A DNA stretch of 64,000 nt from Patescibacteria group bacterium (GCA_041661685.1 JBAZTY010000001.1:192691-256690); one strand, 5' to 3'; positions 1 to 64,000 are shown, counted from the stretch's first letter. A program made the numbers and translations. Notes: generated by a model from the letters alone, not told the origin.

Positions 1-720
1 GAACAACAAATTACAACCGCTCAATCACAGGTAGATTCTGCACTAAAATCATATGAGACAGCTAAAGCTCAGTTAGCTCAGGTAAAAGCTCCGGTGCGTG
101 CTTCTGACATAGCGGTTTATCAAGCGCAAATAGCGCAAGCGGAAACTTCGCTACAAAAAATTCAAACCCAGAGGGAGAATTTAGTAATTACTGCGCCATC
201 ATCTGGTGTCGTGGCTGAAGTAAGTGGCGAAGAAGGTGAAACTATTGGCCCCGACCTTATAGTAATTTCTCTTACCTCAGGCGGCGTCTTACAAATTAAA
301 TTAAATGTAGTTGAAGACAAGATCGTAGGAGTTAAAGTTGGACAAACTGTCAAAATAATGATTGATGCAATTAATCAGGAAATATTTACTGGTCGAGTAG
401 TATCAATTAACCCAGCCCAAACTATTATTGGTGGCGCTGTATATTATCAAACTATTATTCTTTTTGATAAAGTAGATGAACGATTAAAGCCTGGCATGAC
501 GGCTAACATCTGGATAAAAACAGCAATTTCAGAAAATGCTCTTTCTGTGCCAGCAAGTGCTGTTAGGAATAGCGATGGCCAGCAAATAGTTCAAGTTTAC
601 TCTAATAAAAAAATAATAAATAAAGATGTATCTACCGGAATTAAAAATGATGCCGGCATGATAGAAATTACGTCTGGATTAATTGAGGGCGATCAAGTGG
701 TCCTTGATAATATAAAATAG
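1..720 (+). CDS. HlyD/MacA-type membrane-fusion adaptor protein, C-terminal part (5' end lies outside the window)
   Basis: Frame 1 is open from nt 1 (EQQITTAQSQVDSALKSYETAKAQLAQVK...). A Q/A-rich coiled-coil stretch is followed by beta-barrel type motifs (LVITAPSSGVV, KPGMTANIWI). An FtsX permease and an ABC ATPase follow immediately. Confidence 0.75.
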   Translation, partial: EQQITTAQSQVDSALKSYETAKAQLAQVKAPVRASDIAVYQAQIAQAETSLQKIQTQRENLVITAPSSGVVAEVSGEEGETIGPDLIVISLTSGGVLQIKLNVVEDKIVGVKVGQTVKIMIDAINQEIFTGRVVSINPAQTIIGGAVYYQTIILFDKVDERLKPGMTANIWIKTAISENALSVPASAVRNSDGQQIVQVYSNKKIINKDVSTGIKNDAGMIEITSGLIEGDQVVLDNIK

Positions 721-722
721 AT

Positions 723-1952
723 ATGACCAGAACTGATTTTAAAACAGCTACTTTTATTGCCTACAAGACTATTACTAATGGTCATAAATCTACCATAGCT
801 TTAATTGTATTTATTCTTTCGCTGTCATTTTTTAACTTGATGTTTGTTTCAGGGTTTTTGAATGGTTTTTCGGATGGAATAATGGAATCTATGATAGATA
901 ACTCGACTGCCCACATTATTATCATGCCACAGGAAAAGCCCACTAAAAAAAACTTTATCCTCGAACAATCGCGGGTTCGTGCCGAAATTCAAACTATTCC
1001 CGGAGTTGTGGCTAGTACGAGACATTATCAAATAGGTGGATCTTTTGCTTATGACGCAGAAAAGAACGGCAAATATAACTATGTATCCGCGCCAATAATT
1101 GGCGTCGATCAAGCTGAGGAAAAAAGGGTTCTTTTTGTACAAAAAAATATGATCTCAGGTGAATTTCCCGATAATCTTCGAGATGATGAGATTGTAATGA
1201 GTGCTAATCTTACTGGTGGGTTCGGTACAAATCAAACAACTGATCTTGGTGGGGCTATTGTTGGTAGTCAAGTGCAGGTAGTTTATTCTAATGGCATAAT
1301 ACGTACATATACGATTAGAGGAATTTTTAAAATTACTATGGGTTCAGTTTCAAATACTGCCTTTATTTCCGCCAGCGAAGCAGAGTCCGTTCTTTCAACA
1401 TATGATAATGCCTCAGAAATACTTGTTAGGGTTGATTTGACGCAGAATACTCTAGATGGCTATGTGAATAGAATAACCAAGATGTTTCCCACCCTGCGTA
1501 TTGAAAAGTATACTGCTCGTCTTTCTACTGTTGGTATATTAGTTGATGCGTTCAATATTATCGCAATTATCGTAAGTGTTATTAGCATTATTGTTGCCGC
1601 CATAACTATATTTGTTATGATTTATGTGAATGCTGTTAGTAAACGTCGACAAATTGGCATATTAAAAGGAATTGGCATTAAAGAAAGCATAATAGAAGTT
1701 TCTTATATTATTCAGTCGATTTTTTATGCCATTTTAGGAATTATTGGTGGCTCTATAATAATATTTTTGATTGTGATACCTTTTTTGGCCGTAAAACAAA
1801 TTCCAATGCCATTTGGAAGCGCTAGATTAGTTTATACTTCGTTCGGTATTTTTATTAATATTATTAGTCTTATCATCGCCGGAATTTTAGCTGGCTTTAT
1901 TCCCGCAAAAATAGTCGCAAATGAAGATATTTTGAAATCCATTTGGGGCTAA
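723..1952 (+). CDS. ABC transporter permease, FtsX/MacB-like
   Basis: 409 aa with an N-terminal TM, a large extracytoplasmic domain and a C-terminal FtsX-type 3-TM bundle (KRRQIGILKGIGIKES). It lies 2 nt after the adaptor gene. Confidence 0.8.
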   Translation: MTRTDFKTATFIAYKTITNGHKSTIALIVFILSLSFFNLMFVSGFLNGFSDGIMESMIDNSTAHIIIMPQEKPTKKNFILEQSRVRAEIQTIPGVVASTRHYQIGGSFAYDAEKNGKYNYVSAPIIGVDQAEEKRVLFVQKNMISGEFPDNLRDDEIVMSANLTGGFGTNQTTDLGGAIVGSQVQVVYSNGIIRTYTIRGIFKITMGSVSNTAFISASEAESVLSTYDNASEILVRVDLTQNTLDGYVNRITKMFPTLRIEKYTARLSTVGILVDAFNIIAIIVSVISIIVAAITIFVMIYVNAVSKRRQIGILKGIGIKESIIEVSYIIQSIFYAILGIIGGSIIIFLIVIPFLAVKQIPMPFGSARLVYTSFGIFINIISLIIAGILAGFIPAKIVANEDILKSIWG

Positions 1953-1961
1953 AAAAATATT

Positions 1962-2621
1962 ATGATTAAAGTAAAGAATCTTATTAAGACATATCCGGGA
2001 CATGTACCGACTTTAGCGCTTAAGGGGGTGACTCTAGAAATTGCTGAGGGTGAATTTGTTGCTCTAATGGGTAGAAGTGGGTCAGGTAAATCAACGCTAT
2101 TACACCAGCTGGGGCTTCTTGATACACCAACATCTGGTAGCATTATTATTAATAAAACAGATGTTTTATCTTTAAGTGAGGCCAAAAGAACAAAATTTAG
2201 ACTGCAAAATCTGGGATATGTTTTTCAAGAATATGCTCTTATTGCTGAATTTACGGCTCTAGAAAATGTTTCTTTTCCGGCAATGGCTTTTGGTGACAGT
2301 AGCTCAAAGGAGCGTGCCAGGCATCTCCTGGATCTAGTTGGTTTATCGGATAGAATAAATCATTATCCAAATGAAATGTCGGGCGGAGAGCAACAACGCG
2401 TAGCTATTGCTAGATCGTTAATAAATAACCCCAAAGTTTTGTTTGCTGATGAACCGACAGCTAATTTAGATACAGTTTCGACAGAGGTAATTTTAAAACT
2501 CTTCCGAAAACTTAATAAGGATCTAAAACAAACAATTTTAGTAGTAACGCATGAGCCTGAGGATAAGAAATATGTTGATAGAGTAATTTGGCTTAAAGAT
2601 GGAATCATAACACATCCTTAG
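1962..2621 (+). CDS. ABC transporter ATP-binding protein (MacB/LolD class)
   Basis: Walker A GRSGSGKST, Q-loop, ABC signature MSGGEQQR, Walker B LFADEPT, H-loop VTHE. Confidence 0.9.
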   Translation: MIKVKNLIKTYPGHVPTLALKGVTLEIAEGEFVALMGRSGSGKSTLLHQLGLLDTPTSGSIIINKTDVLSLSEAKRTKFRLQNLGYVFQEYALIAEFTALENVSFPAMAFGDSSSKERARHLLDLVGLSDRINHYPNEMSGGEQQRVAIARSLINNPKVLFADEPTANLDTVSTEVILKLFRKLNKDLKQTILVVTHEPEDKKYVDRVIWLKDGIITHP

Positions 2622-2691
2622 TAATAACGTGTTGACACTTTGTTGACTCGGTCAATTATTATTTTTTGTTAGATGATATATAAACAAAATT

Positions 2692-2725
2692 AATCAAGTT
2701 AAATATTAAAAACTTGATTTTTTAT
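2692..2725 (+). terminator. Rho-independent terminator after the ABC operon
   Basis: ATCAAGTT / AACTTGAT 8-bp stem followed by a T-run (ttgatttttt). Confidence 0.7.
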
Positions 2726-2889
2726 TTCAGGGAACTTAAATTCTTAGTTACGGTTCTAACCCGGTTATTTTGGTATTAAATTTTTTGATATCATTTTTAA
2801 GAATTGAGTAAATTATGACTAAAGAATACTTATTACCTATATAATTGGGTATTTTTTAGATATTGTCACAATTTATTAAATTTGCTATT

Positions 2890-2937
2890 ATACTATATGT
2901 AGTGTTTTAAATATTATTTATAGACTACATATAGTAA
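2890..2937 (+). promoter_or_regulatory. Tandem NrdR-box-like operators upstream of the nrdJ operon
   Basis: ATACTATATGTAGTGT (2890-2905) matches the NrdR-box consensus acaCwAtATaTwGtgt at 14/16 positions. AGACTACATATAGTAA (2922-2937) matches at 12/16. Start-to-start spacing is 32 bp, and the two boxes are near reverse complements of each other. Confidence 0.6.
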
Positions 2938-2955
2938 TTTATTAATTTTAAAATT

Positions 2956-3516
2956 ATGAATAATCAAGAAAATAAGAATTCTTTTGATATAATTAAAATG
3001 AGTTTAGGTTGGGTTTTAAGTTTTGTTTTACGTTTAATTCCATTTAGACCACCTAATTTGGAACCAATATTGGCCATCCAAATGCCGTTCACTAAAAAAT
3101 TTGGTTTTATGGCCGGATTTTTGTTCGCTTTTTTAAATATTATTTTATTTGACCTAGTGACCGGAAAAGTCGGAATGTGGACTTGGGTGACGGCTGTTGC
3201 TTATGGCTTATTAGCGCTATTTACCCACTGGTATTTTAAAAATAGGAAAAGTACTTCTGTAAACTACGCTGTGCATGCTATTTTTGCCACCTTGATTTAC
3301 GATGCTATAACAGGTTTAACTGTTGGTCCAATATTTTTTGGTCAAAGTTTTATGAGCGCTTTGAGTGGTCAAGCTATTTTTACGGTTTATCATCTAGTAG
3401 GCAATGTTTCACTAGCACTTTTATTTAGTCAAATCATTTATAAATTCTTAGTAACTAATCCTAAACTTAGTATAAGTTATCTTAAGTATAAGTTTGTCCA
3501 GGCTCAAGCCTTATAA
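2956..3516 (+). CDS. Small polytopic membrane protein (ECF S-component-like size and topology); first gene of the nrdJ operon
   Basis: 186 aa with about 5-6 hydrophobic helices. It lies 19 nt downstream of the second NrdR-like box and 23 nt upstream of nrdJ. The function is inferred from context only. Confidence 0.55.
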   Translation: MNNQENKNSFDIIKMSLGWVLSFVLRLIPFRPPNLEPILAIQMPFTKKFGFMAGFLFAFLNIILFDLVTGKVGMWTWVTAVAYGLLALFTHWYFKNRKSTSVNYAVHAIFATLIYDAITGLTVGPIFFGQSFMSALSGQAIFTVYHLVGNVSLALLFSQIIYKFLVTNPKLSISYLKYKFVQAQAL

Positions 3517-3539
3517 TTAATTAATCAAATTTTCACTTT

Positions 3540-5840
3540 ATGTCTAGTATTAATATAGAAATTAGCAGAATACGTAAACGCAGTGGTCAATTAACTAAAT
3601 TTGACCCAATTTTTATTGAAAAGGCCGTTAATAAAGCCTTTAAAGAGGTGGGGGAGGAACCTAACGGTTTTGCTAAAAAAATTAGTAAACAGGTAGAGTC
3701 AGATCTAAAGAAAGTTAAGAAGTTTTCTCCAGACAAAGAATTTATTCCTCACGTAGAAATGATTCAGGATATAGTTGAAGAGGAGTTGATAAAAAATAAT
3801 TTTGCTAAAGTCGCTAAAGCTTATATTTTATATCGTCAGCAGCGAGCTGATTTTAGAAAACAAAAAAAAGACATTCCAGAGCATGTGCAAAAATTAACCG
3901 ATGAAAGTAAAAAATATTTTAATAATCCTTTGTCCGAATTTATTTTTTATCGTAGTTATTCTCGTTGGATTGAAGCTGAACAGAGACGTGAAACCTGGAT
4001 TGAAACGGTAGACAGATACATGACCTATATGAATAAAAATTTAGGCACAGCTTTAACTCCCGTGGAGTATAATGACATGAGAACTGCCATCTTGAAGCAA
4101 GAAATTATGCCCTCTATGCGTTTATTTCAATTTTCTGGTAAAGCCGCTGATAAAACTAACGTCTGTGCTTATAACTGTTCATATATAGCCCCTGAAAGTT
4201 TTCAGGATATGGCTGAAATTATGTATGTTTCGATGTGTGGTACCGGGGTTGGTTGGTCAGTAGAAAGTCAAAATGTTGAGAAATTTCCACAGATAATGCC
4301 ACAAAAAGGTAAAAAACTTGAAACTTATGTAGTTCCAGATGATAAAGAAGGCTGGTCTGATGCTCTTGCCTTGGGGATGAAGATTTGGGCCGATGGTGAT
4401 GATATTAAATTTGATTATTCTTTGCTACGTCCGGCTGGTGCTAGATTACAAACTATGGGTGGTAAAAGTTCTGGCCCAGAACCATTGAGACAGTTGCTTG
4501 ATTTTACTAGAAAAAAAATGTTAAGCAGACAGGGTCGAAGACTAAGAACTATAGATTTACATGATATTATCTGCATGATTGGTTATTGTGTCGTCTCGGG
4601 TGGAGTTCGTAGAAGCGCTATGATTTCTTTGTCGGATTTGGATGATAAAAATATTCGCGATGCTAAACAGGGACAATTTTATATTACCGAGCCACAAAGA
4701 AGTTTGGCTAACAACTCCGCTGTCTATATGCGTAAACCAAGTAATGAAGAATTTTTAGATGAATGGTTGTCTTTAATTAAGTCTGGTTCTGGTGAAAGAG
4801 GTATTTTTAACCGAGGTTCTTTGGCTAAAACAATGCCCCAACGCAGATTAGAGCTCCTAAAACAAAAAAAAGGTTATTTTGATATTACCGGTAAGTTTAT
4901 TCTTGGTCAAATGGGCACCAATCCTTGCGGTGAAATTATCTTACAATCTAAACAATTTTGTAATTTAACCGAAGTGGTTGCTAGACATAATGATACGGAA
5001 GAGTCTTTGCTGAGAAAGGTTAGGCTCGCCTCTATTTTGGGAACTTATCAGTCCACTCTGACTTATTTTCCATATTTATCCAAAGATTGGAAAATAAATT
5101 GTGAAGCAGAAAGATTGTTGGGAGTGTCAGTTACTGGGCAATGGGATTCTAAAGTAAGTCGCGAAGAAGCAGTGCTAAAAAAATTAAAAGATGAAGCAAT
5201 AAGAGTTAATAAAGAGTATGCTAAGAAATTTAATATTGCCCAGTCTAGTTCTGTAACATGTGTTAAACCATCTGGAACAGTTTCTCAATTAGTGGATTGT
5301 GCTTCTGGCATGCATGCTAGGTACGCCCCATATTATATTAGAAGGGTGCGTATTTCCGCTACTGATTCTTTGTTTAAAATGTTAAGAGACCAGGGCGTGC
5401 CCCATAAACTAGAGGTGGGTCAGTCTTATGAGGACGCCACTACTTATGTGTTTGAATTTCCAGTTAAAGCTCCCAAAGGTTCTATTTTTACCAAAGATAT
5501 AAGCGCTTTAGATCAGTTAGAACACTGGAGGAAAGTAAAATTAAATTATACTGAGCATAATCCTTCCGTAACAGTATCTGTGGGTGATGATGAATGGATA
5601 GAAGTGGCCAACTGGATTTATAAAAATTGGGAAATTGTTGGCGGTTTATCTTTTTTACCTCGCAATAACCATGTCTACGAATTAGCCCCCTATGAAGAAA
5701 TAGATAAGATTAAATATGAAGAGTTGTTAGAAAAATTTAGTAACATGGATTTTGCCCAGATTGTAAGTTATGAGAAATATGATGAAACCGAGGCTAAAAA
5801 AGAATTAGCTTGCGCGGGTGGAGCTTGTGAACTTAATTAA
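3540..5840 (+). CDS. nrdJ: Class II adenosylcobalamin-dependent ribonucleoside-triphosphate reductase with N-terminal ATP-cone
   Basis: 766 aa. ATP-cone-like N-terminus (ISRIRKRSGQLTKFDPIFIEKAV), active-site TNPCGEI, C-terminal redox cysteine pair CAGGACE. A B12 adenosyltransferase gene is adjacent. Confidence 0.9.
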   Translation: MSSINIEISRIRKRSGQLTKFDPIFIEKAVNKAFKEVGEEPNGFAKKISKQVESDLKKVKKFSPDKEFIPHVEMIQDIVEEELIKNNFAKVAKAYILYRQQRADFRKQKKDIPEHVQKLTDESKKYFNNPLSEFIFYRSYSRWIEAEQRRETWIETVDRYMTYMNKNLGTALTPVEYNDMRTAILKQEIMPSMRLFQFSGKAADKTNVCAYNCSYIAPESFQDMAEIMYVSMCGTGVGWSVESQNVEKFPQIMPQKGKKLETYVVPDDKEGWSDALALGMKIWADGDDIKFDYSLLRPAGARLQTMGGKSSGPEPLRQLLDFTRKKMLSRQGRRLRTIDLHDIICMIGYCVVSGGVRRSAMISLSDLDDKNIRDAKQGQFYITEPQRSLANNSAVYMRKPSNEEFLDEWLSLIKSGSGERGIFNRGSLAKTMPQRRLELLKQKKGYFDITGKFILGQMGTNPCGEIILQSKQFCNLTEVVARHNDTEESLLRKVRLASILGTYQSTLTYFPYLSKDWKINCEAERLLGVSVTGQWDSKVSREEAVLKKLKDEAIRVNKEYAKKFNIAQSSSVTCVKPSGTVSQLVDCASGMHARYAPYYIRRVRISATDSLFKMLRDQGVPHKLEVGQSYEDATTYVFEFPVKAPKGSIFTKDISALDQLEHWRKVKLNYTEHNPSVTVSVGDDEWIEVANWIYKNWEIVGGLSFLPRNNHVYELAPYEEIDKIKYEELLEKFSNMDFAQIVSYEKYDETEAKKELACAGGACELN

Positions 5841-5848
5841 TAGCTCAT

Positions 5849-6391
5849 ATGTACTTTACAGGTAAAGGAGACAATGGGACATCAACTGTTTTTAATTCCG
5901 AAGAACGTTTGCCTAAGAATGATCCCGTTTTTGAGTTACTAGGAGCCTTAGATGAATTAAATTCTTGGTTAGGCTTTTGTGTTGTAGAAGCTAAAGACCA
6001 AGAAAATATCCAAAAAATTCTAAAAAATATTCAGCATGATTTATTTATTTGCCAAGCTCATTTTGCTCAAGCAGATATTTTGATACCTCAAGATATTCTA
6101 GAAAAAACTGAAAATTGTATTAATAATATTGCTGCTGATATTAAAAAAAGAGAAAGCTTTGTTCTAAGCGGTGGTTCTAAATTAAGCGCTATCTTAGATG
6201 TGGCTAGAACTTTAGTCAGAAGAGTGGAAAGAAGCTCTATCGGAATAGAAGGAGAGCACAAGAAGAAAATAGACCAATTAGTGTTTGCTTATTTAAATCG
6301 TTTGTCCAGTTTATTGTATGTGTTGGCCAGGCAGGCTAATGATTTGTATGGAGTAGAAGAAGAAAATCCAAACTATGATAAATATGAATAA
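5849..6391 (+). CDS. pduO: ATP:cob(I)alamin adenosyltransferase, PduO type
   Basis: N-terminal YFTGKGDNGTS motif (canonical T(R/K)xGDxGxT), followed by LLGALDELNSWLG. The 180 aa length is typical. Confidence 0.85.
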   Translation: MYFTGKGDNGTSTVFNSEERLPKNDPVFELLGALDELNSWLGFCVVEAKDQENIQKILKNIQHDLFICQAHFAQADILIPQDILEKTENCINNIAADIKKRESFVLSGGSKLSAILDVARTLVRRVERSSIGIEGEHKKKIDQLVFAYLNRLSSLLYVLARQANDLYGVEEENPNYDKYE

Positions 6392-6514
6392 AAGTTTTTT
6401 AAAATTATTAACTATTGTTGATAAATTAGGTAAGAAATATAAGATAATGTTTTGATAGACATATTTGGCAGTTTAAATTAAAAATTAGGAACTAAGTTAC
6501 ATAAATATTAAAAT

Positions 6515-6754
6515 ATGAAAGATAAAATTAAACATAAAGTATTTACAGCAGAAACGCTTAGCCTTTATAACGGCCAAAACGGTCAGCCCGCCTACGTCGC
6601 TATTGACGGTCTTGTTTATGATGTTTCAACTGCCTTTATCGAAGGTGCGCATATTAATCATCAAGCTGGCATGGATTTATCTGAAGATTTTCATAGTATA
6701 CATGCAATTGAGATAATCAAAAAATACCCGATAATGGGAATATACAAGTCATAA
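6515..6754 (+). CDS. Cytochrome b5-like heme/steroid-binding domain protein
   Basis: 79 aa. FTAETLSLYNGQNGQPAYVAIDGLVYDVS resembles the b5-like/PGRMC fold signature. Confidence 0.6.
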   Translation: MKDKIKHKVFTAETLSLYNGQNGQPAYVAIDGLVYDVSTAFIEGAHINHQAGMDLSEDFHSIHAIEIIKKYPIMGIYKS

Positions 6755-6769
6755 TAAATTTATTTTTAT

Positions 6770-7300
6770 ATGAAAAAACCAATTATTTTTTCTATTGGTC
6801 ACTCGTCACGTACAATTATAGATTTTCTGTCCTTATTAAGTAAAAATGGCATAAAAGAAATAATTGATATTCGTTCGTTACCTGGCTCACGTTATGCGCC
6901 TCAATTTAATCAAGAAACTCTTGTTGAGTCCTTAAAAGAAGTTAGTATACGATATAAATATATAGAAAAGTTGGGGGGACGTCGTAGAAGCAGTGAGGAT
7001 TCAATTAACTTAGGTTGGCACAATGTTTCATTTCGCGGTTATGCCGATTACATGTCTACGTCTGAATTCTCAGCCGGATTAGCCGAGCTTATTAAAATAG
7101 CTAGTTTTAAAACAACCGCTATTATGTGCGCGGAGGCTGTGCCCTGGCGTTGTCATCGTTCTCTAATTTCCGATGCATTAAGTAAAAAGGGTTGGGAAGT
7201 GCGTAATATTATTGGATCTGAATCAACCGTTAGGCATCGACTAACGCCATTTCTTAAAATGAAAAAGGGCCAAATTGTTTATCCTGAAATAAAAAATTAA
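6770..7300 (+). CDS. DUF488 family protein
   Basis: FSIGHSSRT...IDIRSLPGSRYAPQFN...CAEAVPWRCHRSLISD is the characteristic DUF488 pattern. Confidence 0.75.
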   Translation: MKKPIIFSIGHSSRTIIDFLSLLSKNGIKEIIDIRSLPGSRYAPQFNQETLVESLKEVSIRYKYIEKLGGRRRSSEDSINLGWHNVSFRGYADYMSTSEFSAGLAELIKIASFKTTAIMCAEAVPWRCHRSLISDALSKKGWEVRNIIGSESTVRHRLTPFLKMKKGQIVYPEIKN

Positions 7301-7323
7301 TTAAATATTTAAATTTTAATCAT

Positions 7324-7635
7324 ATGCAAGAAAATATTATAAACCCCGAAGAAGATATTAAATATCAGACTGGCTCAGTAGTCAGTAAAGAAATTCTCAA
7401 GAAAGATTCTGGAACGATTACCTTGTTTGCTTTTGATACCGGGCAAGGGCTCAGTGAACACACTGCACCCTTTGCGGCCTTAGTTAGTATATTAGACGGA
7501 GAAGCTATAATCACAATCGCTGGCACCCCACATGTAGTTGTTAAAGGACAACTCATTATTCTTCCTGCTAATAAACCGCACTCACTAAAAGCAGATAATA
7601 AATTTAAAATGATGTTGGTTATGATTAGGAGCTAA
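7324..7635 (+). CDS. Cupin-domain protein
   Basis: 103 aa with the two-motif cupin layout (GLSEHTAPFAALVSILDGEA ... PANKPHSL). Confidence 0.65.
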   Translation: MQENIINPEEDIKYQTGSVVSKEILKKDSGTITLFAFDTGQGLSEHTAPFAALVSILDGEAIITIAGTPHVVVKGQLIILPANKPHSLKADNKFKMMLVMIRS

Positions 7636-7837
7636 TATGAGTGTGATGAAACTTATGCAGAATTAGGTCTGCTGCTCCAAGCAAGTATAGGGGAAACAAG
7701 TGGACAGAAATACTGTATAGGCGCTTCTAACGAAGGGGTGACTGGATCGGTTAGGCGGATGAAGAATTAATAGTTAAAAAATTATTTATTATTAGCCATC
7801 CAAGTTCGGAAGCCGTCCCTCCAAGCGAGCTAATAAA

Positions 7838-7868
7838 ATAAAACACCCACTTGGGTGTTTTATTTTAG
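7838..7868. terminator. Bidirectional hairpin terminator
   Basis: aaaACACCCActTGGGTGTtttatttt, with an A-run before and a T-run after the stem. Confidence 0.6.
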
Positions 7869-7878
7869 CATTCTAGGA

Positions 7879-8045
7879 GTTGGGGATTCGAACAGGCCAG
7901 AAGCGAAACAAGTTTGAGCCGCTATTCTGAGCGGCGAGAACGCAGGAGAGCGTCGCTAAGCATCTAGGGGATGCTTAGCGCTGGCCCAGGACAAGTGAGC
8001 GACGCGGAAGCGGAGCGAGCGCGAGAAATCCCTATCCCCGAGCAA
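7879..8045 (+). other. GC-rich structured element of unknown class (candidate ncRNA or RNA-gene relic)
   Basis: A sharp GC-rich island inside AT-rich intergenic DNA. Nested perfect hairpins GCCGCT..AGCGGC and CGCTAAGCATC-taggg-GATGCTTAGCG, a CGC-GGAA-GCG tetraloop hairpin, and terminal GGGGAT/ATCCCC complementarity. The 5' segment GGAUUCGAACAGG..GCGAAAC resembles the 5' end of tmRNA. I found no tag ORF, T-arm or CCA end. Confidence 0.3.
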
Positions 8046-8085
8046 ATCAGGACACAAACTTTTTGGACATGACTCATTATTTATC

Positions 8086-8997
8086 ATGAACGAAGTAGAC
8101 GATTTAGTGATAATATGTTATAATTTAAACATGATAAACATGTTTAAAAGAATGACAGAAGAGGAGGCAGCTAAATTCCGAAGAGCGGGATCAAAGTTTA
8201 TGATAATACCATTCGCGATTATTATTATTATCGGGATAGCGGCTGTTATTTTCCCGGAAGTTCGGAATTTTTTGGGTTTTGATATTATTCTAAAACCAGC
8301 AACTATAGGCGTTCCTTACGAATATGATTTTTCTTGGATGAAATCGCCAGAATGTTTTGAGCCGTGTCATTTTGAAACAACTGCGATGGAGGGATTTGTT
8401 CCTTTAGGTCTTCAACTTTGGCCTGATGGCATGTTAAAAGGTACGCCAACAGGAAAAAGCAGTCGTTTTGAGATTTGTGTAATAGACGCGGCGGGCAAGA
8501 GATCGGCTTGCAGAAAGTTTAATCAAGAAGTAATGGATCCTAAAAATGATACAAAAACCTTAACCACCGAGAATCCCACGAACGGCAGCGCCCCAGTTTC
8601 TACAAAAGGTTTAACTGATGTTTGGTCCGGCACTTATTCGTATGCTCTAAATTTTGACAATCAAGGTCCGGTTTTTTACAATACTGATAAGTTTATCTTA
8701 AAATTTTTTCGGAACGGGAATAATATTAAAGGTTCCTATACTCAATATTCTGGAGAGAAAAGTACGACAGAAAATATCATCGGAACAATTGTTGGGACGC
8801 AAATAAAGTTTAATGACGATTGGTGTCCCGCAACTAACGTACAATCATCAATTTGCTTTAGATTCGCGGGCACTGTTTCTGGTAATTCAATAAATTTGAA
8901 TGCCGAACGCTGCTCCTTTAATACGTTTTGCCCTTCTCGTTATTCAGCGAGTTCTCAGGGTCCTGCGATCAAGGGTACTGTTACTTTAACTAGATAG
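8086..8997 (+). CDS. Membrane-anchored or secreted protein with a putative Ig-like domain (probable true start ATG 8131)
   Basis: N-terminal TM (FMIIPFAIIIIIGIAAVIF) and an LPxGLxxxxxGxxxGTPT-type Ig-like motif (PLGLQLWPDGMLKGTPTGKSSRFEICVIDAAG). TGTTATAAT at 8116-8124 lies 6 nt before ATG 8131. Confidence 0.55.
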   Translation: MNEVDDLVIICYNLNMINMFKRMTEEEAAKFRRAGSKFMIIPFAIIIIIGIAAVIFPEVRNFLGFDIILKPATIGVPYEYDFSWMKSPECFEPCHFETTAMEGFVPLGLQLWPDGMLKGTPTGKSSRFEICVIDAAGKRSACRKFNQEVMDPKNDTKTLTTENPTNGSAPVSTKGLTDVWSGTYSYALNFDNQGPVFYNTDKFILKFFRNGNNIKGSYTQYSGEKSTTENIIGTIVGTQIKFNDDWCPATNVQSSICFRFAGTVSGNSINLNAERCSFNTFCPSRYSASSQGPAIKGTVTLTR

Positions 8998-9114
8998 CAC
9001 TACCAATTCTACAGCCGTAAAGGCCGAGACTTAGTGAACACCGGGCAAATAGCTTGACATAAGGGTTATCTTTTGTTAAACTATAGTTAACTTTATTTAT
9101 TAAATAAAAAATAT

Positions 9115-9330
9115 ATGGAAAGTCTGATTGCTTTAAAAGATTTACGACTTAATATGGATAAATATGCCACCGAAGTAAAGGCTGGCAAATCTTTTATTGT
9201 TTTAAAACAAAGCAAGCCTATCTTTAAATTAAGCCCTATTGATGAAGATAATAGCTGGGAAGAGGTTATTAACTTCGCTAAAATTAAAAAGGGTGGCGTT
9301 AATATTGATGAACTTTTAGCTGTTTTATAA
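9115..9330 (+). CDS. Type II antitoxin, Phd/YefM-like
   Basis: 71 aa. The N-terminus (LIALKDLRLNMDKYATEVKAGKSFIVLKQSKPIFKLSP) fits the Phd/YefM pattern. A toxin-like ORF follows 4 nt downstream. Confidence 0.6.
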   Translation: MESLIALKDLRLNMDKYATEVKAGKSFIVLKQSKPIFKLSPIDEDNSWEEVINFAKIKKGGVNIDELLAVL

Positions 9331-9334
9331 TATT

Positions 9335-9580
9335 ATGGATAAAATTGCTAAAGCGTTAAAAAATTTATCATCTAAAGAAAGAGAAATAATAAAGGCCATT
9401 CTTTTAAAAATAAAAAAAGGTTCTTTGTCTGGGTTTGATTTAAAAAAACTAAAAAATTGCGATGATATTTTTCGTATTAGAAGGGGAAAATTAAGAATTA
9501 TTTTTAAAAAGCTAGAAGATGGTCAATATTTCATTTTGACTATTGAGAGAAGATCGGACAAGACCTATAATAATTATTAA
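9335..9580 (+). CDS. Type II toxin, RelE/ParE family
   Basis: 81 aa. The C-terminal FRIRRGKLRIIFKKLEDGQYFILTIERRSDKTY is a typical RelE/ParE core. Confidence 0.65.
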   Translation: MDKIAKALKNLSSKEREIIKAILLKIKKGSLSGFDLKKLKNCDDIFRIRRGKLRIIFKKLEDGQYFILTIERRSDKTYNNY

Positions 9581-9649
9581 ATAACCGTTTCAACTATCCC
9601 AACCTCGGCGTCAGCATTAAAAACAGGTTCATTACGGCCTGTTTTTGTT

Positions 9650-10186
9650 TTGTTATTATGGTATAATAAAAACATGAAATTAATAAAAATTATACAATTT
9701 AAAGATTTAAAGCCGGAAGATATTGAAAAATTTGAAGTTCGCAGAGCGGCTAGAGCCGTGGTTTTTGATAATGATAAAAATATAGGAATTTTATATGTTG
9801 GTAAATATAATTATCATAAGCTGCCAGGCGGTGGTCTTGAGGGCGACGAAAGCATTGAAGAAGCTCTAAAAAGAGAATGTTTAGAAGAAATTGGTTGTAA
9901 TATAGAAATATTCGAGGAGCTTGGAGAAATCATTGAATATAGGGATGAATGGTTACTGAAGCAGCATTCCTATTGTTATTTAGCTAATATGGTCGGAGAT
10001 AAGGGTAGGCCAGACTTTACTCAGAAAGAAATAGAAACTGGGTTTGAAATAAAATGGGTATCGCTAGAGGAGGCTATTAAATTATTAGAAAATGATAAGC
10101 CCGAAGATTATGAGGGCGGATTTATACAAATAAGAGATGGCCGCTTTTTAAAAGAAGCGGAGAAGTTTTTAAATAAAATATTATGA
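9650..10186 (+). CDS. NUDIX hydrolase (probable true start ATG 9674)
   Basis: Nudix box GGGLEGDESIEEALKRECLEEIGC. TGGTATAAT at 9659-9667 lies 6 nt before ATG 9674, so the track start at 9650 is probably spurious. Confidence 0.8.
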   Translation: MLLWYNKNMKLIKIIQFKDLKPEDIEKFEVRRAARAVVFDNDKNIGILYVGKYNYHKLPGGGLEGDESIEEALKRECLEEIGCNIEIFEELGEIIEYRDEWLLKQHSYCYLANMVGDKGRPDFTQKEIETGFEIKWVSLEEAIKLLENDKPEDYEGGFIQIRDGRFLKEAEKFLNKIL

Positions 10187-10458
10187 AAAAAGAACAAATA
10201 ATAAAAAATAATAGTATTGCGGTTTACCAAGCAAAAAATGGGGCTATTGAGTTAAGAGCTGACTCTAAAACGGAGACAGTTTGGGCTACTCAGGATAAAG
10301 GCTCAGCCGCCAAAGCTTTAGCTAAAGTTGGGGCGACTTCTTATTTCGGCGTCTTAACTCGTACCGCTTTAGCTGAGTTTCAAGCCCAGGCAGGCATTAG
10401 CCCGGCCTCGGGAAATTTTGGACCAATAACTCGGGCTTATTTAAGTAAACATTATTAA
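10183..10458 (+). pseudogene. Chimeric ORF: RhuM-like N-terminal fragment fused to the C-terminal part of a peptidoglycan-binding (PG_binding_1-like) domain
   Basis: Residues 1-37 (IAVYQAKNGAIELRADSKTETVWATQ) look like the start of RhuM-family proteins. The rest (FGVLTRTALAEFQAQAGISPASGNFGPITRAYL) looks like the end of a PG-binding domain. The junction near nt 10294 coincides with the composition shift. Confidence 0.5.
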
Positions 10459-10480
10459 TAATCGCTTTCATTAATGAGAG

Positions 10481-10924
10481 GTGTTTTTTTATTTTATGGA
10501 CAAAATAGCACTTTTTGTGCTATTTTTATTATATAAAATTAATTGTAAAATTATGAAAGAAAATAATAATAAGTTCATCTATTGGGCGCCGCGGATCTTA
10601 TCGATTATCTTTATATTGTTTTTGGCTATGTTCTCCCTAGATGTCTTCGGTACAGGGCTAGGTTTTTGGGCAACGGCGGAAGCGCTATTTATGCATAATC
10701 TTCCGGCGCTTATCTTGCTAGTTGTTCTCTTGATTTCTTGGAAGTACGAGATAGTCGGAGGGATCGCCTTTATTTTAGCCGGAGTAGCATATATTTCAAT
10801 GCTGCTGCTAAACGTCGGCCGATTCGAATGGTATGCGTTGTCTTATTCTCTAATTATCGCCGGCCCCGCGTTTTTTATTGGGATTCTGTTTCTTATCGAT
10901 TGGCGCCGGAAAAAGATTAATTAA
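10481..10924 (+). CDS. Integral membrane protein, unknown function (possible start ATG 10553)
   Basis: Four hydrophobic helices. No recognisable motif. Confidence 0.5.
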   Translation: MFFYFMDKIALFVLFLLYKINCKIMKENNNKFIYWAPRILSIIFILFLAMFSLDVFGTGLGFWATAEALFMHNLPALILLVVLLISWKYEIVGGIAFILAGVAYISMLLLNVGRFEWYALSYSLIIAGPAFFIGILFLIDWRRKKIN

Positions 10925-10941
10925 TAAATTTTATAAAATGC

Positions 10942-11505
10942 ATGTCTCTTAAAACCGTTAAGCAAATAAAAGAAAAGATAAAAAATGAATGTTATGATTC
11001 CGGACATATTAATTCTTGGTTTTACAATAATCATTTATTGGCCGTAGAAAAATATGCGAATTTTTTACTAAAAAAATTACCAAAAGCTAATTCAGAAATA
11101 GTTTTATTGGGCGTCTGGCTGCACGACGCCCAAAAAGTTCGGGGGACAAAAGGCGATCATCAAAAAGCCGGAGCGATTGAAGCTAGAAAAATAATGTTGG
11201 AATACGATTATTCTCCCGATATGATAAAAAAAGTTCAAAACATCATTCTCACCCATAGTTGCGGCAGCTCCAGGCCAGACACGTTAGAGGGAAAAATTTT
11301 AGCGACGGCGGATGCTATGTCGCACTATGTAAATGATTTTTATTTACAGATAGCGATAAGAGAGCGAAGAAGTCTCGCCGATTTCAAATTATGGGCACTA
11401 GAAAAATTAAATCGGGATTTTAATAAAAAGATGTTTTTTCCATTCGCTAAAAAGGAGATAAAGGAAAGGCATGCGATCTTAATGAAGTTATTTACGATGA
11501 AATAG
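10942..11505 (+). CDS. HD-domain phosphohydrolase
   Basis: H...HD pattern (GVWLHDAQK), with downstream LTHS and ATADAMSH. Confidence 0.7.
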   Translation: MSLKTVKQIKEKIKNECYDSGHINSWFYNNHLLAVEKYANFLLKKLPKANSEIVLLGVWLHDAQKVRGTKGDHQKAGAIEARKIMLEYDYSPDMIKKVQNIILTHSCGSSRPDTLEGKILATADAMSHYVNDFYLQIAIRERRSLADFKLWALEKLNRDFNKKMFFPFAKKEIKERHAILMKLFTMK

Positions 11506-11575
11506 AACTATAAAGTATCGATTATATTCCGTATTTCTAAGAAAATAAATAAAAGCATTAAATAATATTAAATTT

Positions 11576-12472
11576 ATGTATCAAAAAAATGAAGGAATGC
11601 TCGATCGATTGATTCGAGCAATATTAGCAGAAGCATTTTTTCTCTTAGCTTGGTTCTGGCTAGGCGGCGCGGTGCAGATAATTTCATATGTCTTGAGTTT
11701 TTTGATGGCCTTGACGGCGACCATGGGATTCTGTGGTTTATACAAAGTATTAAGTTTCAAGACTAACAAGAAAAGCCTTAAATCCCCAAAAATAATATTC
11801 AGCGTTTTTGTTGTTGTATTTTTAGCTATCGCGATTGCCGGCAGCTATTATAGCAGTTTCTTCACAAGAAAAATATTTCTTGAGGATTATAATTTGATGA
11901 ATAATTATTATAAGCAAGCACTATTTAATACCGGACAAGAAAAAAGATTGGAATCAATCGCGAATTATGACGCGTTAGCTGTCGAATATGCTAGTTTTTC
12001 TAGAAAATACACTAGCTATCATCCGCAAGTAATTTCCAGGGATAAGAATTTTAACTCAGACTTGATGAAAGTTTCTTTGTTGATTACCGGTCTCAGGGAT
12101 AAGGTCTACATGGGGGATTTGAAAGAGGCTCATGCTAATTTTGAAGAAGTCCGCCCGATATTCCAAGATATTTTGAAACGTAATGGTTTTTCTATGCTTG
12201 CCGTCTATTTAGTGGATTTTCACGATTCCATGGAGAAGGTGATTGCCGAGGCTGATAATAAAAATCCGGGCGGGGTTATAGAAACTTACGCCGAGGCTAA
12301 CGGAAAGCTTATGTTGGTTGAAGAGGCGGCGAACGACGATGAAATTAAAACTATCCGGAATAATCTGGAGGCATTACTAGGCTTAGCACAAGCGGGCAAT
12401 AAAGAAGACTTGTCGGCTAGGGCGGCTGAATTAAAAAGCAGCTTCGTGAAAGTCTATTTGAAAAGAGGGTAA
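11576..12472 (+). CDS. Membrane protein with N-terminal DUF2892 (YgaP-like) segment and a helical C-terminal domain
   Basis: MLDRLIRAILAEAFFLLAW...GFCGLYKVL resembles DUF2892. A third TM and a soluble helical region follow. Confidence 0.5.
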   Translation: MYQKNEGMLDRLIRAILAEAFFLLAWFWLGGAVQIISYVLSFLMALTATMGFCGLYKVLSFKTNKKSLKSPKIIFSVFVVVFLAIAIAGSYYSSFFTRKIFLEDYNLMNNYYKQALFNTGQEKRLESIANYDALAVEYASFSRKYTSYHPQVISRDKNFNSDLMKVSLLITGLRDKVYMGDLKEAHANFEEVRPIFQDILKRNGFSMLAVYLVDFHDSMEKVIAEADNKNPGGVIETYAEANGKLMLVEEAANDDEIKTIRNNLEALLGLAQAGNKEDLSARAAELKSSFVKVYLKRG

Positions 12473-12501
12473 TTATCCATGATTTAAAGTTTAAGTAATC
12501 T

Positions 12502-12855
12502 ATGTCTATACTCTTGAAGAATCTTTTTAAATTTTTCAGCTCGATCCTGCGGGGCATGAAAGATGCTAAGTTCCGCAGCCTCTTGTTTTTCGTGCTAGTC
12601 ATTCTTTTTATCGGCACCTTCTTCTATCATAAGGTAGAAGGCTGGCGCTGGCTGGATTCTTTTTATTTCAGTTCCATATCTTTAACTACCGTCGGTTATG
12701 GCGATATAACCCCCAAGACGGATATCGGAAAAATATTTACAGTTTTCTATATATTCTCAGGCGTCGGAGTGATTCTCGGCTTCATAACTTCGGTAGCCAA
12801 CAAGGCTCATGAAAAGAACATAACTGAAGATTTGATTGATAAAAGACGCGGTTAG
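12502..12855 (+). CDS. Two-TM potassium channel (KcsA-like pore only)
   Basis: Selectivity filter TTVGYGD flanked by two TM helices. 117 aa. Confidence 0.85.
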   Translation: MSILLKNLFKFFSSILRGMKDAKFRSLLFFVLVILFIGTFFYHKVEGWRWLDSFYFSSISLTTVGYGDITPKTDIGKIFTVFYIFSGVGVILGFITSVANKAHEKNITEDLIDKRRG

Positions 12856-13056
12856 TTTGTCAATAAAGTGTTACAGCATTGCCGGCCTGTCTATCGGAGT
12901 TTTCCGGGGTGGCAAAAGGATCTTAGCGGCTGTGCTGATTGTGAAAGCCTGCCGCTTGAACTCAAGAAAATCCTTGAATTTGTAATGAGCCGCACCGGAA
13001 TAAAACTAAGAATGATCTCGATCTGACCGGATCGCGAGGAAACCATCTTTCTTTAA
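12856..13056 (+). pseudogene. purA: Relic of the C-terminus of adenylosuccinate synthetase
   Basis: The frame open from 12856 reads ..CRPVYRSFPGWQKDLSGCADCESLPLELKKILEFVMSRTGIKLRMISI*PDREETIFL*. This matches the conserved PurA C-terminus (PVYExxPGW...LPxxAxxYxxxIEExxGxPIxxISxGPDRxxTI), with TGA in place of the conserved Gly codon. The preceding ~370 codons are absent. Confidence 0.65.
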
Positions 13057-13065
13057 ATAATCTAT

Positions 13066-13096
13066 AAAAGAGCGACCTAAAATCGCTCTTTTTTAT
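13066..13096 (+). terminator. Rho-independent terminator retained after the purA relic
   Basis: AAAGAGCGA-cctaaaa-TCGCTCTTT followed by a T-run. Confidence 0.7.
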
Positions 13097-13186
13097 TTGT
13101 CTGAGACCGCCTTGAGCGTTTTCAATTATAGCTGATATAGGATATAATAGGAATAAATTATAAGATAAGCTCTAACGCTTGAAATT

Positions 13187-13702
13187 ATGAAATTAATAAT
13201 CTTTAACGGCAGTTCTTGTTCCGGAAAAAGCACCATTATCAAGAATATCATGAAGCAGAAGGATCATTTCTACCATCTGTCATACGACCTATTGCGCTGG
13301 TCTTTTTCTAATTATCGCTCAGAAACTCATTATGAAGACGTCCGCAAAGTAGTTCTCGCTGTCGCGGAGGCTGTCTTTAAGATGAAGTATGACGTCGTCT
13401 CTGAGATATTATATGCAGAACAGCGCCAGAAGCTGATCGATCTCGCCGTTAAGCATAGTTATGAAATATTAGAAATAAATCTGGAGGCAGATTTCGAGGT
13501 GCTAGCGGAAAGATTTGACGAAAGAGTAGCAAAAGCTTTGGCGACGCCAGTGGCGGAAAGGCGGATATCTAACCTATCAAAAGAGAGGTTCAAGGAGTTA
13601 TTCGATATATTCCATCGAGAGAAGAATTCTTCGGCTGTCACTTTCAGAACAGACAGGCAGAGTATAGAAGAGATCTCCGAGAATATAATGAAGCTTTTAT
13701 AA
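13187..13702 (+). CDS. P-loop kinase (AAA_33 / chloramphenicol-phosphotransferase-like fold)
   Basis: The N-terminal Walker A sits right at the start (IIFNGSSCSGKST). 171 aa. Confidence 0.55.
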   Translation: MKLIIFNGSSCSGKSTIIKNIMKQKDHFYHLSYDLLRWSFSNYRSETHYEDVRKVVLAVAEAVFKMKYDVVSEILYAEQRQKLIDLAVKHSYEILEINLEADFEVLAERFDERVAKALATPVAERRISNLSKERFKELFDIFHREKNSSAVTFRTDRQSIEEISENIMKLL

Positions 13703-13713
13703 TATTTTTAAAT

Positions 13714-14616
13714 ATGGATTACAAAAAGAAGCGTGTATATCTATTTATTGCGGCCTCAGCCGTCTTGGCTATAGCGGCTAGCCTTTTGATGAATCGATAC
13801 TTATTCGAGTCTAAAGAACCATTTTTAGCAGTCTCGGAGAATAATGCGAATATCGATAGTCTTCCCGAAACAAAGCCTAGCGACGATATCAGCGATAAAT
13901 CTGATCTGATAAGAATAAATAACTTTATTTCCGGCCAAGCCATCCAAAATCCTTTAGTTATCGAAGGGGAGGCGCGGGGTAATTGGTTTTTTGAAGCTAG
14001 TTTTCCGATTAAGCTCTATGACGAAAACGGTCGGTTGATAGGCATGGCAATCGCTCAAGCGCAACAGGATTGGATGACGACAGATTTTGTGCCTTTCAAG
14101 GCCAAACTAGAATTCGAGGCGACTACGAGCGCGGGCGGCGTTCTAGTCTTAGAAAAAGATAATCCTTCCGGCTTGCCCGAGAATTCTGATCAACTGAGCC
14201 TGCCGATAACCTTTTCTGCGATTCCCGAGAAGGCTAAGATAAAAGTATTTTTTAGTAATGATAAACTCGATCCAGAAGTTACTTGTAATCTGGTTTTTCC
14301 AGCAGAAAGGGAAGTCATTAAGACCCCGGCTATCGCTCGGGCTGCTTTAACGGAACTTCTATCAGGAGCGACCCCGTCGGAAAAAGAGGCTGGGTTTATT
14401 TCCAGCATCAACCCCGGCGTTAAGATTCAAAGTTTAACTATTGAAAATGGAGCAGCTAAAGTTGATTTTGATGAACAACTAGAAGCACAGATAGGGGGTT
14501 CCTGCAAAGTGGCGGCTATCAGAGCTCAAATCACTGAGACTTTAAAGCAGTTTCCGAGCGTAAAGAGCGTTATCATCTCTATCAATGGCCGCAGTGAAGA
14601 CATTCTTCAGCCCTAA
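13714..14616 (+). CDS. Membrane-anchored protein with Gmad2 Ig-like and GerMN domains
   Basis: N-terminal TM. IQNPLVIEGEARGNWFFEASFPIKLYDENG is the Gmad2 pattern. The C-terminal part (KVFFSN...TPAIARAALTELLSG...VKSVIISINGRS) is the GerMN pattern. Confidence 0.65.
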   Translation: MDYKKKRVYLFIAASAVLAIAASLLMNRYLFESKEPFLAVSENNANIDSLPETKPSDDISDKSDLIRINNFISGQAIQNPLVIEGEARGNWFFEASFPIKLYDENGRLIGMAIAQAQQDWMTTDFVPFKAKLEFEATTSAGGVLVLEKDNPSGLPENSDQLSLPITFSAIPEKAKIKVFFSNDKLDPEVTCNLVFPAEREVIKTPAIARAALTELLSGATPSEKEAGFISSINPGVKIQSLTIENGAAKVDFDEQLEAQIGGSCKVAAIRAQITETLKQFPSVKSVIISINGRSEDILQP

Positions 14617-14715
14617 TTAGCGTAGACTTATTGACAATAATCCAAAAAACTTGAGAATATCGTTGGATTATGTTAAGATATAGAAGCTAATTCACTAAAA
14701 TAATTCCCGCTTTTC

Positions 14716-14922
14716 ATGTTTAATGAAAAGATGGGAATTCAACTATCTATGGAAAAGCCGCTTGAAGATTTCGTTTCACACGATAGGAAGAGCTTTGAAT
14801 GGAAATTAGGCAAGAGGTTGGCTTCGTCTTTGTCCGGGTTTATTGCCGGCATTATCGTGGCCGCTATCTTTTTTCTGACCATCTTCGATCTGACATTTAA
14901 GGGTAATAACCTTGGTTTCTAA
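14716..14922 (+). CDS. Small single-TM protein, hypothetical
   Basis: 68 aa with one hydrophobic helix (FIAGIIVAAIFFLTIF). Supported by the ORF only. Confidence 0.3.
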   Translation: MFNEKMGIQLSMEKPLEDFVSHDRKSFEWKLGKRLASSLSGFIAGIIVAAIFFLTIFDLTFKGNNLGF

Positions 14923-14931
14923 ATAAAAAAT

Positions 14932-15432
14932 ATGAAAAAGACATTCAAAGTAGTTATCGGCCTCATTCTGGCCGTTTTGGCTGTTATCGCTCTGGTAGCG
15001 ATAGCAGGAATGTATAAGTTTAACTTTAATAAGGATACCCACGTGCAGCCCGAAGTAAAATCCGTCTCGGGAAACCAGGCAGCCAATGATCAATTAGTGG
15101 AAACAGCCGCGCCAGTGCAGATGGCTAATCCAGCTTCGACTAATTGCGTGAATCAGGGAGGCAAGTTAGAGATTGAAACGCGCGGCGATGGCGGGCAATA
15201 CGGCTTATGCTATTTTGAAGATAATCGGGCTTGCGAAGAATGGGCACTCATGCGCGGCGATTGCCCGGTGGGTGGAAGAAGAACCACTGGATTTGATACG
15301 ATTGATCAAAAATATTGCGCTTGGCTCGGAGGCGATACCTACGCTATGCCTGATTCAATCTGCACTTTCAAGGATGGATCGAAATGCTCAACTATCGACT
15401 TCTATAATGGCAAATGTCCGGCGGCGCTGTAA
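14932..15432 (+). CDS. DUF333 domain protein (putative hemolysin-like), membrane anchored
   Basis: N-terminal TM, then MANPASTNCVNQGGKLEIETRGDGGQYGLCYFEDNRACEEWALMRGDCP, the DUF333 signature. A second, degenerate copy follows. Confidence 0.7.
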   Translation: MKKTFKVVIGLILAVLAVIALVAIAGMYKFNFNKDTHVQPEVKSVSGNQAANDQLVETAAPVQMANPASTNCVNQGGKLEIETRGDGGQYGLCYFEDNRACEEWALMRGDCPVGGRRTTGFDTIDQKYCAWLGGDTYAMPDSICTFKDGSKCSTIDFYNGKCPAAL

Positions 15433-15476
15433 TTATAATCTGAGAGAATTATCAGCTAAATTAAAAACCCTCTGTT

Positions 15477-16298
15477 CTATTCAGAGGGTTTTAAGTTTTC
15501 TACTGCTTCTTTGATAAGCTGGCGAAGCTCGTCGCTTTGAACGACGGCTGTTTCCCAGCTATAATCTTCTTGATAAAATTTGCTGACATTCAAGGGTTTT
15601 CCGATAATCATCCGGCCGCGATGTCCGCCCATGCTGATGTGCAGATTAATCTTTGAACCATGCTTGATAGGCATGATCGGCTGGATGTTTTCTAAAAGAA
15701 TCGGGACAACATAGTTCGGACGAGCCTTAATTATCGTTAAAGCCGGCCCGACTCGACATTCATTAATTTTTCCATCTCTTGTTCTAGTGCCTTCAAAAAA
15801 CACAGCTAGATTGCTTTTCGTTAGCAGATGGCAGAATTGGTTTACTTGAGCCTCTATCTTGGCTCGGCTAGCGCCGCTTCTAGATATAGGCACAGTCTTA
15901 AGCGCTTTGAAAAAAATACGTAAAAATCCGTTGTAATAAAAATTTTTACTTTCCGGGACATTGTAAGCGAATTTATTCGTATGAAAGAATACATCGCTGA
16001 AACTTAATGTTCCTAAGGCGACTAAGAATGAATCTATCAAAGTCTGATGATTAGAAAGAAATAGAATTCTTGATCCTGAGGGTATGTTTTCTCGACCGAT
16101 AATTTTTATATTATTACCTACTTTGAATACTAGAAAGGTAATAGTATAGATAATTATTCTTAAAAAATAAATAGCTAGATCGTCGAGTTTTTTTGGAGTC
16201 AAGAAAATCAAGCAGACTATCGTTATGATGATCGGCGATAGGGTTAATAGGACTAAATAAACGGAGCAGTAGAGTCCAAAATCGATTAATTTTCTCAT
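15477..16298 (-). CDS. plsC: 1-acyl-sn-glycerol-3-phosphate acyltransferase
   Basis: HX4D motif (SNHQTLIDS) and FFEGTRTRDG motif, with N-terminal TM helices. Confidence 0.8.
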   Translation of the reverse strand: MRKLIDFGLYCSVYLVLLTLSPIIITIVCLIFLTPKKLDDLAIYFLRIIIYTITFLVFKVGNNIKIIGRENIPSGSRILFLSNHQTLIDSFLVALGTLSFSDVFFHTNKFAYNVPESKNFYYNGFLRIFFKALKTVPISRSGASRAKIEAQVNQFCHLLTKSNLAVFFEGTRTRDGKINECRVGPALTIIKARPNYVVPILLENIQPIMPIKHGSKINLHISMGGHRGRMIIGKPLNVSKFYQEDYSWETAVVQSDELRQLIKEAVENLKPSE

Positions 16299-16567
16299 GA
16301 TTAAATTATTAAATTACTATAATCATTTTATCATAGATTTTATAAAAATCTATAAAAAATCCGACCTAGCGCTTTAAGTCGGATATTTTGACGGATTCTA
16401 CCCCCTCAGCGGTTTTTGGGGCATAACGGCCTTCGGAGAGATGAAAGGCGATAATGGAGCCGTTTTTAGCCTTATTCAGGACGTTTTTGACGATATCCGA
16501 GGTATTTAGGAATGATTGCCGAATTCAGTATAGGAAATATTTGGCAGAAACCAATTTTAGGGTATAA

Positions 16568-17038
16568 TTGGTTTATATGGATATTAATCAAGATTTTCTT
16601 AATTATATAAGGCCGTATCTAGCCAAACTTCAAGAAAAGATTGGAGATGATTTTGTCGTTTTCGGTTCGGCGCCGCTTTATCTGTTCGGGATAGCTGAGT
16701 TTGCGGGAAAGATTAATGATTTAGATGTAAGCGTTAAAGACTGGGCAGACATTCCTGTTGATGCCGAAGTAGTTACTTTTCATAAAGATCCTAATCAGAA
16801 ATTTTGTAAGGTTAGAATTGACGACATGGAGATTGATATAGCCTCTTTGTGGCCTGGCTGTGAGCATTTTTTTAAAGAGATTCATGATAAGCCGGTTATC
16901 GTTGATGGTTTTAAGTTTGCTAATTTAGATATAGTGGAAGAATGGAAGAGAGAAATGGTTAAAAGATATGATCGGCAGAAAGATAAGGATTATCTAGATA
17001 AGATTAAGGAGTTTAGAAGAAGGGTAATTAATAAATAA
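16568..17038 (+). CDS. Hypothetical protein, possible nucleotidyltransferase fold (probable start ATG 16577)
   Basis: FVVFGSAPLYLFG...INDLDVSV resembles a minimal NTase G-S...D-x-D pattern. TATAAT at 16563-16568 lies 8 nt before ATG 16577. Confidence 0.4.
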   Translation: MVYMDINQDFLNYIRPYLAKLQEKIGDDFVVFGSAPLYLFGIAEFAGKINDLDVSVKDWADIPVDAEVVTFHKDPNQKFCKVRIDDMEIDIASLWPGCEHFFKEIHDKPVIVDGFKFANLDIVEEWKREMVKRYDRQKDKDYLDKIKEFRRRVINK

Positions 17039-17040
17039 TT

Positions 17041-17952
17041 ATGAACATTAATTTTGAAAAGATAAATAACCAAGAAGAAAAGCGGAAAAAGGATGATGAG
17101 TTCTTTGCTACGCGGCACAGCATATCCGGATATAAGTTGAATGAAAGTATAATAAAATCAGATAATCCCGAGGCCGCTCCGAGTGCGGATAAACAATGGT
17201 TTAATTCTGATCTAACATCGGAAGGGGAAAAGCTGGCCCATGAAAAAGCCGCTGAGTTTTTTGATAAGCTTAATCCAGAAACTGATGCTTTATTTTTTGT
17301 TTCCAGCGACCTGGTAAGAGCAGCCGAAACGGCTAAGATTTATCTAGATACCGCGAGAGAAAAGGGGTTCGAGATTATCGCGCCTAGAGAGAAAAAGGAG
17401 GAAGAGGTGGATGAGCTCCCTAAATATAGAAATAAAGTTGAAGAAATCGGTGAGGGCTACATTAGAAAGATAGACTGCTTAACTTTGGATCATCTGGAAA
17501 ATATGCTGCGAGAGTTTATTTTTCATCCCGATAATTATTTAAAGAAAATTAAAAATCCGGAGAACATCTCAGCCGAAACTAAAGAAAAGTGGGCAGAGGC
17601 TAGGAAAATAATTGAGGCGGATAATAGAGGGACTTGGGGTAATAATTATGCTGCTCACTCCGAGGAAATTGGGAAGATATTCCCGAACGTTAAATCAGCT
17701 AAGGAGGTTTATGAGTCTAAATTCAAAGATATGATGCGGCTCGTCCGGTTTGGAAACGAAAAAATAAAACAACATAATCCGGAAAAGAATATTAAAATTA
17801 TGGCTTTCAGTCATGAGAATTCTTTCCTTTATTTTCTGAATAATAATTTCGGTGAATCCATGAAAAACTGCGAAAGCATCGCTTTTAAAGTTCAAGATAA
17901 CGATGAAATAACCGTCGCCGCCAAGGGACAAACTAAAAACGTAAAAGATTAA
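17041..17952 (+). CDS. Histidine-phosphatase-superfamily-like protein (weak)
   Basis: ATRHSISGY near the N-terminus and AFSHENSF near the C-terminus resemble the RHG / SH motifs of the PGM-like superfamily. Confidence 0.35.
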   Translation: MNINFEKINNQEEKRKKDDEFFATRHSISGYKLNESIIKSDNPEAAPSADKQWFNSDLTSEGEKLAHEKAAEFFDKLNPETDALFFVSSDLVRAAETAKIYLDTAREKGFEIIAPREKKEEEVDELPKYRNKVEEIGEGYIRKIDCLTLDHLENMLREFIFHPDNYLKKIKNPENISAETKEKWAEARKIIEADNRGTWGNNYAAHSEEIGKIFPNVKSAKEVYESKFKDMMRLVRFGNEKIKQHNPEKNIKIMAFSHENSFLYFLNNNFGESMKNCESIAFKVQDNDEITVAAKGQTKNVKD

Positions 17953-17953
17953 T

Positions 17954-18835
17954 ATGAAAGTCGCCGTATTGGGGCCGATTGCAAAGGATCGCGTTAAAGT
18001 AGATGATAACCTATCAATCCAGATCGGTGGCATTCCATATTACGTAGCTTTAGCTCTTAAAGCTTTAAACGTAGAAAAAGTCGTGCCTTATATAAGTTGC
18101 GGTCAGGAAGATAACGAGTGGGTTCAAAATAATTTTTCCGGCCTGAAAGTCAGGTGCTTGCCGGCAGAAAGAACATTAGAGTCTAATTTAGAGTATTCAT
18201 CCTTTAACCCAGACGTGCGAAAACATGAGATCAGATGCTATGATAATACTATCAAACCTACCGGCGAGTTGTTAAGGGAACTAGAAGGATATGATTATAT
18301 AATTCTGGGGCCGCTATTCCATGATAATATTCCTTTTGAATTATTTAATAAATTAAAACATAAAAATCTGGTCTTGGGTAATTTTGGAATGTTCACTTAT
18401 GGCGAAAACGGAAAATTTGTCAGAAAAAACCCGGAAAACTTGATTAAAGTTTTGCCATTCTTAAAATATTTGTTTTTAGACAGAAACGAGGCTGAGTTCG
18501 TATCCGGAAAGAATACCATAAAAGAAGCGGCGCGTTTTTTTCAGAATCATAGCTTACTTAACCTGATCATTACTGAAGGATCAAAAGGGTCCCATCTTTT
18601 TTTAGGAAAAGATTTTTATGATATTCTAGCTTTCAAGCCTAATATAATAACTGATCCCACTGGCGCCGGAGATACTTATTTAGCAGCTTTTATCAGAGCC
18701 TTAGAATTGTATAAAAATCCGGAGGAACGGGGAAGATTTGCTGCCATGGTTGCCACTATGTCTCTAGAAGAAAAAGGAGCTTTCGGAAAAACCTCTGAAG
18801 ACGTTCAAGCTAGATTAAATAAATCAACATGTTAA
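17954..18835 (+). CDS. PfkB-family carbohydrate/nucleoside kinase
   Basis: C-terminal DPTGAGDTYLAAF (PfkB signature 2) and an N-terminal GG dipeptide region. Confidence 0.8.
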   Translation: MKVAVLGPIAKDRVKVDDNLSIQIGGIPYYVALALKALNVEKVVPYISCGQEDNEWVQNNFSGLKVRCLPAERTLESNLEYSSFNPDVRKHEIRCYDNTIKPTGELLRELEGYDYIILGPLFHDNIPFELFNKLKHKNLVLGNFGMFTYGENGKFVRKNPENLIKVLPFLKYLFLDRNEAEFVSGKNTIKEAARFFQNHSLLNLIITEGSKGSHLFLGKDFYDILAFKPNIITDPTGAGDTYLAAFIRALELYKNPEERGRFAAMVATMSLEEKGAFGKTSEDVQARLNKSTC

Positions 18836-19410
18836 AATACCTCGTCTTCCTTGGAATGTCGGCGCAGTTCATCGGAATCTTTTATTATGGCCGGGAAGTC
18901 GTCAGAAAAAAAGTAAAGCCTAATAAAGTTTCTTGGTTGATGTGGTCTATCGCCCCCTTAATCGCTACGGCCGCCGGGCTAACGAGCGGCGCTGGCTTAT
19001 CAGTCATTCCGGTCTTCATGTCCGGCTTTGGTCCGCTGATAATATTTATCCTGTCTTTATTCGTTAAGAAATCATATTGGAAATTAGAATCCTTTGACTA
19101 TTTATGCGGGATATTTTCGTTATTAGCTCTAATCCTGTGGGGAATAACCAAACAGCCAGGGATAGCAATCATCTTCGCGATTTTAAGCGATCTGTTCGCG
19201 GCCATTCCGACTTTTATAAAATGCTGGAAATATCCGGAGACAGAAACCACAGTCGCCTATTCGACCGGACTGTTTAGCGCTTTCACTAGCTTCGGAGCGG
19301 TCAGAATATGGGGGTTCGCGGAATTAGCTTTTCCGATTTATCTGATTTTTGTTAACTCATCATTAATTTTAGCTATTATAAGGAAAAGAATATCACGAGT
19401 TTTCGCGTAA
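18829..19410 (+). CDS. Polytopic membrane protein, unknown function (translationally coupled to the PfkB kinase)
   Basis: 6 predicted TM helices. A 7-nt overlap with the kinase gene suggests a transporter/kinase pair. Confidence 0.5.
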   Translation: MLKYLVFLGMSAQFIGIFYYGREVVRKKVKPNKVSWLMWSIAPLIATAAGLTSGAGLSVIPVFMSGFGPLIIFILSLFVKKSYWKLESFDYLCGIFSLLALILWGITKQPGIAIIFAILSDLFAAIPTFIKCWKYPETETTVAYSTGLFSAFTSFGAVRIWGFAELAFPIYLIFVNSSLILAIIRKRISRVFA

Positions 19411-19425
19411 TGGTATAATAAACAC

Positions 19426-19686
19426 ATGAGTAAATATTTTCTTTATACCCTCAGATGTGCCGACAAGACGCTTTATACCGGGATTACTACGGATCTTAAT
19501 CGCCGGGTAAGCGAGCATAATTCGACTAGCCGAGGGGCGAAATATACTTGCGGCCGCAGGCCGGTTAGGCTAGTATATTCTAAAGAGTTTTCGAATCGTT
19601 CTACGGCCTCTAAAGAAGAAGCGCGGTTCAAGAAATTACCGCGTCCCGAGAAATTGGAAATTATAAAATCAGCCAAAAAGATATGA
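19426..19686 (+). CDS. GIY-YIG nuclease family protein (UPF0213-like)
   Basis: YFLYTLRCADKTLYTGITTDLNRRVSEHN. TGGTATAAT lies 6 nt upstream of the ATG. Confidence 0.8.
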   Translation: MSKYFLYTLRCADKTLYTGITTDLNRRVSEHNSTSRGAKYTCGRRPVRLVYSKEFSNRSTASKEEARFKKLPRPEKLEIIKSAKKI

Positions 19687-20459
19687 TGATGGAAAATTAC
19701 AGCCAGATTAGCAGCTCTGAAAATAACCAGATCAAATTACTGGAAAAACTGAATGCGAAAAAATATCGCCAAGAATTCCAGCAGTTTATGGTTGAGAACC
19801 TGACGATTATTAGCGACGCGCTGAAGGATGGCCACGACTTCGAGGCTTTATTCGTGACTGAAGAATTTGCCGCTAAGCATCGAGATAGGCTGGAATATCT
19901 TCAGAATAATTCTCAATCGTCAGATTTTTTCATGATCGGCCCTAAGCTGAATAAGCAATATTCTAATCTTGACACCCCTTCTGGCATTACTGCTATTTAT
20001 AAAATAAAGGCCAGGGAATTAGATGAATCATCAATTATCTACCTGAACGGCATCAGCGATCCGGGAAACTTAGGAACAATCATGCGCAGCGCCCTAGCTT
20101 TCGGTTTTATTAATCTGGTTTTAGATGAGAGCTGTGTAGATGTTTATAATTCCAAAGTCATCGCGGCCGCTAAAGACGCGATTTTTAAGCTTAATATCAT
20201 TGAAGATAAGACTGGAGAATGGCTCAAAAACAATAAATTGCCTATTTATGCGACTAGTTCTCATGAGGGTGTTAATCTGACGGAATTCAAACCGGCTAAG
20301 GCCTTCTGTTTAGTCTTGGGAAGCGAAAGCCATGGGGTCAGTCCGGAAATAATGAAACTGGCTAAGACCAATCTGAAGATTGAAATGTCTGAAAATATCG
20401 AATCTTTAAACGTGGCGACAGCGGCCGCTATTCTTCTTTATGAACTCAAACGGAAATAA
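19683..20459 (+). CDS. SpoU/TrmH-family RNA 2'-O-methyltransferase
   Basis: GNLGTIMRSA, LVLGSESHGVS and ESLNVATAAAILLYE motifs. Confidence 0.8.
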   Translation: MMMENYSQISSSENNQIKLLEKLNAKKYRQEFQQFMVENLTIISDALKDGHDFEALFVTEEFAAKHRDRLEYLQNNSQSSDFFMIGPKLNKQYSNLDTPSGITAIYKIKARELDESSIIYLNGISDPGNLGTIMRSALAFGFINLVLDESCVDVYNSKVIAAAKDAIFKLNIIEDKTGEWLKNNKLPIYATSSHEGVNLTEFKPAKAFCLVLGSESHGVSPEIMKLAKTNLKIEMSENIESLNVATAAAILLYELKRK

Positions 20460-22044
20460 ACTCATCAGAATAGAAGAAGTGACCCTAGGAATAGATGACG
20501 ATGAAGGAGTCTTAAAATCTAGGATTTCTCAGATTTTAGATTTGCCGGAAACTGAGATTCTTGGTTATGCTATCGTCAAGAAAAATATCGATTCCCGCCA
20601 GAAGAATATCCTTTTCGTCTATTCTTTGGACGTAGAGGTGAAAGATCTGAGCGCCATCAAGAAATGGGATATCAGCCATCGGACTAGGCCGTATGAGCCC
20701 TTTGTCTATCAAGAGAAAGTAATAAATAAGAAAATAAAAAAGAATATCATCATTGTCGGCAGCGGGCCTTGCGGTTTGTTCGCCGCTTTATTATTGGCTA
20801 AAGCCGGTTTGAAACCGCTCGTCATAGAAAGAGGGAAAGATGTTGATGCTCGCGTGAAGGACGTTGATGATTTTTTTAAGAATAGGAATTTTAACCCTAA
20901 ATCAAATATCCAGTTCGGCGAAGGCGGAGCGGGAACCTTTTCAGATGGAAAATTATATACGCTCATAAACGACCCGCGCTCTAAATATGTTTTTACCGAA
21001 TTGATTAAGGCCGGAGCGCCGGTAGAGATCGCGACTAGCGCGACGCCACATATTGGTACTGATAAATTACGCGGTGTAATTAAGAATATCCGGGCCGAGA
21101 TAATTAGATTAGGGGGCGCGGTAAGATTTGAAACTTGCTTGACTGGACTGGAAATTAAAGGCAATCAGATAATAGCCGCGATTGTTAATGACCAGGAAAG
21201 AATATTAGTCGATGATTTAGTGCTGGCCACCGGCCATTCCGCGCGTGATACTTATCAAATACTTTATGATCAAGGGTTGAGGATGAGCGCTAAAGCCTTC
21301 TCTATCGGACTCAGAATCGAACATCAAGCCGAGATGATTAATCAAGCCCAATATGGCGCGTCTTATCAACATCCTAAATTAGGCGCCGCTAGATATAAGT
21401 TAGTCCAGCACTTAAATGATCAGCGGCCGGTCTACAGCTTCTGCATGTGCCCGGGCGGATATGTCATGGGCGCGGCCTCTGAAGAGGGCGGCGTAGTGAC
21501 GAACGGCATGAGCGAATATGCTCAGGATGGCGTTAATTCCAACAGCGCTTTATTAGTGCCGGTGACGCCGGCAGATTTTGGATCCACGCATCCTTTAGCC
21601 GGAATTGAATTCCAGCGCCGCTGGGAAAGAGCCGCTTATCTCGCCGGAGGCGGAAATTATTGCGCCCCGGTTCAGTTAGTCGGAGATTTTCTAAGGGGCC
21701 GCGCTTCGAGCGAGACAAAGAGCATTAAGCCGAGTTATCGGCCCGGAATCAATTTGACTTCCTTAGATTCTTGCCTGCCAGATTATGTCATCGCCAGTCT
21801 GAAAGAGGCTATTCCGCTTTTAGATAGGAAGATTAAGGGATTTTCTCACCCCGAGGCCGTGCTCACCGGAGTCGAGACTAGAAGTTCATCACCGGTCCGT
21901 TTAGAGCGCAATGCCAAGTGTGAATCTAATATCCTTGGCATTTATCCAGCCGGAGAAGGGGCGGGACATGCCGGAGGCATAGTTTCTTCGGCTATCGACG
22001 GCCTGGCGGCGGCGGAAGCGATTATCGAAAAATATATTGAATAA
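20440..22044 (+). CDS. FAD-dependent oxidoreductase (COG2509-like)
   Basis: Dinucleotide-binding IIIVGSGPCGLFAALLLAKAG. C-terminal PAGEGAGHAGGIVSSAIDG. Confidence 0.7.
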   Translation: MNSNGNKLIRIEEVTLGIDDDEGVLKSRISQILDLPETEILGYAIVKKNIDSRQKNILFVYSLDVEVKDLSAIKKWDISHRTRPYEPFVYQEKVINKKIKKNIIIVGSGPCGLFAALLLAKAGLKPLVIERGKDVDARVKDVDDFFKNRNFNPKSNIQFGEGGAGTFSDGKLYTLINDPRSKYVFTELIKAGAPVEIATSATPHIGTDKLRGVIKNIRAEIIRLGGAVRFETCLTGLEIKGNQIIAAIVNDQERILVDDLVLATGHSARDTYQILYDQGLRMSAKAFSIGLRIEHQAEMINQAQYGASYQHPKLGAARYKLVQHLNDQRPVYSFCMCPGGYVMGAASEEGGVVTNGMSEYAQDGVNSNSALLVPVTPADFGSTHPLAGIEFQRRWERAAYLAGGGNYCAPVQLVGDFLRGRASSETKSIKPSYRPGINLTSLDSCLPDYVIASLKEAIPLLDRKIKGFSHPEAVLTGVETRSSSPVRLERNAKCESNILGIYPAGEGAGHAGGIVSSAIDGLAAAEAIIEKYIE

Positions 22045-22098
22045 ATACGGGAAATATGGTTTAATTAGCTTAGTTTATAAATTATTTTTTATACCAAG

Positions 22099-22968
22099 AT
22101 GAGCCAGAAAAAAGTATTAGTCGGTTTTATCGGCCAGGGTTTTATCGGCAAGAATATGGCGGATGATTTTACCGCCCGCGGACATAAGATTGTCCGTTAT
22201 GATAATGAAAATTACGTCGCCAATAAAGAACTGATCAAGACTTGTGATTTCGTTTTTATCGCCGTGCCGACGCCGAGTACACCGCATGGCTTCGACGATA
22301 GCATCTTGCGCGAGGTCATTAAGCTGGTCGGTGACGGCCGGACCGCGATTATTAAATCAACTATCAAAATCGGCACGACCGAAAACCTGCAGAAAAAATA
22401 TCCGAAAAAGTATATTCTGCATTCGCCAGAATTTTTAACCGAGAAGAATGCGGTTCAGGATACAAAATTTCCGCCGCGCAATATTATCGGCTACACGGCT
22501 AAATCTAAAAAGAAAGCGGCCGAGGCTTTGAAGCTATTGCCTAAGGCGCCCCATAATTTTCTAGTCGGCAGCCGGGAAGCGGAACTAGTTAAATACATGG
22601 GTAATAATTTCCTCTTCTTAAAAGTCATTTTTTCTAATATCGTTTATAATTTAGCGCGCCGGAAAGGAGTGGATTATGACGCCGTCGCTGATATTGTCGG
22701 TTATGACGCTCGTATCGGGCACAGTCACCTAGCTATCGCTCATCAAAGCGGGCCGCACACTAAAAAGGGCCGAGGAGCGGGCGGACATTGCTTCATCAAG
22801 GATATGTCGGCTTTCATCGAGATGTTCAAGGAAGCAAAATTAAAGAGCAAGGAAGACCGAATCGCCTTGGATTTCTTGCATCAAGCCGTTAAGCTTAATA
22901 ATCAGTTGCTTCTAGATACTAAAAAAGATCTAGATTTATTAGAAGGAGTTTACGGAATAAAAAAATAA
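22099..22968 (+). CDS. UDP-glucose/GDP-mannose dehydrogenase family protein, short form lacking the C-terminal UDP-binding domain
   Basis: N-terminal Rossmann [13 protein letters not shown], then IAVPTP and [13 protein letters not shown]. Catalytic-Cys motif [10 protein letters not shown] (canonical GGSCFPKD). It stops at 289 aa. Confidence 0.6.
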
Positions 22969-22972
22969 AATT

Positions 22973-23905
22973 ATGAAGATTCTTGTCACCGGCGGCGCCG
23001 GATTCATCGGCTCGCATCTATGTCGGAAACTTTTAGAAGAAGGTGATGAAGTTATTGCCTTAGATAATTTTTTTACCGGCAGCGAAGAGAATATCAAGCC
23101 TTTTCTGGAAAATCCTAAATTTACAATGTTGCGCCAAGACGTCACTTTTCCTTTAGAAATGGCGATCGATCAGGTTTACAACCTAGCTTGCCCAGCTTCG
23201 CCGATTCATTATCAATTTGATCCGGTTAAGACCATCAGAACTTCTATCTTGGGCGCTATCAACGTGCTTGATTTAGCGAAGAAGACTAAAGCCGTCGTTC
23301 TCCAGGCCTCGACTTCTGAAGTTTACGGTGACCCAAAGGTCCATCCTCAGCCGGAAAGTTATTGGGGTTCAGTCAATCCGATCGGCATCAGATCCTGCTA
23401 CGACGAAGGGAAGCGCTGTGCCGAGACCTTATGTTTCGATTATCATCGCCAGTATCAGGTTGATATCCGGGTAGTGCGGATATTTAATACTTATGGACCG
23501 AACATGCATCCGAACGACGGCCGCGTCGTCTCTAATTTTATCGTTCAGGCTCTAAAGAATGAAGATATCACTATTTATGGCGATGGTTCGCAGACCCGCA
23601 GCTTCCAGTATGTTGACGATCTGATTGAGGCATTAATAAGAATGATGAATAATAAGACTAGTTTCGTCGGCCCAGTCAATCTCGGTAACCCAGAGGAATT
23701 CACGATTAAGGAATTAGCGGAGACGGTTTTAAAATTGATTCCAGAAAGCCGGAGCCAGATAGTTTATAAGGATCTGCCAGCCGACGATCCGCGCCAAAGG
23801 AAGCCGGATATATCTTTAGCTAAAGAAAAATTAGGCTGGGAACCAAAGATAAAATTAGGAGATGGATTAAAGAGAACAATAGAATATTTCCGAAATAAGA
23901 TATAA
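22973..23905 (+). CDS. UDP-glucuronate decarboxylase (UDP-xylose synthase), SDR family
   Basis: [17 protein letters not shown], and YDEGKR (YxxxK catalytic region). 310 aa, with strong overall UXS-like sequence. Confidence 0.85.
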
Positions 23906-23917
23906 TTACATTTTAAA

Positions 23918-23950
23918 AACCCAGTAGTATTTTACTGGGTTTTGTGTTTT
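23918..23950. terminator. Bidirectional terminator between convergent genes
   Basis: aaaAACCCAGTAgtattttTACTGGGTTttgtgtttt. Confidence 0.75.
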
Positions 23951-23980
23951 AGAAGTTATCTTGATAGATGCCTTCTGTAA

Positions 23981-24247
23981 TTACAGCGGGTGCTGATGAT
24001 TTTTGGTTTTGATTCTGATGCCAATTCTAGGGCTCAGGTCGGCTTTAAACCGGTTCTTTTTTGGTCCTTTATAACTACTAGCATGACGCAAGCTATTTGT
24101 GCAAGGATCACCATAGACCAATGAAAAGCAAGAGCGAGTGCGCTTGCTATATTCAGACGGAACATTATTCGGCTTATGGGCCTGAACGATAGGCGCTAAA
24201 ATTAGTAAAGAACAAAGTAGTGCGGATAACGCGATAAGTTTTTTCAT
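23981..24247 (-). CDS. Small secreted protein, hypothetical
   Basis: 88 aa with a clear signal peptide (MKKLIALSALLCSLLILAPIVQA). Confidence 0.45.
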   Translation of the reverse strand: MKKLIALSALLCSLLILAPIVQAHKPNNVPSEYSKRTRSCFSLVYGDPCTNSLRHASSYKGPKKNRFKADLSPRIGIRIKTKNHQHPL

Positions 24248-24352
24248 GACATTCTTCTATTGGTGTAAAATAATATTAACATATAACCTTGCTAATGTCA
24301 AGGTTAAGATCATTTTTGACTTTTTAGCAGCTATAGACTAATCTATATAAAT

Positions 24353-26278
24353 ATGGCCAGTAATAATACCCTCAAAAATAAGGTAAATTTGCCTCTTCTT
24401 ATCGGCGCCCTCGGGGTCGTTTTTGGCGATATCGGCACGTCGCCGCTCTATGCTCTAAAAGAAACATTCTTTGGATTACATCCTCTAGAGCGCAGCCCCG
24501 AAAATGTTCTCGGCGTTTTATCCCTGGTCTTTTGGACGCTGATGATCGTCGTCACTATTAAATATATCTTGCTGATTATGCGCGCCGATAATAAAGGCGA
24601 AGGTGGAATTTTCGCCTTGCTGGCCTTACTCCGCCAGGGGAAAGTCAAACGGATATTCGGGCTCAGCGTGACCGCTGTAGTCCTGGTAGGGGCGACCTTG
24701 CTTTACGGCGACGGAGTCATCACTCCGGCTATCTCTGTTTTATCAGCTGTCGAGGGATTTGCAATCTTATCGTCTAAATTAACTTTATTCGTAGTGCCTT
24801 TAACCATTCTCATTCTTATTGGCTTGTTCTATATCCAGAAGAAGGGAACCGGACAAGTCGGCCGTTTCTTTGGTCCGATCATGATCCTCTGGTTCATCGT
24901 GCTTATGGTCTTAGGTTTGCCGGCTATCATTAAATACCCTCAAGTCCTAGCCGCCATTAATCCGCTCGCGGCTTATCATTTTGTCTGCGCCCATACCTGG
25001 TCGACATTCTTCGTTCTCAGCTCCGTTGCCCTCTGTGTCACTGGCTGCGAAGCCCTATATGCCGATATGGGGCATTTTAATCGCCGTGTCATCACTTGGT
25101 CTTGGGCAAGTTTGGTTTATCCGGCGCTCATCATTAATTATTTCGGTCAGGGCGCCTTATTATTATCCGGCCGCGAGATTATCGGCAATAATACGTTCTA
25201 TGCGCTGGCGCCGCAATGGGCCTTTCTTGGCGTCGTTATCCTAGCGACCGCAGCGACAATTATTGCTAGCCAAGCGCTGATTGCCGGCGTCTATTCTTTG
25301 ACGAGCCAAGCTGTCGCTTTAGGCTTATTCCCGAAGATAAAGATCGTTCATACTAATTCAGCTATTGAGGGGCAAATTTATATCCCTTTCATAAATACCG
25401 CCTTAGCCGTCAGCTGTATAGCTCTCGTCTTGGCTTTCCGCTCTTCCGGCGGCTTAGCGGCCGCTTACGGCATTGCTGTTACTGGTACGATGATCATTAC
25501 GACTTTAGTATTTTATTCTTTAATCCGTTATCTCTGGAAATGGCCTCTGTGGGTAGTGGCTCCGCTTATTTCCTTCCTGCTAATCATAGATCTGGCTTTC
25601 TTCTCCGGTACTATTCTGAAATTCTGGCAAGGCGGTTTTGTGCCGATTATAATAGCTATCATCCTATTCGTCATTATGTCTACTTGGGATTGGGGCCGGG
25701 CTCTTTCGCGCGCCGCGCATCTTAGCCTGCCCGGGCTGGCTGTTAAAAAATTCGTTGAATTACAGGCGGAGTATAAAGATACATTACTGAATCGTTCAGT
25801 TGTGGTCATGTCTTCACGTCCGATAACAAGCCTTTATGACAGCATCCCAGTCGCTATGGATTCTTTCTTGGCTAAATGGGGATTATGCATCCCGAAACAT
25901 ATTATTTTCATGAATGTCGTTTTTCTTAATATCCCGCGGGTAGACAGGGAAAACCGCTACCAGATTATCAGCTTTCAGCCGGACGCTGAAATCGGCAGTA
26001 TCGTCTCGATTCAAGCTTCTTATGGTTATATGCAGAATCCAGATATTCGGCGCGTTTTAGCTGACCTCAAGGAAAGGAAGAAAATCAAGATTCCGAGCGA
26101 TCCCCAGAAATGGCTAGTCCTATTCGCCATGGATCGTTTTGTTTCTAAGCCGCGTCAAATATGGCGCCGCCTCCGTATAGGCATGTACGATGCGATGTTG
26201 CGCTATGTCAAGCCAATCTATAGCTATTATGGCCTCGGATCGGATAATAAGGTCGATATCGAGATTATCAATATTTAG
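24353..26278 (+). CDS. kup: KUP/HAK/KT potassium uptake transporter
   Basis: GALGVVFGDIGTSPLYALKE signature, about 12 TM helices plus a cytoplasmic C-terminal domain. 641 aa. Confidence 0.9.
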   Translation: MASNNTLKNKVNLPLLIGALGVVFGDIGTSPLYALKETFFGLHPLERSPENVLGVLSLVFWTLMIVVTIKYILLIMRADNKGEGGIFALLALLRQGKVKRIFGLSVTAVVLVGATLLYGDGVITPAISVLSAVEGFAILSSKLTLFVVPLTILILIGLFYIQKKGTGQVGRFFGPIMILWFIVLMVLGLPAIIKYPQVLAAINPLAAYHFVCAHTWSTFFVLSSVALCVTGCEALYADMGHFNRRVITWSWASLVYPALIINYFGQGALLLSGREIIGNNTFYALAPQWAFLGVVILATAATIIASQALIAGVYSLTSQAVALGLFPKIKIVHTNSAIEGQIYIPFINTALAVSCIALVLAFRSSGGLAAAYGIAVTGTMIITTLVFYSLIRYLWKWPLWVVAPLISFLLIIDLAFFSGTILKFWQGGFVPIIIAIILFVIMSTWDWGRALSRAAHLSLPGLAVKKFVELQAEYKDTLLNRSVVVMSSRPITSLYDSIPVAMDSFLAKWGLCIPKHIIFMNVVFLNIPRVDRENRYQIISFQPDAEIGSIVSIQASYGYMQNPDIRRVLADLKERKKIKIPSDPQKWLVLFAMDRFVSKPRQIWRRLRIGMYDAMLRYVKPIYSYYGLGSDNKVDIEIINI

Positions 26279-26398
26279 CTTGACTTATCTATTTTTACGT
26301 GGTACAGTGTTTAAGCAACAATATCGCGTATCAAAAAGTAGTCGATTTTTAAACTCTTTATTAAATTGCAATCTTACAAACTAAGTCTAAAAATTTTT

Positions 26399-26596
26399 AT
26401 GACTGGTACTATCAAAACTTTAACCGACAAAGGTTTCGGTTTCATCAAGGTAGAAGGTCAAGAAAAAGATTTATTCTTTCACAGCAACTCATTGGTTGGC
26501 GTCCAATACAATGAATTGCGCGAGGGCGATGCTGTTTCTTTCGAAACAGAGAACTCTCCGAAAGGAATGAACGCGGTTAATGTTAAACGCGCTTAA
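26399..26596 (+). CDS. cspA: Cold-shock protein (CSD); true start ATG 26399 rather than the track start 26366
   Basis: MTGTIKTLTDKGFGFIKVEG...DLFFH contains RNP1 (KGFGFI) and RNP2-like (LFFH) motifs. It has a long 5' UTR after TTGACT-17-TACAGT at 26281-26309. Confidence 0.9.
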   Translation: MTGTIKTLTDKGFGFIKVEGQEKDLFFHSNSLVGVQYNELREGDAVSFETENSPKGMNAVNVKRA

Positions 26597-26615
26597 TATC
26601 TCTCTTGAAATCACG

Positions 26616-26646
26616 ATCCCGCCCAATTATGTTGGGCGGGATTTTG
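26616..26646 (+). terminator. Rho-independent terminator of csp
   Basis: 11-bp perfect stem ATCCCGCCCAA / TTGGGCGGGAT followed by TTTT. Confidence 0.8.
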
Positions 26647-26706
26647 ATTGGAACATATCAGACTTTTTTACATATTTACATATCATTAATCATTAGCTTA
26701 TAATTT

Positions 26707-27135
26707 ATGAAAAATTTTAATCGCGATAGTGGATTTAATTACAAGAAGGGCGGGGGGATGAAGGATGGCCAGCGCGCCGGCGGTTTCGGTTCTAAGAGTT
26801 CTGGCGGTTTCGGCGGCAAGAGCGGCGGTGGCCGCAGCTTTAGCAGGGACGATCGGGATTCTGAAAGACCGGAAATGCATCGAGCGACTTGCGCTGAATG
26901 CGGCGCAAGCTGCGAAGTGCCGTTCAAGCCTTTATCCGGAAAACCGGTTTTCTGCAGCAATTGCTTTAAAGGCAAGGAAGAATCCAGTCCGAGACGCACT
27001 AGCGACAGGGGGTCGTTCAGGTCTTCTAGCCGGGATAGTGGCTTTAAAGGCGGCCATGGCAATGATGGTATTTCCAAGGAACAATTTGAAATATTAAATG
27101 CTAAATTAGACAAAATTCTTCAATCCTTGACTTAA
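26707..27135 (+). CDS. CxxC-x17-CxxC zinc-ribbon protein with Gly/Arg-rich N-terminal region
   Basis: CAECGASCEVPFKPLSGKPVFCSNC has exactly 17 residues between the two CxxC pairs. It is flanked by GGFGSKSSGGFGGKSGGGRS and RS-rich low-complexity regions. Confidence 0.75.
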   Translation: MKNFNRDSGFNYKKGGGMKDGQRAGGFGSKSSGGFGGKSGGGRSFSRDDRDSERPEMHRATCAECGASCEVPFKPLSGKPVFCSNCFKGKEESSPRRTSDRGSFRSSSRDSGFKGGHGNDGISKEQFEILNAKLDKILQSLT

Positions 27136-27232
27136 ATTAAATTACGTGCTATTATTACTATATTAATTAGATTCGAATCTCCTTTAGTCATAAATAAGTG
27201 GCCTTGAGAAATCGGGTCGCTTATTTTTTATT

Positions 27233-28750
27233 ATGACAAACATTAAACAAATGGATGAAACCCTTGAGGAACTTCCTCAAGAGGCGACTCCAAAATTCGC
27301 TGACTTAGGTATCAGCGACTCAATCTTACAAATCCTCAAGAAGCTGAATCTGGATACTCCGACGCCTATTCAGCGCAAGACTATCCCGATTGCTATTACC
27401 GGCCAAGATCTTATCGGCATTGCGCAGACCGGAACTGGAAAGACTTATGCTTTCGGCATTCCGATGCTGCAGCGTTTAGGTATTAATAAAGGACAAGGAC
27501 TTATTATCGCCCCGACTCGCGAACTAGCCTTGCAGATTGAGGAAAGCTTAAAGAAGTTGGGCCAAGCCCTAGGCTTGAGAACCGCTATCCTTATCGGCGG
27601 CGAAGCGCTTGATCGCCAGCTTTTTCAATTGCGCAAAAAACCGCATATCATCGTTGCGACTCCGGGAAGATTAATCGATCATCTTAAGCGCCATACTTTC
27701 AAGCTTGATCAGATTAAGACTTTGGTTCTTGACGAAGCAGATATGATGCTTGATTTAGGCTTTGCGCCGCAAATTCAGGAAATACTGAAACAAACGCCTA
27801 AAGAGCGCCAGACTATGATCTTTTCCGCCACTATGCCCGCGACTATCGTAAAAATTGCGGCTACCTATATGAAGTTGCCGGTCAGCATCGAAGTCGCGCC
27901 GCAAGGAACGACCGCTTCCCAGGTTGATCAGGAAATATTTATCATTAACGGCGAAGAGCGCCTAGAACATCTTTTGAAGATTTTGGCGCAGTACACTGGC
28001 TCGGTCTTAGTATTTTTACGGACCAAGCATAGTGTCAAGGCTTTGACTGCTAAATTACAGTCATTAGGCCATAAAGCTATAGAAATTCACTCAAATTTAT
28101 CCTTAAATCGCCGCCGCGCCGCTTTGCAGGATTTTAAATCCAAGAAAGAGCGCATTTTAGTGGCGACTGATGTCGCTGCTCGCGGTTTGGATGTCAGCGG
28201 TATCGAATTAGTGGTTAATTATAATCTGCCGGATAATTCCGAGGATTATGTCCATCGTATCGGCCGCACCGGCCGCGCCGGCCAAACCGGCAAAGCGATT
28301 ACTTTCGCGACGGCCCATGAACAGAGAGAAATTCGTGATATTGAAAAATTGATCAATAAGAGCATCAAGCGGACTGAATTCGTCAAGTTTAATAATCAAT
28401 TTTCAGCGCCAATCACTAATAAGCAAAAAAGACGGTCATTCAGAGGAGATTCTAAGCGGATAGAAGGGGGCTCTCGCCGCCCGGAACAGCGGTCTTCTCG
28501 CCCTATGAGCAGTCATATGACTAATCATAGACAAGCGCCGTCTCGCGCGGCGGATACGACGCGGTTTACACCTTTTTTTATTACCGACGTATCTCCTAAG
28601 CCCTTCAAACGCGCGGCGGACAGACGAGGCTTGTCGCCTTTGCATAAAGCTAGCAGACCAGAGCGTTCATCTTCCCATCCGGCTAGCGGCGCTAATCAGC
28701 CCTCTTCGCAGCATAGATTTTCGCATCGCGGACCTGCGGCTACCAGATAA
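27233..28750 (+). CDS. DEAD-box ATP-dependent RNA helicase with basic R/S/P-rich C-terminal tail
   Basis: Q motif, AQTGTGKT, PTRELA, DEAD, SAT, HRIGRTGRAG. Confidence 0.9.
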   Translation: MTNIKQMDETLEELPQEATPKFADLGISDSILQILKKLNLDTPTPIQRKTIPIAITGQDLIGIAQTGTGKTYAFGIPMLQRLGINKGQGLIIAPTRELALQIEESLKKLGQALGLRTAILIGGEALDRQLFQLRKKPHIIVATPGRLIDHLKRHTFKLDQIKTLVLDEADMMLDLGFAPQIQEILKQTPKERQTMIFSATMPATIVKIAATYMKLPVSIEVAPQGTTASQVDQEIFIINGEERLEHLLKILAQYTGSVLVFLRTKHSVKALTAKLQSLGHKAIEIHSNLSLNRRRAALQDFKSKKERILVATDVAARGLDVSGIELVVNYNLPDNSEDYVHRIGRTGRAGQTGKAITFATAHEQREIRDIEKLINKSIKRTEFVKFNNQFSAPITNKQKRRSFRGDSKRIEGGSRRPEQRSSRPMSSHMTNHRQAPSRAADTTRFTPFFITDVSPKPFKRAADRRGLSPLHKASRPERSSSHPASGANQPSSQHRFSHRGPAATR

Positions 28751-28772
28751 TTTAAAATAAAAATAAGATAAA

Positions 28773-28810
28773 TAAGGCGCTTCTTCTGCAAGGGTGCCTT
28801 ATTTATTTTG
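28773..28810 (+). terminator. Rho-independent terminator of the helicase gene
   Basis: ATAAGGCGC...GTGCCTTAT stem (one G-U pair) followed by ttatttt. Confidence 0.6.
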
Positions 28811-28923
28811 GGGTTTTATTGTTTTTATATTTATGCTAAAATTATGATAACTTAATATTACACAGAGAAGCTCCTTCAGAAGCTCAGACATTTTATGTTT
28901 GAGCTTTTTTAGCAATAGAGATT

Positions 28924-29635
28924 ATGGACATAAACAAGGAACCGCATATTAATAATATGATAAAAAAGAAAGTTTTTCTGACGACCGTTGTTTTTATAAT
29001 GGCTTTTTTTATTTTATTAAAAACTGCGGCGGCCACTAACATCGGTACTAATATTTCTACGGCCGGCAGCCTGACAGTCGATGGCGCTTTGAAATTTACT
29101 AGTGGAGCTGGCAATAGCTTTATCTTAACGACTGATGCTAGTGGCAATACCACTTGGATTGCGGTCAGCGGAGCTTTAAGGAATATTCGATCTCGCTACT
29201 AGGAATTTTTTAAGTTGCACCACTCCAGTTGCTCCTATTACTTCGACTGCTTATGATATTAATCTCTCTAACCGATTAAAGGGAAGAATATTGCTGCAAG
29301 TTGAAGAACGAGGAGAAGCTTATTATATCTATCCGGATGATTTGAAAAAATACTACCTCGGCACCCCTAATGACGCTTTCCGGGTAATGAGAGCTTTAGG
29401 GTTAGGCGCTAATGATAAATTCATTACCGATTATACGGTTTACCCCGCCAGGGTTTCCGGAAAGATCCTCATTAATGTCGACGATTTCGGCAAAGCTTAT
29501 TACATCTCGCCTCTGGATAGGAGGGCTTATTATCTCGGCAGTCCGGAACAAGCTTATCAAGTAATCCGCAGCTTAGGCCTCGGCATCACTAATAATAATC
29601 TGAATAAAATAAGAGCCGGCATCTTGAGCCAATAG
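28924..29635 (+). pseudogene. Frameshift-split surface protein: signal/TM anchor plus tail-fibre-like tip motif (ORF 28924-29202) and two LLQVE..GEAYY..LGLG repeats (frame open 29180-29635)
   Basis: Frame 1 ends ..TWIAVSGALRNIRSRY*. Frame 2 is open from 29180 (GIFDLATRNF..LKGRILLQVEERGEAYY). Removing one A from ttaagg at 29178/29179 would give a continuous ..SGALGIFDL.. protein. Confidence 0.55.
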
Positions 29636-29741
29636 CTGGTGATTAGTGCGCCTAGAAGCTATTACGTATTTTTTTAGACTATGCTATACTAATTTAGTAT
29701 TTAAATTTATTAAGTTAATTATTATTATAAAAGAAAAAATT

Positions 29742-30449
29742 ATGCGCCAATTTCACCAAAAAATGATTGCCGGTTTGAATCTCTCTAGGATTTCAGCGGC
29801 AGTGTTGATTGTCTTTACCGGCCTGAACCTAGGTTTTTATGCTCTTGCGTCCAGCACCAGCGAGTTTACGCAGGCTATCAACCCGGGGACTCTAAGTACT
29901 GATATTGTTAATGGATCGTATGTTTCTGTTTCTTCTCCGACTTTCAGCATGAGCGCTGTTCCTTTCAGTTTCTCGTGTCAAGCATCGACCGGGACATTCG
30001 GCTCTGCTACGCAGCAGATATATGTTAAGAATCCAGATGCATCTGACACTGGCTGGACCCTAACTCTGGCTGGATCTTCTCCGACCGCTTACTGGGATAG
30101 CATTACTAGTTCTTTGGATTTCGATTTTAATGACTCGGCTTCCAGCGGCTGCTCTGACGGCGCCGACACCGATATCTTAAAAGGACAGATGACCGTAGAT
30201 CCATCAATAGCTACTCTAGCGAAAGGAGCCTGCGCTGCTTGCGACACGGCTAATATCACTAAAGGAAATTCTACAGCTTTCGCTGAAGGAGCGACCGATA
30301 GCGTTACATTGCTAACGGCTGCAGCTGGTTCTAGTGATATCGGTGATTGGACTTTACAGGGCGTTAGTGTCAGTCAGACTATTCCCGGAGAACAGCCAGC
30401 CGCGAATGATTACAAAGTAAATCTATCTTTAAGTATTGTTGCAAACTAA
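29742..30449 (+). CDS. Small secreted protein consisting of a signal peptide plus a WxL-like domain (true start ATG 29742)
   Basis: Signal/TM ISAAVLIVFTGLNLGFYALA. DASDTGWTLTLAG and DIGDWTLQG motifs. Its C-terminal ~185 aa are homologous to the C-terminus of the giant protein. Confidence 0.6.
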   Translation: MRQFHQKMIAGLNLSRISAAVLIVFTGLNLGFYALASSTSEFTQAINPGTLSTDIVNGSYVSVSSPTFSMSAVPFSFSCQASTGTFGSATQQIYVKNPDASDTGWTLTLAGSSPTAYWDSITSSLDFDFNDSASSGCSDGADTDILKGQMTVDPSIATLAKGACAACDTANITKGNSTAFAEGATDSVTLLTAAAGSSDIGDWTLQGVSVSQTIPGEQPAANDYKVNLSLSIVAN

Positions 30450-30467
30450 GCTAACAATCCTACTAAT

Positions 30468-31631
30468 ATGTTAAAATGTCATTTCCTCCGTAATCGCCAG
30501 ATAACGATTAATGGGGCTTATTTAGTTTTGTTTTCGTTGCTTTTTGTCTTTCCAGTCATTCAGGCTAAGGCAGTCGAATACGGAGGAATCGGCGGACGGC
30601 CGGCTTATCCCCGAACGGATAACCCGCGCACTGAATCTATCTTCATCCATACGCTCAAACCCGGAGATATTCAGAAAGAGGGCGTCTTATTAGTAAATAA
30701 TGCCGCCGAAAAAAAGACTTTATTAGTTTATGGAGTAGATTCCGTAGTTTCTTCCGGTGGAGCCTTTGCTTGCCGACAAATGTCTGAACCGAAAGGAAGC
30801 GTCGGCTCTTGGATAAAACTCGAAAAGAATGAAGTCGTGCTTAATCCTGGCGCCAATGACCTTGTGCCATTTACAATCGAAGTGCCTCAGACCGCTGGCG
30901 TCGGGGAACACAACGGCTGCATTGTCATTCAAGAGAAAAAAGAAGACTCATCCGGACAGGCCGGCGTTAACCTAAGCTTTAGAACCGGCCTAAGAGTCGC
31001 TATCTCTATACCAGGAGAAATCGTTAGGAAGTTGGAGATAACAGAGTTCAGGATCACTAAAGAAGATAATGGCAACATCTTGCTAAGTCCGACCATCAAG
31101 AACTCTGGCAATGTCTCTGTCGATACTAATATTGATGTGACTACTAAAAATATCTTCGGCGGCGCTTATTTAAAACAGGGCGGGGAATTTCCGATTCTGC
31201 GTGACCAGAGTTCAGATTGGAATTTTGAAATCAAGAAGCCCTTTTGGGGCGGATTTTATAGATCAAGCCTTAGAGTCGAATATCAGGAGGATTTGAGCAT
31301 TGAAATCGGTAAAAACTCGAATCAACCGAAAACCGTCTTAACCGGGGAAACTATAACTTTTTTTAGTTTTCCAAAACCCTTGGCTCTAATGGTCGAATTA
31401 CTATTTTTAATCGTTGGCGTTATCATGACGTTCTTGTGGAGAGTTTATAATAAAAGAAAGCAGTGGATTAAAAAGTCATGGAAGGAAACGGAAATAAAAT
31501 CCGGCGAAGACATAAAATCATTAGCTGATCGCCTGGAAGTATCCTGGAGATTGCTCGCTAAGGTCAATAAGCTGCAAGCCCCTTATACGCTCAAGCCGGG
31601 ACAGAAATTAAAGGTTCCTCCCCGTCCCTAA
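30468..31631 (+). CDS. DUF916/DUF3324-like cell-surface protein with C-terminal TM anchor and terminal LysM domain
   Basis: Signal peptide. PAYPRTDNPRTESIFIHTLKPGDIQKEGVLLVNNAAEKKTLLVYGVDS resembles DUF916. The second beta-domain (LEITEFRITKEDNGNILLSPTIKNSGNVSVD) resembles DUF3324. TM LALMVELLFLIVGVIMTFLW is followed by a basic stretch. LysM: IKSGEDIKSLADRLEVSWRLLAKVNKLQAPYTLKPGQKLKVP. Confidence 0.6.
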   Translation: MLKCHFLRNRQITINGAYLVLFSLLFVFPVIQAKAVEYGGIGGRPAYPRTDNPRTESIFIHTLKPGDIQKEGVLLVNNAAEKKTLLVYGVDSVVSSGGAFACRQMSEPKGSVGSWIKLEKNEVVLNPGANDLVPFTIEVPQTAGVGEHNGCIVIQEKKEDSSGQAGVNLSFRTGLRVAISIPGEIVRKLEITEFRITKEDNGNILLSPTIKNSGNVSVDTNIDVTTKNIFGGAYLKQGGEFPILRDQSSDWNFEIKKPFWGGFYRSSLRVEYQEDLSIEIGKNSNQPKTVLTGETITFFSFPKPLALMVELLFLIVGVIMTFLWRVYNKRKQWIKKSWKETEIKSGEDIKSLADRLEVSWRLLAKVNKLQAPYTLKPGQKLKVPPRP

Positions 31632-31637
31632 TATTTT

Positions 31638-32624
31638 ATGAATAAAAATAACGTTACCCGGGAGCAGATTTCTTTTAAGAAACCCTGGCATAAAGATTGG
31701 GTTAAGATTTTTTTGATTGTCTTGTTGCTGTCTAATTTGGCTACTATCGGCATATTAATAAATAAAAATAAGTTGGCTAAGCAGCTGCAGGAGGCGAAAA
31801 AATACCCTCTCCTGGACTTTTCTCGAAATTTCATCGATCAAGATAATTTCCTGAGCAGTATCGAGCCGATAAGAAAATCAATGAAGGAAGCCGTCGCCAA
31901 ATATGAGGCGCAAGGGAATAGGATTAGCGTTTATTTTGAATTCTTAAATACCGGAGCGAATATCTCTATTAATCAAGAAGAGCGTTTCTGGCCGGCTAGC
32001 TTAAGCAAGATGCCGACCGCGCTCGCGGTCATGAAGAAAGTAGAAAACGGGGAATGGAAGCTGAGTAATGAACTGGTGCTTTTCGCGGAAGACCAGGATT
32101 CTCGTTTCGGGGACATCTATCTAAAGACTCCGGGGACGCGCTTCACGATTGAAGAGCTCTTGAAAGAAACTTTGATAAACTCCGATAATACCGCTCATAA
32201 AATATTGGTGCGCAATTTATCTAGTGAAGATTACACGAAATCCTTTGAAGCTTTAGGGTTAGAAGAGTTATACGATGATAACTATGATATCACTGCCAAA
32301 GAATATTCCCGTATTTTTCGCGCTCTATACAGCGCCAGTTATCTTAATCGGGATAATTCCCAAAAATTATTATCATGGCTCACGCAGACGAGCTTTGATG
32401 AATTTATCGGCTCGGGAATACCGACTACGACATTATTTGCTCATAAAATCGGGGAGGAGTACAAGGAGGTCGTTTTCTTGGACTCCGGCATCTTTTATGT
32501 CGCTGGCCGCCCCTGCCTAATTACAGTCATGGCGGAGGTGAAGGACGGCGGCGGCGTCGGGAGCGCCCAGAAAATAATGGGGGAACTGTCAAAAATAGCC
32601 TATGATTACGTGGCGAATAAATAA
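31638..32624 (+). CDS. Membrane-anchored serine hydrolase of the class A beta-lactamase / PBP fold
   Basis: N-terminal TM. SxxK (PASLSKMP), SDN (INSDNTA), and a KTG-like HKIGE. Confidence 0.65.
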   Translation: MNKNNVTREQISFKKPWHKDWVKIFLIVLLLSNLATIGILINKNKLAKQLQEAKKYPLLDFSRNFIDQDNFLSSIEPIRKSMKEAVAKYEAQGNRISVYFEFLNTGANISINQEERFWPASLSKMPTALAVMKKVENGEWKLSNELVLFAEDQDSRFGDIYLKTPGTRFTIEELLKETLINSDNTAHKILVRNLSSEDYTKSFEALGLEELYDDNYDITAKEYSRIFRALYSASYLNRDNSQKLLSWLTQTSFDEFIGSGIPTTTLFAHKIGEEYKEVVFLDSGIFYVAGRPCLITVMAEVKDGGGVGSAQKIMGELSKIAYDYVANK

Positions 32625-35600
32625 AAAAATAAAGACGGTGATGATCGGTATGTTGATCGGCGTCTTTTTTTTATCCGGCTTTCCTTCTAACGTTTTCTTG
32701 GATAAATTAGAGGATTACCTAACCGATAAGAATATAGTCGATTCTCTTTATCATGCCATGAGAGATCCTAATGTCATAGATAGAGGCATGTCCGGACTAA
32801 TGGATGCTAAGACGCCTCAGGCTAATGCCGGAAATTTTCAAATCCAAACCGGCTATTACATCGGAAACGGCGGCGCTAAACAAATCAGCGGACTAGGATT
32901 CTCGCCGCAAATGATCCTCATAAAAGCCAACGATACCGGCGGCACCGGCGCGATCATGAAAACGACAGTCATGCCTAATCTCAATAGCTCATATCTCGGC
33001 GTCGCGACTGCTGACGTCGCAGCGGCCGTGCTGCTCAATCCCGACGGCTTTACTATCTCAGGCGTGACTACCAATACTGCTAATTCCCGCTATACTTGGA
33101 CAGCTTTTGCCGGTTCTGATTGTAGCGCCAGTGGCAATTTCTGCGTCGGCACCTATACCGGCACGGGCACTTCACCCCGATCGGTTACCGTCGGCTTCCA
33201 GCCCGATATGGTCATCGTGAAAGCGGCGACCGCAGTCGCCCCCAATTGGCGTTCATCGGCGATGCCCACTAATTACGGACAGCATTTTATGGCCACGAAC
33301 CAGACTACCGACGGTACTATGTATACCACTCTGGATTCTACTGGTTTTACTGTTGGCAGCGTGAATAATACCAGCGCGACCATCTACTATTATGTCGCTT
33401 TCAAGAATACGGCCGGTTCTATCAATGTCGGCACCTATGCCGGCACGGGCGTAGCTAAGAATGTCACCGGAGTCGGTTTTACCCCTAATTTTGCTTTGAC
33501 TAAGGCGGCGGCGCCGACGACAGCGACGGCGGCAATATATAATAATACGGAATCATATGGTAACTCCAGCAGCTACTTTACCGATACGGTCAATGTTGTC
33601 GGCGGCATCACCGGATTGGATAGCGACGGCTTCGGCGTCGGCACCGGAGCAATGGCTAATATCTCGGGGGCGACCTTCTATTACGCCGCTTTCGGTGGCG
33701 CTTCTGCTGTCAGGAATTCCAGCGGTACTTTTCAGATAGCGCGCGGAACTTACACAGGGACTGGTATAAATCGAGCGATTGATAATCTCGGTTTTAGACC
33801 GGATCTCGTGATCATCAAGGGGAATACGGCGACGGCTGGAGTTTTTAGAACCCGGCTGATGGGCGGAGACCACAGCGCTTATCTCGATGCGGCGACAGCT
33901 AACCTCACCGCCGCCATCACCTCTTTGAATCCTGACGGATTTACTGTTGGCACTGGCGCAACCACGAATAGCGCCGGCGTCACTTATTATTGGACTGCCT
34001 ATGGCAACGCCTGGAATCCGGAAACTAATTCCGGATCATCCGATTTCTATATTGGTGCTTATTATGGCAACGGAATCGATAATCGCAATGTCATCCGTCT
34101 GCCTTTTCAGGCTGACATGGTCGCGACTAAAAGAAACAGCACTACTGGCGGTGCTTTCCGCACCTCGGCGCATTCCGGCGATCTCAGCAGCTTTTTTGCG
34201 GCGACTGCGGAGGCGGCCAATAATATCCAGGTTCTCAATCCCGACGGATTCCAAATCGGCACGGGCACAAATGTCAATGCAGCCGCCAGTCTTTATCATT
34301 ATTTCGGCTTTAAATCCGGAGCTAATTTCGCCGTCGGCACTTATTCCGGCACCGGAGCCGCTAAAGATGTCACTACTGTCGGCTTCCAGCCTGATAATGT
34401 CTGGGTGAAACAGACTGGGGCGGTGCGAGGCGTGTCGCGGCATAGTAATCAATCCGGAGACGCCGCCTTGCCCTTCATTAACGTCGCCTCTATCACCGGA
34501 GCGTTCACCGGCCTGATCTCCACCGGCTTTTCTATCGGCGCTGGCGCGGAAACTAATACCTTGGGGACGAATAATTACCGTTATGCGGCGTGGCGGGCTA
34601 ATACTAGCCCGACGACTCCAAGCTATAAGATCCAAACCGGCTATTACATCGGAAACGGCGGCGCTAAACAAATCAGCGGACTAGGATTCTCGCCGCAAAT
34701 GATCCTCATAAAAGCCAACGATGCCGGCGGCACCGGCGCGATCATGAAAACGACAGTCATGCCTAATCTCAATAGCTCATATCTCGGCGTCGCGACTGCT
34801 GACGTCGCAGCGGCCGTGCTGCTCAATCCCGACGGCTTTACTATCTCAGGCGTGACTACCAATACTGCTAATTCCCGCTATACTTGGACAGCTTTTGCCG
34901 GTTCTGATTGTAGCGCCAGTGGCAATTTCTGCGTCGGCACCTATACCGGCACGGGCACTTCACCCCGATCGGTTACCGTCGGCTTCCAGCCCGATATGGT
35001 CATCGTGAAAGCGGCGACCGCAGTCGCCCCCAATTGGCGTTCATCGGCGATGCCCACTAATTACGGACAGCATTTTATGGCCACGAACCAGACTACCGAC
35101 GGTACTATGTATACCACTCTGGATTCTACTGGTTTTACTGTTGGCAGCGTGAATAATACCAGCGCGACCATCTACTATTATGTCGCTTTCAAGAATACGG
35201 CCGGTTCTATCAATGTCGGCACCTATGCCGGCACGGGCGTAGCTAAGAATGTCACCGGAGTCGGTTTTACCCCTAATTTTGCTTTGACTAAGGCGGCGGC
35301 GCCGACGACAGCGACGGCGGCAATATATAATAATACGGAATCATATGGTAACTCCAGCAGCTACTTTACCGATACGGTCAATGTTGTCGGCGGCATCACC
35401 GGATTGGATAGCGACGGCTTCGGCGTCGGCACCGGAGCAATGGCTAATATCTCGGGGGCGACCTTCTATTACGCCGCTTTCGGTGGCGCTTCTGCTGTCA
35501 GGAATTCCAGCGGTACTTTTCAGATAGCGCGCGGAACTTACACAGGGACTGGTATAAATCGAGCGATTGATAATCTCGGTTTTAGACCGGATCTCGTGAT

Positions 35601-37401
35601 CATCAAGGGGAATACGGCGACGGCTGGAGTTTTTAGAACCCGGCTGATGGGCGGAGACCACAGCGCTTATCTCGATGCGGCGACAGCTAACCTCACCGCC
35701 GCCATCACCTCTTTGAATCCTGACGGATTTACTGTTGGCACTGGCGCAACCACGAATAGCGCCGGCGTCACTTATTATTGGACTGCCTATGGCAACGCCT
35801 GGAATCCGGAAACTAATTCCGGATCATCCGATTTCTATATTGGTGCTTATTATGGCAACGGAATCGATAATCGCAATGTCATCCGTCTGCCTTTTCAGGC
35901 TGACATGGTCGCGACTAAAAGAAACAGCACTACTGGCGGTGCTTTCCGCACCTCGGCGCATTCCGGCGATCTCAGCAGCTTTTTTGCGGCGACTGCGGAG
36001 GCGGCCAATAATATCCAGGTTCTCAATCCCGACGGATTCCAAATCGGCACGGGCACAAATGTCAATGCAGCCGCCAGTCTTTATCATTATTTCGGCTTTA
36101 AATCCGGAGCTAATTTCGCCGTCGGCACTTATTCCGGCACCGGAGCCGCTAAAGATGTCACTACTGTCGGCTTCCAGCCTGATAATGTCTGGGTGAAACA
36201 GACTGGGGCGGTGCGAGGCGTGTCGCGGCATAGTAATCAATCCGGAGACGCCGCCTTGCCCTTCATTAACGTCGCCTCTATCACCGGAGCGTTCACCGGC
36301 CTGATCTCCACCGGCTTTTCTATCGGCGCTGGCGCGGAAACTAATACCTTGGGGACGAATAATTACCGTTATGCGGCGTGGCGGTTGCCCGATATCGCTA
36401 ATATTTCAATAGCCGCTTACGGTTCGCAAATCGCATCTCTCGGCATACCTTCAGCCGGACAATATCTCGGCGGCGCCTTTACTTTTATCAGAAGCGGCGG
36501 CTCGGCCAATATCACAAGCCTAACATTATCAGAAAATGGTACAGTCAACGCCTCTTCCTATATCTCCGAACTTACTTTGAAATATGAAATCGCCGACACG
36601 TGCAACTACGACGGCACCGAGGCTACCTTCGGCAACACCGCCTCTTTCGCCTCCGAGAAGGCAACGGTCAGCGGCAATATGCCAGTCGGCAGCGCGCAAG
36701 TCTGTCTTTATCCAATCATCACTGTCGGGACTGGAGTAGATAATGGCAGCACGCTTGATCTCAGCATCGATTCTTTAAGCGACATTTTAATCTCTTCCGG
36801 CTCCGGATCAGGTTCTTTCCCCGTAAATATCAGCGGCTTGACTAATCTGATTTCCGGATCGCTGACGGTTGATATCGTTGATAGTGATGGCAGTACTATC
36901 GCTAACCCATCTTTAGCCATGGATCCAATAAATTTTGCCTTTATCTCGCAAACCGCCAGCGGGACGCTAGGAGTCTCTTCTAAAAAAATCCGAATAGATA
37001 ATAATTCCGGTAATGCGCAATGGACGCTATCTATCGCGGCTACGGGGGGTAATACCAGTGTTTGGAGTGGCGCCGGAAATACCTACGATTTTAACGATAT
37101 CAGCGCCGGCGGTAATGATGGGGCAGATCTTGATTCTTATGGCGGCCAAATGAATTTCAATCCCGGGATCGCCGTCATCACCCCCGAGAGCGGCTGTGAA
37201 ACTACTGGCTTAACTCTAGGCAGTCCTTCATCTTTTGCGGAGGGAGTTCTCGACTCCGTCAACATATTAAGCGCTAACTCTTCAGCTCAGACCGGCTGTT
37301 ATTGGGATTTGACCGGAATCGGAATAAGCCAAACGATTCCCGCAGAACAAGTGACTGATAATTATTCGATTAATATGACTTTAACTATAACCGCCATATA
37401 A
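32602..37401 (+). CDS. Giant secreted repeat protein (about 1590 aa) with 12 ~100-aa modules and a C-terminal WxL-like domain (alternative start ATG 32641)
   Basis: N-terminal TM/signal MIGMLIGVFFLSGF. Twelve modules follow the pattern GxYxGxG..V.GVGFxPDxVxxK...LNPDGFTVG...YYYxAF. The C-terminal region is homologous to ORF 29742-30449 (..QWTLSIAA.., ..SQTIPAEQ..). Confidence 0.85.
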   Translation: MITWRINKKIKTVMIGMLIGVFFLSGFPSNVFLDKLEDYLTDKNIVDSLYHAMRDPNVIDRGMSGLMDAKTPQANAGNFQIQTGYYIGNGGAKQISGLGFSPQMILIKANDTGGTGAIMKTTVMPNLNSSYLGVATADVAAAVLLNPDGFTISGVTTNTANSRYTWTAFAGSDCSASGNFCVGTYTGTGTSPRSVTVGFQPDMVIVKAATAVAPNWRSSAMPTNYGQHFMATNQTTDGTMYTTLDSTGFTVGSVNNTSATIYYYVAFKNTAGSINVGTYAGTGVAKNVTGVGFTPNFALTKAAAPTTATAAIYNNTESYGNSSSYFTDTVNVVGGITGLDSDGFGVGTGAMANISGATFYYAAFGGASAVRNSSGTFQIARGTYTGTGINRAIDNLGFRPDLVIIKGNTATAGVFRTRLMGGDHSAYLDAATANLTAAITSLNPDGFTVGTGATTNSAGVTYYWTAYGNAWNPETNSGSSDFYIGAYYGNGIDNRNVIRLPFQADMVATKRNSTTGGAFRTSAHSGDLSSFFAATAEAANNIQVLNPDGFQIGTGTNVNAAASLYHYFGFKSGANFAVGTYSGTGAAKDVTTVGFQPDNVWVKQTGAVRGVSRHSNQSGDAALPFINVASITGAFTGLISTGFSIGAGAETNTLGTNNYRYAAWRANTSPTTPSYKIQTGYYIGNGGAKQISGLGFSPQMILIKANDAGGTGAIMKTTVMPNLNSSYLGVATADVAAAVLLNPDGFTISGVTTNTANSRYTWTAFAGSDCSASGNFCVGTYTGTGTSPRSVTVGFQPDMVIVKAATAVAPNWRSSAMPTNYGQHFMATNQTTDGTMYTTLDSTGFTVGSVNNTSATIYYYVAFKNTAGSINVGTYAGTGVAKNVTGVGFTPNFALTKAAAPTTATAAIYNNTESYGNSSSYFTDTVNVVGGITGLDSDGFGVGTGAMANISGATFYYAAFGGASAVRNSSGTFQIARGTYTGTGINRAIDNLGFRPDLVIIKGNTATAGVFRTRLMGGDHSAYLDAATANLTAAITSLNPDGFTVGTGATTNSAGVTYYWTAYGNAWNPETNSGSSDFYIGAYYGNGIDNRNVIRLPFQADMVATKRNSTTGGAFRTSAHSGDLSSFFAATAEAANNIQVLNPDGFQIGTGTNVNAAASLYHYFGFKSGANFAVGTYSGTGAAKDVTTVGFQPDNVWVKQTGAVRGVSRHSNQSGDAALPFINVASITGAFTGLISTGFSIGAGAETNTLGTNNYRYAAWRLPDIANISIAAYGSQIASLGIPSAGQYLGGAFTFIRSGGSANITSLTLSENGTVNASSYISELTLKYEIADTCNYDGTEATFGNTASFASEKATVSGNMPVGSAQVCLYPIITVGTGVDNGSTLDLSIDSLSDILISSGSGSGSFPVNISGLTNLISGSLTVDIVDSDGSTIANPSLAMDPINFAFISQTASGTLGVSSKKIRIDNNSGNAQWTLSIAATGGNTSVWSGAGNTYDFNDISAGGNDGADLDSYGGQMNFNPGIAVITPESGCETTGLTLGSPSSFAEGVLDSVNILSANSSAQTGCYWDLTGIGISQTIPAEQVTDNYSINMTLTITAI
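32842..36384 (+). repeat. In-frame tandem duplication: two 1755-bp copies (32842-34596 and 34630-36384) separated by a 33-bp linker, period 1788 bp
   Basis: Direct comparison at offset 1788. I found a single mismatch (A at 32935 versus G at 34723, Thr/Ala). All six-frame ORFs in the two copies are duplicated at exactly +1788 (for example 33553..33873 and 35341..35661). Confidence 0.95.
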
Positions 37402-37404
37402 TTC

Positions 37405-38439
37405 TTGCCCGTGCGCTATAAAAACAAAAAAACAAGAATCTTCTTCCTTTCCTGCTGGCTGACCGCCGTAGCAGCTATTTTTATATCGGCGATCATGATC
37501 GACACAGCCAAGGCGGCTTCTTACGCCGGCCTAAAGATAAGCATTACTCCCGGACCAGAATGTTATGACGGGAAAGATAACGACAGCGACGGCAAGATGG
37601 ATTATCCGGCTGATTCAGATTGCGATTCCACGAATGATAACAGTGAATTTCCGCTTATCGTCAACAATGTAAGCAGCGGAGGGGGCGGAGGAAGCATCGC
37701 GCCGATAACCAGTGTCACCTTATCCGGCTATGCTTATCCTTTAAATAAGATAACTATCTTAAAAGACGGGCAAATCGCCTTAACTACTATCGCCGGACCC
37801 GATGCAATCTTTAATGCCGTCCTGACCGGACTAACAGAAGGGTTTTATAATTTTTCCATATACAGCGAAGATATCTACGGATTAAAATCAGGTGCCTTCA
37901 CGTTCCCAGTTTACATAACTAAGGGCGCCAGCACTAATATCGGCGGCATCTTTCTCGCCCCGACTATAAAATTAGATAAAGAAAGCGTTAAAAGCGGAGA
38001 TAATATTACGATTCTCGGGCAGAGTGCGCCTAACGCCGAAATAAATATTACTGTCAATTCAGAAAAGGAGAATATCATCAAAACTAAAACCGACCAGAAC
38101 GGCGTCTATTCTTATGATTTCGATACCGCCCTCTTGGAACTCGGAGATCATAGCGCCAAATCCAAATCAACGTTGAAGAAGCAAGTCAGTTCCTATAGCA
38201 AAATAGTCGGCTTCAAGGTCTTTGAGGATAAAGCCTCCGCGGCCGCTTATGAGGAAGAGAAGCAAGGGGAAACGGCGAAGGGCGACTTCAATAATGATAA
38301 CAAGGTCGATCTGATAGATTTTTCTATCCTGTCCTATTGGTACAAGAAACCGCAGCCGCCGACGATAGTGGACATGAATAAGGACGGCCGCATAAATATC
38401 ATAGATTTTTCTATCCTAGCTTTTAGCTGGACAGGTTGA
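37405..38439 (+). CDS. Secreted protein with Cys/Asp-rich metal-binding-like motif, Ig-like domains and a C-terminal dockerin-like module
   Basis: Signal/TM. CYDGKDNDSDGKMDYPADSDCDS. The C-terminus has two EF-hand-like repeats, GDFNNDNKVDLIDFSIL and DMNKDGRINIIDFSIL (dockerin type I pattern). Confidence 0.7.
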   Translation: MPVRYKNKKTRIFFLSCWLTAVAAIFISAIMIDTAKAASYAGLKISITPGPECYDGKDNDSDGKMDYPADSDCDSTNDNSEFPLIVNNVSSGGGGGSIAPITSVTLSGYAYPLNKITILKDGQIALTTIAGPDAIFNAVLTGLTEGFYNFSIYSEDIYGLKSGAFTFPVYITKGASTNIGGIFLAPTIKLDKESVKSGDNITILGQSAPNAEINITVNSEKENIIKTKTDQNGVYSYDFDTALLELGDHSAKSKSTLKKQVSSYSKIVGFKVFEDKASAAAYEEEKQGETAKGDFNNDNKVDLIDFSILSYWYKKPQPPTIVDMNKDGRINIIDFSILAFSWTG

Positions 38440-38445
38440 GGCCAT

Positions 38446-39384
38446 ATGAAAAAACGAGAAAATATCCGAATACTTTTATTTTTCAGCACTCTGATGATGT
38501 TAGGTCTTTTTTCTTTCCCTAAAAGAAGCGAAGCGGCTAGGCTATTCTATTCTTGGCCGGAAGGGGAGATATGTAAAGGGCAGGAGATAAGGTTAGATAT
38601 TTTTATTGATACTGAGGAGAGGGATATCAACGCGCTAGAAGGAAAGATAAGCCTCGCGGGCGAAGCGCTGGATCTAAGAGAAATAAGCGAGGGTAATTCT
38701 TTTATTAATTTCTGGGTAGAGACGCCTCGGATAGAAAATCAAGAAATAAGATTCGCTGGCATCATCCCGGGAGGGTATAGCGGCCGAAAAGGCTTATTAT
38801 TTTCCATCTTCTTGAGAGCGGGGGCGTCCGGCCAAGGGGCGTTAAGATTGGAAGACGCCCGGGCGTTCGCTAATGACGGCTTAGGCACGGAGCTCCGGCT
38901 TAATTATTATGAAGCTGATATCAATATCAGAGAAACGCCAGCCCAAGGACAGGTCTCCGAATCTCCTACAATAATCGATAATGATGCTCCAGAAAAATTT
39001 CCCATTCTCCTGGCGCGCGATCCCCTTATCTTTGAAAATCTCTGGTTTTTAACTTTCGCCACTCAAGATAAAGGCTCGGGAATAAAATATTTCGAAGTCA
39101 GAGAAGAGAATAGCTTGGATGGAGATGGCGGGGACGACTGGGAAAAAGCCGACAGCCCTTACCTTATCAAGGACCAAGATCTAACCAGCCGCATCACCAT
39201 CAAGGCGGTAGACCGCGCTGGCAATGAGACTCTCAGCGTCCTAGAGGCGCCGAATCAAGCATTGATTAGCCATAATAAAGCTAAAAATGATATAATAAAA
39301 ATAGTTTTAATCACCTTAGCCCTAGGGCTGATAATTTTTATATTTCTGCTATGGAAAAAAGCTCGAAAAAAATCTACAAAATAA
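38446..39384 (+). CDS. Cohesin-like domain protein with C-terminal TM anchor
   Basis: Signal peptide. Cohesin-like beta-sandwich (IRLDIFIDTEERDINALEGKISLAGEALDLREISEGNSFINFW...GLLFSIFLRAGASGQGALRLEDARAFANDGLGTEL). An Ig-like module (DAPEKF...DKGSGIKYFEV...AVDRAGNET). C-terminal TM followed by KKARKK. Confidence 0.65.
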   Translation: MKKRENIRILLFFSTLMMLGLFSFPKRSEAARLFYSWPEGEICKGQEIRLDIFIDTEERDINALEGKISLAGEALDLREISEGNSFINFWVETPRIENQEIRFAGIIPGGYSGRKGLLFSIFLRAGASGQGALRLEDARAFANDGLGTELRLNYYEADINIRETPAQGQVSESPTIIDNDAPEKFPILLARDPLIFENLWFLTFATQDKGSGIKYFEVREENSLDGDGGDDWEKADSPYLIKDQDLTSRITIKAVDRAGNETLSVLEAPNQALISHNKAKNDIIKIVLITLALGLIIFIFLLWKKARKKSTK

Positions 39385-40937
39385 TATTGTCCATCGCCAT
39401 CTTTATTTTTTCTGCCGTTAACGCCCAGGCCGCGACGCTTTTCTTGTCCCCGGCGTCTTCTTCTTATTTTAGCGACAAAACCTTCACGGTGGGCGTTTAT
39501 GTGACGAGCAGCGACCAAAGTATTAACGCGGTGTCGGGTATCGCCTCTTTTCCGACAGACAAGTTGGAAGTCGTCTCCATATCTAAATCAGGCAGTCTTT
39601 TTAATTTCTGGGCCCAAGAGCCTTCTTTTTCTAATAGCAGCGGAAAAGTCAGCTTCGAGGGCGTGATCCTTAATCCCGGCTTTAAGGGGTCTTACGGGAA
39701 ACTACTAACCATAAGCTTTAAGGCTAAAGGAATCGGCCAAGCGCCAATATCCTTTAGTTCAGCGTCCGTCTTGGCTAACGACGGGCTAGGCACTAACGTG
39801 CTCTCTGGAACAGGTGGCGCTGAAATCTCAATCAAGAAAGTAGTCGAAGAAGAAAAAGTAGGAAAGGAAGAAATAAACGCTGAAATCACAGCCTCCTTGA
39901 GTAGCTCAACGGCTGCTTATCCGGTAGTCCCGAAAATAACCTCCAAGACTAACCCCGATCCGGAGAAATGGTATAATATCGACGTTCCTTATTTTCTCTG
40001 GGACCTTCCCGAGGGGGTGATCAGCGTCAGCCTGCTCATTGATCAGAATAAGCATTCCGCTCCTCTGATATCCTACATGCCCGCCATCAGGGAAAAAGCG
40101 ATAACCGGTCTGGATGATGGTTCCTGGTATCTGCATATAGCCTTTAAATACGCGGACGGGACTAGCACTGTCCAGCATTTCCCCTTCAATGTCGATAAGA
40201 CCGCTCCAGAGTCGCTCGGCGTCTCCATCATCGCCGATAATGGCAATAATATAGGCGTCAGAAGCTTCATCATCGCCGGCGTAGACAAGGAATCAGGCAT
40301 CGCCGATTATGAGATAACGATAGACAACCAAGAACCGATCAAATGGGGAAATTATAGCGACAATATCTTCCAGACCCCGCTCCTTGATTCCGGAGAACAT
40401 ACAATCAAGGTGCGAGTCTATGATAAAGCTGGGAATTATAAAGAGGAATCGCAAAAATTCACTGTGACTTCTATCCGGATTCCGGAAATAGACGCTTATC
40501 CGGAAAAAATAGGCTATAATTCGGAGCTGACGATCAGCGGCCGGTCTATACCAGAAAACCATGTGATAATAACTTTTGATCGCCAGGGGAAATATCAAAG
40601 AAATTATCTAGTGCTATGCGATCAGGCTGGCAATTTTACCTTTGTCCTGGATCGCCTTATTCCGGGTGAATACAGTTTTTACGCTCGGACTATAGATACT
40701 AAAGGCAATAAGAGCCAGGCCACCTCTATTTATAATTTCAGAGCAAAATACTTCTTTGGAATGATCTGGCCTTATTTTACGGGGATATTCTTGTTTTTAA
40801 TCTTGGCGTTGCTGATTATAAGCGGGCGAATCCTGCTCAACCGAAAAAATAATCGGTCTTGGGCCGGGAAAGAGACAGCGCGCCTTCTTCCGATAATCAA
40901 AAAAAAGACGAACAAGAGGCCAAAAAAACTTGTTTGA
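39351..40937 (+). CDS. Cohesin-like domain protein with Ig-like domains and C-terminal TM anchor (paralog of 38446-39384)
   Basis: Signal peptide ending in AQA. Cohesin-like FTVGVYVTSSDQSINAVSGIASFPTDKLEVVSISKSGSLFNFW...KLLTISFKAKGIGQAPISFSSASVLANDGLGTNVL. DKTAPES...DKESGIADYEI...VYDKAGNYKE. C-terminal TM plus a basic tail. Confidence 0.65.
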   Translation: MEKSSKKIYKIILSIAIFIFSAVNAQAATLFLSPASSSYFSDKTFTVGVYVTSSDQSINAVSGIASFPTDKLEVVSISKSGSLFNFWAQEPSFSNSSGKVSFEGVILNPGFKGSYGKLLTISFKAKGIGQAPISFSSASVLANDGLGTNVLSGTGGAEISIKKVVEEEKVGKEEINAEITASLSSSTAAYPVVPKITSKTNPDPEKWYNIDVPYFLWDLPEGVISVSLLIDQNKHSAPLISYMPAIREKAITGLDDGSWYLHIAFKYADGTSTVQHFPFNVDKTAPESLGVSIIADNGNNIGVRSFIIAGVDKESGIADYEITIDNQEPIKWGNYSDNIFQTPLLDSGEHTIKVRVYDKAGNYKEESQKFTVTSIRIPEIDAYPEKIGYNSELTISGRSIPENHVIITFDRQGKYQRNYLVLCDQAGNFTFVLDRLIPGEYSFYARTIDTKGNKSQATSIYNFRAKYFFGMIWPYFTGIFLFLILALLIISGRILLNRKNNRSWAGKETARLLPIIKKKTNKRPKKLV

Positions 40938-40954
40938 ATAATAATATTTAATCT

Positions 40955-42862
40955 ATGGTCAGTAAAAAGAAAAAATGGCTTATCGCGATAGCTTTCGTTA
41001 CGGTCGTTACGGCCTTATTTTTTATCTTTAAAAAAAAGCCGCAAAGCGAATATACGACCGTCGATCTCAAGAAGGGAACTCTCATCCAGACCGTCACTGA
41101 AGTCGGCACAGTTAAGGCAAGTAAGGAATTAGAATTGAATTTCGCGCTCAGCGGCAAGGTTAATAAAATAGCGGCTAAAGTCGGAGACCTGGTCAAAAAA
41201 GATGCTGTCTTAATGGAACTAGACTTAAATTCGCTACTTCTCAAGGAAAAGGAAGCGGCCTCGAGCATGGATGTGGCGCAAGCTAATTTAGATAAGCTCA
41301 TGAAAGGAGCTACTACCCAAGATATTGCTATCAGCGCCGCTCAAGAAGCTCAAGCCAAGAGTGCCTACGCGTCGGCAGAAAATGACTTGGCAAAAACCAA
41401 AGAATTGACCGCGGAAAATTTAAGTCAGGCCGCCAAGAAACTCGCCGATCTGGAATCATCCGCTAGCACCGATATTACGCCGCAAGAACAGGCCGTCGCG
41501 ACCGCCCAGACTAACCTGGCCAATACTAAAACTAATGCTCAGCAGACTACAGATAACAGCCGCGATGGCTTGATAAACACGGCTGACGCCAAAATAAGCA
41601 TCGCTAATAGCGCCCTAGATTACATCAATCGCCTCTTGGACGACGATGACTTAAAAAATACTTTTAGCGTTAAAGATTCGACGTCTCTACTCAACACTAA
41701 AAATGATTATGTCTTAGCGACGAACGCGAAGATCCCGGCCGTCACCGCTTTAATAACGGCCAAAGCTTTCTCGACTGAACCGAATTTGAAGAACTTAGTC
41801 AGTTTAAGCTTGGATTACCTTAAGATAACCAATCAGACAGCTAACGATTGCTTTAAAAGCCTAGAAAATACGGTCGTCTCTTCGGTCTTGCCGCAAGCGA
41901 CTCTAGACGCTTATAAGACCAATGTCAGCGCTAATCTAACGGCCGTCAGTACTGGGATAAGCGCCATCCAGACAGCCGACTATACCTTCCGTAATGCCTT
42001 GCTCTCTTATGACACTAGCATCGCTTCGGCGACTGACGCTTTGAATTCCGCCCAGGTAAACCTCGAAGACGCCTTAAAATCCGCTCGCAACGCCTATAAT
42101 TCTGCGAAATTAAGCGGCGAGAGCCAAGTAGCCGCCGCCCAAGCGAAACTGAACGCAGCCAAACAGGCTTGGGATGTCGCCCAAAAACAGCTGACCAGCA
42201 TCAAGACGCCAGCGCGGACCGAAGATATTAATCTAGCTAAAGCGCAATTGGCGCAAGCTCAGGCCAATCTCGATCTGATCAAGAAACAGGAATCGGAAAG
42301 CCAGATTATTGCTCCGATGGACGGTCAGATCTCTAAAATAAATTACGAGATTGGCGAACAGGTCTCTTCCAAGGCGGCCTTAGCCATGATTACGGAGAAT
42401 AATTTCGAAATCGAAGTCGATATCTCAGAAGCCGACATTTCCAAAGTTAAGATTAGCGACCGGGTCGTGATCGATTTCGATGCCTTCGGCGAGGCTAGAA
42501 AATTCAACGGTTTGGTCTATTTCATTGAACCGGCGGCAACCGTGATCCAAGACATAACTTATTATAAGGTCAAGATCAGCCTAGTCGACGCGCCAGAAAC
42601 TCTCAAGGATATCAAAGCCGGCATGACCGCCAATGTCATTGTCACTACCGATCAAAAAGATAATGTCTTCTTGGCGCCGGCGCGAGCGGTTATTGATAAG
42701 AACGGGTCGGGTAAAGTCGTCCGCATTTTAGAAAATAATAATACGGTTACAGAAATTCTGGTAACAGCGGGAATATCCGGCAATGACGGCTTAATGGAAA
42801 TAAGCGGCGAGGGCTTAACCGAGGGACAGAAGATAATCACCTTCATCAAAACCGTCAATTAA
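40955..42862 (+). CDS. HlyD/MacA-type membrane-fusion adaptor with an unusually long coiled-coil (635 aa)
   Basis: N-terminal TM, a lipoyl-like segment, about 350 aa of A/Q/L-rich coiled coil, then IIAPMDGQISKINYEIGEQV and KAGMTANVIV beta-barrel motifs. Confidence 0.8.
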   Translation: MVSKKKKWLIAIAFVTVVTALFFIFKKKPQSEYTTVDLKKGTLIQTVTEVGTVKASKELELNFALSGKVNKIAAKVGDLVKKDAVLMELDLNSLLLKEKEAASSMDVAQANLDKLMKGATTQDIAISAAQEAQAKSAYASAENDLAKTKELTAENLSQAAKKLADLESSASTDITPQEQAVATAQTNLANTKTNAQQTTDNSRDGLINTADAKISIANSALDYINRLLDDDDLKNTFSVKDSTSLLNTKNDYVLATNAKIPAVTALITAKAFSTEPNLKNLVSLSLDYLKITNQTANDCFKSLENTVVSSVLPQATLDAYKTNVSANLTAVSTGISAIQTADYTFRNALLSYDTSIASATDALNSAQVNLEDALKSARNAYNSAKLSGESQVAAAQAKLNAAKQAWDVAQKQLTSIKTPARTEDINLAKAQLAQAQANLDLIKKQESESQIIAPMDGQISKINYEIGEQVSSKAALAMITENNFEIEVDISEADISKVKISDRVVIDFDAFGEARKFNGLVYFIEPAATVIQDITYYKVKISLVDAPETLKDIKAGMTANVIVTTDQKDNVFLAPARAVIDKNGSGKVVRILENNNTVTEILVTAGISGNDGLMEISGEGLTEGQKIITFIKTVN

Positions 42863-42863
42863 T

Positions 42864-43577
42864 ATGCTTATCCGCATTAAAAATCTGCATAAAGATTATG
42901 GCAGCGGCGAAGAGTTGACTTCGGTCCTCCACGGCCTGAATTTCGAGATAGCCAAGGGGGAATTCGTTTCCATTATGGGGCCGTCCGGGTCAGGCAAATC
43001 AACCCTGATGCATATCCTCGGATTATTAGACAGCCCGACTACGGGCCAATATTTTTTAGAAGGGAAAAACGTCACGCATCTCGATGATGACAGCCTGGCG
43101 CAACTGCGCAACCGGGAAATCGGCTTCGTCTTCCAATCTTTCAATCTCTTGCCGCGCACGACCGTGCTCGATAACGTTAAATTGCCGCTCATATATTCCG
43201 ACGAGAAGATAGACGCCGATAAGCGCGCCCGGGAAGTCTTGGAAAGCGTCGGCCTCGGCCATCGCCTGGATTATTATACCAACCAGATTTCCGGCGGCGA
43301 AAAACAACGCGTCGCTATCGCCCGCGCCCTCGTCAATAATCCGAGCGTAATCTTCGCGGACGAACCGACCGGCAACCTTGATTCTAAATCAGGCACACAA
43401 ATTATGGAGATACTCCAGAAACTTAACGATGAGGGAAATACTATTATCCTAGTTACACATGAAACCTATACCGCGGAACACGCTAAAAGAATCATTAAGA
43501 TAAGGGACGGCGAGATCATCAGCGACGAAAAGATCGCTCATCGTCGCCGCGCCCATGATGGCGAATTATTAAAATAA
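42864..43577 (+). CDS. ABC transporter ATP-binding protein (MacB class)
   Basis: [39 protein letters not shown]. Confidence 0.9.
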
Positions 43578-44824
43578 TGCGTTTCCCTTTAAACCAATCG
43601 ATAAAGATTTCGACAGCGGCGCTTCTAACTAATAAAGCTAGAAGCTTTTTGACTATGCTGGGAATCATCATCGGCGTGGGCGCGGTCGTCATGATTATGT
43701 CATTAGGCGCAGGCGCGCAGAGCCTGATTATCGGCCAAATAAAGGGTTTAGGCGGAAATCTCATCGGTGTTCTGCCGGGAAAATCAGAGACTGACGGGCC
43801 GCCGGCTTCAGTCATGGGCGTCGCGATTACGACTTTAGTGGAGGATGACCTGGAGGCTATTCGCCGGCAAGTGCCGAATATCATCGGAGCCGTTGGCTAT
43901 TCGCGCAATCTAGCAACCGCTAGCTGGGGACAAAATAATTACGAGACTAATCTCAACGGCTGTTCCGTGGATTACTTGAAAGTCGAGGGTGGAGAAGTGG
44001 GCGTCGGCCGGTTCTTTACAGCCGAAGAAGACCGCGATATGGCCAAAGTCGCCGTTCTCGGCGCGACCGTCAAGCAGGAATTATTCGGCGATTCCGATGC
44101 TGTCGGACGTATTATTAAGATCAAGAAGCAGCCGTTTGAAGTCATCGGCGTGATGGCGCCGCGCGGCACAGTCGCTTTTGTCAATTACGACGACCAGATT
44201 AATATACCCTTGAAAACCGCGCAAAAAGTCATCAACGGCGTCAATCATCTCAGTTTCATCCGCATTAAAGCCGATAGTGAAAAAAGCGTCGATGAGGTAA
44301 TGGCGGAAACAACGCTTCTTCTCCGCGATCGTCACGATATTAAAAATCCCAGCGGCCAGGATGATGATTTCTCCGTCCGCAGCATGGCGCAAGCGCTCGA
44401 TATGATCATAACGATCACTAATGCGCTTAAATACTTTCTAATCGCCATGGCCGCTATTTCACTGGTTGTCGGCGGTATCGGCATCATGAATATCATGCTC
44501 ATCAGCGTTAGCGAAAGGACTAAAGAAATCGGCTTGCGCAAGGCCATTGGCGCTAATAACCGCCATATCATCTGGCAATTTCTGATCGAGTCGATGACGC
44601 TCACTTTGATCGGCGGCGCGGCCGGTACTGTCCTGGGAACTATCGGCTCGTGGCTCATCTCTCTAGTCGTGAATGATCTCGGCTATGATTATCAATTTAT
44701 CATCTCCATCTCTTCAGTGTTGCTCGCTTTGTCCGTCTCGACTCTCATCGGACTGATCTTCGGTTTATACCCGGCGCGCCAAGCCAGCCGATTAGAGCCG
44801 GTCGAGGCTTTAAGCTACGAATAA
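43577..44824 (+). CDS. ABC transporter permease, MacB/FtsX type (permease 1)
   Basis: N-terminal TM plus a MacB periplasmic-core-like domain and a C-terminal FtsX 3-TM bundle (ERTKEIGLRKAIGA). Confidence 0.85.
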   Translation: MRFPLNQSIKISTAALLTNKARSFLTMLGIIIGVGAVVMIMSLGAGAQSLIIGQIKGLGGNLIGVLPGKSETDGPPASVMGVAITTLVEDDLEAIRRQVPNIIGAVGYSRNLATASWGQNNYETNLNGCSVDYLKVEGGEVGVGRFFTAEEDRDMAKVAVLGATVKQELFGDSDAVGRIIKIKKQPFEVIGVMAPRGTVAFVNYDDQINIPLKTAQKVINGVNHLSFIRIKADSEKSVDEVMAETTLLLRDRHDIKNPSGQDDDFSVRSMAQALDMIITITNALKYFLIAMAAISLVVGGIGIMNIMLISVSERTKEIGLRKAIGANNRHIIWQFLIESMTLTLIGGAAGTVLGTIGSWLISLVVNDLGYDYQFIISISSVLLALSVSTLIGLIFGLYPARQASRLEPVEALSYE

Positions 44825-44826
44825 TT

Positions 44827-46086
44827 ATGGATAAGATTATCCCGGCGATAAAAATGGCTTTAAAGTCAATGGCCGCCAATAAAATGCGGACATTTTTGAC
44901 CGTGCTCGGCGTCATGATCGGCATTGCCAGTATCATTGTCGTCTATTCAGCCGGCGAAGGCATTAAGAGTCTGCTAGTCGCGCAATTAGAAGCTTTCGGC
45001 ACAAACATCATCGAAACGGAAATAAAAGTGCCATCTGCTAAGAAAGGCGCTGCTGGAGATACGGAAGGAGCAATGGCGATGGTTTCCGGCGTCCAAATAA
45101 CCACCTTGTCAGATGAGGATTTCGAAGATATCAAGAAACTTCCGAATATCACGAACGGATATGCCGCTATTATGGCTCAAGAAAAAGTCACTGTTGCCGG
45201 GGATTCTCGAAAAGCTACTATCTTCGGAGTGAGCGCCAGTTATCCCGATATTGATAAGAGCAAGATGGCTAGCGGCTTTTTCTATAGCGAGGCAGATGAC
45301 AACTCTCTCAGCCAGGTCGCGGTCTTGGGCAGCAAGATGAAAGACAAGCTTTTCGGCGAAGCTGACCCGATCGGACAGAATATCTCTATCCGCAAAGCTA
45401 AGTTCCGGATTATCGGCGTGATGGCTTCGCGCGGCGCGACTTTGGGCATGGATATGGATGATTATGTCTACGTGCCTGTCCATACTCTGCAGAAAAAAAT
45501 CATGGGCATTGATTATTATATGTACATGATCCACCAATTCCAAGATCCGAGCCGAGTAGCTGATACCGGAGAAGAAATCAGGCGCTTAATGCGCGATAAC
45601 CATGATATTACCGACCCAGCCAAAGACGATTTTCGCGTCTCGACTATGGAAGAGATGATGACGATGCTTGATACGGTCACCAACGCCCTGACTTGGCTCT
45701 TACTCGCTATCGTCATCATTTCGCTCATCGTCGGCGGCGTCGGGATATTGAACATCATGTATGTCATCGTCAGCGAAAGGACTTTGGAAATCGGTCTGAG
45801 AAAGGCGGTTGGCGCCAATTATGGACACATCATGACTCAATTCCTCGTCGAGGCCATACTAATCACGCTCTTCGGGGCGCTAGTCGGCGTGATTATCGGC
45901 GTCATCATCGCCAGACTAATCGCGCTCGGCGCCAGTTTCACCGGGTTAGCCTGGGAATTCCGCGTGCCCCTAAAAGCCTTCATCGTCTCCATCGGCTTCG
46001 CCTTCTTCTTTGGCGTCTTCTTCGGCGTCTACCCGGCGAAAAAAGCCGCTAAGATGAATCCGATAGACGCGCTTCGAAAAGAATAA
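44827..46086 (+). CDS. ABC transporter permease, MacB/FtsX type (permease 2)
   Basis: Same architecture as permease 1 (ERTLEIGLRKAVGA). It is a paralogous neighbour. Confidence 0.85.
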   Translation: MDKIIPAIKMALKSMAANKMRTFLTVLGVMIGIASIIVVYSAGEGIKSLLVAQLEAFGTNIIETEIKVPSAKKGAAGDTEGAMAMVSGVQITTLSDEDFEDIKKLPNITNGYAAIMAQEKVTVAGDSRKATIFGVSASYPDIDKSKMASGFFYSEADDNSLSQVAVLGSKMKDKLFGEADPIGQNISIRKAKFRIIGVMASRGATLGMDMDDYVYVPVHTLQKKIMGIDYYMYMIHQFQDPSRVADTGEEIRRLMRDNHDITDPAKDDFRVSTMEEMMTMLDTVTNALTWLLLAIVIISLIVGGVGILNIMYVIVSERTLEIGLRKAVGANYGHIMTQFLVEAILITLFGALVGVIIGVIIARLIALGASFTGLAWEFRVPLKAFIVSIGFAFFFGVFFGVYPAKKAAKMNPIDALRKE

Positions 46087-46096
46087 ATTTAAATTT

Positions 46097-48808
46097 ATGG
46101 ATAAGCTAACAAAAAAACCGACAGCGAAGCGCACCGAAGAAAATTTTTATAGCCTGAAACCGGAGATGATTTTTAAAATAATCAATTCTTCTCCCGAAGG
46201 CCTAAGCTCCGAAGAGGCGAAAAAACGCTTAATGAAGAATGGCCCCAATATCTTAGCTCAAGAAAAGCCTTATAGCCGCCTGAAAATATTCTTCTCTCAA
46301 TTCAAAAACCCTTTAATTTATATCCTGCTCGGCGGCGGCGCTATTTCGCTCATAATCGGAGAGCATATTGACGCCCAAGTGATAGCCGCGACCGTCATGA
46401 TTAACGTCATTATCAGCTTCATCCAGGAAGATAAGGCTAACAGCGCTTTGAATAAGCTTAAGAAGATAGTCGAACATCAGGCTTATGTCCGCCGGGACGG
46501 GAAAGAAATCGAAATTCCAGCCGCGGAAATCGTCGCCGGCGACATCCTGATACTAAAAGCCGGCAAAATAATCTCAGCCGATGCCCGCGTCTTTGAGGAT
46601 TTCGACTTGGAGGTGAACGAAGCGAGCCTAACCGGCGAATCTCTGGCTGTCTCTAAAAGTATCTTGCCCTCAGCGCCGCAAACCGGCCTAGCTGATCGCA
46701 AGAGCATGGTTTACGCCGGCACCAACATCATCAGCGGCCATGGGCACGCCGTCGTCGTGACGACCGGGTTCATGACTGAGGTCGGCAAGATTGCAAAGAT
46801 GGTCGAAAAGGCCGACAGCGGCCCGACACCGTTACAGGAAAAGCTAAATGGAATTTCTCGCTGGCTCGGCTTAAGCGTCGTCGTTATCTGCTTGATAATA
46901 GTACTGACTGGAATCTTAAAGGGCATTAGTTTCTTAACGATACTCCTGGCCGCTATCGCTATATCGGCCGCCGCCATTCCCGAGGGTTTATCTGTCGCCG
47001 TTACCGTCATCCTCGCTATCGGTATGAAGCATCTCGTTAAGAAGAAGGCTTTGGTACGAAAATTATTAGCCGCGGAAACTCTAGGCTCGATCACGGCTAT
47101 CTGCTCTGATAAGACTGGAACTCTGACCGAAGGAAAAATGCGCCTCGAAGAAATCGTTTCATTTTCAGGACGATTAGCTCCGGCAAAACTGGAGGGCCGA
47201 GGCGATTTATCAAAATTAAAAGATTTCATGATAGCGCTCAAGACCGGAGTCTTATGTAATAACGCGATCATTGATCCGGAAACGACGAAGAGCTCAGGGC
47301 TGGCTCTGGAAGTATCATTTCTGCGAGTTGCTCTTGATTTAGGCGTCAGCCAGTCGGAACTGATGAAAGACGAACCGCGTTTGAGCGAGCTGCCCTTTAA
47401 TAGCGATAGAAAATTCATGATCAGCCTGCATAAAAAAGGAAACGCCTTTAGTCTCTATGAAAAAGGGGCTGGAGAGATTATTTTGGAAAAATGCGTATTT
47501 CTTGAAGACGCCGGCCGGATTAGAAAATTAGAGTCATCAGACAAAAAGAAGATATCAGCTCTTTACGATGAATTAACCCTTGGCGGCCTGCGCGTTATCG
47601 CTTTAGCCTACGCTGATTTAAAATCTTTACCCTTTGATCCAGCAGCGGAAGATAAGAATTGGAATTTAGTCGACAAGAATCTGACTTTCGTCGGCTTAGC
47701 CGCTTTCAAGGATCCTCTCCGCCATGAAGCTAAAAAAACTATCGCCTTATGCAAGAAAGCCGGCATCAGACCGATAATCATCACCGGCGATCATCCTAAT
47801 ACTGCTCAAGCCATCGCTTCAGAATTAAAAATGGATTTAGGGGCGACCGGTGTCATCAGCGGCGAATTCTTGGAAAAAATTAATGATAGCGAACTCGCGG
47901 AACTGGTCAAGACGGCGACAGTCTATGCTCGCGTCAGCCCGAACCACAAGCTGCGGATCGTCAATGCCTTAAAGAAAAACAGGGAAGTCGTCGCTATGAC
48001 CGGCGACGGCTTGAATGATTCCCCGGCTCTGAAGACGGCGGATATCGGCATCTGTCTCGGTTCCGGCACGGAAGTCGCCAAAGAAACCGCGGATATTGTC
48101 CTGCTTGATGATAATTTCAGTGTGATCGTCAGCGCCATTAGACAGGGGCGTATCATCTTTGATAATATCCGAAAATCTTTGACCTATCTGATTGCTGACT
48201 GCTTTTCGGAAATAATCCTCATCATGGGCTCGATTATCTTCAATATGCCTTTGGCGCTATTACCGACGCAGATTCTCTGGATCAATATTTTAAATGACGG
48301 CTTTCCCAGCTTATCCATGGCCTTCGAAACTAATGATGACGGCGTGATGGCGCGAAGACCGATCAAGCGCAACGAATCCATTTTTAACAAGGAAATGAAA
48401 GCGCTTTTATTCGGCGTCGGTTTTGTCAGAGAAGCCTTATTATTCGCCGGCTACTACTATTGCGCCACACATTTGGGTATTTTAGGCTGGAGCTTAGCCT
48501 ACCTGCGAACCTTGCTGATAGCGATATTAGTATTCAAATCGATAACCGCCATCTTCAGCCTGCGCAGTTTTACCCTGCCCATTCATAAAATAAAACAATT
48601 TACTAATCCTTATCTATACGCGGCGATAAGCCTGAGCGCCGCCTTGTTGGCCGCCGCCGTTTACTGGCCGGCCTTAAACGGCTTGCTCAAGACTGAACCC
48701 TTGGCTGCCAGCTCGTGGATAATAGTAGCCGCCGTCTCCGCGGTTAACATACTTATGCTAGAAACCGTTAAAGCTTGGTTCGTCCATAAAAAAAATAAAA
48801 ATAATTAA
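46097..48808 (+). CDS. Cation-transporting P-type ATPase (type II, Ca2+/Na+-like)
   Basis: Cation_ATPase_N-like LSSEEAKKRL, TGES, phosphorylation site CSDKTGTLT, hinge MTGDGLNDSPALK. 903 aa with 10 TM helices. Confidence 0.9.
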   Translation: MDKLTKKPTAKRTEENFYSLKPEMIFKIINSSPEGLSSEEAKKRLMKNGPNILAQEKPYSRLKIFFSQFKNPLIYILLGGGAISLIIGEHIDAQVIAATVMINVIISFIQEDKANSALNKLKKIVEHQAYVRRDGKEIEIPAAEIVAGDILILKAGKIISADARVFEDFDLEVNEASLTGESLAVSKSILPSAPQTGLADRKSMVYAGTNIISGHGHAVVVTTGFMTEVGKIAKMVEKADSGPTPLQEKLNGISRWLGLSVVVICLIIVLTGILKGISFLTILLAAIAISAAAIPEGLSVAVTVILAIGMKHLVKKKALVRKLLAAETLGSITAICSDKTGTLTEGKMRLEEIVSFSGRLAPAKLEGRGDLSKLKDFMIALKTGVLCNNAIIDPETTKSSGLALEVSFLRVALDLGVSQSELMKDEPRLSELPFNSDRKFMISLHKKGNAFSLYEKGAGEIILEKCVFLEDAGRIRKLESSDKKKISALYDELTLGGLRVIALAYADLKSLPFDPAAEDKNWNLVDKNLTFVGLAAFKDPLRHEAKKTIALCKKAGIRPIIITGDHPNTAQAIASELKMDLGATGVISGEFLEKINDSELAELVKTATVYARVSPNHKLRIVNALKKNREVVAMTGDGLNDSPALKTADIGICLGSGTEVAKETADIVLLDDNFSVIVSAIRQGRIIFDNIRKSLTYLIADCFSEIILIMGSIIFNMPLALLPTQILWINILNDGFPSLSMAFETNDDGVMARRPIKRNESIFNKEMKALLFGVGFVREALLFAGYYYCATHLGILGWSLAYLRTLLIAILVFKSITAIFSLRSFTLPIHKIKQFTNPYLYAAISLSAALLAAAVYWPALNGLLKTEPLAASSWIIVAAVSAVNILMLETVKAWFVHKKNKNN

Positions 48809-48823
48809 CCAACAATACTTATC

Positions 48824-50086
48824 ATGTTAAAATTTTTCCATAAAAAAACTATTCTAGATAAGGCCAGGAATGCCTTGAAAGGCAAGGAAATTTCAATCAT
48901 TATTGGCATTATCATTCTGATAGTTTTAGGAATCTGGTTATCTTTTAAAATAGCTAACTTCAAAACAGTTTTTGAATCTCAAAAGAATACAGAAAATACG
49001 CCGGCTAAACCGATAGAGAATAAAAAGCTGTTAGAAATAAATAGCGGCGATACTTATGGAAAATTAATGTCGGCGGCCGGCATAGAAACTTCTGCTTCTA
49101 ATGCCATCTTCAAGGCGGCGGCAGCAGTCTATGGCTTAGAAAAAATCCGCGCCGGACATGCCCTAGAATTAATCTATGACGCGAACTGGATTGAGTTAAA
49201 TAAATTAGTCTACAAGATTGACTCCGAAGATGAAGTTCTGATAACTAAAAATGCTTCTAGTACTTGGAGAGCAGAAATAAAGCCAATAGCTTACGAGGTA
49301 AAAACTGTCGCCAAAAGCGGGGAAGTAAAGACTTCTATGTACGCGGCGGCTCTAGAAAACAATATTGATGAGAGAGCAATCATCGCGCTGGCCGATGCTT
49401 TCCAGTGGACCATTGATTTCGCGCTTGATCCGCGCGTCGGCGATAAGTTCAAATTCGTCTACGAAGAAAGATATCTCGACGGCCAATACGTCATGCCGGG
49501 ACGAGTTTTCGCCGGCACCTATATCAATGGCGATAAGGCTTATAATGTCTATTATTTCTCTGAAGATAAAGACAATACCGGTTATTTTGATGAAAATGGC
49601 AATTCCGCTCAGAAGATGTTTTTGAAAGCGCCGGTTTCCTTCAAATATATATCTTCCAATTTCACGACTGGAATGAGATATGTCGAGGCTTTTAACGTCT
49701 CTACCGGCCACCGAGCGGTCGATTACGCTGCTACCGCCGGAACGCCGATCCGCTCGGTCGGCGACGGCACAGTTGTTTTCGCCTCTTATAATGGCGCCTA
49801 CGGCAATATGGTCAAAGTACAGCATAACGGCACCTATACGACCAATTACGGCCATATGTCAAAATTCGCCGTCAAGCGCGGCGCCAGAGTCGTTCAAGGG
49901 CAGACGATTGGCTATGTCGGCTCGACCGGCTTTTCTACCGGTCCGCACTTGCATTTCGAAATGGTTAAAAATGGGGTTAAGGTCAACCCGCTCAAAGAGA
50001 TAACGCCGCCCGGGAAGGCGATCAGAGCGGAGAATAAAGAGCGATTCACGGCTGATATACAAAAATGGCAGGATATGTTAAGATAA
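48824..50086 (+). CDS. M23 family metallopeptidase (peptidoglycan endopeptidase) with N-terminal TM and OapA/Csd3-like domains
   Basis: HRAVDYAA, GDGTVVFA, GHMS, GSTGFSTGPHLHFE. Confidence 0.85.
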   Translation: MLKFFHKKTILDKARNALKGKEISIIIGIIILIVLGIWLSFKIANFKTVFESQKNTENTPAKPIENKKLLEINSGDTYGKLMSAAGIETSASNAIFKAAAAVYGLEKIRAGHALELIYDANWIELNKLVYKIDSEDEVLITKNASSTWRAEIKPIAYEVKTVAKSGEVKTSMYAAALENNIDERAIIALADAFQWTIDFALDPRVGDKFKFVYEERYLDGQYVMPGRVFAGTYINGDKAYNVYYFSEDKDNTGYFDENGNSAQKMFLKAPVSFKYISSNFTTGMRYVEAFNVSTGHRAVDYAATAGTPIRSVGDGTVVFASYNGAYGNMVKVQHNGTYTTNYGHMSKFAVKRGARVVQGQTIGYVGSTGFSTGPHLHFEMVKNGVKVNPLKEITPPGKAIRAENKERFTADIQKWQDMLR

Positions 50087-50108
50087 GTTTCAACTTTTCT
50101 TAAACAGA

Positions 50109-51944
50109 ATGGAAAAAATATTTAAGCTAAAATCTAATTTCCAGCCGGCCGGCGACCAGCCCGAGGCGATTAAAAAACTCCAAAAAGGTTTGGAGAAGGG
50201 TTTTAATTATCAGACGCTTTTAGGAGTGACCGGTTCTGGCAAAACGTTTACGGTCGCTAACGTCATTAAGGAATTTGATAAGCCGGTACTCGTCATTGCT
50301 CCGAATAAAGCGCTGGCTGCCCAGCTTTATCGCGAATATAAGAATTTCTTTCCGGAAAACGCGGTCCATTACTTTGTTTCCTATTATGATTATTATCAGC
50401 CCGAGGCTTATCTCCCGATAACTGATACCTATATTGACAAGGAGGCGATGATTAATCAGGAAATAGACCGCTTGCGCCACGCCGCCACCGCGTCGCTCGT
50501 TTCCCGGCGGGACGTCATCATTGTCGCCTCAGTTTCTTGTATCTATAATCTCGGCGTTCCGTCCAGCTATCTGGAAGCTAAATTAGTTCTAGAAAAAGGC
50601 AAACCCATGGTCAGAGCTGATTTAATAAAACAATTAATAAAAATACAATTTGAACGGACAAGCGGGGAAATAGACCGCGGCCAATTCCGCGTCCGCGGCG
50701 ATATTTTCGAAATCCGACCGAAATCAGAAAATGTTATTTACCGCTTAGAGCTTAACGGCCAAGCTATTAGCGATTTAACTATCATTGATAATACTACTAA
50801 AAACATTATCGGCGACCTGGAAGAAATTGTTGTTTTTCCACCCAAGCATTTCGTCTCGACCGCGCCGCAGATTGAAGCGGCGATCAAAAATATCCAAGAA
50901 GAACTGAAAGATCGCCTAGCTTATTTTAAAAAAGAAGGATTTTTATTAGAAGCCGAACGCTTGGAGAGGCGGACAAAATATGACATGGAAATGCTTCGGA
51001 CTCTAGGCTATTGTCATGGCATTGAGAATTACTCGCGCCATCTAACTGGGAAGCTAGCCGGCGAAGCGCCGGACGCCTTATTAGCTTATTTCCCCTGGAA
51101 AGATGGGAGGCCCGATTCTCTAACAATTATAGACGAATCGCATATTGCCGTGCCGCAGATCAGGGGCATGTATAATGGCGACCAAGCCCGCAAGAAAACT
51201 TTGATCCAATACGGCTGGCGTTTGCCCTCAGCGCTTGATAATCGCCCTCTGAAATTTAATGAATTTGAAGCGCGCGTCGGGCAAATGATATTTACGACCG
51301 CGACGCCGGGAGAATTTGAATTAAAGCATTCCGAGCAGATCGCCGAGCAAGTTATCCGTCCGACTGGCCTGGTCGACCCGGAAATTGAAGTCCGGCCGGT
51401 TTTCAATAAGAAAGAAAATTATAGCCAAATAAACGACGTCATGACGGAAGTCAAAAAGATCGCCGCTCTAGGCGAACGCGCCATTATCAACACTTTGACT
51501 AAAAAGCAGGCCGAGGATTTAAATACTTATCTTAATGGTCAAGGCTTTAAATCAAATTATCTTCATTCCGATATCAAGACTTTTGAACGCACTGAAATAT
51601 TAAAGAATTTCCGAGAAGGGAAGTTTGACGTTCTTATCGGCGTTAACTTATTACGCGAAGGTTTAGATCTGCCAGAGGTAACGCTCGTCGCTATCCTCGA
51701 CGCCGACCGCGAGGGCTTCTTGCGCAGTGAAACCTCGCTCATGCAGATCATGGGGCGCGCCGCCCGCAACGTCAAGGGTAAGATCATCCTTTACGCTGAC
51801 AAGAAGACCATCTCCATAAAAAAAGCTATCAATGAAGCTGAACGCCGCCGCATTAAACAATTAGCCTATAATAAGAAGCATGGGATCACGCCGATAAATA
51901 TTGAAAAGAAGATCGAGGACTTTCTTGATGCCGCTGAGAAATAA
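50109..51944 (+). CDS. uvrB: Excinuclease ABC subunit B, short form lacking the C-terminal UVR domain
   Basis: GVTGSGKTF, YVSYYDYYQPEAY, DESH, GRAARN. The protein ends about 15 aa after HGITP (..IEDFLDAAEK*), whereas canonical UvrB continues through a linker and a UVR coiled-coil. Confidence 0.9.
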   Translation: MEKIFKLKSNFQPAGDQPEAIKKLQKGLEKGFNYQTLLGVTGSGKTFTVANVIKEFDKPVLVIAPNKALAAQLYREYKNFFPENAVHYFVSYYDYYQPEAYLPITDTYIDKEAMINQEIDRLRHAATASLVSRRDVIIVASVSCIYNLGVPSSYLEAKLVLEKGKPMVRADLIKQLIKIQFERTSGEIDRGQFRVRGDIFEIRPKSENVIYRLELNGQAISDLTIIDNTTKNIIGDLEEIVVFPPKHFVSTAPQIEAAIKNIQEELKDRLAYFKKEGFLLEAERLERRTKYDMEMLRTLGYCHGIENYSRHLTGKLAGEAPDALLAYFPWKDGRPDSLTIIDESHIAVPQIRGMYNGDQARKKTLIQYGWRLPSALDNRPLKFNEFEARVGQMIFTTATPGEFELKHSEQIAEQVIRPTGLVDPEIEVRPVFNKKENYSQINDVMTEVKKIAALGERAIINTLTKKQAEDLNTYLNGQGFKSNYLHSDIKTFERTEILKNFREGKFDVLIGVNLLREGLDLPEVTLVAILDADREGFLRSETSLMQIMGRAARNVKGKIILYADKKTISIKKAINEAERRRIKQLAYNKKHGITPINIEKKIEDFLDAAEK

Positions 51945-51991
51945 AAAAAAGCCTATCATTTCTGACAGGCTAATTAGATGTTACTAGTTTT

Positions 51992-52240
51992 TTACACCAG
52001 GGTATCCCAATAGACCACTAGGGACATCAGAACCATTAAAGCAACGATATTTTTTATCTTAGCCCGGTTATCTCCGCTTTGAAGAGCATCAATAAATGAG
52101 GAGATTAAAAAAATGCTGGCGGACGCACTGGCTATAATCAGAAGTATGAACGAGACCCGATGCCCCTGCACAAAAAATATTCTATGGATAATCAGGGCCG
52201 TGAAGACAGTAAGCCCAGAAAATGTTGCTAATTTCCTCAT
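51992..52240 (-). CDS. Small membrane protein, hypothetical
   Basis: 82 aa with 3 hydrophobic helices. Confidence 0.4.
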   Translation of the reverse strand: MRKLATFSGLTVFTALIIHRIFFVQGHRVSFILLIIASASASIFLISSFIDALQSGDNRAKIKNIVALMVLMSLVVYWDTLV

Positions 52241-52293
52241 GATAAATTTAATTTAGGTTTTACAATATTTAATTATTAAAGTAGAATTAAATA

Positions 52294-52791
52294 TTGGAAT
52301 ATTTATATATTTTAGTCAATATGAATAAAATCACCAAAATTACAGTAAAAAACCTTAAAGCTTGCCCCGAATACGTCCCCTTGGTATCAGGTTGGATGTG
52401 GCAGCAATGGGCCAAGCGCCATGGCCGGACTTTGAAAGAAATAATCTATCGGACTGAGCATTGTCTGACTAAGAAATGTCCGCAAACCTTAATCGCTTTC
52501 TATGACGGGCACCCGGCTGGAACCGTCTCTCTCTGGAACGCTGATCATCCTTATCGCCAAGATTTAAGTCCTTGGCTGAGCTGTTTATTGGTCTTAGAGA
52601 AATATCGAGGAAAAGGGGTCGGGCAAGCTTTGCAAGCCGCCCTGCTCGCGACCGCGAAAAAAGCTGACTTTAAAAAAGTCTATCTCATGACCGACCTAAA
52701 AGATTATTATGAAAAAGCTGGCTGGAAATTTATCGAGAGTGGCTTGTACACCGAAGGAAGAATAACTAATTTCTACGAACATAAATTATAA
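52294..52791 (+). CDS. GNAT family N-acetyltransferase (probable start ATG 52321)
   Basis: Motif A: VLEKYRGKGVGQALQAALLATAKK. Confidence 0.7.
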   Translation: MEYLYILVNMNKITKITVKNLKACPEYVPLVSGWMWQQWAKRHGRTLKEIIYRTEHCLTKKCPQTLIAFYDGHPAGTVSLWNADHPYRQDLSPWLSCLLVLEKYRGKGVGQALQAALLATAKKADFKKVYLMTDLKDYYEKAGWKFIESGLYTEGRITNFYEHKL

Positions 52792-52795
52792 AGAT

Positions 52796-53260
52796 ATGAA
52801 AATAACAGTTTGCGGCAGTATCGCTTTTTATGAAGAGATGGAAAAACTCAAAGCGTCGCTAGAAGCTAACGGCCATGAAGTATTCATACCACTCCTAAGT
52901 AATGATGCTCCAGCGGAAATGGGCGGAGGCAAGAAGATCTACTTTGGACAATATGTCGAAGATAACGGCGGCATGGATGCTTTTCCGCCAAGCCATGAGC
53001 TCTGGAACTTGAAAGAAAAAGCGATTAGGGATCATTATGACAAGATTGAGTGGTGCGACGCTATCGTCGTTTCTAATCATGAAAAGAAAGGTATTACCGG
53101 CTATATCGGAGGGAATACCCTGATTGAGATAGGAGTAGCTTTTTTCTTGAAAAAGCCTATCTATATACTGAACCCAGTTTCTTCGGAACTCTCTTATAAG
53201 CAAGAAATATATGGGATGAAGCCAATCCTTCTTAACGGCGATGTAACGATCATTTCATAG
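52796..53260 (+). CDS. Nucleoside 2-deoxyribosyltransferase-like fold protein (weak)
   Basis: MKITVCGSIAFY...DAIVVSNHEKKGITGYIGGNTLIEIGVAFFLKKPIY is reminiscent of the NDT/YtoQ-like Rossmann family. Confidence 0.4.
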   Translation: MKITVCGSIAFYEEMEKLKASLEANGHEVFIPLLSNDAPAEMGGGKKIYFGQYVEDNGGMDAFPPSHELWNLKEKAIRDHYDKIEWCDAIVVSNHEKKGITGYIGGNTLIEIGVAFFLKKPIYILNPVSSELSYKQEIYGMKPILLNGDVTIIS

Positions 53261-53264
53261 ATTT

Positions 53265-53840
53265 ATGAATATAGAATACGAAGCCACATTTATTGATATT
53301 GACAAAGATGATATCCGCGGCCGCCTCAAGAAGGCCGGAGCGACCCTGGTTAAGCCGGATTTCCTGATGAAACGGATTGTCTTTGAATTGCCAATCGGGC
53401 ACGAAATACCTGGCGGCTGGCTCAGAGTGCGCGATGAAGGCGATAAAACTACCATGAGTCTAAAAATAGTTAACGGCGATAAGATAGAAGATCAAAAGGA
53501 AATATACTTAAAAATTGATAATTTTAATGAAGGCGTTAAATTCTTAGAGGCTATCGGCGCTAAGTCAAAAGCCTATCAAGAAAGCCGGCGCGAATTCTGG
53601 ACTTTAGATAATGTCGAGGTAACTATTGATGAGTGGCCTTATCTAGAGCCTTATGTCGAAGTAGAAGGGAAGTCTGAAAAAGAAGTAAGAGCCGCTAGCG
53701 AAAAATTAGGATTTGATTACGCCCAAGCCTTATTCTGCTCGGTTGATACTTTATATAATAAGAAATATGGCGTTCCGTTTGATGTCATAAATCATCAGAC
53801 TAATCGCATAACTTTTTCCGATCCGAATCCGTTCGTGTAA
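53265..53840 (+). CDS. CYTH-domain protein (triphosphate tunnel metalloenzyme-like)
   Basis: N-terminal IEYEATF (ExExK-type motif variant). A 191 aa beta-rich sequence. Confidence 0.55.
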   Translation: MNIEYEATFIDIDKDDIRGRLKKAGATLVKPDFLMKRIVFELPIGHEIPGGWLRVRDEGDKTTMSLKIVNGDKIEDQKEIYLKIDNFNEGVKFLEAIGAKSKAYQESRREFWTLDNVEVTIDEWPYLEPYVEVEGKSEKEVRAASEKLGFDYAQALFCSVDTLYNKKYGVPFDVINHQTNRITFSDPNPFV

Positions 53841-53844
53841 ATAA

Positions 53845-53875
53845 AAAAGCCATCATCTTGTGACAATGGCTTTTA
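53845..53875. terminator. Bidirectional terminator between convergent genes
   Basis: AAAGCCAT-catcttgtgaca-ATGGCTTT, with an A-run before and T's after. Confidence 0.7.
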
Positions 53876-53897
53876 ATAACCTGAAAAATATTCACCC

Positions 53898-54206
53898 TTA
53901 TTTTGCTTCTTCTAGTGCTTTTACAATCATCTCTATTCTCAAATTTTTCATTTCTTCCTTTAACTGAAGATGAAAACAAATCATCGTTTTTGCAAACATT
54001 AATAGAAAAAATATGAATAAAATTGCAAGAGAAGCAATCACCGACAAAATTACATTAGCAGATAAGACTGGCACTTCTTTCCAATAATGATTGGTGCAAA
54101 TAACAAGGGTTATGCCAGCTCCGAATGATACTGCCGCTATAAGCGCATACCAAAAGGCTAGGTTCGAAATCTGTACAGATAAAGATAATTTTTCTTCAGT
54201 TTTCAT
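53898..54206 (-). CDS. Small membrane protein, hypothetical
   Basis: 102 aa with 3 hydrophobic helices. Confidence 0.4.
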   Translation of the reverse strand: MKTEEKLSLSVQISNLAFWYALIAAVSFGAGITLVICTNHYWKEVPVLSANVILSVIASLAILFIFFLLMFAKTMICFHLQLKEEMKNLRIEMIVKALEEAK

Positions 54207-54325
54207 TTCTATAAGTATTGGTTAATATTCAAATGTCAATTTACTACCATTACTATACTACAAATATTATAAAATGTCAAGATATACGAATAAACATCAA
54301 ATAAAATCCCTAAAATAAGCCAAAT

Positions 54326-56848
54326 ATGCCTGAAAAGGATAAAACTGAAAAATTGATTATCCGCGGCGCGCGGACACATAATCTTAAGAATATAGACCTG
54401 GAAATACCGCATAATAAGCTGACGGTCATTACCGGCGTCTCCGGCAGCGGCAAATCGTCGCTAGCTTTTGATACGATCTTCGCGGAAGGGCAGAGGCAGT
54501 ACGTCGAGTCTTTATCGCCCTATATGCGTCAATTTCTAGGTCAGAAGAAACCGGCCGACGTTGATGAGATGATCGGCTTAGCGCCTTCCATATCCATTGA
54601 CCAGAAAGCCCTATCGCATAATCCGCGTTCCACCGTCGGAACATTGACCGATATCTATGACTACTTGCGCGTCTTATATGCTCGCGTCGGCGAAGTCTTC
54701 TGCCCAGTCTGCGGCACGAAGATTGAAAAACTGACTGTTGAAGAAATGGTCGATATCATCATTAATCGCGGCACTGACTTAAAGGAGGAATACGTGACTA
54801 TCCTGTCTCCGGTCGTCCGCGATCGCAAAGGCGAATATTACCAGCTCCTATATAATTATCTGTCGCTCGGCTATGGCGAATCCCGCATTGATGGAAAATT
54901 CCATTCGCTGCGCGAACAAGTGAAACTGGCGCCGAAACAGAAGCATGATATTGATATCGTGGTTGATAAAGTCATGCTGAATGATCAGACGCGCTTGTTT
55001 GAAGCCGTCGAGAATTCTCTGGAGTATAGCAAAGGACTCTTGATCGCTAAATTCAAAGATCAAGAATTCTTGTTATCGGCGAATTGGACCTGCCCGAACG
55101 ATAATTTCTCTTTCCCGGAAGTTGAGCCGCGCTTATTTTCTTTCAATTCTCCTCATGGCGCTTGCCCGGAATGTACCGGCTTAGGCCGTACCAATTTCTT
55201 CAGCGAAGAACCATGCCCGGAATGCCATGGCCAGCGCCTGCGTCCAGAAGCCTTGTCAGTCAGGATAAATAACAAGAACATCGCCGCCGTCTGCGCCCTG
55301 CCTTTAAAGAAAACTCTGGCCTTCTTCAATTCTTATTACGAAAAAATGACGAAGCGCCAACGCACTATCGCCGAAAACGTCGTCATCCAGATCATCAGCC
55401 GCTTAGAATTCTTATTGAAAGTCGGATTGAATTATTTGTCCCTGGAGCGCGAAGCGCATACTTTATCAGGCGGCGAGGCGCAGCGCATCCGCCTATCTTC
55501 ACAGATTGGATCGCATCTTTCTCGAACTCTCTATGTATTAGATGAACCGACTATCGGCTTGCATGAACGCGATACTGATCGCTTGATAGAAACTCTCAAA
55601 GCTCTGCGTGATAAACATAATACCGTCATCATCGTGGAACACGATGAAAGGACTATTCTAGAATCTGACTATCTAGTCGACCTCGGCCCTCTGGCTGGCG
55701 TTCATGGCGGTGAAGTCGTCGCTATCGGCAACACCCGGGATCTATTAAAAGAAGAGAAGAATAAAGAAGCTGCAAAAAAATCCCTGACACTGCAATATCT
55801 TTACGGCCATAAAGAAATTTCCATACCGGACAAGCGCCGGGAGCAGAATCATGGCTCCTTGAAAATTCGCGGCGCTTACGCGAATAACTTAAAGAACCTG
55901 AACGTTGATATTCCGCTCGGCCGCCTGGTCGGCATCAGCGGCGTTTCTGGAAGCGGAAAATCATCGCTACTTTACGATGTCCTTTATAAAAATATCACCC
56001 ACATCAAGAATCGCCCGGGCAATGCCAAGCTAGAACATATCAAAGAACTTAAAGGCGCGGAATATATCAATAAAGTAGTCGTCATCGACCAGTCGCCAAT
56101 CGGCCGCACCCCGCGCTCTAACCCCGCTACCTATACCGGCATCTTTACCCCGATCCGTGATTTCTTCGCCTCTCTCCCCGAATCCCGTGAACGCGGCTAT
56201 TCTATCGGACGTTTCTCCTTCAATCGCCCAGGCGGCCGCTGTGAGGCCTGCGAAGGCGCCGGAGCCAACCTGATTGAGATGCACTTCCTGCCGCCAGTGC
56301 TGGTTGAATGCGAAGTCTGCCGCGGCAAGCGTTTCAACCGCGAAACTCTGCAAGTCAAATATAAAGGCAAGAATATCTCTGAAGTTCTAGATTCAACCAT
56401 TGATGAAGCGATTGAACATTTTGAAGGCAATTATTTCATTACCGATAAATTAAAGGTTCTGCAATCTGTCGGCCTCGGTTATCTGAAGATCGGCCAAAGC
56501 GCGACGACTTTATCGGGCGGCGAAGCCCAGCGCATCAAGATCGCCAAGGAATTGACGCATACTTTAGGGAAGCGTACTCTCTATCTTTTAGATGAACCGA
56601 CGACCGGACTGCATTATCATGATATTGATATGCTGCTCTCAGTCTTGAATAAGCTAGTAGAGAAAGGGAACTCGGTCCTAGTGATTGAGCATAATATGCA
56701 CATGCTCAAGGCCATGGATTATATTATTGATCTTGGTCCAGAGGGCGGGGAAGAAGGCGGACGCTTAGTCGCTAGCGGCGCCCCGGAAGATATCGCGCGC
56801 GCCGAAGAAAGCATTACTGGAAAATACTTAAAAGAATATCTGAAATAA
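54326..56848 (+). CDS. uvrA: Excinuclease ABC subunit A
   Basis: Two ABC modules (GVSGSGKSS appears twice, LSGGEAQR appears twice) and zinc modules CPVCG...CPECTGLG and CEACEGAG...CEVCRGKR. 840 aa. Confidence 0.92.
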
Positions 56849-56850
56849 CT

Positions 56851-57711
56851 ATGACTTTACCAATTCTTTTCGCCTTCGGGGCGATGCTCGGCTGGGGAAT
56901 CGGAGACTTTCTGATCCAAAGGACTGTCCGGAAAATCGGCGCCGTCGGAACCTTATTATGGATAACGCTTTTTAGTTCCTTGGCCTTATTGCCTTTTGTC
57001 TTTAATGACATATCGTCGCTCACTTCAAGACAGATAATCAATCTGGTTATTTTAGGAATAGCCGGCTTTGCCAGCGGCTTCGTCCACATGAAAGCTCTGC
57101 GTGTCGGCAAGCTCTCGGTGGTAGAAATAATTCTATCGGTTGAATTACCTTTAACTATCCTATTAGGAATAATCTTCTTCGCGGAGAGATTAAATCTAAT
57201 GCAGGTTATACTGATCATTATCCTATTCATCGGTATCATCTTAGTATCCGTCGATTTTACGAAAATCAGCAAGAAAGATTTTTTAGAAAAGGGATCTCTA
57301 TTGGCCCTATTGTCATCAGCTCTAGTCGCCTTAGTGAATTTCTTGACCGCTACTCAAGCTAAAGAAATCAGCCCGATCATGGCCTTATGGCTGCCGTGGC
57401 TGGCCTGCGGCTTATTCAGCGGCGGCTATATCATCAGTCGTGAAAAATTGTCGCCGTTCTTGAAGACTTGCCGGATCAATTGGAAGCTCATTCTCGCTAT
57501 GGTCATCGTGGATACGGCCGCCTGGGTCTTCTATGTCTTCGCGGTCGCCGAAAAAGAATTATCGATCATTGTTGCCATTACCGAAAGCTTCGTGGTGATT
57601 GCTCTGATTCTCGGCGTAGTCTTTAACAAGGAGAAGGTTAATAAGATCCAATACTTCGGCGCCGGATTGGCGATCGCCTGCAGCTTATTGATCGGATTGA
57701 TAAGCAAATAA
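56851..57711 (+). CDS. EamA/DMT-family transporter
   Basis: 10 TM helices arranged as two EamA-like halves. Confidence 0.7.
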   Translation: MTLPILFAFGAMLGWGIGDFLIQRTVRKIGAVGTLLWITLFSSLALLPFVFNDISSLTSRQIINLVILGIAGFASGFVHMKALRVGKLSVVEIILSVELPLTILLGIIFFAERLNLMQVILIIILFIGIILVSVDFTKISKKDFLEKGSLLALLSSALVALVNFLTATQAKEISPIMALWLPWLACGLFSGGYIISREKLSPFLKTCRINWKLILAMVIVDTAAWVFYVFAVAEKELSIIVAITESFVVIALILGVVFNKEKVNKIQYFGAGLAIACSLLIGLISK

Positions 57712-57712
57712 T

Positions 57713-58951
57713 ATGCCCCATAATCTCAAAGACAAATTAAAAACCATTCCCAAGAAACCCGGAATCTACTTTTGGCTGGATAAGGCTGGGAAAATCTTAT
57801 ATATCGGCCGAGCGACTAGTTTGCATAATCGTCTCAGCCAATATTTCCAGAAGAATATCGACCCGCGCATCGCCGAGATGGTTTCTCTAGCGGCGAATAT
57901 TAAATATGAAGAAACGGAAAGCCTTCTAGAAGCGATAATCTTGGAAGCGAAGAACATCAAGAAGTATTGGCCGAAATATAATGTCAAAGATAAGGACGAC
58001 CGCTCTTTCATTTATGTCGTCATTCCTAAAACTTATTTTCCTAAGCCGCTCATTGTCCGCGGCACAGATTTAAAAAAATTTTCCGGCTCATCCTCGTCAA
58101 TGAATAAGAAAAGCCAAGCAAAAGTTTTCGGCCCTTATCAATCTTTCTATCTGATCCAAGCCGCCTTGCGCTTGATCCGCCGCGTTTTCCCATACGGCAC
58201 TTGCGTTCCGGCTGGCGCAGCCGGGAACCCCGATGGCAAAGCTTGCTTTGATTATCAGATCGGATTATGCCCAGGCGCTTGCGTCGGCGTCATTTCTAAA
58301 AAGGACTATCAAAAAAATATCAATAATATTATCCTCTTGCTTTCCGGAGAGAAGAAACGCCTGATCAGTAAATTAAAGAAGGAAAATCCGGATAAAATCA
58401 AGGCGCTGAAGCATTTGCAAGATGTCGCGCTTCTGACTCGTGAAGACGATCTAGGAGAACATAAGATCAGCCGCCTGGAAGGCTACGATATCTCGCATCA
58501 TGCCGGCAAAGAGACATATGGCTCGATGGTCGTTTTTGAAAACGGAGAAGTCGCCAAGAATGAGTATCGCTTATTCAAAATAAAAGAAGCTCCGGCTGGC
58601 GATGACGAACGGGCGCTGAGCGAGATGCTCTTGCGCCGCTTTAAGCATAATGAATGGCCGGCGCCGGATATGATCATGATTGATGGCGGAGCGCCGCAGA
58701 TAAGCTTTCTTTCCCGTGCTTTCAAAGCTAATAATATAAACATCCCCTTAGTAGGAATATCAAAATTAGGCGGCGATAAGTTGGTCTTTACGCCGGAGAC
58801 GAAGAAGCCGTTGCGCGGCTTAGCGGAAAATATCAAGCCGACTCTCTTGAAATTAAGGGAAGAGGCGCATCGTTTCGCTAATCGCGGACGAATGCGAGCG
58901 AAGATATCCCCGAAAAAGATACCTAGTCCAAAAATCAGCAATAAGCTATAA
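57713..58951 (+). CDS. uvrC: Excinuclease ABC subunit C, compact form (GIY-YIG plus RNase H-like endonuclease domain; no UVR domain, no C-terminal HhH)
   Basis: GIYFWLDKAGKILYIGRATSLHNRLSQYF, then CFDYQIGLCPGAC, then LEGYDISHHAGKETYGSMVVF and REEAHRFANRGR. Only 412 aa against about 600 in canonical UvrC. Confidence 0.85.
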   Translation: MPHNLKDKLKTIPKKPGIYFWLDKAGKILYIGRATSLHNRLSQYFQKNIDPRIAEMVSLAANIKYEETESLLEAIILEAKNIKKYWPKYNVKDKDDRSFIYVVIPKTYFPKPLIVRGTDLKKFSGSSSSMNKKSQAKVFGPYQSFYLIQAALRLIRRVFPYGTCVPAGAAGNPDGKACFDYQIGLCPGACVGVISKKDYQKNINNIILLLSGEKKRLISKLKKENPDKIKALKHLQDVALLTREDDLGEHKISRLEGYDISHHAGKETYGSMVVFENGEVAKNEYRLFKIKEAPAGDDERALSEMLLRRFKHNEWPAPDMIMIDGGAPQISFLSRAFKANNINIPLVGISKLGGDKLVFTPETKKPLRGLAENIKPTLLKLREEAHRFANRGRMRAKISPKKIPSPKISNKL

Positions 58952-58990
58952 TAAGGATAGATTTAAATAATCTAATAATTAATAAATCGT

Positions 58991-59725
58991 ATGAAAAAAA
59001 CCTACGTTTTTCTAGCGACCCTCGGCATCTTGGCGGTCACCGCTATGGTCGTCGTCGCTATCGTAATGGCGCTTAAAGCCAATAACCAGGATCGCTTCTC
59101 GGTTACTGGCACGGGCACAGTCTATGCTAAAGCCGATATTGCTAATTTAGAGATCGGCTTAAAGACCGGCGTCAAGAAGACGGCCGCCGAAGCGACTACC
59201 GAAAGCACTAATAAGATGAACACAATCATTACGGCCGTCAAAGCTCTAGGCGTTGAGGACAAAGATATCAAGACCAGTAATTATTCTTTAAACCCGGTTT
59301 ATAACTATACTCAGACTAAGGGCCAAGAACTAATCGGCTATGAAGTTAATCAGAACGTAACTTTAAAGATTCGCGACTTGAACAAGATCGGCGATATCAT
59401 CACCAAGACGACCGAAAAAGGCGCGAACCAAATCGGCAATATCAGCTTCACTATTGATGATGAATATGATCTTAAGAACCAGGCCAGGGAATTAGCTATT
59501 GAAAAGGCTAAAGAAAAAGCCATGATGATTGCTGAACAGTCCGGCATGAAATTAGGAGAAGTGAAGAGCGTTTCAGAAAACTCTGCTCCAATCATCTATC
59601 CGATGTATACTAACGCCAAGATGGAAATGGCAACTGGCGCGGGCGATAGCTTATCCGCTCCTTCTATCCAGTCTGGTCAGAACGAGATCAAAGTAGAGGC
59701 TACCTTGGTTTACGAAGTAAAATAA
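58991..59725 (+). CDS. SIMPL/DUF541 domain protein (26-kDa periplasmic immunogenic protein-like)
   Basis: N-terminal TM. FSVTGTGTVYAKADIANLEIGL and the typical SIMPL alpha/beta pattern. Confidence 0.7.
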   Translation: MKKTYVFLATLGILAVTAMVVVAIVMALKANNQDRFSVTGTGTVYAKADIANLEIGLKTGVKKTAAEATTESTNKMNTIITAVKALGVEDKDIKTSNYSLNPVYNYTQTKGQELIGYEVNQNVTLKIRDLNKIGDIITKTTEKGANQIGNISFTIDDEYDLKNQARELAIEKAKEKAMMIAEQSGMKLGEVKSVSENSAPIIYPMYTNAKMEMATGAGDSLSAPSIQSGQNEIKVEATLVYEVK

Positions 59726-59748
59726 CAAGCTAAAAAATTAACGAAATG

Positions 59749-59779
59749 AAAAACCGCTCGCACATTGGGGCGGTTTTTC
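59749..59779 (+). terminator. Rho-independent terminator
   Basis: AAACCGC...GCGGTTT stem followed by TTTT. Confidence 0.7.
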
Positions 59780-59798
59780 GTATCTGACCCAGAACTCC

Positions 59799-59968
59799 TT
59801 GACAAATATATATAATCTGCTAATATATCAATGTAATTAAATATTGCCATAGACAGCCAGCCTTTCGGGAGAGCCAATGGCTCAACCAAATATAAGTCTC
59901 GCCGAGGTACAAATACTCAATTTTAAGTATTTTTTCTTCTGATGTCTGTGGTAAGCCACAGATTTTTT
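59799..59968 (+). promoter_or_regulatory. rplJ promoter plus structured 5' leader ending in an attenuator hairpin (L10-leader-like)
   Basis: TTGACA (59799-59804), 16 nt spacer, TAATAT (59821-59826). An approximately 150-nt leader contains GC-rich paired segments (GCCAGCCTTTCGGGAGAGCCAATGGCTC). TCTGTGG-taag-CCACAGA plus TTTTTT at 59945-59968 ends 16 nt (59969-59984) before the rplJ ATG at 59985. Confidence 0.55.
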
Positions 59969-59984
59969 AATATTATAGATATAT

Positions 59985-60512
59985 ATGCCAAAGAACAAAA
60001 TTCAAAAGGGAGAGATCTTCCGCAACATGAGCGAGAAGATTAAGAAGTCCAAGTCGATGGTGTTCGCGGGCTTTAATGCTTTAGGCGTTAAGGATAACGA
60101 GAATTTACGCGATAAGTTAAGGGAAGTTGGCAGCGAATATTACGTCGCCAAGAAGACCTTAATGAACCTAGCCTTGAAAGAGAATAAGATAGATATTAAT
60201 GTCAGAGATTTCGACGGCAAAGTCGCGGCTATCTTTTCCTACGAAGATGAAGTCGCTCCAGCCAAGGTCCTTGGTACTTTCCGCAAGGATAAAGACAAGG
60301 GAGGCCGCATCTTCTTCTTAGGAGGCATCCTGGAAGGGAAGCTCCTTTCTAAGAAAGAGGTGGAGGCTTTATCTGAATTACCGAGCAAGCATGAGCTGTA
60401 TGCCAGATTAGTCGGTTCTATCAATGCTCCGATTTCCGGCTTCGTCAATGCTTTAGGCGGCAATCTGCGCAACTTGGTAAATGTCTTGAAAGCAATCGAA
60501 GAGAAAAAATAA
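59985..60512 (+). CDS. rplJ: 50S ribosomal protein L10
   Basis: 175 aa with typical L10 sequence (..VFAGFNALGVKDNENLRDKLRE..YYVAKKTL). Followed by rplL. Confidence 0.92.
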   Translation: MPKNKIQKGEIFRNMSEKIKKSKSMVFAGFNALGVKDNENLRDKLREVGSEYYVAKKTLMNLALKENKIDINVRDFDGKVAAIFSYEDEVAPAKVLGTFRKDKDKGGRIFFLGGILEGKLLSKKEVEALSELPSKHELYARLVGSINAPISGFVNALGGNLRNLVNVLKAIEEKK

Positions 60513-60546
60513 TTAATTAATATAAATAATATTTAATTTTAAACGT

Positions 60547-60939
60547 ATGGAAGAGAAAAATGTCATCGTTCCGGCGAAATTCGAAAAATTAGTCGGCGAA
60601 ATCGAGAAGATGAGCGTTCTAGACTTAGCGGAACTTGTTAAGATTTTAGAAGAGAAGTTCGGCGTTAGCGCTTCTGCTCCAGCCATGATGATGGCTGCCG
60701 CTCCGGCCGCTGCCGCGGTTGAAGAGAAGGATGCTTTCGATGTCGAGATCACTGATGGCGGTGCCAGCAAGATCAATGTCATCAAAGCTGTCCGTGAATT
60801 GACCGAGATGGGCTTGAAGGAAGCTAAAGACTTAGTCGATGGCGCTCCGAAAGTCTTGAAGGAAGGCGTTAAGAAGGCTGAAGCCGAAGCTATGAAGAAG
60901 AAATTAGAAGAAGCTGGCGCTAAGGTCACATTAAAGTAA
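60547..60939 (+). CDS. rplL: 50S ribosomal protein L7/L12
   Basis: Ala-rich hinge ([17 protein letters not shown]) and a C-terminal domain [52 protein letters not shown]. Confidence 0.95.
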
Positions 60940-60972
60940 TCTACTACTTTCTCACTCAGGATTTTTCCTGTG

Positions 60973-61002
60973 AAAAAACCAACCTAACGGTTGGTTTTTT
61001 TG
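60973..61002 (+). terminator. Rho-independent terminator of rplJL
   Basis: aaaaaaCCAACCtaacGGTTGGttttttt. Confidence 0.85.
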
Positions 61003-61065
61003 TACGTAAAAATATTCGTTCGAAAATAGTAGATTACTTAACCATGGCATCAGTAGCCTCATAAG

Positions 61066-61298
61066 CAATAAAAAAGGATTCCGATGTTTGGAATCCTTAA
61101 TTTTTTATAAGTTACCGCCAACTTTAGTCTCGCCATTTTAGTGTAAAACGGGGACAAAACTTACCCGATATTTATTTTATTTGAGATGATCGGGGCCGGT
61201 GTTTCATATGTAGTGGAGCCGTGTGCTACCTACGGGCACACGAATAGTGCAAAACGATAAACCATGTTTTTTGTTTTAGTTTATTTTTAAAACAACTA
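61066..61298 (-). ncRNA. Candidate small RNA bounded by a consensus promoter and an intrinsic terminator (class unknown)
   Basis: On the minus strand: TTGACA (61334-61329), 17 nt spacer, TAATAT (61311-61306). This is nearly identical to the rplJ promoter. The terminator is AAGGATTCC-7 nt-GGAATCCTT (61074-61098) followed on the minus strand by TTTTTTATT. Internal hairpins GTGTGC..GCACAC and CCCGAT..ATCGGG. No credible ORF. Confidence 0.4.
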
Positions 61299-61349
61299 TG
61301 AATATATATTAGCATATAATAATATATTTGTCAATAGGTAAATATTATT

Positions 61350-61378
61350 AAAAAACAGCCTAGATGAGCTGTTTTTAT
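61350..61378. terminator. Hairpin terminator downstream of the minus-strand gene 61404-63650
   Basis: aaaaaACAGC-ctagatga-GCTGTttttt, flanked by an A-run and a T-run, so it could work on either strand. Confidence 0.65.
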
Positions 61379-61403
61379 TTATTTTATAATTTTAGAGAAA
61401 TTA

Positions 61404-63650
61404 TTATTTCAACCCTATCTTATAAACCGCATCACCATCCAAGAAATAAGCGGCCTTGCCGGACTCATCTACTGTCACGTCTTTAGCCGACCCGAGAGAA
61501 TCGATAATATACTGATTGACCAAAGATCCGGTTTTCTTGGATAGCACGGCTAAACGCTTAGAGGCGGCCTCGAAAACATAGAGATAATTCGTGCCCACGA
61601 TAAGCTTATTGGCGCTAGTCATGATTGGAGATATAGCCGTAGCGCCATATTCGACAGTCTTACCCTTAGTGAATTTCAGAATAGAGCCGTCAACTTTTAG
61701 GACATAAATATCGCCATCTATCCCTAAATCAATCGCCTGGCTCAAATCAGCGCTATCCTTGAGCCAATCTGTCTTAGCGCTGAAACCCTTATTATTCACG
61801 TAAGAATAAATCTGATTCTTATCCTTAGCAATCGAATATAATTTTCCGTTATAAATCTTGAAGCTGACTAAACTGGAAGCCGCGTCTAGCTTGGCCGTGC
61901 TGATCAGGCTATTAGCTTTAGTCTTGAAAATCAACTCGGCGATATTTCCAGCATCCCAATAATGAATAAGGTCCTTATGATAATCTTTATGCGGGTTAGC
62001 TAGATTAGTCGCGCCTTTGATATCTATCTTAGTGGAAGAAGAGCTATTCGGCGTCAAAGCGTAGACCGTCGCTCCTCCAGCAGCATAAATCTTCCCGGCA
62101 ACAAAAGCCAGATTATTGATACCTAAACCAATCAGATCATTAATCTTGTCGGCCGAAGCGACCCTGACTATCTTCTGAAGCTTCTCGGCGTCGGCTGCCA
62201 GTTTAACAGATAACTCTTGATAGGCCGCTTTATGGCTATCAGAATCTTGCGGCAATGAGGCTAAGAGGTTTTGCGCTTCTACCAGTATTCCGGTCGCGCC
62301 AGTCTCATCGTCATACAGCAGATGAGCAGCAATCTCATTTTCCTTATCATTAATGGCCGTAATCAGGCCGTTAAAATTAGCTTCCTCGGTGGCGCGATTA
62401 TGATTCAAATTCGTGGTTATTATACTGATTGCCAGGACGACAACGGCTACTCCTAAGACGGCAAAAAGCAAACGATTCTTCTTATTGAGCGACATTAATC
62501 TAGATTTGAAAAATCTGCCGATAGCCGACCAGATATGGCCGCTGAATAATCCGGCTAAAGCGGAACCGATATTCTTGAACCCGGAGACAACGGCCCCTGA
62601 ACGTTTTTTGGAGTAGACCTTATCCGGACCAGAGAAAGATCCGACGCCAGCCATACTCATACTCTTAATCGAACCGAGATCAAGGGGCGGCTGCACGGTT
62701 CTGTCTTCTTCCTGATGGATATATTTCTTCTGCGGCCGAGCCGATTTAGCGCGCCAATCCTTAAAAGCGTTCTGCGCTCCTTTAACCATGCCGGAAAGAT
62801 TGATTAGTCCGGCCGGAGCGAGCATGCGTTCAGTCTTCTGCTCGGTATAATTAAGCGAAGAGATAGAACTATGAGCCGAAGATTCTTCCAAATCTTCTTT
62901 AGCGTCCGGAGCCGCTAATCCGACCGTATTCTTGATGATTATTCCTAAAAAAGGGATATAAGTATTAACTTTAGCTAAGACGTTCTTAATCTGTTCGGCG
63001 GCGGCCAAGGGCGGAAGCTTGGTAACGATGCTTATCATCTCTTTATTAGAAAGATATTCCGGCAAGGCTTCGTTGCTGAGCACGAAATAAGAAGAGAAGG
63101 GAATCTCGCCGCTGATGACCGAAGAGAATAATTTAGGCGCACGAGACGGCGCCGCTTCGGCATCGCTTTCGCCCGCTAACGCCTCGGCAGCATTAGCTTC
63201 GACATTGATTATCTCATACTCATCGCCGCGCCGAAAAACTAATAGGGCGCGATTATGCCCGAAATTGGCAAAATGAATCTTATTCTCGTAAACGACGCCG
63301 ATGGTCAAATTAGTAGCCGCCGGATTAAGCCGAACCCTCTCGCTAACCAAAAAATCCGCCAAATCGCGATTAGTCTTGGTGACAGCCGCCTCAAAGATGT
63401 TCTCAATCTTCAAGCCCGGAATCTTGTCTTTGAAAAGTATCTTCTCGTCGTTATAATAATTATCGTTAAGAGCCATCACCAGGAAATCAAAGACTTTCTG
63501 GCCTTCAGTCTTCTTGCCGCCTATTTCCCCCAAGACGAATATCTTGCCGGCCTGGTTTTCTTTTAGGGTATCAGGCTGAGCGACAAAAACATCGCTCAGG
63601 CCGACGGCCTTAGCAGAGTTTAAAATGATTGAAGAAATCTTATTATACAT
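61404..63650 (-). CDS. Large single-pass membrane protein: degenerate PP2C-like cytoplasmic N-domain, TM, extracytoplasmic beta-rich (propeller-like) C-domain
   Basis: 748 aa with a central TM (LLFAVLGVAVVVLAISIITT). The N-terminal region follows a PPM-like pattern (NLTIGVVYENKIHFANFGHNRALLVFRRG...FVLSNEALPEYLS). The C-terminal half has repeated hydrophobic beta-strand segments. The functional call is weak. Confidence 0.5.
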   Translation of the reverse strand: MYNKISSIILNSAKAVGLSDVFVAQPDTLKENQAGKIFVLGEIGGKKTEGQKVFDFLVMALNDNYYNDEKILFKDKIPGLKIENIFEAAVTKTNRDLADFLVSERVRLNPAATNLTIGVVYENKIHFANFGHNRALLVFRRGDEYEIINVEANAAEALAGESDAEAAPSRAPKLFSSVISGEIPFSSYFVLSNEALPEYLSNKEMISIVTKLPPLAAAEQIKNVLAKVNTYIPFLGIIIKNTVGLAAPDAKEDLEESSAHSSISSLNYTEQKTERMLAPAGLINLSGMVKGAQNAFKDWRAKSARPQKKYIHQEEDRTVQPPLDLGSIKSMSMAGVGSFSGPDKVYSKKRSGAVVSGFKNIGSALAGLFSGHIWSAIGRFFKSRLMSLNKKNRLLFAVLGVAVVVLAISIITTNLNHNRATEEANFNGLITAINDKENEIAAHLLYDDETGATGILVEAQNLLASLPQDSDSHKAAYQELSVKLAADAEKLQKIVRVASADKINDLIGLGINNLAFVAGKIYAAGGATVYALTPNSSSSTKIDIKGATNLANPHKDYHKDLIHYWDAGNIAELIFKTKANSLISTAKLDAASSLVSFKIYNGKLYSIAKDKNQIYSYVNNKGFSAKTDWLKDSADLSQAIDLGIDGDIYVLKVDGSILKFTKGKTVEYGATAISPIMTSANKLIVGTNYLYVFEAASKRLAVLSKKTGSLVNQYIIDSLGSAKDVTVDESGKAAYFLDGDAVYKIGLK

Positions 63651-63732
63651 AAGAAAAAAGAGGAATCAGGCCCATTTTTTGGTTTGACTGTTTCTTATGA
63701 ATATTATACTATAAACTCATAAATAAAGAAAT

Positions 63733-64000
63733 ATGCTCAACGCGCTTTTTGGCTCTGAAGCTAGGGTCAAGATCATCAATCTCTTTTTCCTTTACCCTGA
63801 TAAAAGCTACTCGCTGCAGCAAATAGCTCATGCCTTCGGCCTGCCGCTTAATTCTTTGCGGCGCGAAGTAGATAATCTTCTTAAAACCGGGGTTATCAAG
63901 GAAGCCGAGCCCGAAGCAGACGACAAAAAAAAATCATTCAGCGTCAATCCTGACTTCATCCTCTACCCGGAAATAAGCGCCTTATTCGCCAAGACGCAGA
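63733..64000 (+). CDS. Winged-helix (ArsR/MarR-like) transcriptional regulator, 3'-truncated by the window edge
   Basis: The ORF is open from ATG 63733 to the end of the window: MLNALFGSEARVKIINLFFLYPDKSYSLQQIAHAFGLPLNSLRREVDNLLKTGVIKE. It is absent from the ORF track because no stop codon is reached. Confidence 0.55.
   Translation, partial: MLNALFGSEARVKIINLFFLYPDKSYSLQQIAHAFGLPLNSLRREVDNLLKTGVIKEAEPEADDKKKSFSVNPDFILYPEISALFAKTQ

Follow-up and report, generated by a model that had tools for sequence, protein, structure and literature searches.

The locus under study lies within a window of 64,000 nucleotides (the whole stretch of DNA that was analysed) and consists of three consecutive genes, here termed A, B and C, which follow the gene of a giant surface protein (Table 1). 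The three ORFs and the 34-nt overlap between B and C were present as described in the initial annotation. With this overlap and intergenic gaps of 3 nt between the giant gene and A and of 6 nt between A and B, the four genes display an operon-like packing. The start of A in NCBI is placed two codons later, giving a protein of 342 aa. In the window, C is followed by genes for a HlyD/MacA-like adaptor, an ABC ATPase and FtsX permeases.

Table 1. Features of the A-B-C locus and of the genes upstream; positions are those of the window.
Feature	Position	Strand	Basis or remark
Small secreted protein, shared W-x-L-motif domain only	29646..30449	+	Alignment; invariant W137, W150, W235
WxLIP-like protein, C-terminal LysM	30468..31631	+	Pfam LysM 9.2e-9; WxLIP_PGBD 2.8e-4, below cutoff
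Giant surface protein, DUF7483 repeats, ends 3 nt before A	32602..37401	+	Pfam DUF7483 5.8e-57
ORF A	37405..38439	+	344 aa, TTG start; dockerin protein, either secreted or anchored at its N-terminus
Cys-bounded acidic loop CYDGKDNDSDGKMDYPADSDC (A aa 53-73)	37561..37623	+	Variable 'head' module of the A family
Tandem pair of Ig/FN3-like beta-sandwich domains in A (~aa 103-183, 194-273)	37711..38223	+	AlphaFold pLDDT >93
Dockerin module (A aa 292-344), two Ca-loop + helix segments	38278..38439	+	Pfam PF00404
Dockerin repeat 1 GDFNNDNKVDLIDFSIL	38281-38331	+	A aa 293-309
Dockerin repeat 2 DMNKDGRINIIDFSIL	38371-38418	+	A aa 323-338, 16-mer
ORF B	38446..39384	+	Short membrane-anchored cohesin protein
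Predicted cohesin-fold domain of B (aa 31-165)	38536..38940	+	AlphaFold pLDDT 90-97 here
Ig-like (OmpL47/Big_13-type) domain of B, DK-G-SGI ... DRAGN motifs (aa 187-266)	39004..39243	+	NCBIfam barrel_OmpL47 E 2.2e-4; beta domain in model
C-terminal TM helix of B (aa 279-307), then KKARKKSTK tail	39280..39366	+	Hydropathy; model helix 271-311
ORF C	39351..40937	+	Long membrane-anchored cohesin protein
Putative cohesin-type domain of C (aa 27-165)	39429..39845	+	Paralogy to B cohesin
Big_13/OmpL47-type, then Ig-like (Y_Y_Y/Big_6-like) domain of C	40206..40739	+	Pfam Big_13 E 1.1e-10, Y_Y_Y 8.7e-6; NCBIfam barrel_OmpL47 7.6e-10
C-terminal TM helix of C (aa 467-499), then basic cytoplasmic tail	40749..40847	+	Hydropathy

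The protein encoded by A is built from a hydrophobic N-terminus, a Cys/Asp-rich tip, a poly-Gly linker, two Ig-like domains and a C-terminal dockerin. The dockerin identity, already proposed by the initial annotation together with the appropriate profile search, was borne out, as the module scored above the curated threshold of Pfam Dockerin_1 (PF00404; 37.5 bits vs a cutoff of 22.9, E 2.7e-9) with aa 292-338 aligned to model positions 1-52 of 57. In addition, a profile of the A-family dockerins retrieved solved type I dockerins from the PDB, the best being 2y3n_B (E 8.8e-5), so that the profiles support the assignment of the module as a type I dockerin. Both EF-hand-like repeats that had been noticed earlier were present, the second being a 16-mer rather than a 17-mer and the gap between them measuring 13 instead of about 14 aa. 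Type I dockerins consist of two duplicated segments of ~22 residues, a Ca2+ loop and a helix in each, with a short linker in between. The predicted Ca loops, DFNNDNKVDLID (aa 294-305) and DMNKDGRINIID (aa 323-334), both fit the canonical pattern D1, N3, D5, D/N9, D12, which was conserved in 59 sequences. In both repeats of these sequences D5, D12 and S14 were invariant and N3 occurred in at least 91%, and the identity between the two repeats averaged 0.57. An AlphaFold model of the dockerin, calculated without Ca2+ or a partner, reached a pLDDT of 53-69, and DSSP assigned short strands and no helices, unlike the canonical three-helix fold with its paired Ca2+ loops.

The remainder of A is far more variable at its tip. 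The N-terminal Cys motif pointed out earlier occurs as listed in Table 1, the pattern given for it having been short by one 'x', and it matched the NCBIfam acidic double-disulfide repeat weakly (E 0.041). More than 359 orthologues of A were found in Patescibacteria, and among them this head is missing or exchanged for other modules, including 6-Cys ones. Across the family, mean pairwise identity was 0.31 in the head/tip and 0.63 in the dockerin, the most conserved part of A. Hydropathy analysis revealed a single hydrophobic segment (aa 10-37), which may stay uncleaved, in which case A itself would be anchored in the membrane. With Foldseek, the Ig domains matched adhesin stalks, i.e., Bap (7dm0), MpIBP (4p99), SiiE (2yn3) and intimin. 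Neither a catalytic nor a carbohydrate-binding domain was identified in A by Pfam, AlphaFold or Foldseek, which yielded Ig-like domains only; as judged from the models, the cargo carried by A is made of adhesin-type Ig/FN3 stalk domains and is non-enzymatic.

ORF B comprises a signal peptide, a cohesin, one Ig-like domain, a TM helix and a basic tail, with hydrophobic segments at aa 6-25 and 279-307. When its AlphaFold model (overall pLDDT 91.8) was compared with the PDB by Foldseek, all of the first 45 matches were cohesins, with a target-normalised TM of 0.6-0.8 and an rmsd of about 3 Å over about 140 residues; they included 2w1n (E 2.5e-11) and 2vo8 (target-normalised TM 0.80). The model supports a cohesin fold for the N-terminal domain of B, predicted as a nine-stranded jelly-roll superposing on solved cohesins. 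At rank 46 followed the CLIPPER domain 9ifr, a cohesin fold in a non-dockerin context. A B-family profile retrieved only R. flavefaciens cohesins from the PDB, and these weakly (E 0.064-0.78).

ORF C, named 'cohesin domain-containing protein' in NCBI, comprises a signal peptide, a cohesin, a W-rich domain, a Big_13 domain, an Ig-like domain, a TM helix and a basic tail. Its hydrophobic segments are located at aa 7-33 and 467-499, and in most C orthologues the charged tail is longer (~80 aa). The C-terminal TM and basic tail that the initial annotation ascribed to B and C were thus both seen by hydropathy. The N-terminal domains of B and C were 28% identical over 153 aa (E 8e-19 in a single two-sequence comparison) and have the blocks INA..G, NFW..P, F.G and ANDGLGT in common, and the cohB HMM matched C with an E of 4e-29; residues conserved in both families map to strands 3, 5 and 6 of the model and to the loop that follows its strand 8. 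Cohesins bind dockerins on their 8-3-6-5 sheet. The DxxAPE...DK(G/E)SGI...D(R/K)AGN module, previously described as shared by the two proteins, was recovered as a second HSP (E 0.025) and corresponds to NCBIfam OmpL47-type domains in B and C and to Pfam Big_13 in C.

The initial annotation had called for a Cohesin profile search of B and C. The window's own B and C gave no match to Pfam Cohesin (PF00963) at E up to 1, but their orthologues did: at E <0.01 the profile matched 23 of 45 sampled C orthologues (best 2.9e-8) and three of 44 B relatives (best 1.4e-5), the samples being skewed toward annotated members, and a precomputed PF00963 match was present for 27 of the best 120 C relatives. Paralogy to B suggests that the N-terminal domain of C is likewise of the cohesin type. 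The B model, the B/C paralogy and the matching C orthologues all point to the cohesin-like N-terminal domains that had been proposed. The earlier reading was to be given up if neither profile matches nor an interface were found; profile matches exist for both the dockerin and the cohesin family.

The three genes form a cassette that is conserved across Patescibacteria and is not peculiar to one genome. Relatives of C were found in at least 582 Patescibacteria species genomes, and clustering of the cassette at 50% identity gave about 3,000 clusters. At 55 of the 59 loci from these genomes that had room upstream, A, B and C occurred in this order on the same strand, and at a 56th locus B and C were joined in one frame. 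Such in-frame B-C fusions are recurrent and keep the membrane topology consistent; 17 of the top 150 representatives were matched in two to four stretches, and a B-C fusion was present in all five that were read. According to Kimura distances, the dockerin (0.51) and the cohesin of C (0.59) are the slowest modules of the cassette, the rest of B and C ranging from 1.05 to 1.34. Mirror-tree and partial Mantel analyses gave no sign that the dockerin co-evolves specifically with one or the other cohesin (r = -0.01 and 0.07).

We consider it rather likely that A, B and C belong together in a cohesin-dockerin module of the patescibacterial cell surface, conserved and non-enzymatic, in which the dockerin of A would be bound by the neighbouring cohesins. 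It appears unlikely that they are co-regulated envelope proteins without such contact, the 'dockerin' representing EF-hand-like Ca2+ loops that stabilise A, and the cohesin folds serving as spacers or as binders of peptidoglycan, the giant protein or a host ligand. The low confidence and non-canonical predicted secondary structure of the dockerin model, the failure of B and C to match Pfam Cohesin directly, the missing co-evolution signal and the occurrence of cohesin folds in non-dockerin contexts such as CLIPPER would all agree with this. However, the Pfam dockerin match lies well above threshold, the best PDB matches are solved dockerins and the dockerin is the part of A that is conserved best; moreover, unless the proteins are partners, it is difficult to account for a dockerin gene directly upstream of two cohesin genes at 56 of 59 loci.

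Still less probable is that the dockerin of A and the cohesins of B and C each serve other partners, with B and C anchoring other dockerin proteins and A binding host-surface glycans. A dockerin protein standing alone is represented by SEML1_0315 of Southlakia epibionticum, an envelope protein with a dockerin domain that is essential by Tn-seq and has been speculated to target glycans (Wang et al. 2023, PMC10633639). By its description, SEML1_0315 resembles A as a CPR envelope protein made of Ig-like domains and bearing a dockerin, but it differs in its length of 927 aa and in being monocistronic, located between a tRNA gene and a hydrolase without adjacent cohesin genes (PMC10633639). Our census, which covered 64 kb of this genome, would also leave room for further partners; against this, the A-type dockerin was confined to A and these cohesin types to B/C-family ORFs, both in the 64-kb window and at 80 loci with 10-kb flanks (20-kb neighbourhoods in 80 genomes), and the strict three-gene synteny favours a self-contained set.

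The cassette is embedded in a larger surface-protein locus, usually just downstream of a giant surface protein. An ORF of at least 600 aa was located upstream of A at 34 of 43 loci, and a WxLIP-like gene was found near the cassette at 25 of 43. In the window, the C-terminal ~200 aa of the giant protein align with the small secreted protein further upstream, and this shared W-x-L domain had no match to Pfam WxL (PF13731) at E up to 1 or to the PDB at E up to 5. A WxLIP protein is characterised by DUF916/PGBD, DUF3324/HBD and a TM helix. The WxLIP-like protein of the window scored 21.4 bits on WxLIP_PGBD, the cutoff being 27.3, and DUF3324 was not detected in it; eight of 15 members of its family matched WxLIP_PGBD at E <0.05 (best 5.6e-8), and the family profile retrieved only EfmWxLIP1 (9i1y/9i25, E ~1e-3) from the PDB. 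The WxL clusters of Firmicutes consist of a small WxL, a large WxL and a WxLIP protein (Hassan et al. 2023, PMC10599100). Upstream of A the arrangement is comparable, with genes for a small shared-domain protein, a giant protein that carries this domain at its C-terminus and a WxLIP-like TM protein, but the shared domain itself matches neither Pfam WxL nor a solved structure, and the cohesin-dockerin trio lies outside the WxL cluster as defined by these authors (PMC10599100).

Among known cohesin proteins, B and C resemble OlpA/OlpC of C. thermocellum and ScaE of R. flavefaciens, in which a single cohesin on a cell-bound protein captures a dockerin partner, and in Foldseek the B model superposes on the single-cohesin scaffoldin cohesins 4dh2, 3ul4 and 2zf9. 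Scaffoldins of this type are attached through SLH modules or sortase and are not known to use a C-terminal TM helix; the partners they capture are enzymes, or other scaffoldins, that belong to a complex degrading polysaccharides. Unlike these anchoring scaffoldins, the present locus combines a pair of paralogous cohesin proteins with a single putative client that is non-enzymatic, and no CAZymes were found among the nearby ORFs scanned. The best structural matches to B are non-cellulosomal cohesins, namely those of C. perfringens GH84C/GH33 (2w1n, 2jh2, 2vo8) and of Archaeoglobus fulgidus (2xdh), whose cohesin-dockerin modules work outside cellulose degradation; as in B, the cohesin of 2w1n is followed by an FN3/Ig-like module. 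The C. perfringens modules are carried by secreted glycoside hydrolases or toxins, whereas here a membrane-anchored three-gene cassette extends across a phylum-level radiation.

Since cohesins and dockerins are classically cellulosomal, and since exporter genes follow C in the window, the cassette might be thought to be a minimal system of the cellulosome or amylosome type that degrades polysaccharides, or to serve the MacAB-like ABC exporter as an accessory. Both are highly improbable and were effectively refuted by the missing enzymes and the missing conservation: A lacks a catalytic or carbohydrate-binding domain and carries Ig-like domains only, B and C have one cohesin each, no glycoside hydrolase occurs within ~15 kb and neither a glycoside hydrolase nor a CBM was present among the larger ORFs scanned from 22.9 to 56.8 kb, and the exporter genes are not conserved beside the cassette in other genomes. 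The lack of glycoside hydrolases nearby and the non-cellulolytic character claimed in the initial annotation hold for the ORFs scanned and for the adhesin-stalk domains of A. The A-B-C cassette is probably a device for anchoring at the cell surface and not a cellulosome that degrades plant fibre.

The module identities, the membrane topology, the paralogy of B and C and the conserved synteny are results of the analysis, whereas binding, stoichiometry and a part in attachment are inferred. As an anchoring device, the cassette would most likely work as follows. The three genes would be co-transcribed and their products exported by Sec. B and C each cross the membrane once, the N-terminus facing outward and the C-terminus inward, and hold one N-terminal cohesin off the membrane, B on a short stalk of one Ig-like domain and C on a long one of three beta domains. 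The Ca2+-type dockerin of A would plug into the cohesin of C and/or B and thereby tether A non-covalently to the cell surface. The near-symmetry of the dockerin halves fits a dual binding mode, or binding of either cohesin in turn, better than binding of both at once. A may have partners besides B and C, and may itself not be their only client. With its place at the 3' end of a locus for surface proteins (giant fibre/adhesin, with or without a small shared-domain protein and a WxLIP-like protein), the module probably helps to build or anchor the envelope and the attachment apparatus of these episymbiotic bacteria.

A bolder version, to which we give little credence at this stage, is that the cassette is the membrane anchor of a widespread Patescibacteria surface apparatus, in which B and C act as a two-cohesin unit, as suggested by the recurrent natural B-C fusion, that catches A by its dockerin at two heights above the membrane, and the swappable tip of A couples this unit to the giant fibre/WxL-like layer or directly to the host cell. 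If this were true, the cassette would be central, and perhaps essential, to episymbiotic life, and it would be the first cohesin-dockerin system conserved across a whole radiation whose role is structural and not enzymatic.

How the ultra-small CPR/Patescibacteria build their surface and attach to hosts is largely obscure, and for most of their conserved envelope proteins no function has been assigned. The cassette is widespread, its modules belong to a well-understood biochemistry, the high-affinity Ca2+-dependent binding of cohesin and dockerin, and it is physically linked to giant adhesin-like genes; together, these properties provide a concrete, testable handle. With such a cassette, cohesin-dockerin biology would reach beyond the scaffolding of enzymes into a structural role anchored in the membrane. 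The cassette is also present in Ca. Microsyncoccus archaeolyticus, an archaeal parasite in enrichment culture.

Sequence and structure searches identified a dockerin at the C-terminus of ORF A and putative cohesin modules in the N-terminal parts of the adjacent ORFs B and C, the three genes being referred to here as the cassette. The tail of ORF A matched Pfam Dockerin_1 with 37.5 bits against a threshold of 22.9, bearing out the dockerin assignment of the initial annotation, and the best PDB matches of a profile built from 42 A orthologues were solved type I dockerins (2y3n_B, E 8.8e-5). Two EF-hand-like 17-mers some 14 residues apart had been described at this end of the protein; both segments are present, but the second is a 16-mer and the spacing is 13 residues. 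Both Ca2+ loops conform to D1-x-N3-x-D5-x-x-x-D/N9-x-x-D12, and among 59 sequences no variation occurs at D5, D12 and S14 of either repeat. Average identity between the two repeats is 57% in these sequences, so the dockerin has internal symmetry. In the AlphaFold model of A, the dockerin region reached a pLDDT of only 53-69 and was without canonical helices.

Coordinates of the cassette, of segments of ORF A and of upstream genes in the window
Feature	Position	Length	Remarks
Small protein	29646-30449		
WxLIP-like protein + LysM	30468-31631		
Giant protein, DUF7483	32602-37401		
ORF A	37405-38439	344 aa	TTG start; ORF call, NCBI start two codons later
A, N-terminal Cys motif	aa 53-73		CYDGKDNDSDGKMDYPADSDC
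A, first EF-hand-like segment	aa 293-309		GDFNNDNKVDLIDFSIL
A, second EF-hand-like segment	aa 323-338	16-mer	DMNKDGRINIIDFSIL
ORF B	38446-39384		
ORF C	39351-40937		

The centre of A consists of two Ig/FN3-like sandwiches, which were confidently modeled by AlphaFold and resemble the stalks of adhesins (Bap, SiiE, the MpIBP ice adhesin and intimin), and neither the structure model nor a fold search revealed a catalytic domain. Hydropathy analysis indicated an N-terminal signal-type segment and no C-terminal transmembrane (TM) helix. The Cys motif reported near the N-terminus is present, but the pattern first given for it was short by one residue. Mean pairwise identity within A was highest in the dockerin (0.63), the most conserved region, and dropped to 0.31 in the N-terminal Cys/Asp-rich head, the variable tip. 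Among orthologues P0241-P0357 (alignment A3) the tip is swapped between four alternatives, i.e., a 2-Cys acidic CxDGxDNDxDG loop in one or two copies, a 6-Cys CGNG..GE.CD form, a CGDGSC..E.C module, or nothing, while the Gly linker, the Ig domains and the dockerin are kept.

All three ORFs were recovered at the positions first described, their coordinates confirmed a 34-nt overlap between B and C, and hydropathy analysis agreed with the proposed N-terminal signal-type segment and C-terminal TM helix with basic tail in both proteins. Their N-terminal domains are 28% identical over 153 residues (E 8e-19), and the alignment contains every conserved block claimed previously. The DxxAPE...DK(G/E)SGI...D(R/K)AGN module thought to be common to both was recovered as a second, weaker alignment and corresponds to an OmpL47/Big_13-type Ig-like domain. 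The cohesin-like character proposed for the N-terminal domains was upheld by structure and by orthologues, but not by Pfam Cohesin searches with the window's own B and C, which gave no match even at E up to 1. Also single-sequence PDB searches with B and C yielded no cohesins, and a full-length C profile matched Ig-type domains only. The AlphaFold model of B (44 orthologues, mean pLDDT 91.8), however, folds like cohesins: the first 45 Foldseek matches in the PDB were all solved cohesins (target-normalised TM up to 0.80), with the cohesin-FN3 pair of C. perfringens GH84C (2w1n, E 2.5e-11) at the top and the non-cellulosomal A. fulgidus cohesin (2xdh) also among them. An HMM of the B module (cohB) matched the N-terminal domain of C at 4e-29, and by sequence similarity this domain is homologous to the predicted cohesin-fold domain of B. 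Pfam Cohesin was matched at E < 0.01 by 23 of 45 sampled C orthologues, and a precomputed PF00963 match was found in 27 of the best 120 C relatives, with the sampling behind these counts leaning toward annotated members. Automatic NCBI labels read 'dockerin type I domain-containing' for A, 'cohesin domain-containing' for C and 'hypothetical' for B.

Each of the three proteins has hundreds of relatives, and those with a named source all belong to Patescibacteria/CPR or to unclassified bacterial metagenome bins, except for one partial match labelled Thermodesulfobacteriota. Scanning one genome for each GTDB species gave at least 582 genomes with a relative of C, and an exhaustive profile search of 1.84 billion representatives returned 2,994 proteins at E <= 1e-30 and 6,630 at E <= 1e-10, giving a family size of about 3,000 clusters at 50% identity. 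To 80 loci from the GTDB species scan, many of which carry automated and unreliable organism titles, ORFs were assigned and scored by family HMMs. A, B and C followed each other in that order on one strand in 55 of the 59 loci with enough upstream sequence, and in a 56th (L015) B and C share one reading frame. The dockerin type of A was found in A only, and the cohesin types only in ORFs of the B and C families, throughout these 80 loci and the window (ORFs of at least 40 aa). A contig attributed to Ca. Microsyncoccus archaeolyticus, which parasitizes archaea and is maintained in enrichment culture, likewise contains the complete cassette; no expression data for these Microsyncoccus genes were found under the MCSN_074x locus tags.

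Seventeen of the best 150 representatives, proteins of 500-970 aa, matched in two to four stretches, and all five of these that were read are in-frame B-C fusions. The C-terminal TM helix of B runs directly into the signal peptide of C, so that membrane topology stays consistent and a three-TM protein displaying two cohesins is predicted. Such recurrent fusions suggest, by a Rosetta-stone-type argument from sequence, that B and C act together. Examples are P0363, P0365, P0371, P0405, P0466 and positions 6835-9468 of L015; some fused C parts are shortened to cohesin, Pro-rich linker and TM helix.

From the identity of the modules, the strict three-gene synteny, the exclusivity of the modules in their neighbourhood and the pattern of conservation we infer that the A dockerin binds the B and/or C cohesins. 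A mirror-tree/partial Mantel test compared 59 paired cassettes, in which the slowest-evolving modules were the dockerin and cohesin C. The test gave no signal of dockerin-specific co-evolution (partial r -0.01 for cohesin B, 0.07 for cohesin C), and the strongest partial correlation between proteins was that of A-core with cohesin C (r 0.43, p 0.019, uncorrected for multiple tests). We consider it unlikely that the modules do not interact at all, and still less likely that dockerin and cohesins work with other partners. The reading we favor, as a reasonably probable one, is that the cohesin anchors B and C tether A by its dockerin within a surface-protein locus. B and C would each display one cohesin, at different distances from the membrane, and A, held by the Ca2+-dependent dockerin, would project its Ig stalk with the variable tip, with a probable role of the unit in organising the envelope or attaching to hosts. 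Symmetric type I dockerins have two binding modes that use overlapping surfaces; therefore, use of B and C as alternatives, or binding in dual mode, appears more likely than a simultaneous 1:2 complex. No precedent for one dockerin binding two cohesins at the same time was found in the literature, and one cohesin binding two truncated dockerins (Duarte et al., 2025) represents the converse case.

An ORF of at least 600 aa lies upstream of A in 34 of the 43 loci with at least 4 kb of upstream sequence; in the window this is the giant DUF7483 surface protein. A family of WxLIP-like TM proteins is also located upstream in 25 of the 43 and adjoins A in 18. Pfam WxLIP_PGBD was matched by 8 of 15 members of this family (best 5.6e-8), and the sole PDB matches of the family profile were E. 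faecium EfmWxLIP1. In addition, a gene for a small secreted protein made up solely of the C-terminal domain of the giant protein is present at many loci. The same three-part arrangement characterizes the WxL clusters of Firmicutes, in which a WxLIP accompanies two WxL proteins, one small and one large (Hassan et al., 2023, PMC10599100). However, the domain shared by small and giant proteins matched neither Pfam WxL nor any solved structure; lacking profile support, it was not assigned to WxL, and the upstream genes are therefore regarded as WxL-cluster-like rather than as members. The trio occurs in the window (29646-31631 plus the giant gene) and in L001, L008, L009, L012 and L084; WxL clusters have been described from Firmicutes, and no report of them in CPR was found. 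From about 29.6 kb on, the window genes are co-directional and 3-17 nt apart or overlapping, and a consensus scan found no convincing terminator between them.

Directly downstream of C, at 40955-46086, the window carries a MacAB-like set, in which a 635-aa HlyD/MacA-type adaptor bearing a long insert is accompanied by an ABC ATPase and two FtsX/MacB-type permeases. As conservation of MacAB-like genes next to the cassette does not extend to other loci, a functional link to this exporter was rejected, and we regard an exporter-linked or cellulosomal cassette as very remote.

The closest known systems are single-cohesin anchoring scaffoldins, e.g., OlpA/OlpC and ScaE, the non-cellulosomal cohesin-dockerin pairs of C. 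perfringens and A. fulgidus and, for the genes upstream of A, WxL clusters. The cassette differs from these in its TM anchoring, its fixed operon-like arrangement, its conservation across the radiation and its two paralogous single-cohesin proteins with one non-enzymatic putative client. A literature search on cohesins and dockerins in Patescibacteria, CPR and Parcubacteria found no paper on the cassette. The essential dockerin-domain envelope protein SEML1_0315 of the saccharibacterium Southlakia epibionticum is the product of a 927-aa stand-alone gene (Wang et al., 2023, PMC10633639), and it was rejected as a probable orthologue on grounds of size and gene context.

Several further features of the loci were observed. 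Between the WxLIP-like and the giant gene, the window encodes a class-A-type beta-lactamase/PBP-like protein (31638-32624; Pfam Beta-lactamase2, E 6e-38), overlapping the giant start by 23 nt; none was called at the equivalent position in the gene tables of L001, L002 and L084. The giant ORF contains a tandem duplication with a period of 1,788 nt (596 aa) and copies starting at 32842 and 34630; a repeat tool found 300 nt with 100% identity, and at the protein level the repetition spans the whole period. As an independent assembly of the same organism has this gene called at 990 instead of 1,599 aa, the duplication is either strain variation or an assembly artefact. In a second locus type without WxLIP-like gene (L024, L034, L040, L041, L069, L076, L080, L083), a surface ORF exceeding 2,200 aa and running off the locus edge immediately precedes A; the tails of these ORFs are rich in Ser/Thr/Pro, and some of the ORFs contain LPLAGGTLTG-type motifs. 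L034 and L066 are separate cassettes located on two contigs of one metagenome-assembled genome (ERP119705_co3_578), reflecting either two copies in some genomes or a mixed bin. Finally, the B relatives P0183, P0185, P0197, P0206, P0227 and P0237 were called as fusions with a protein of the GxxExxY/23S-rRNA-intervening-sequence type (PF13366, PF05635), and the gap between A and B is about 400 nt in several loci (L014, L070, L073 and L082), which together suggests the occasional insertion of a small gene between these two.
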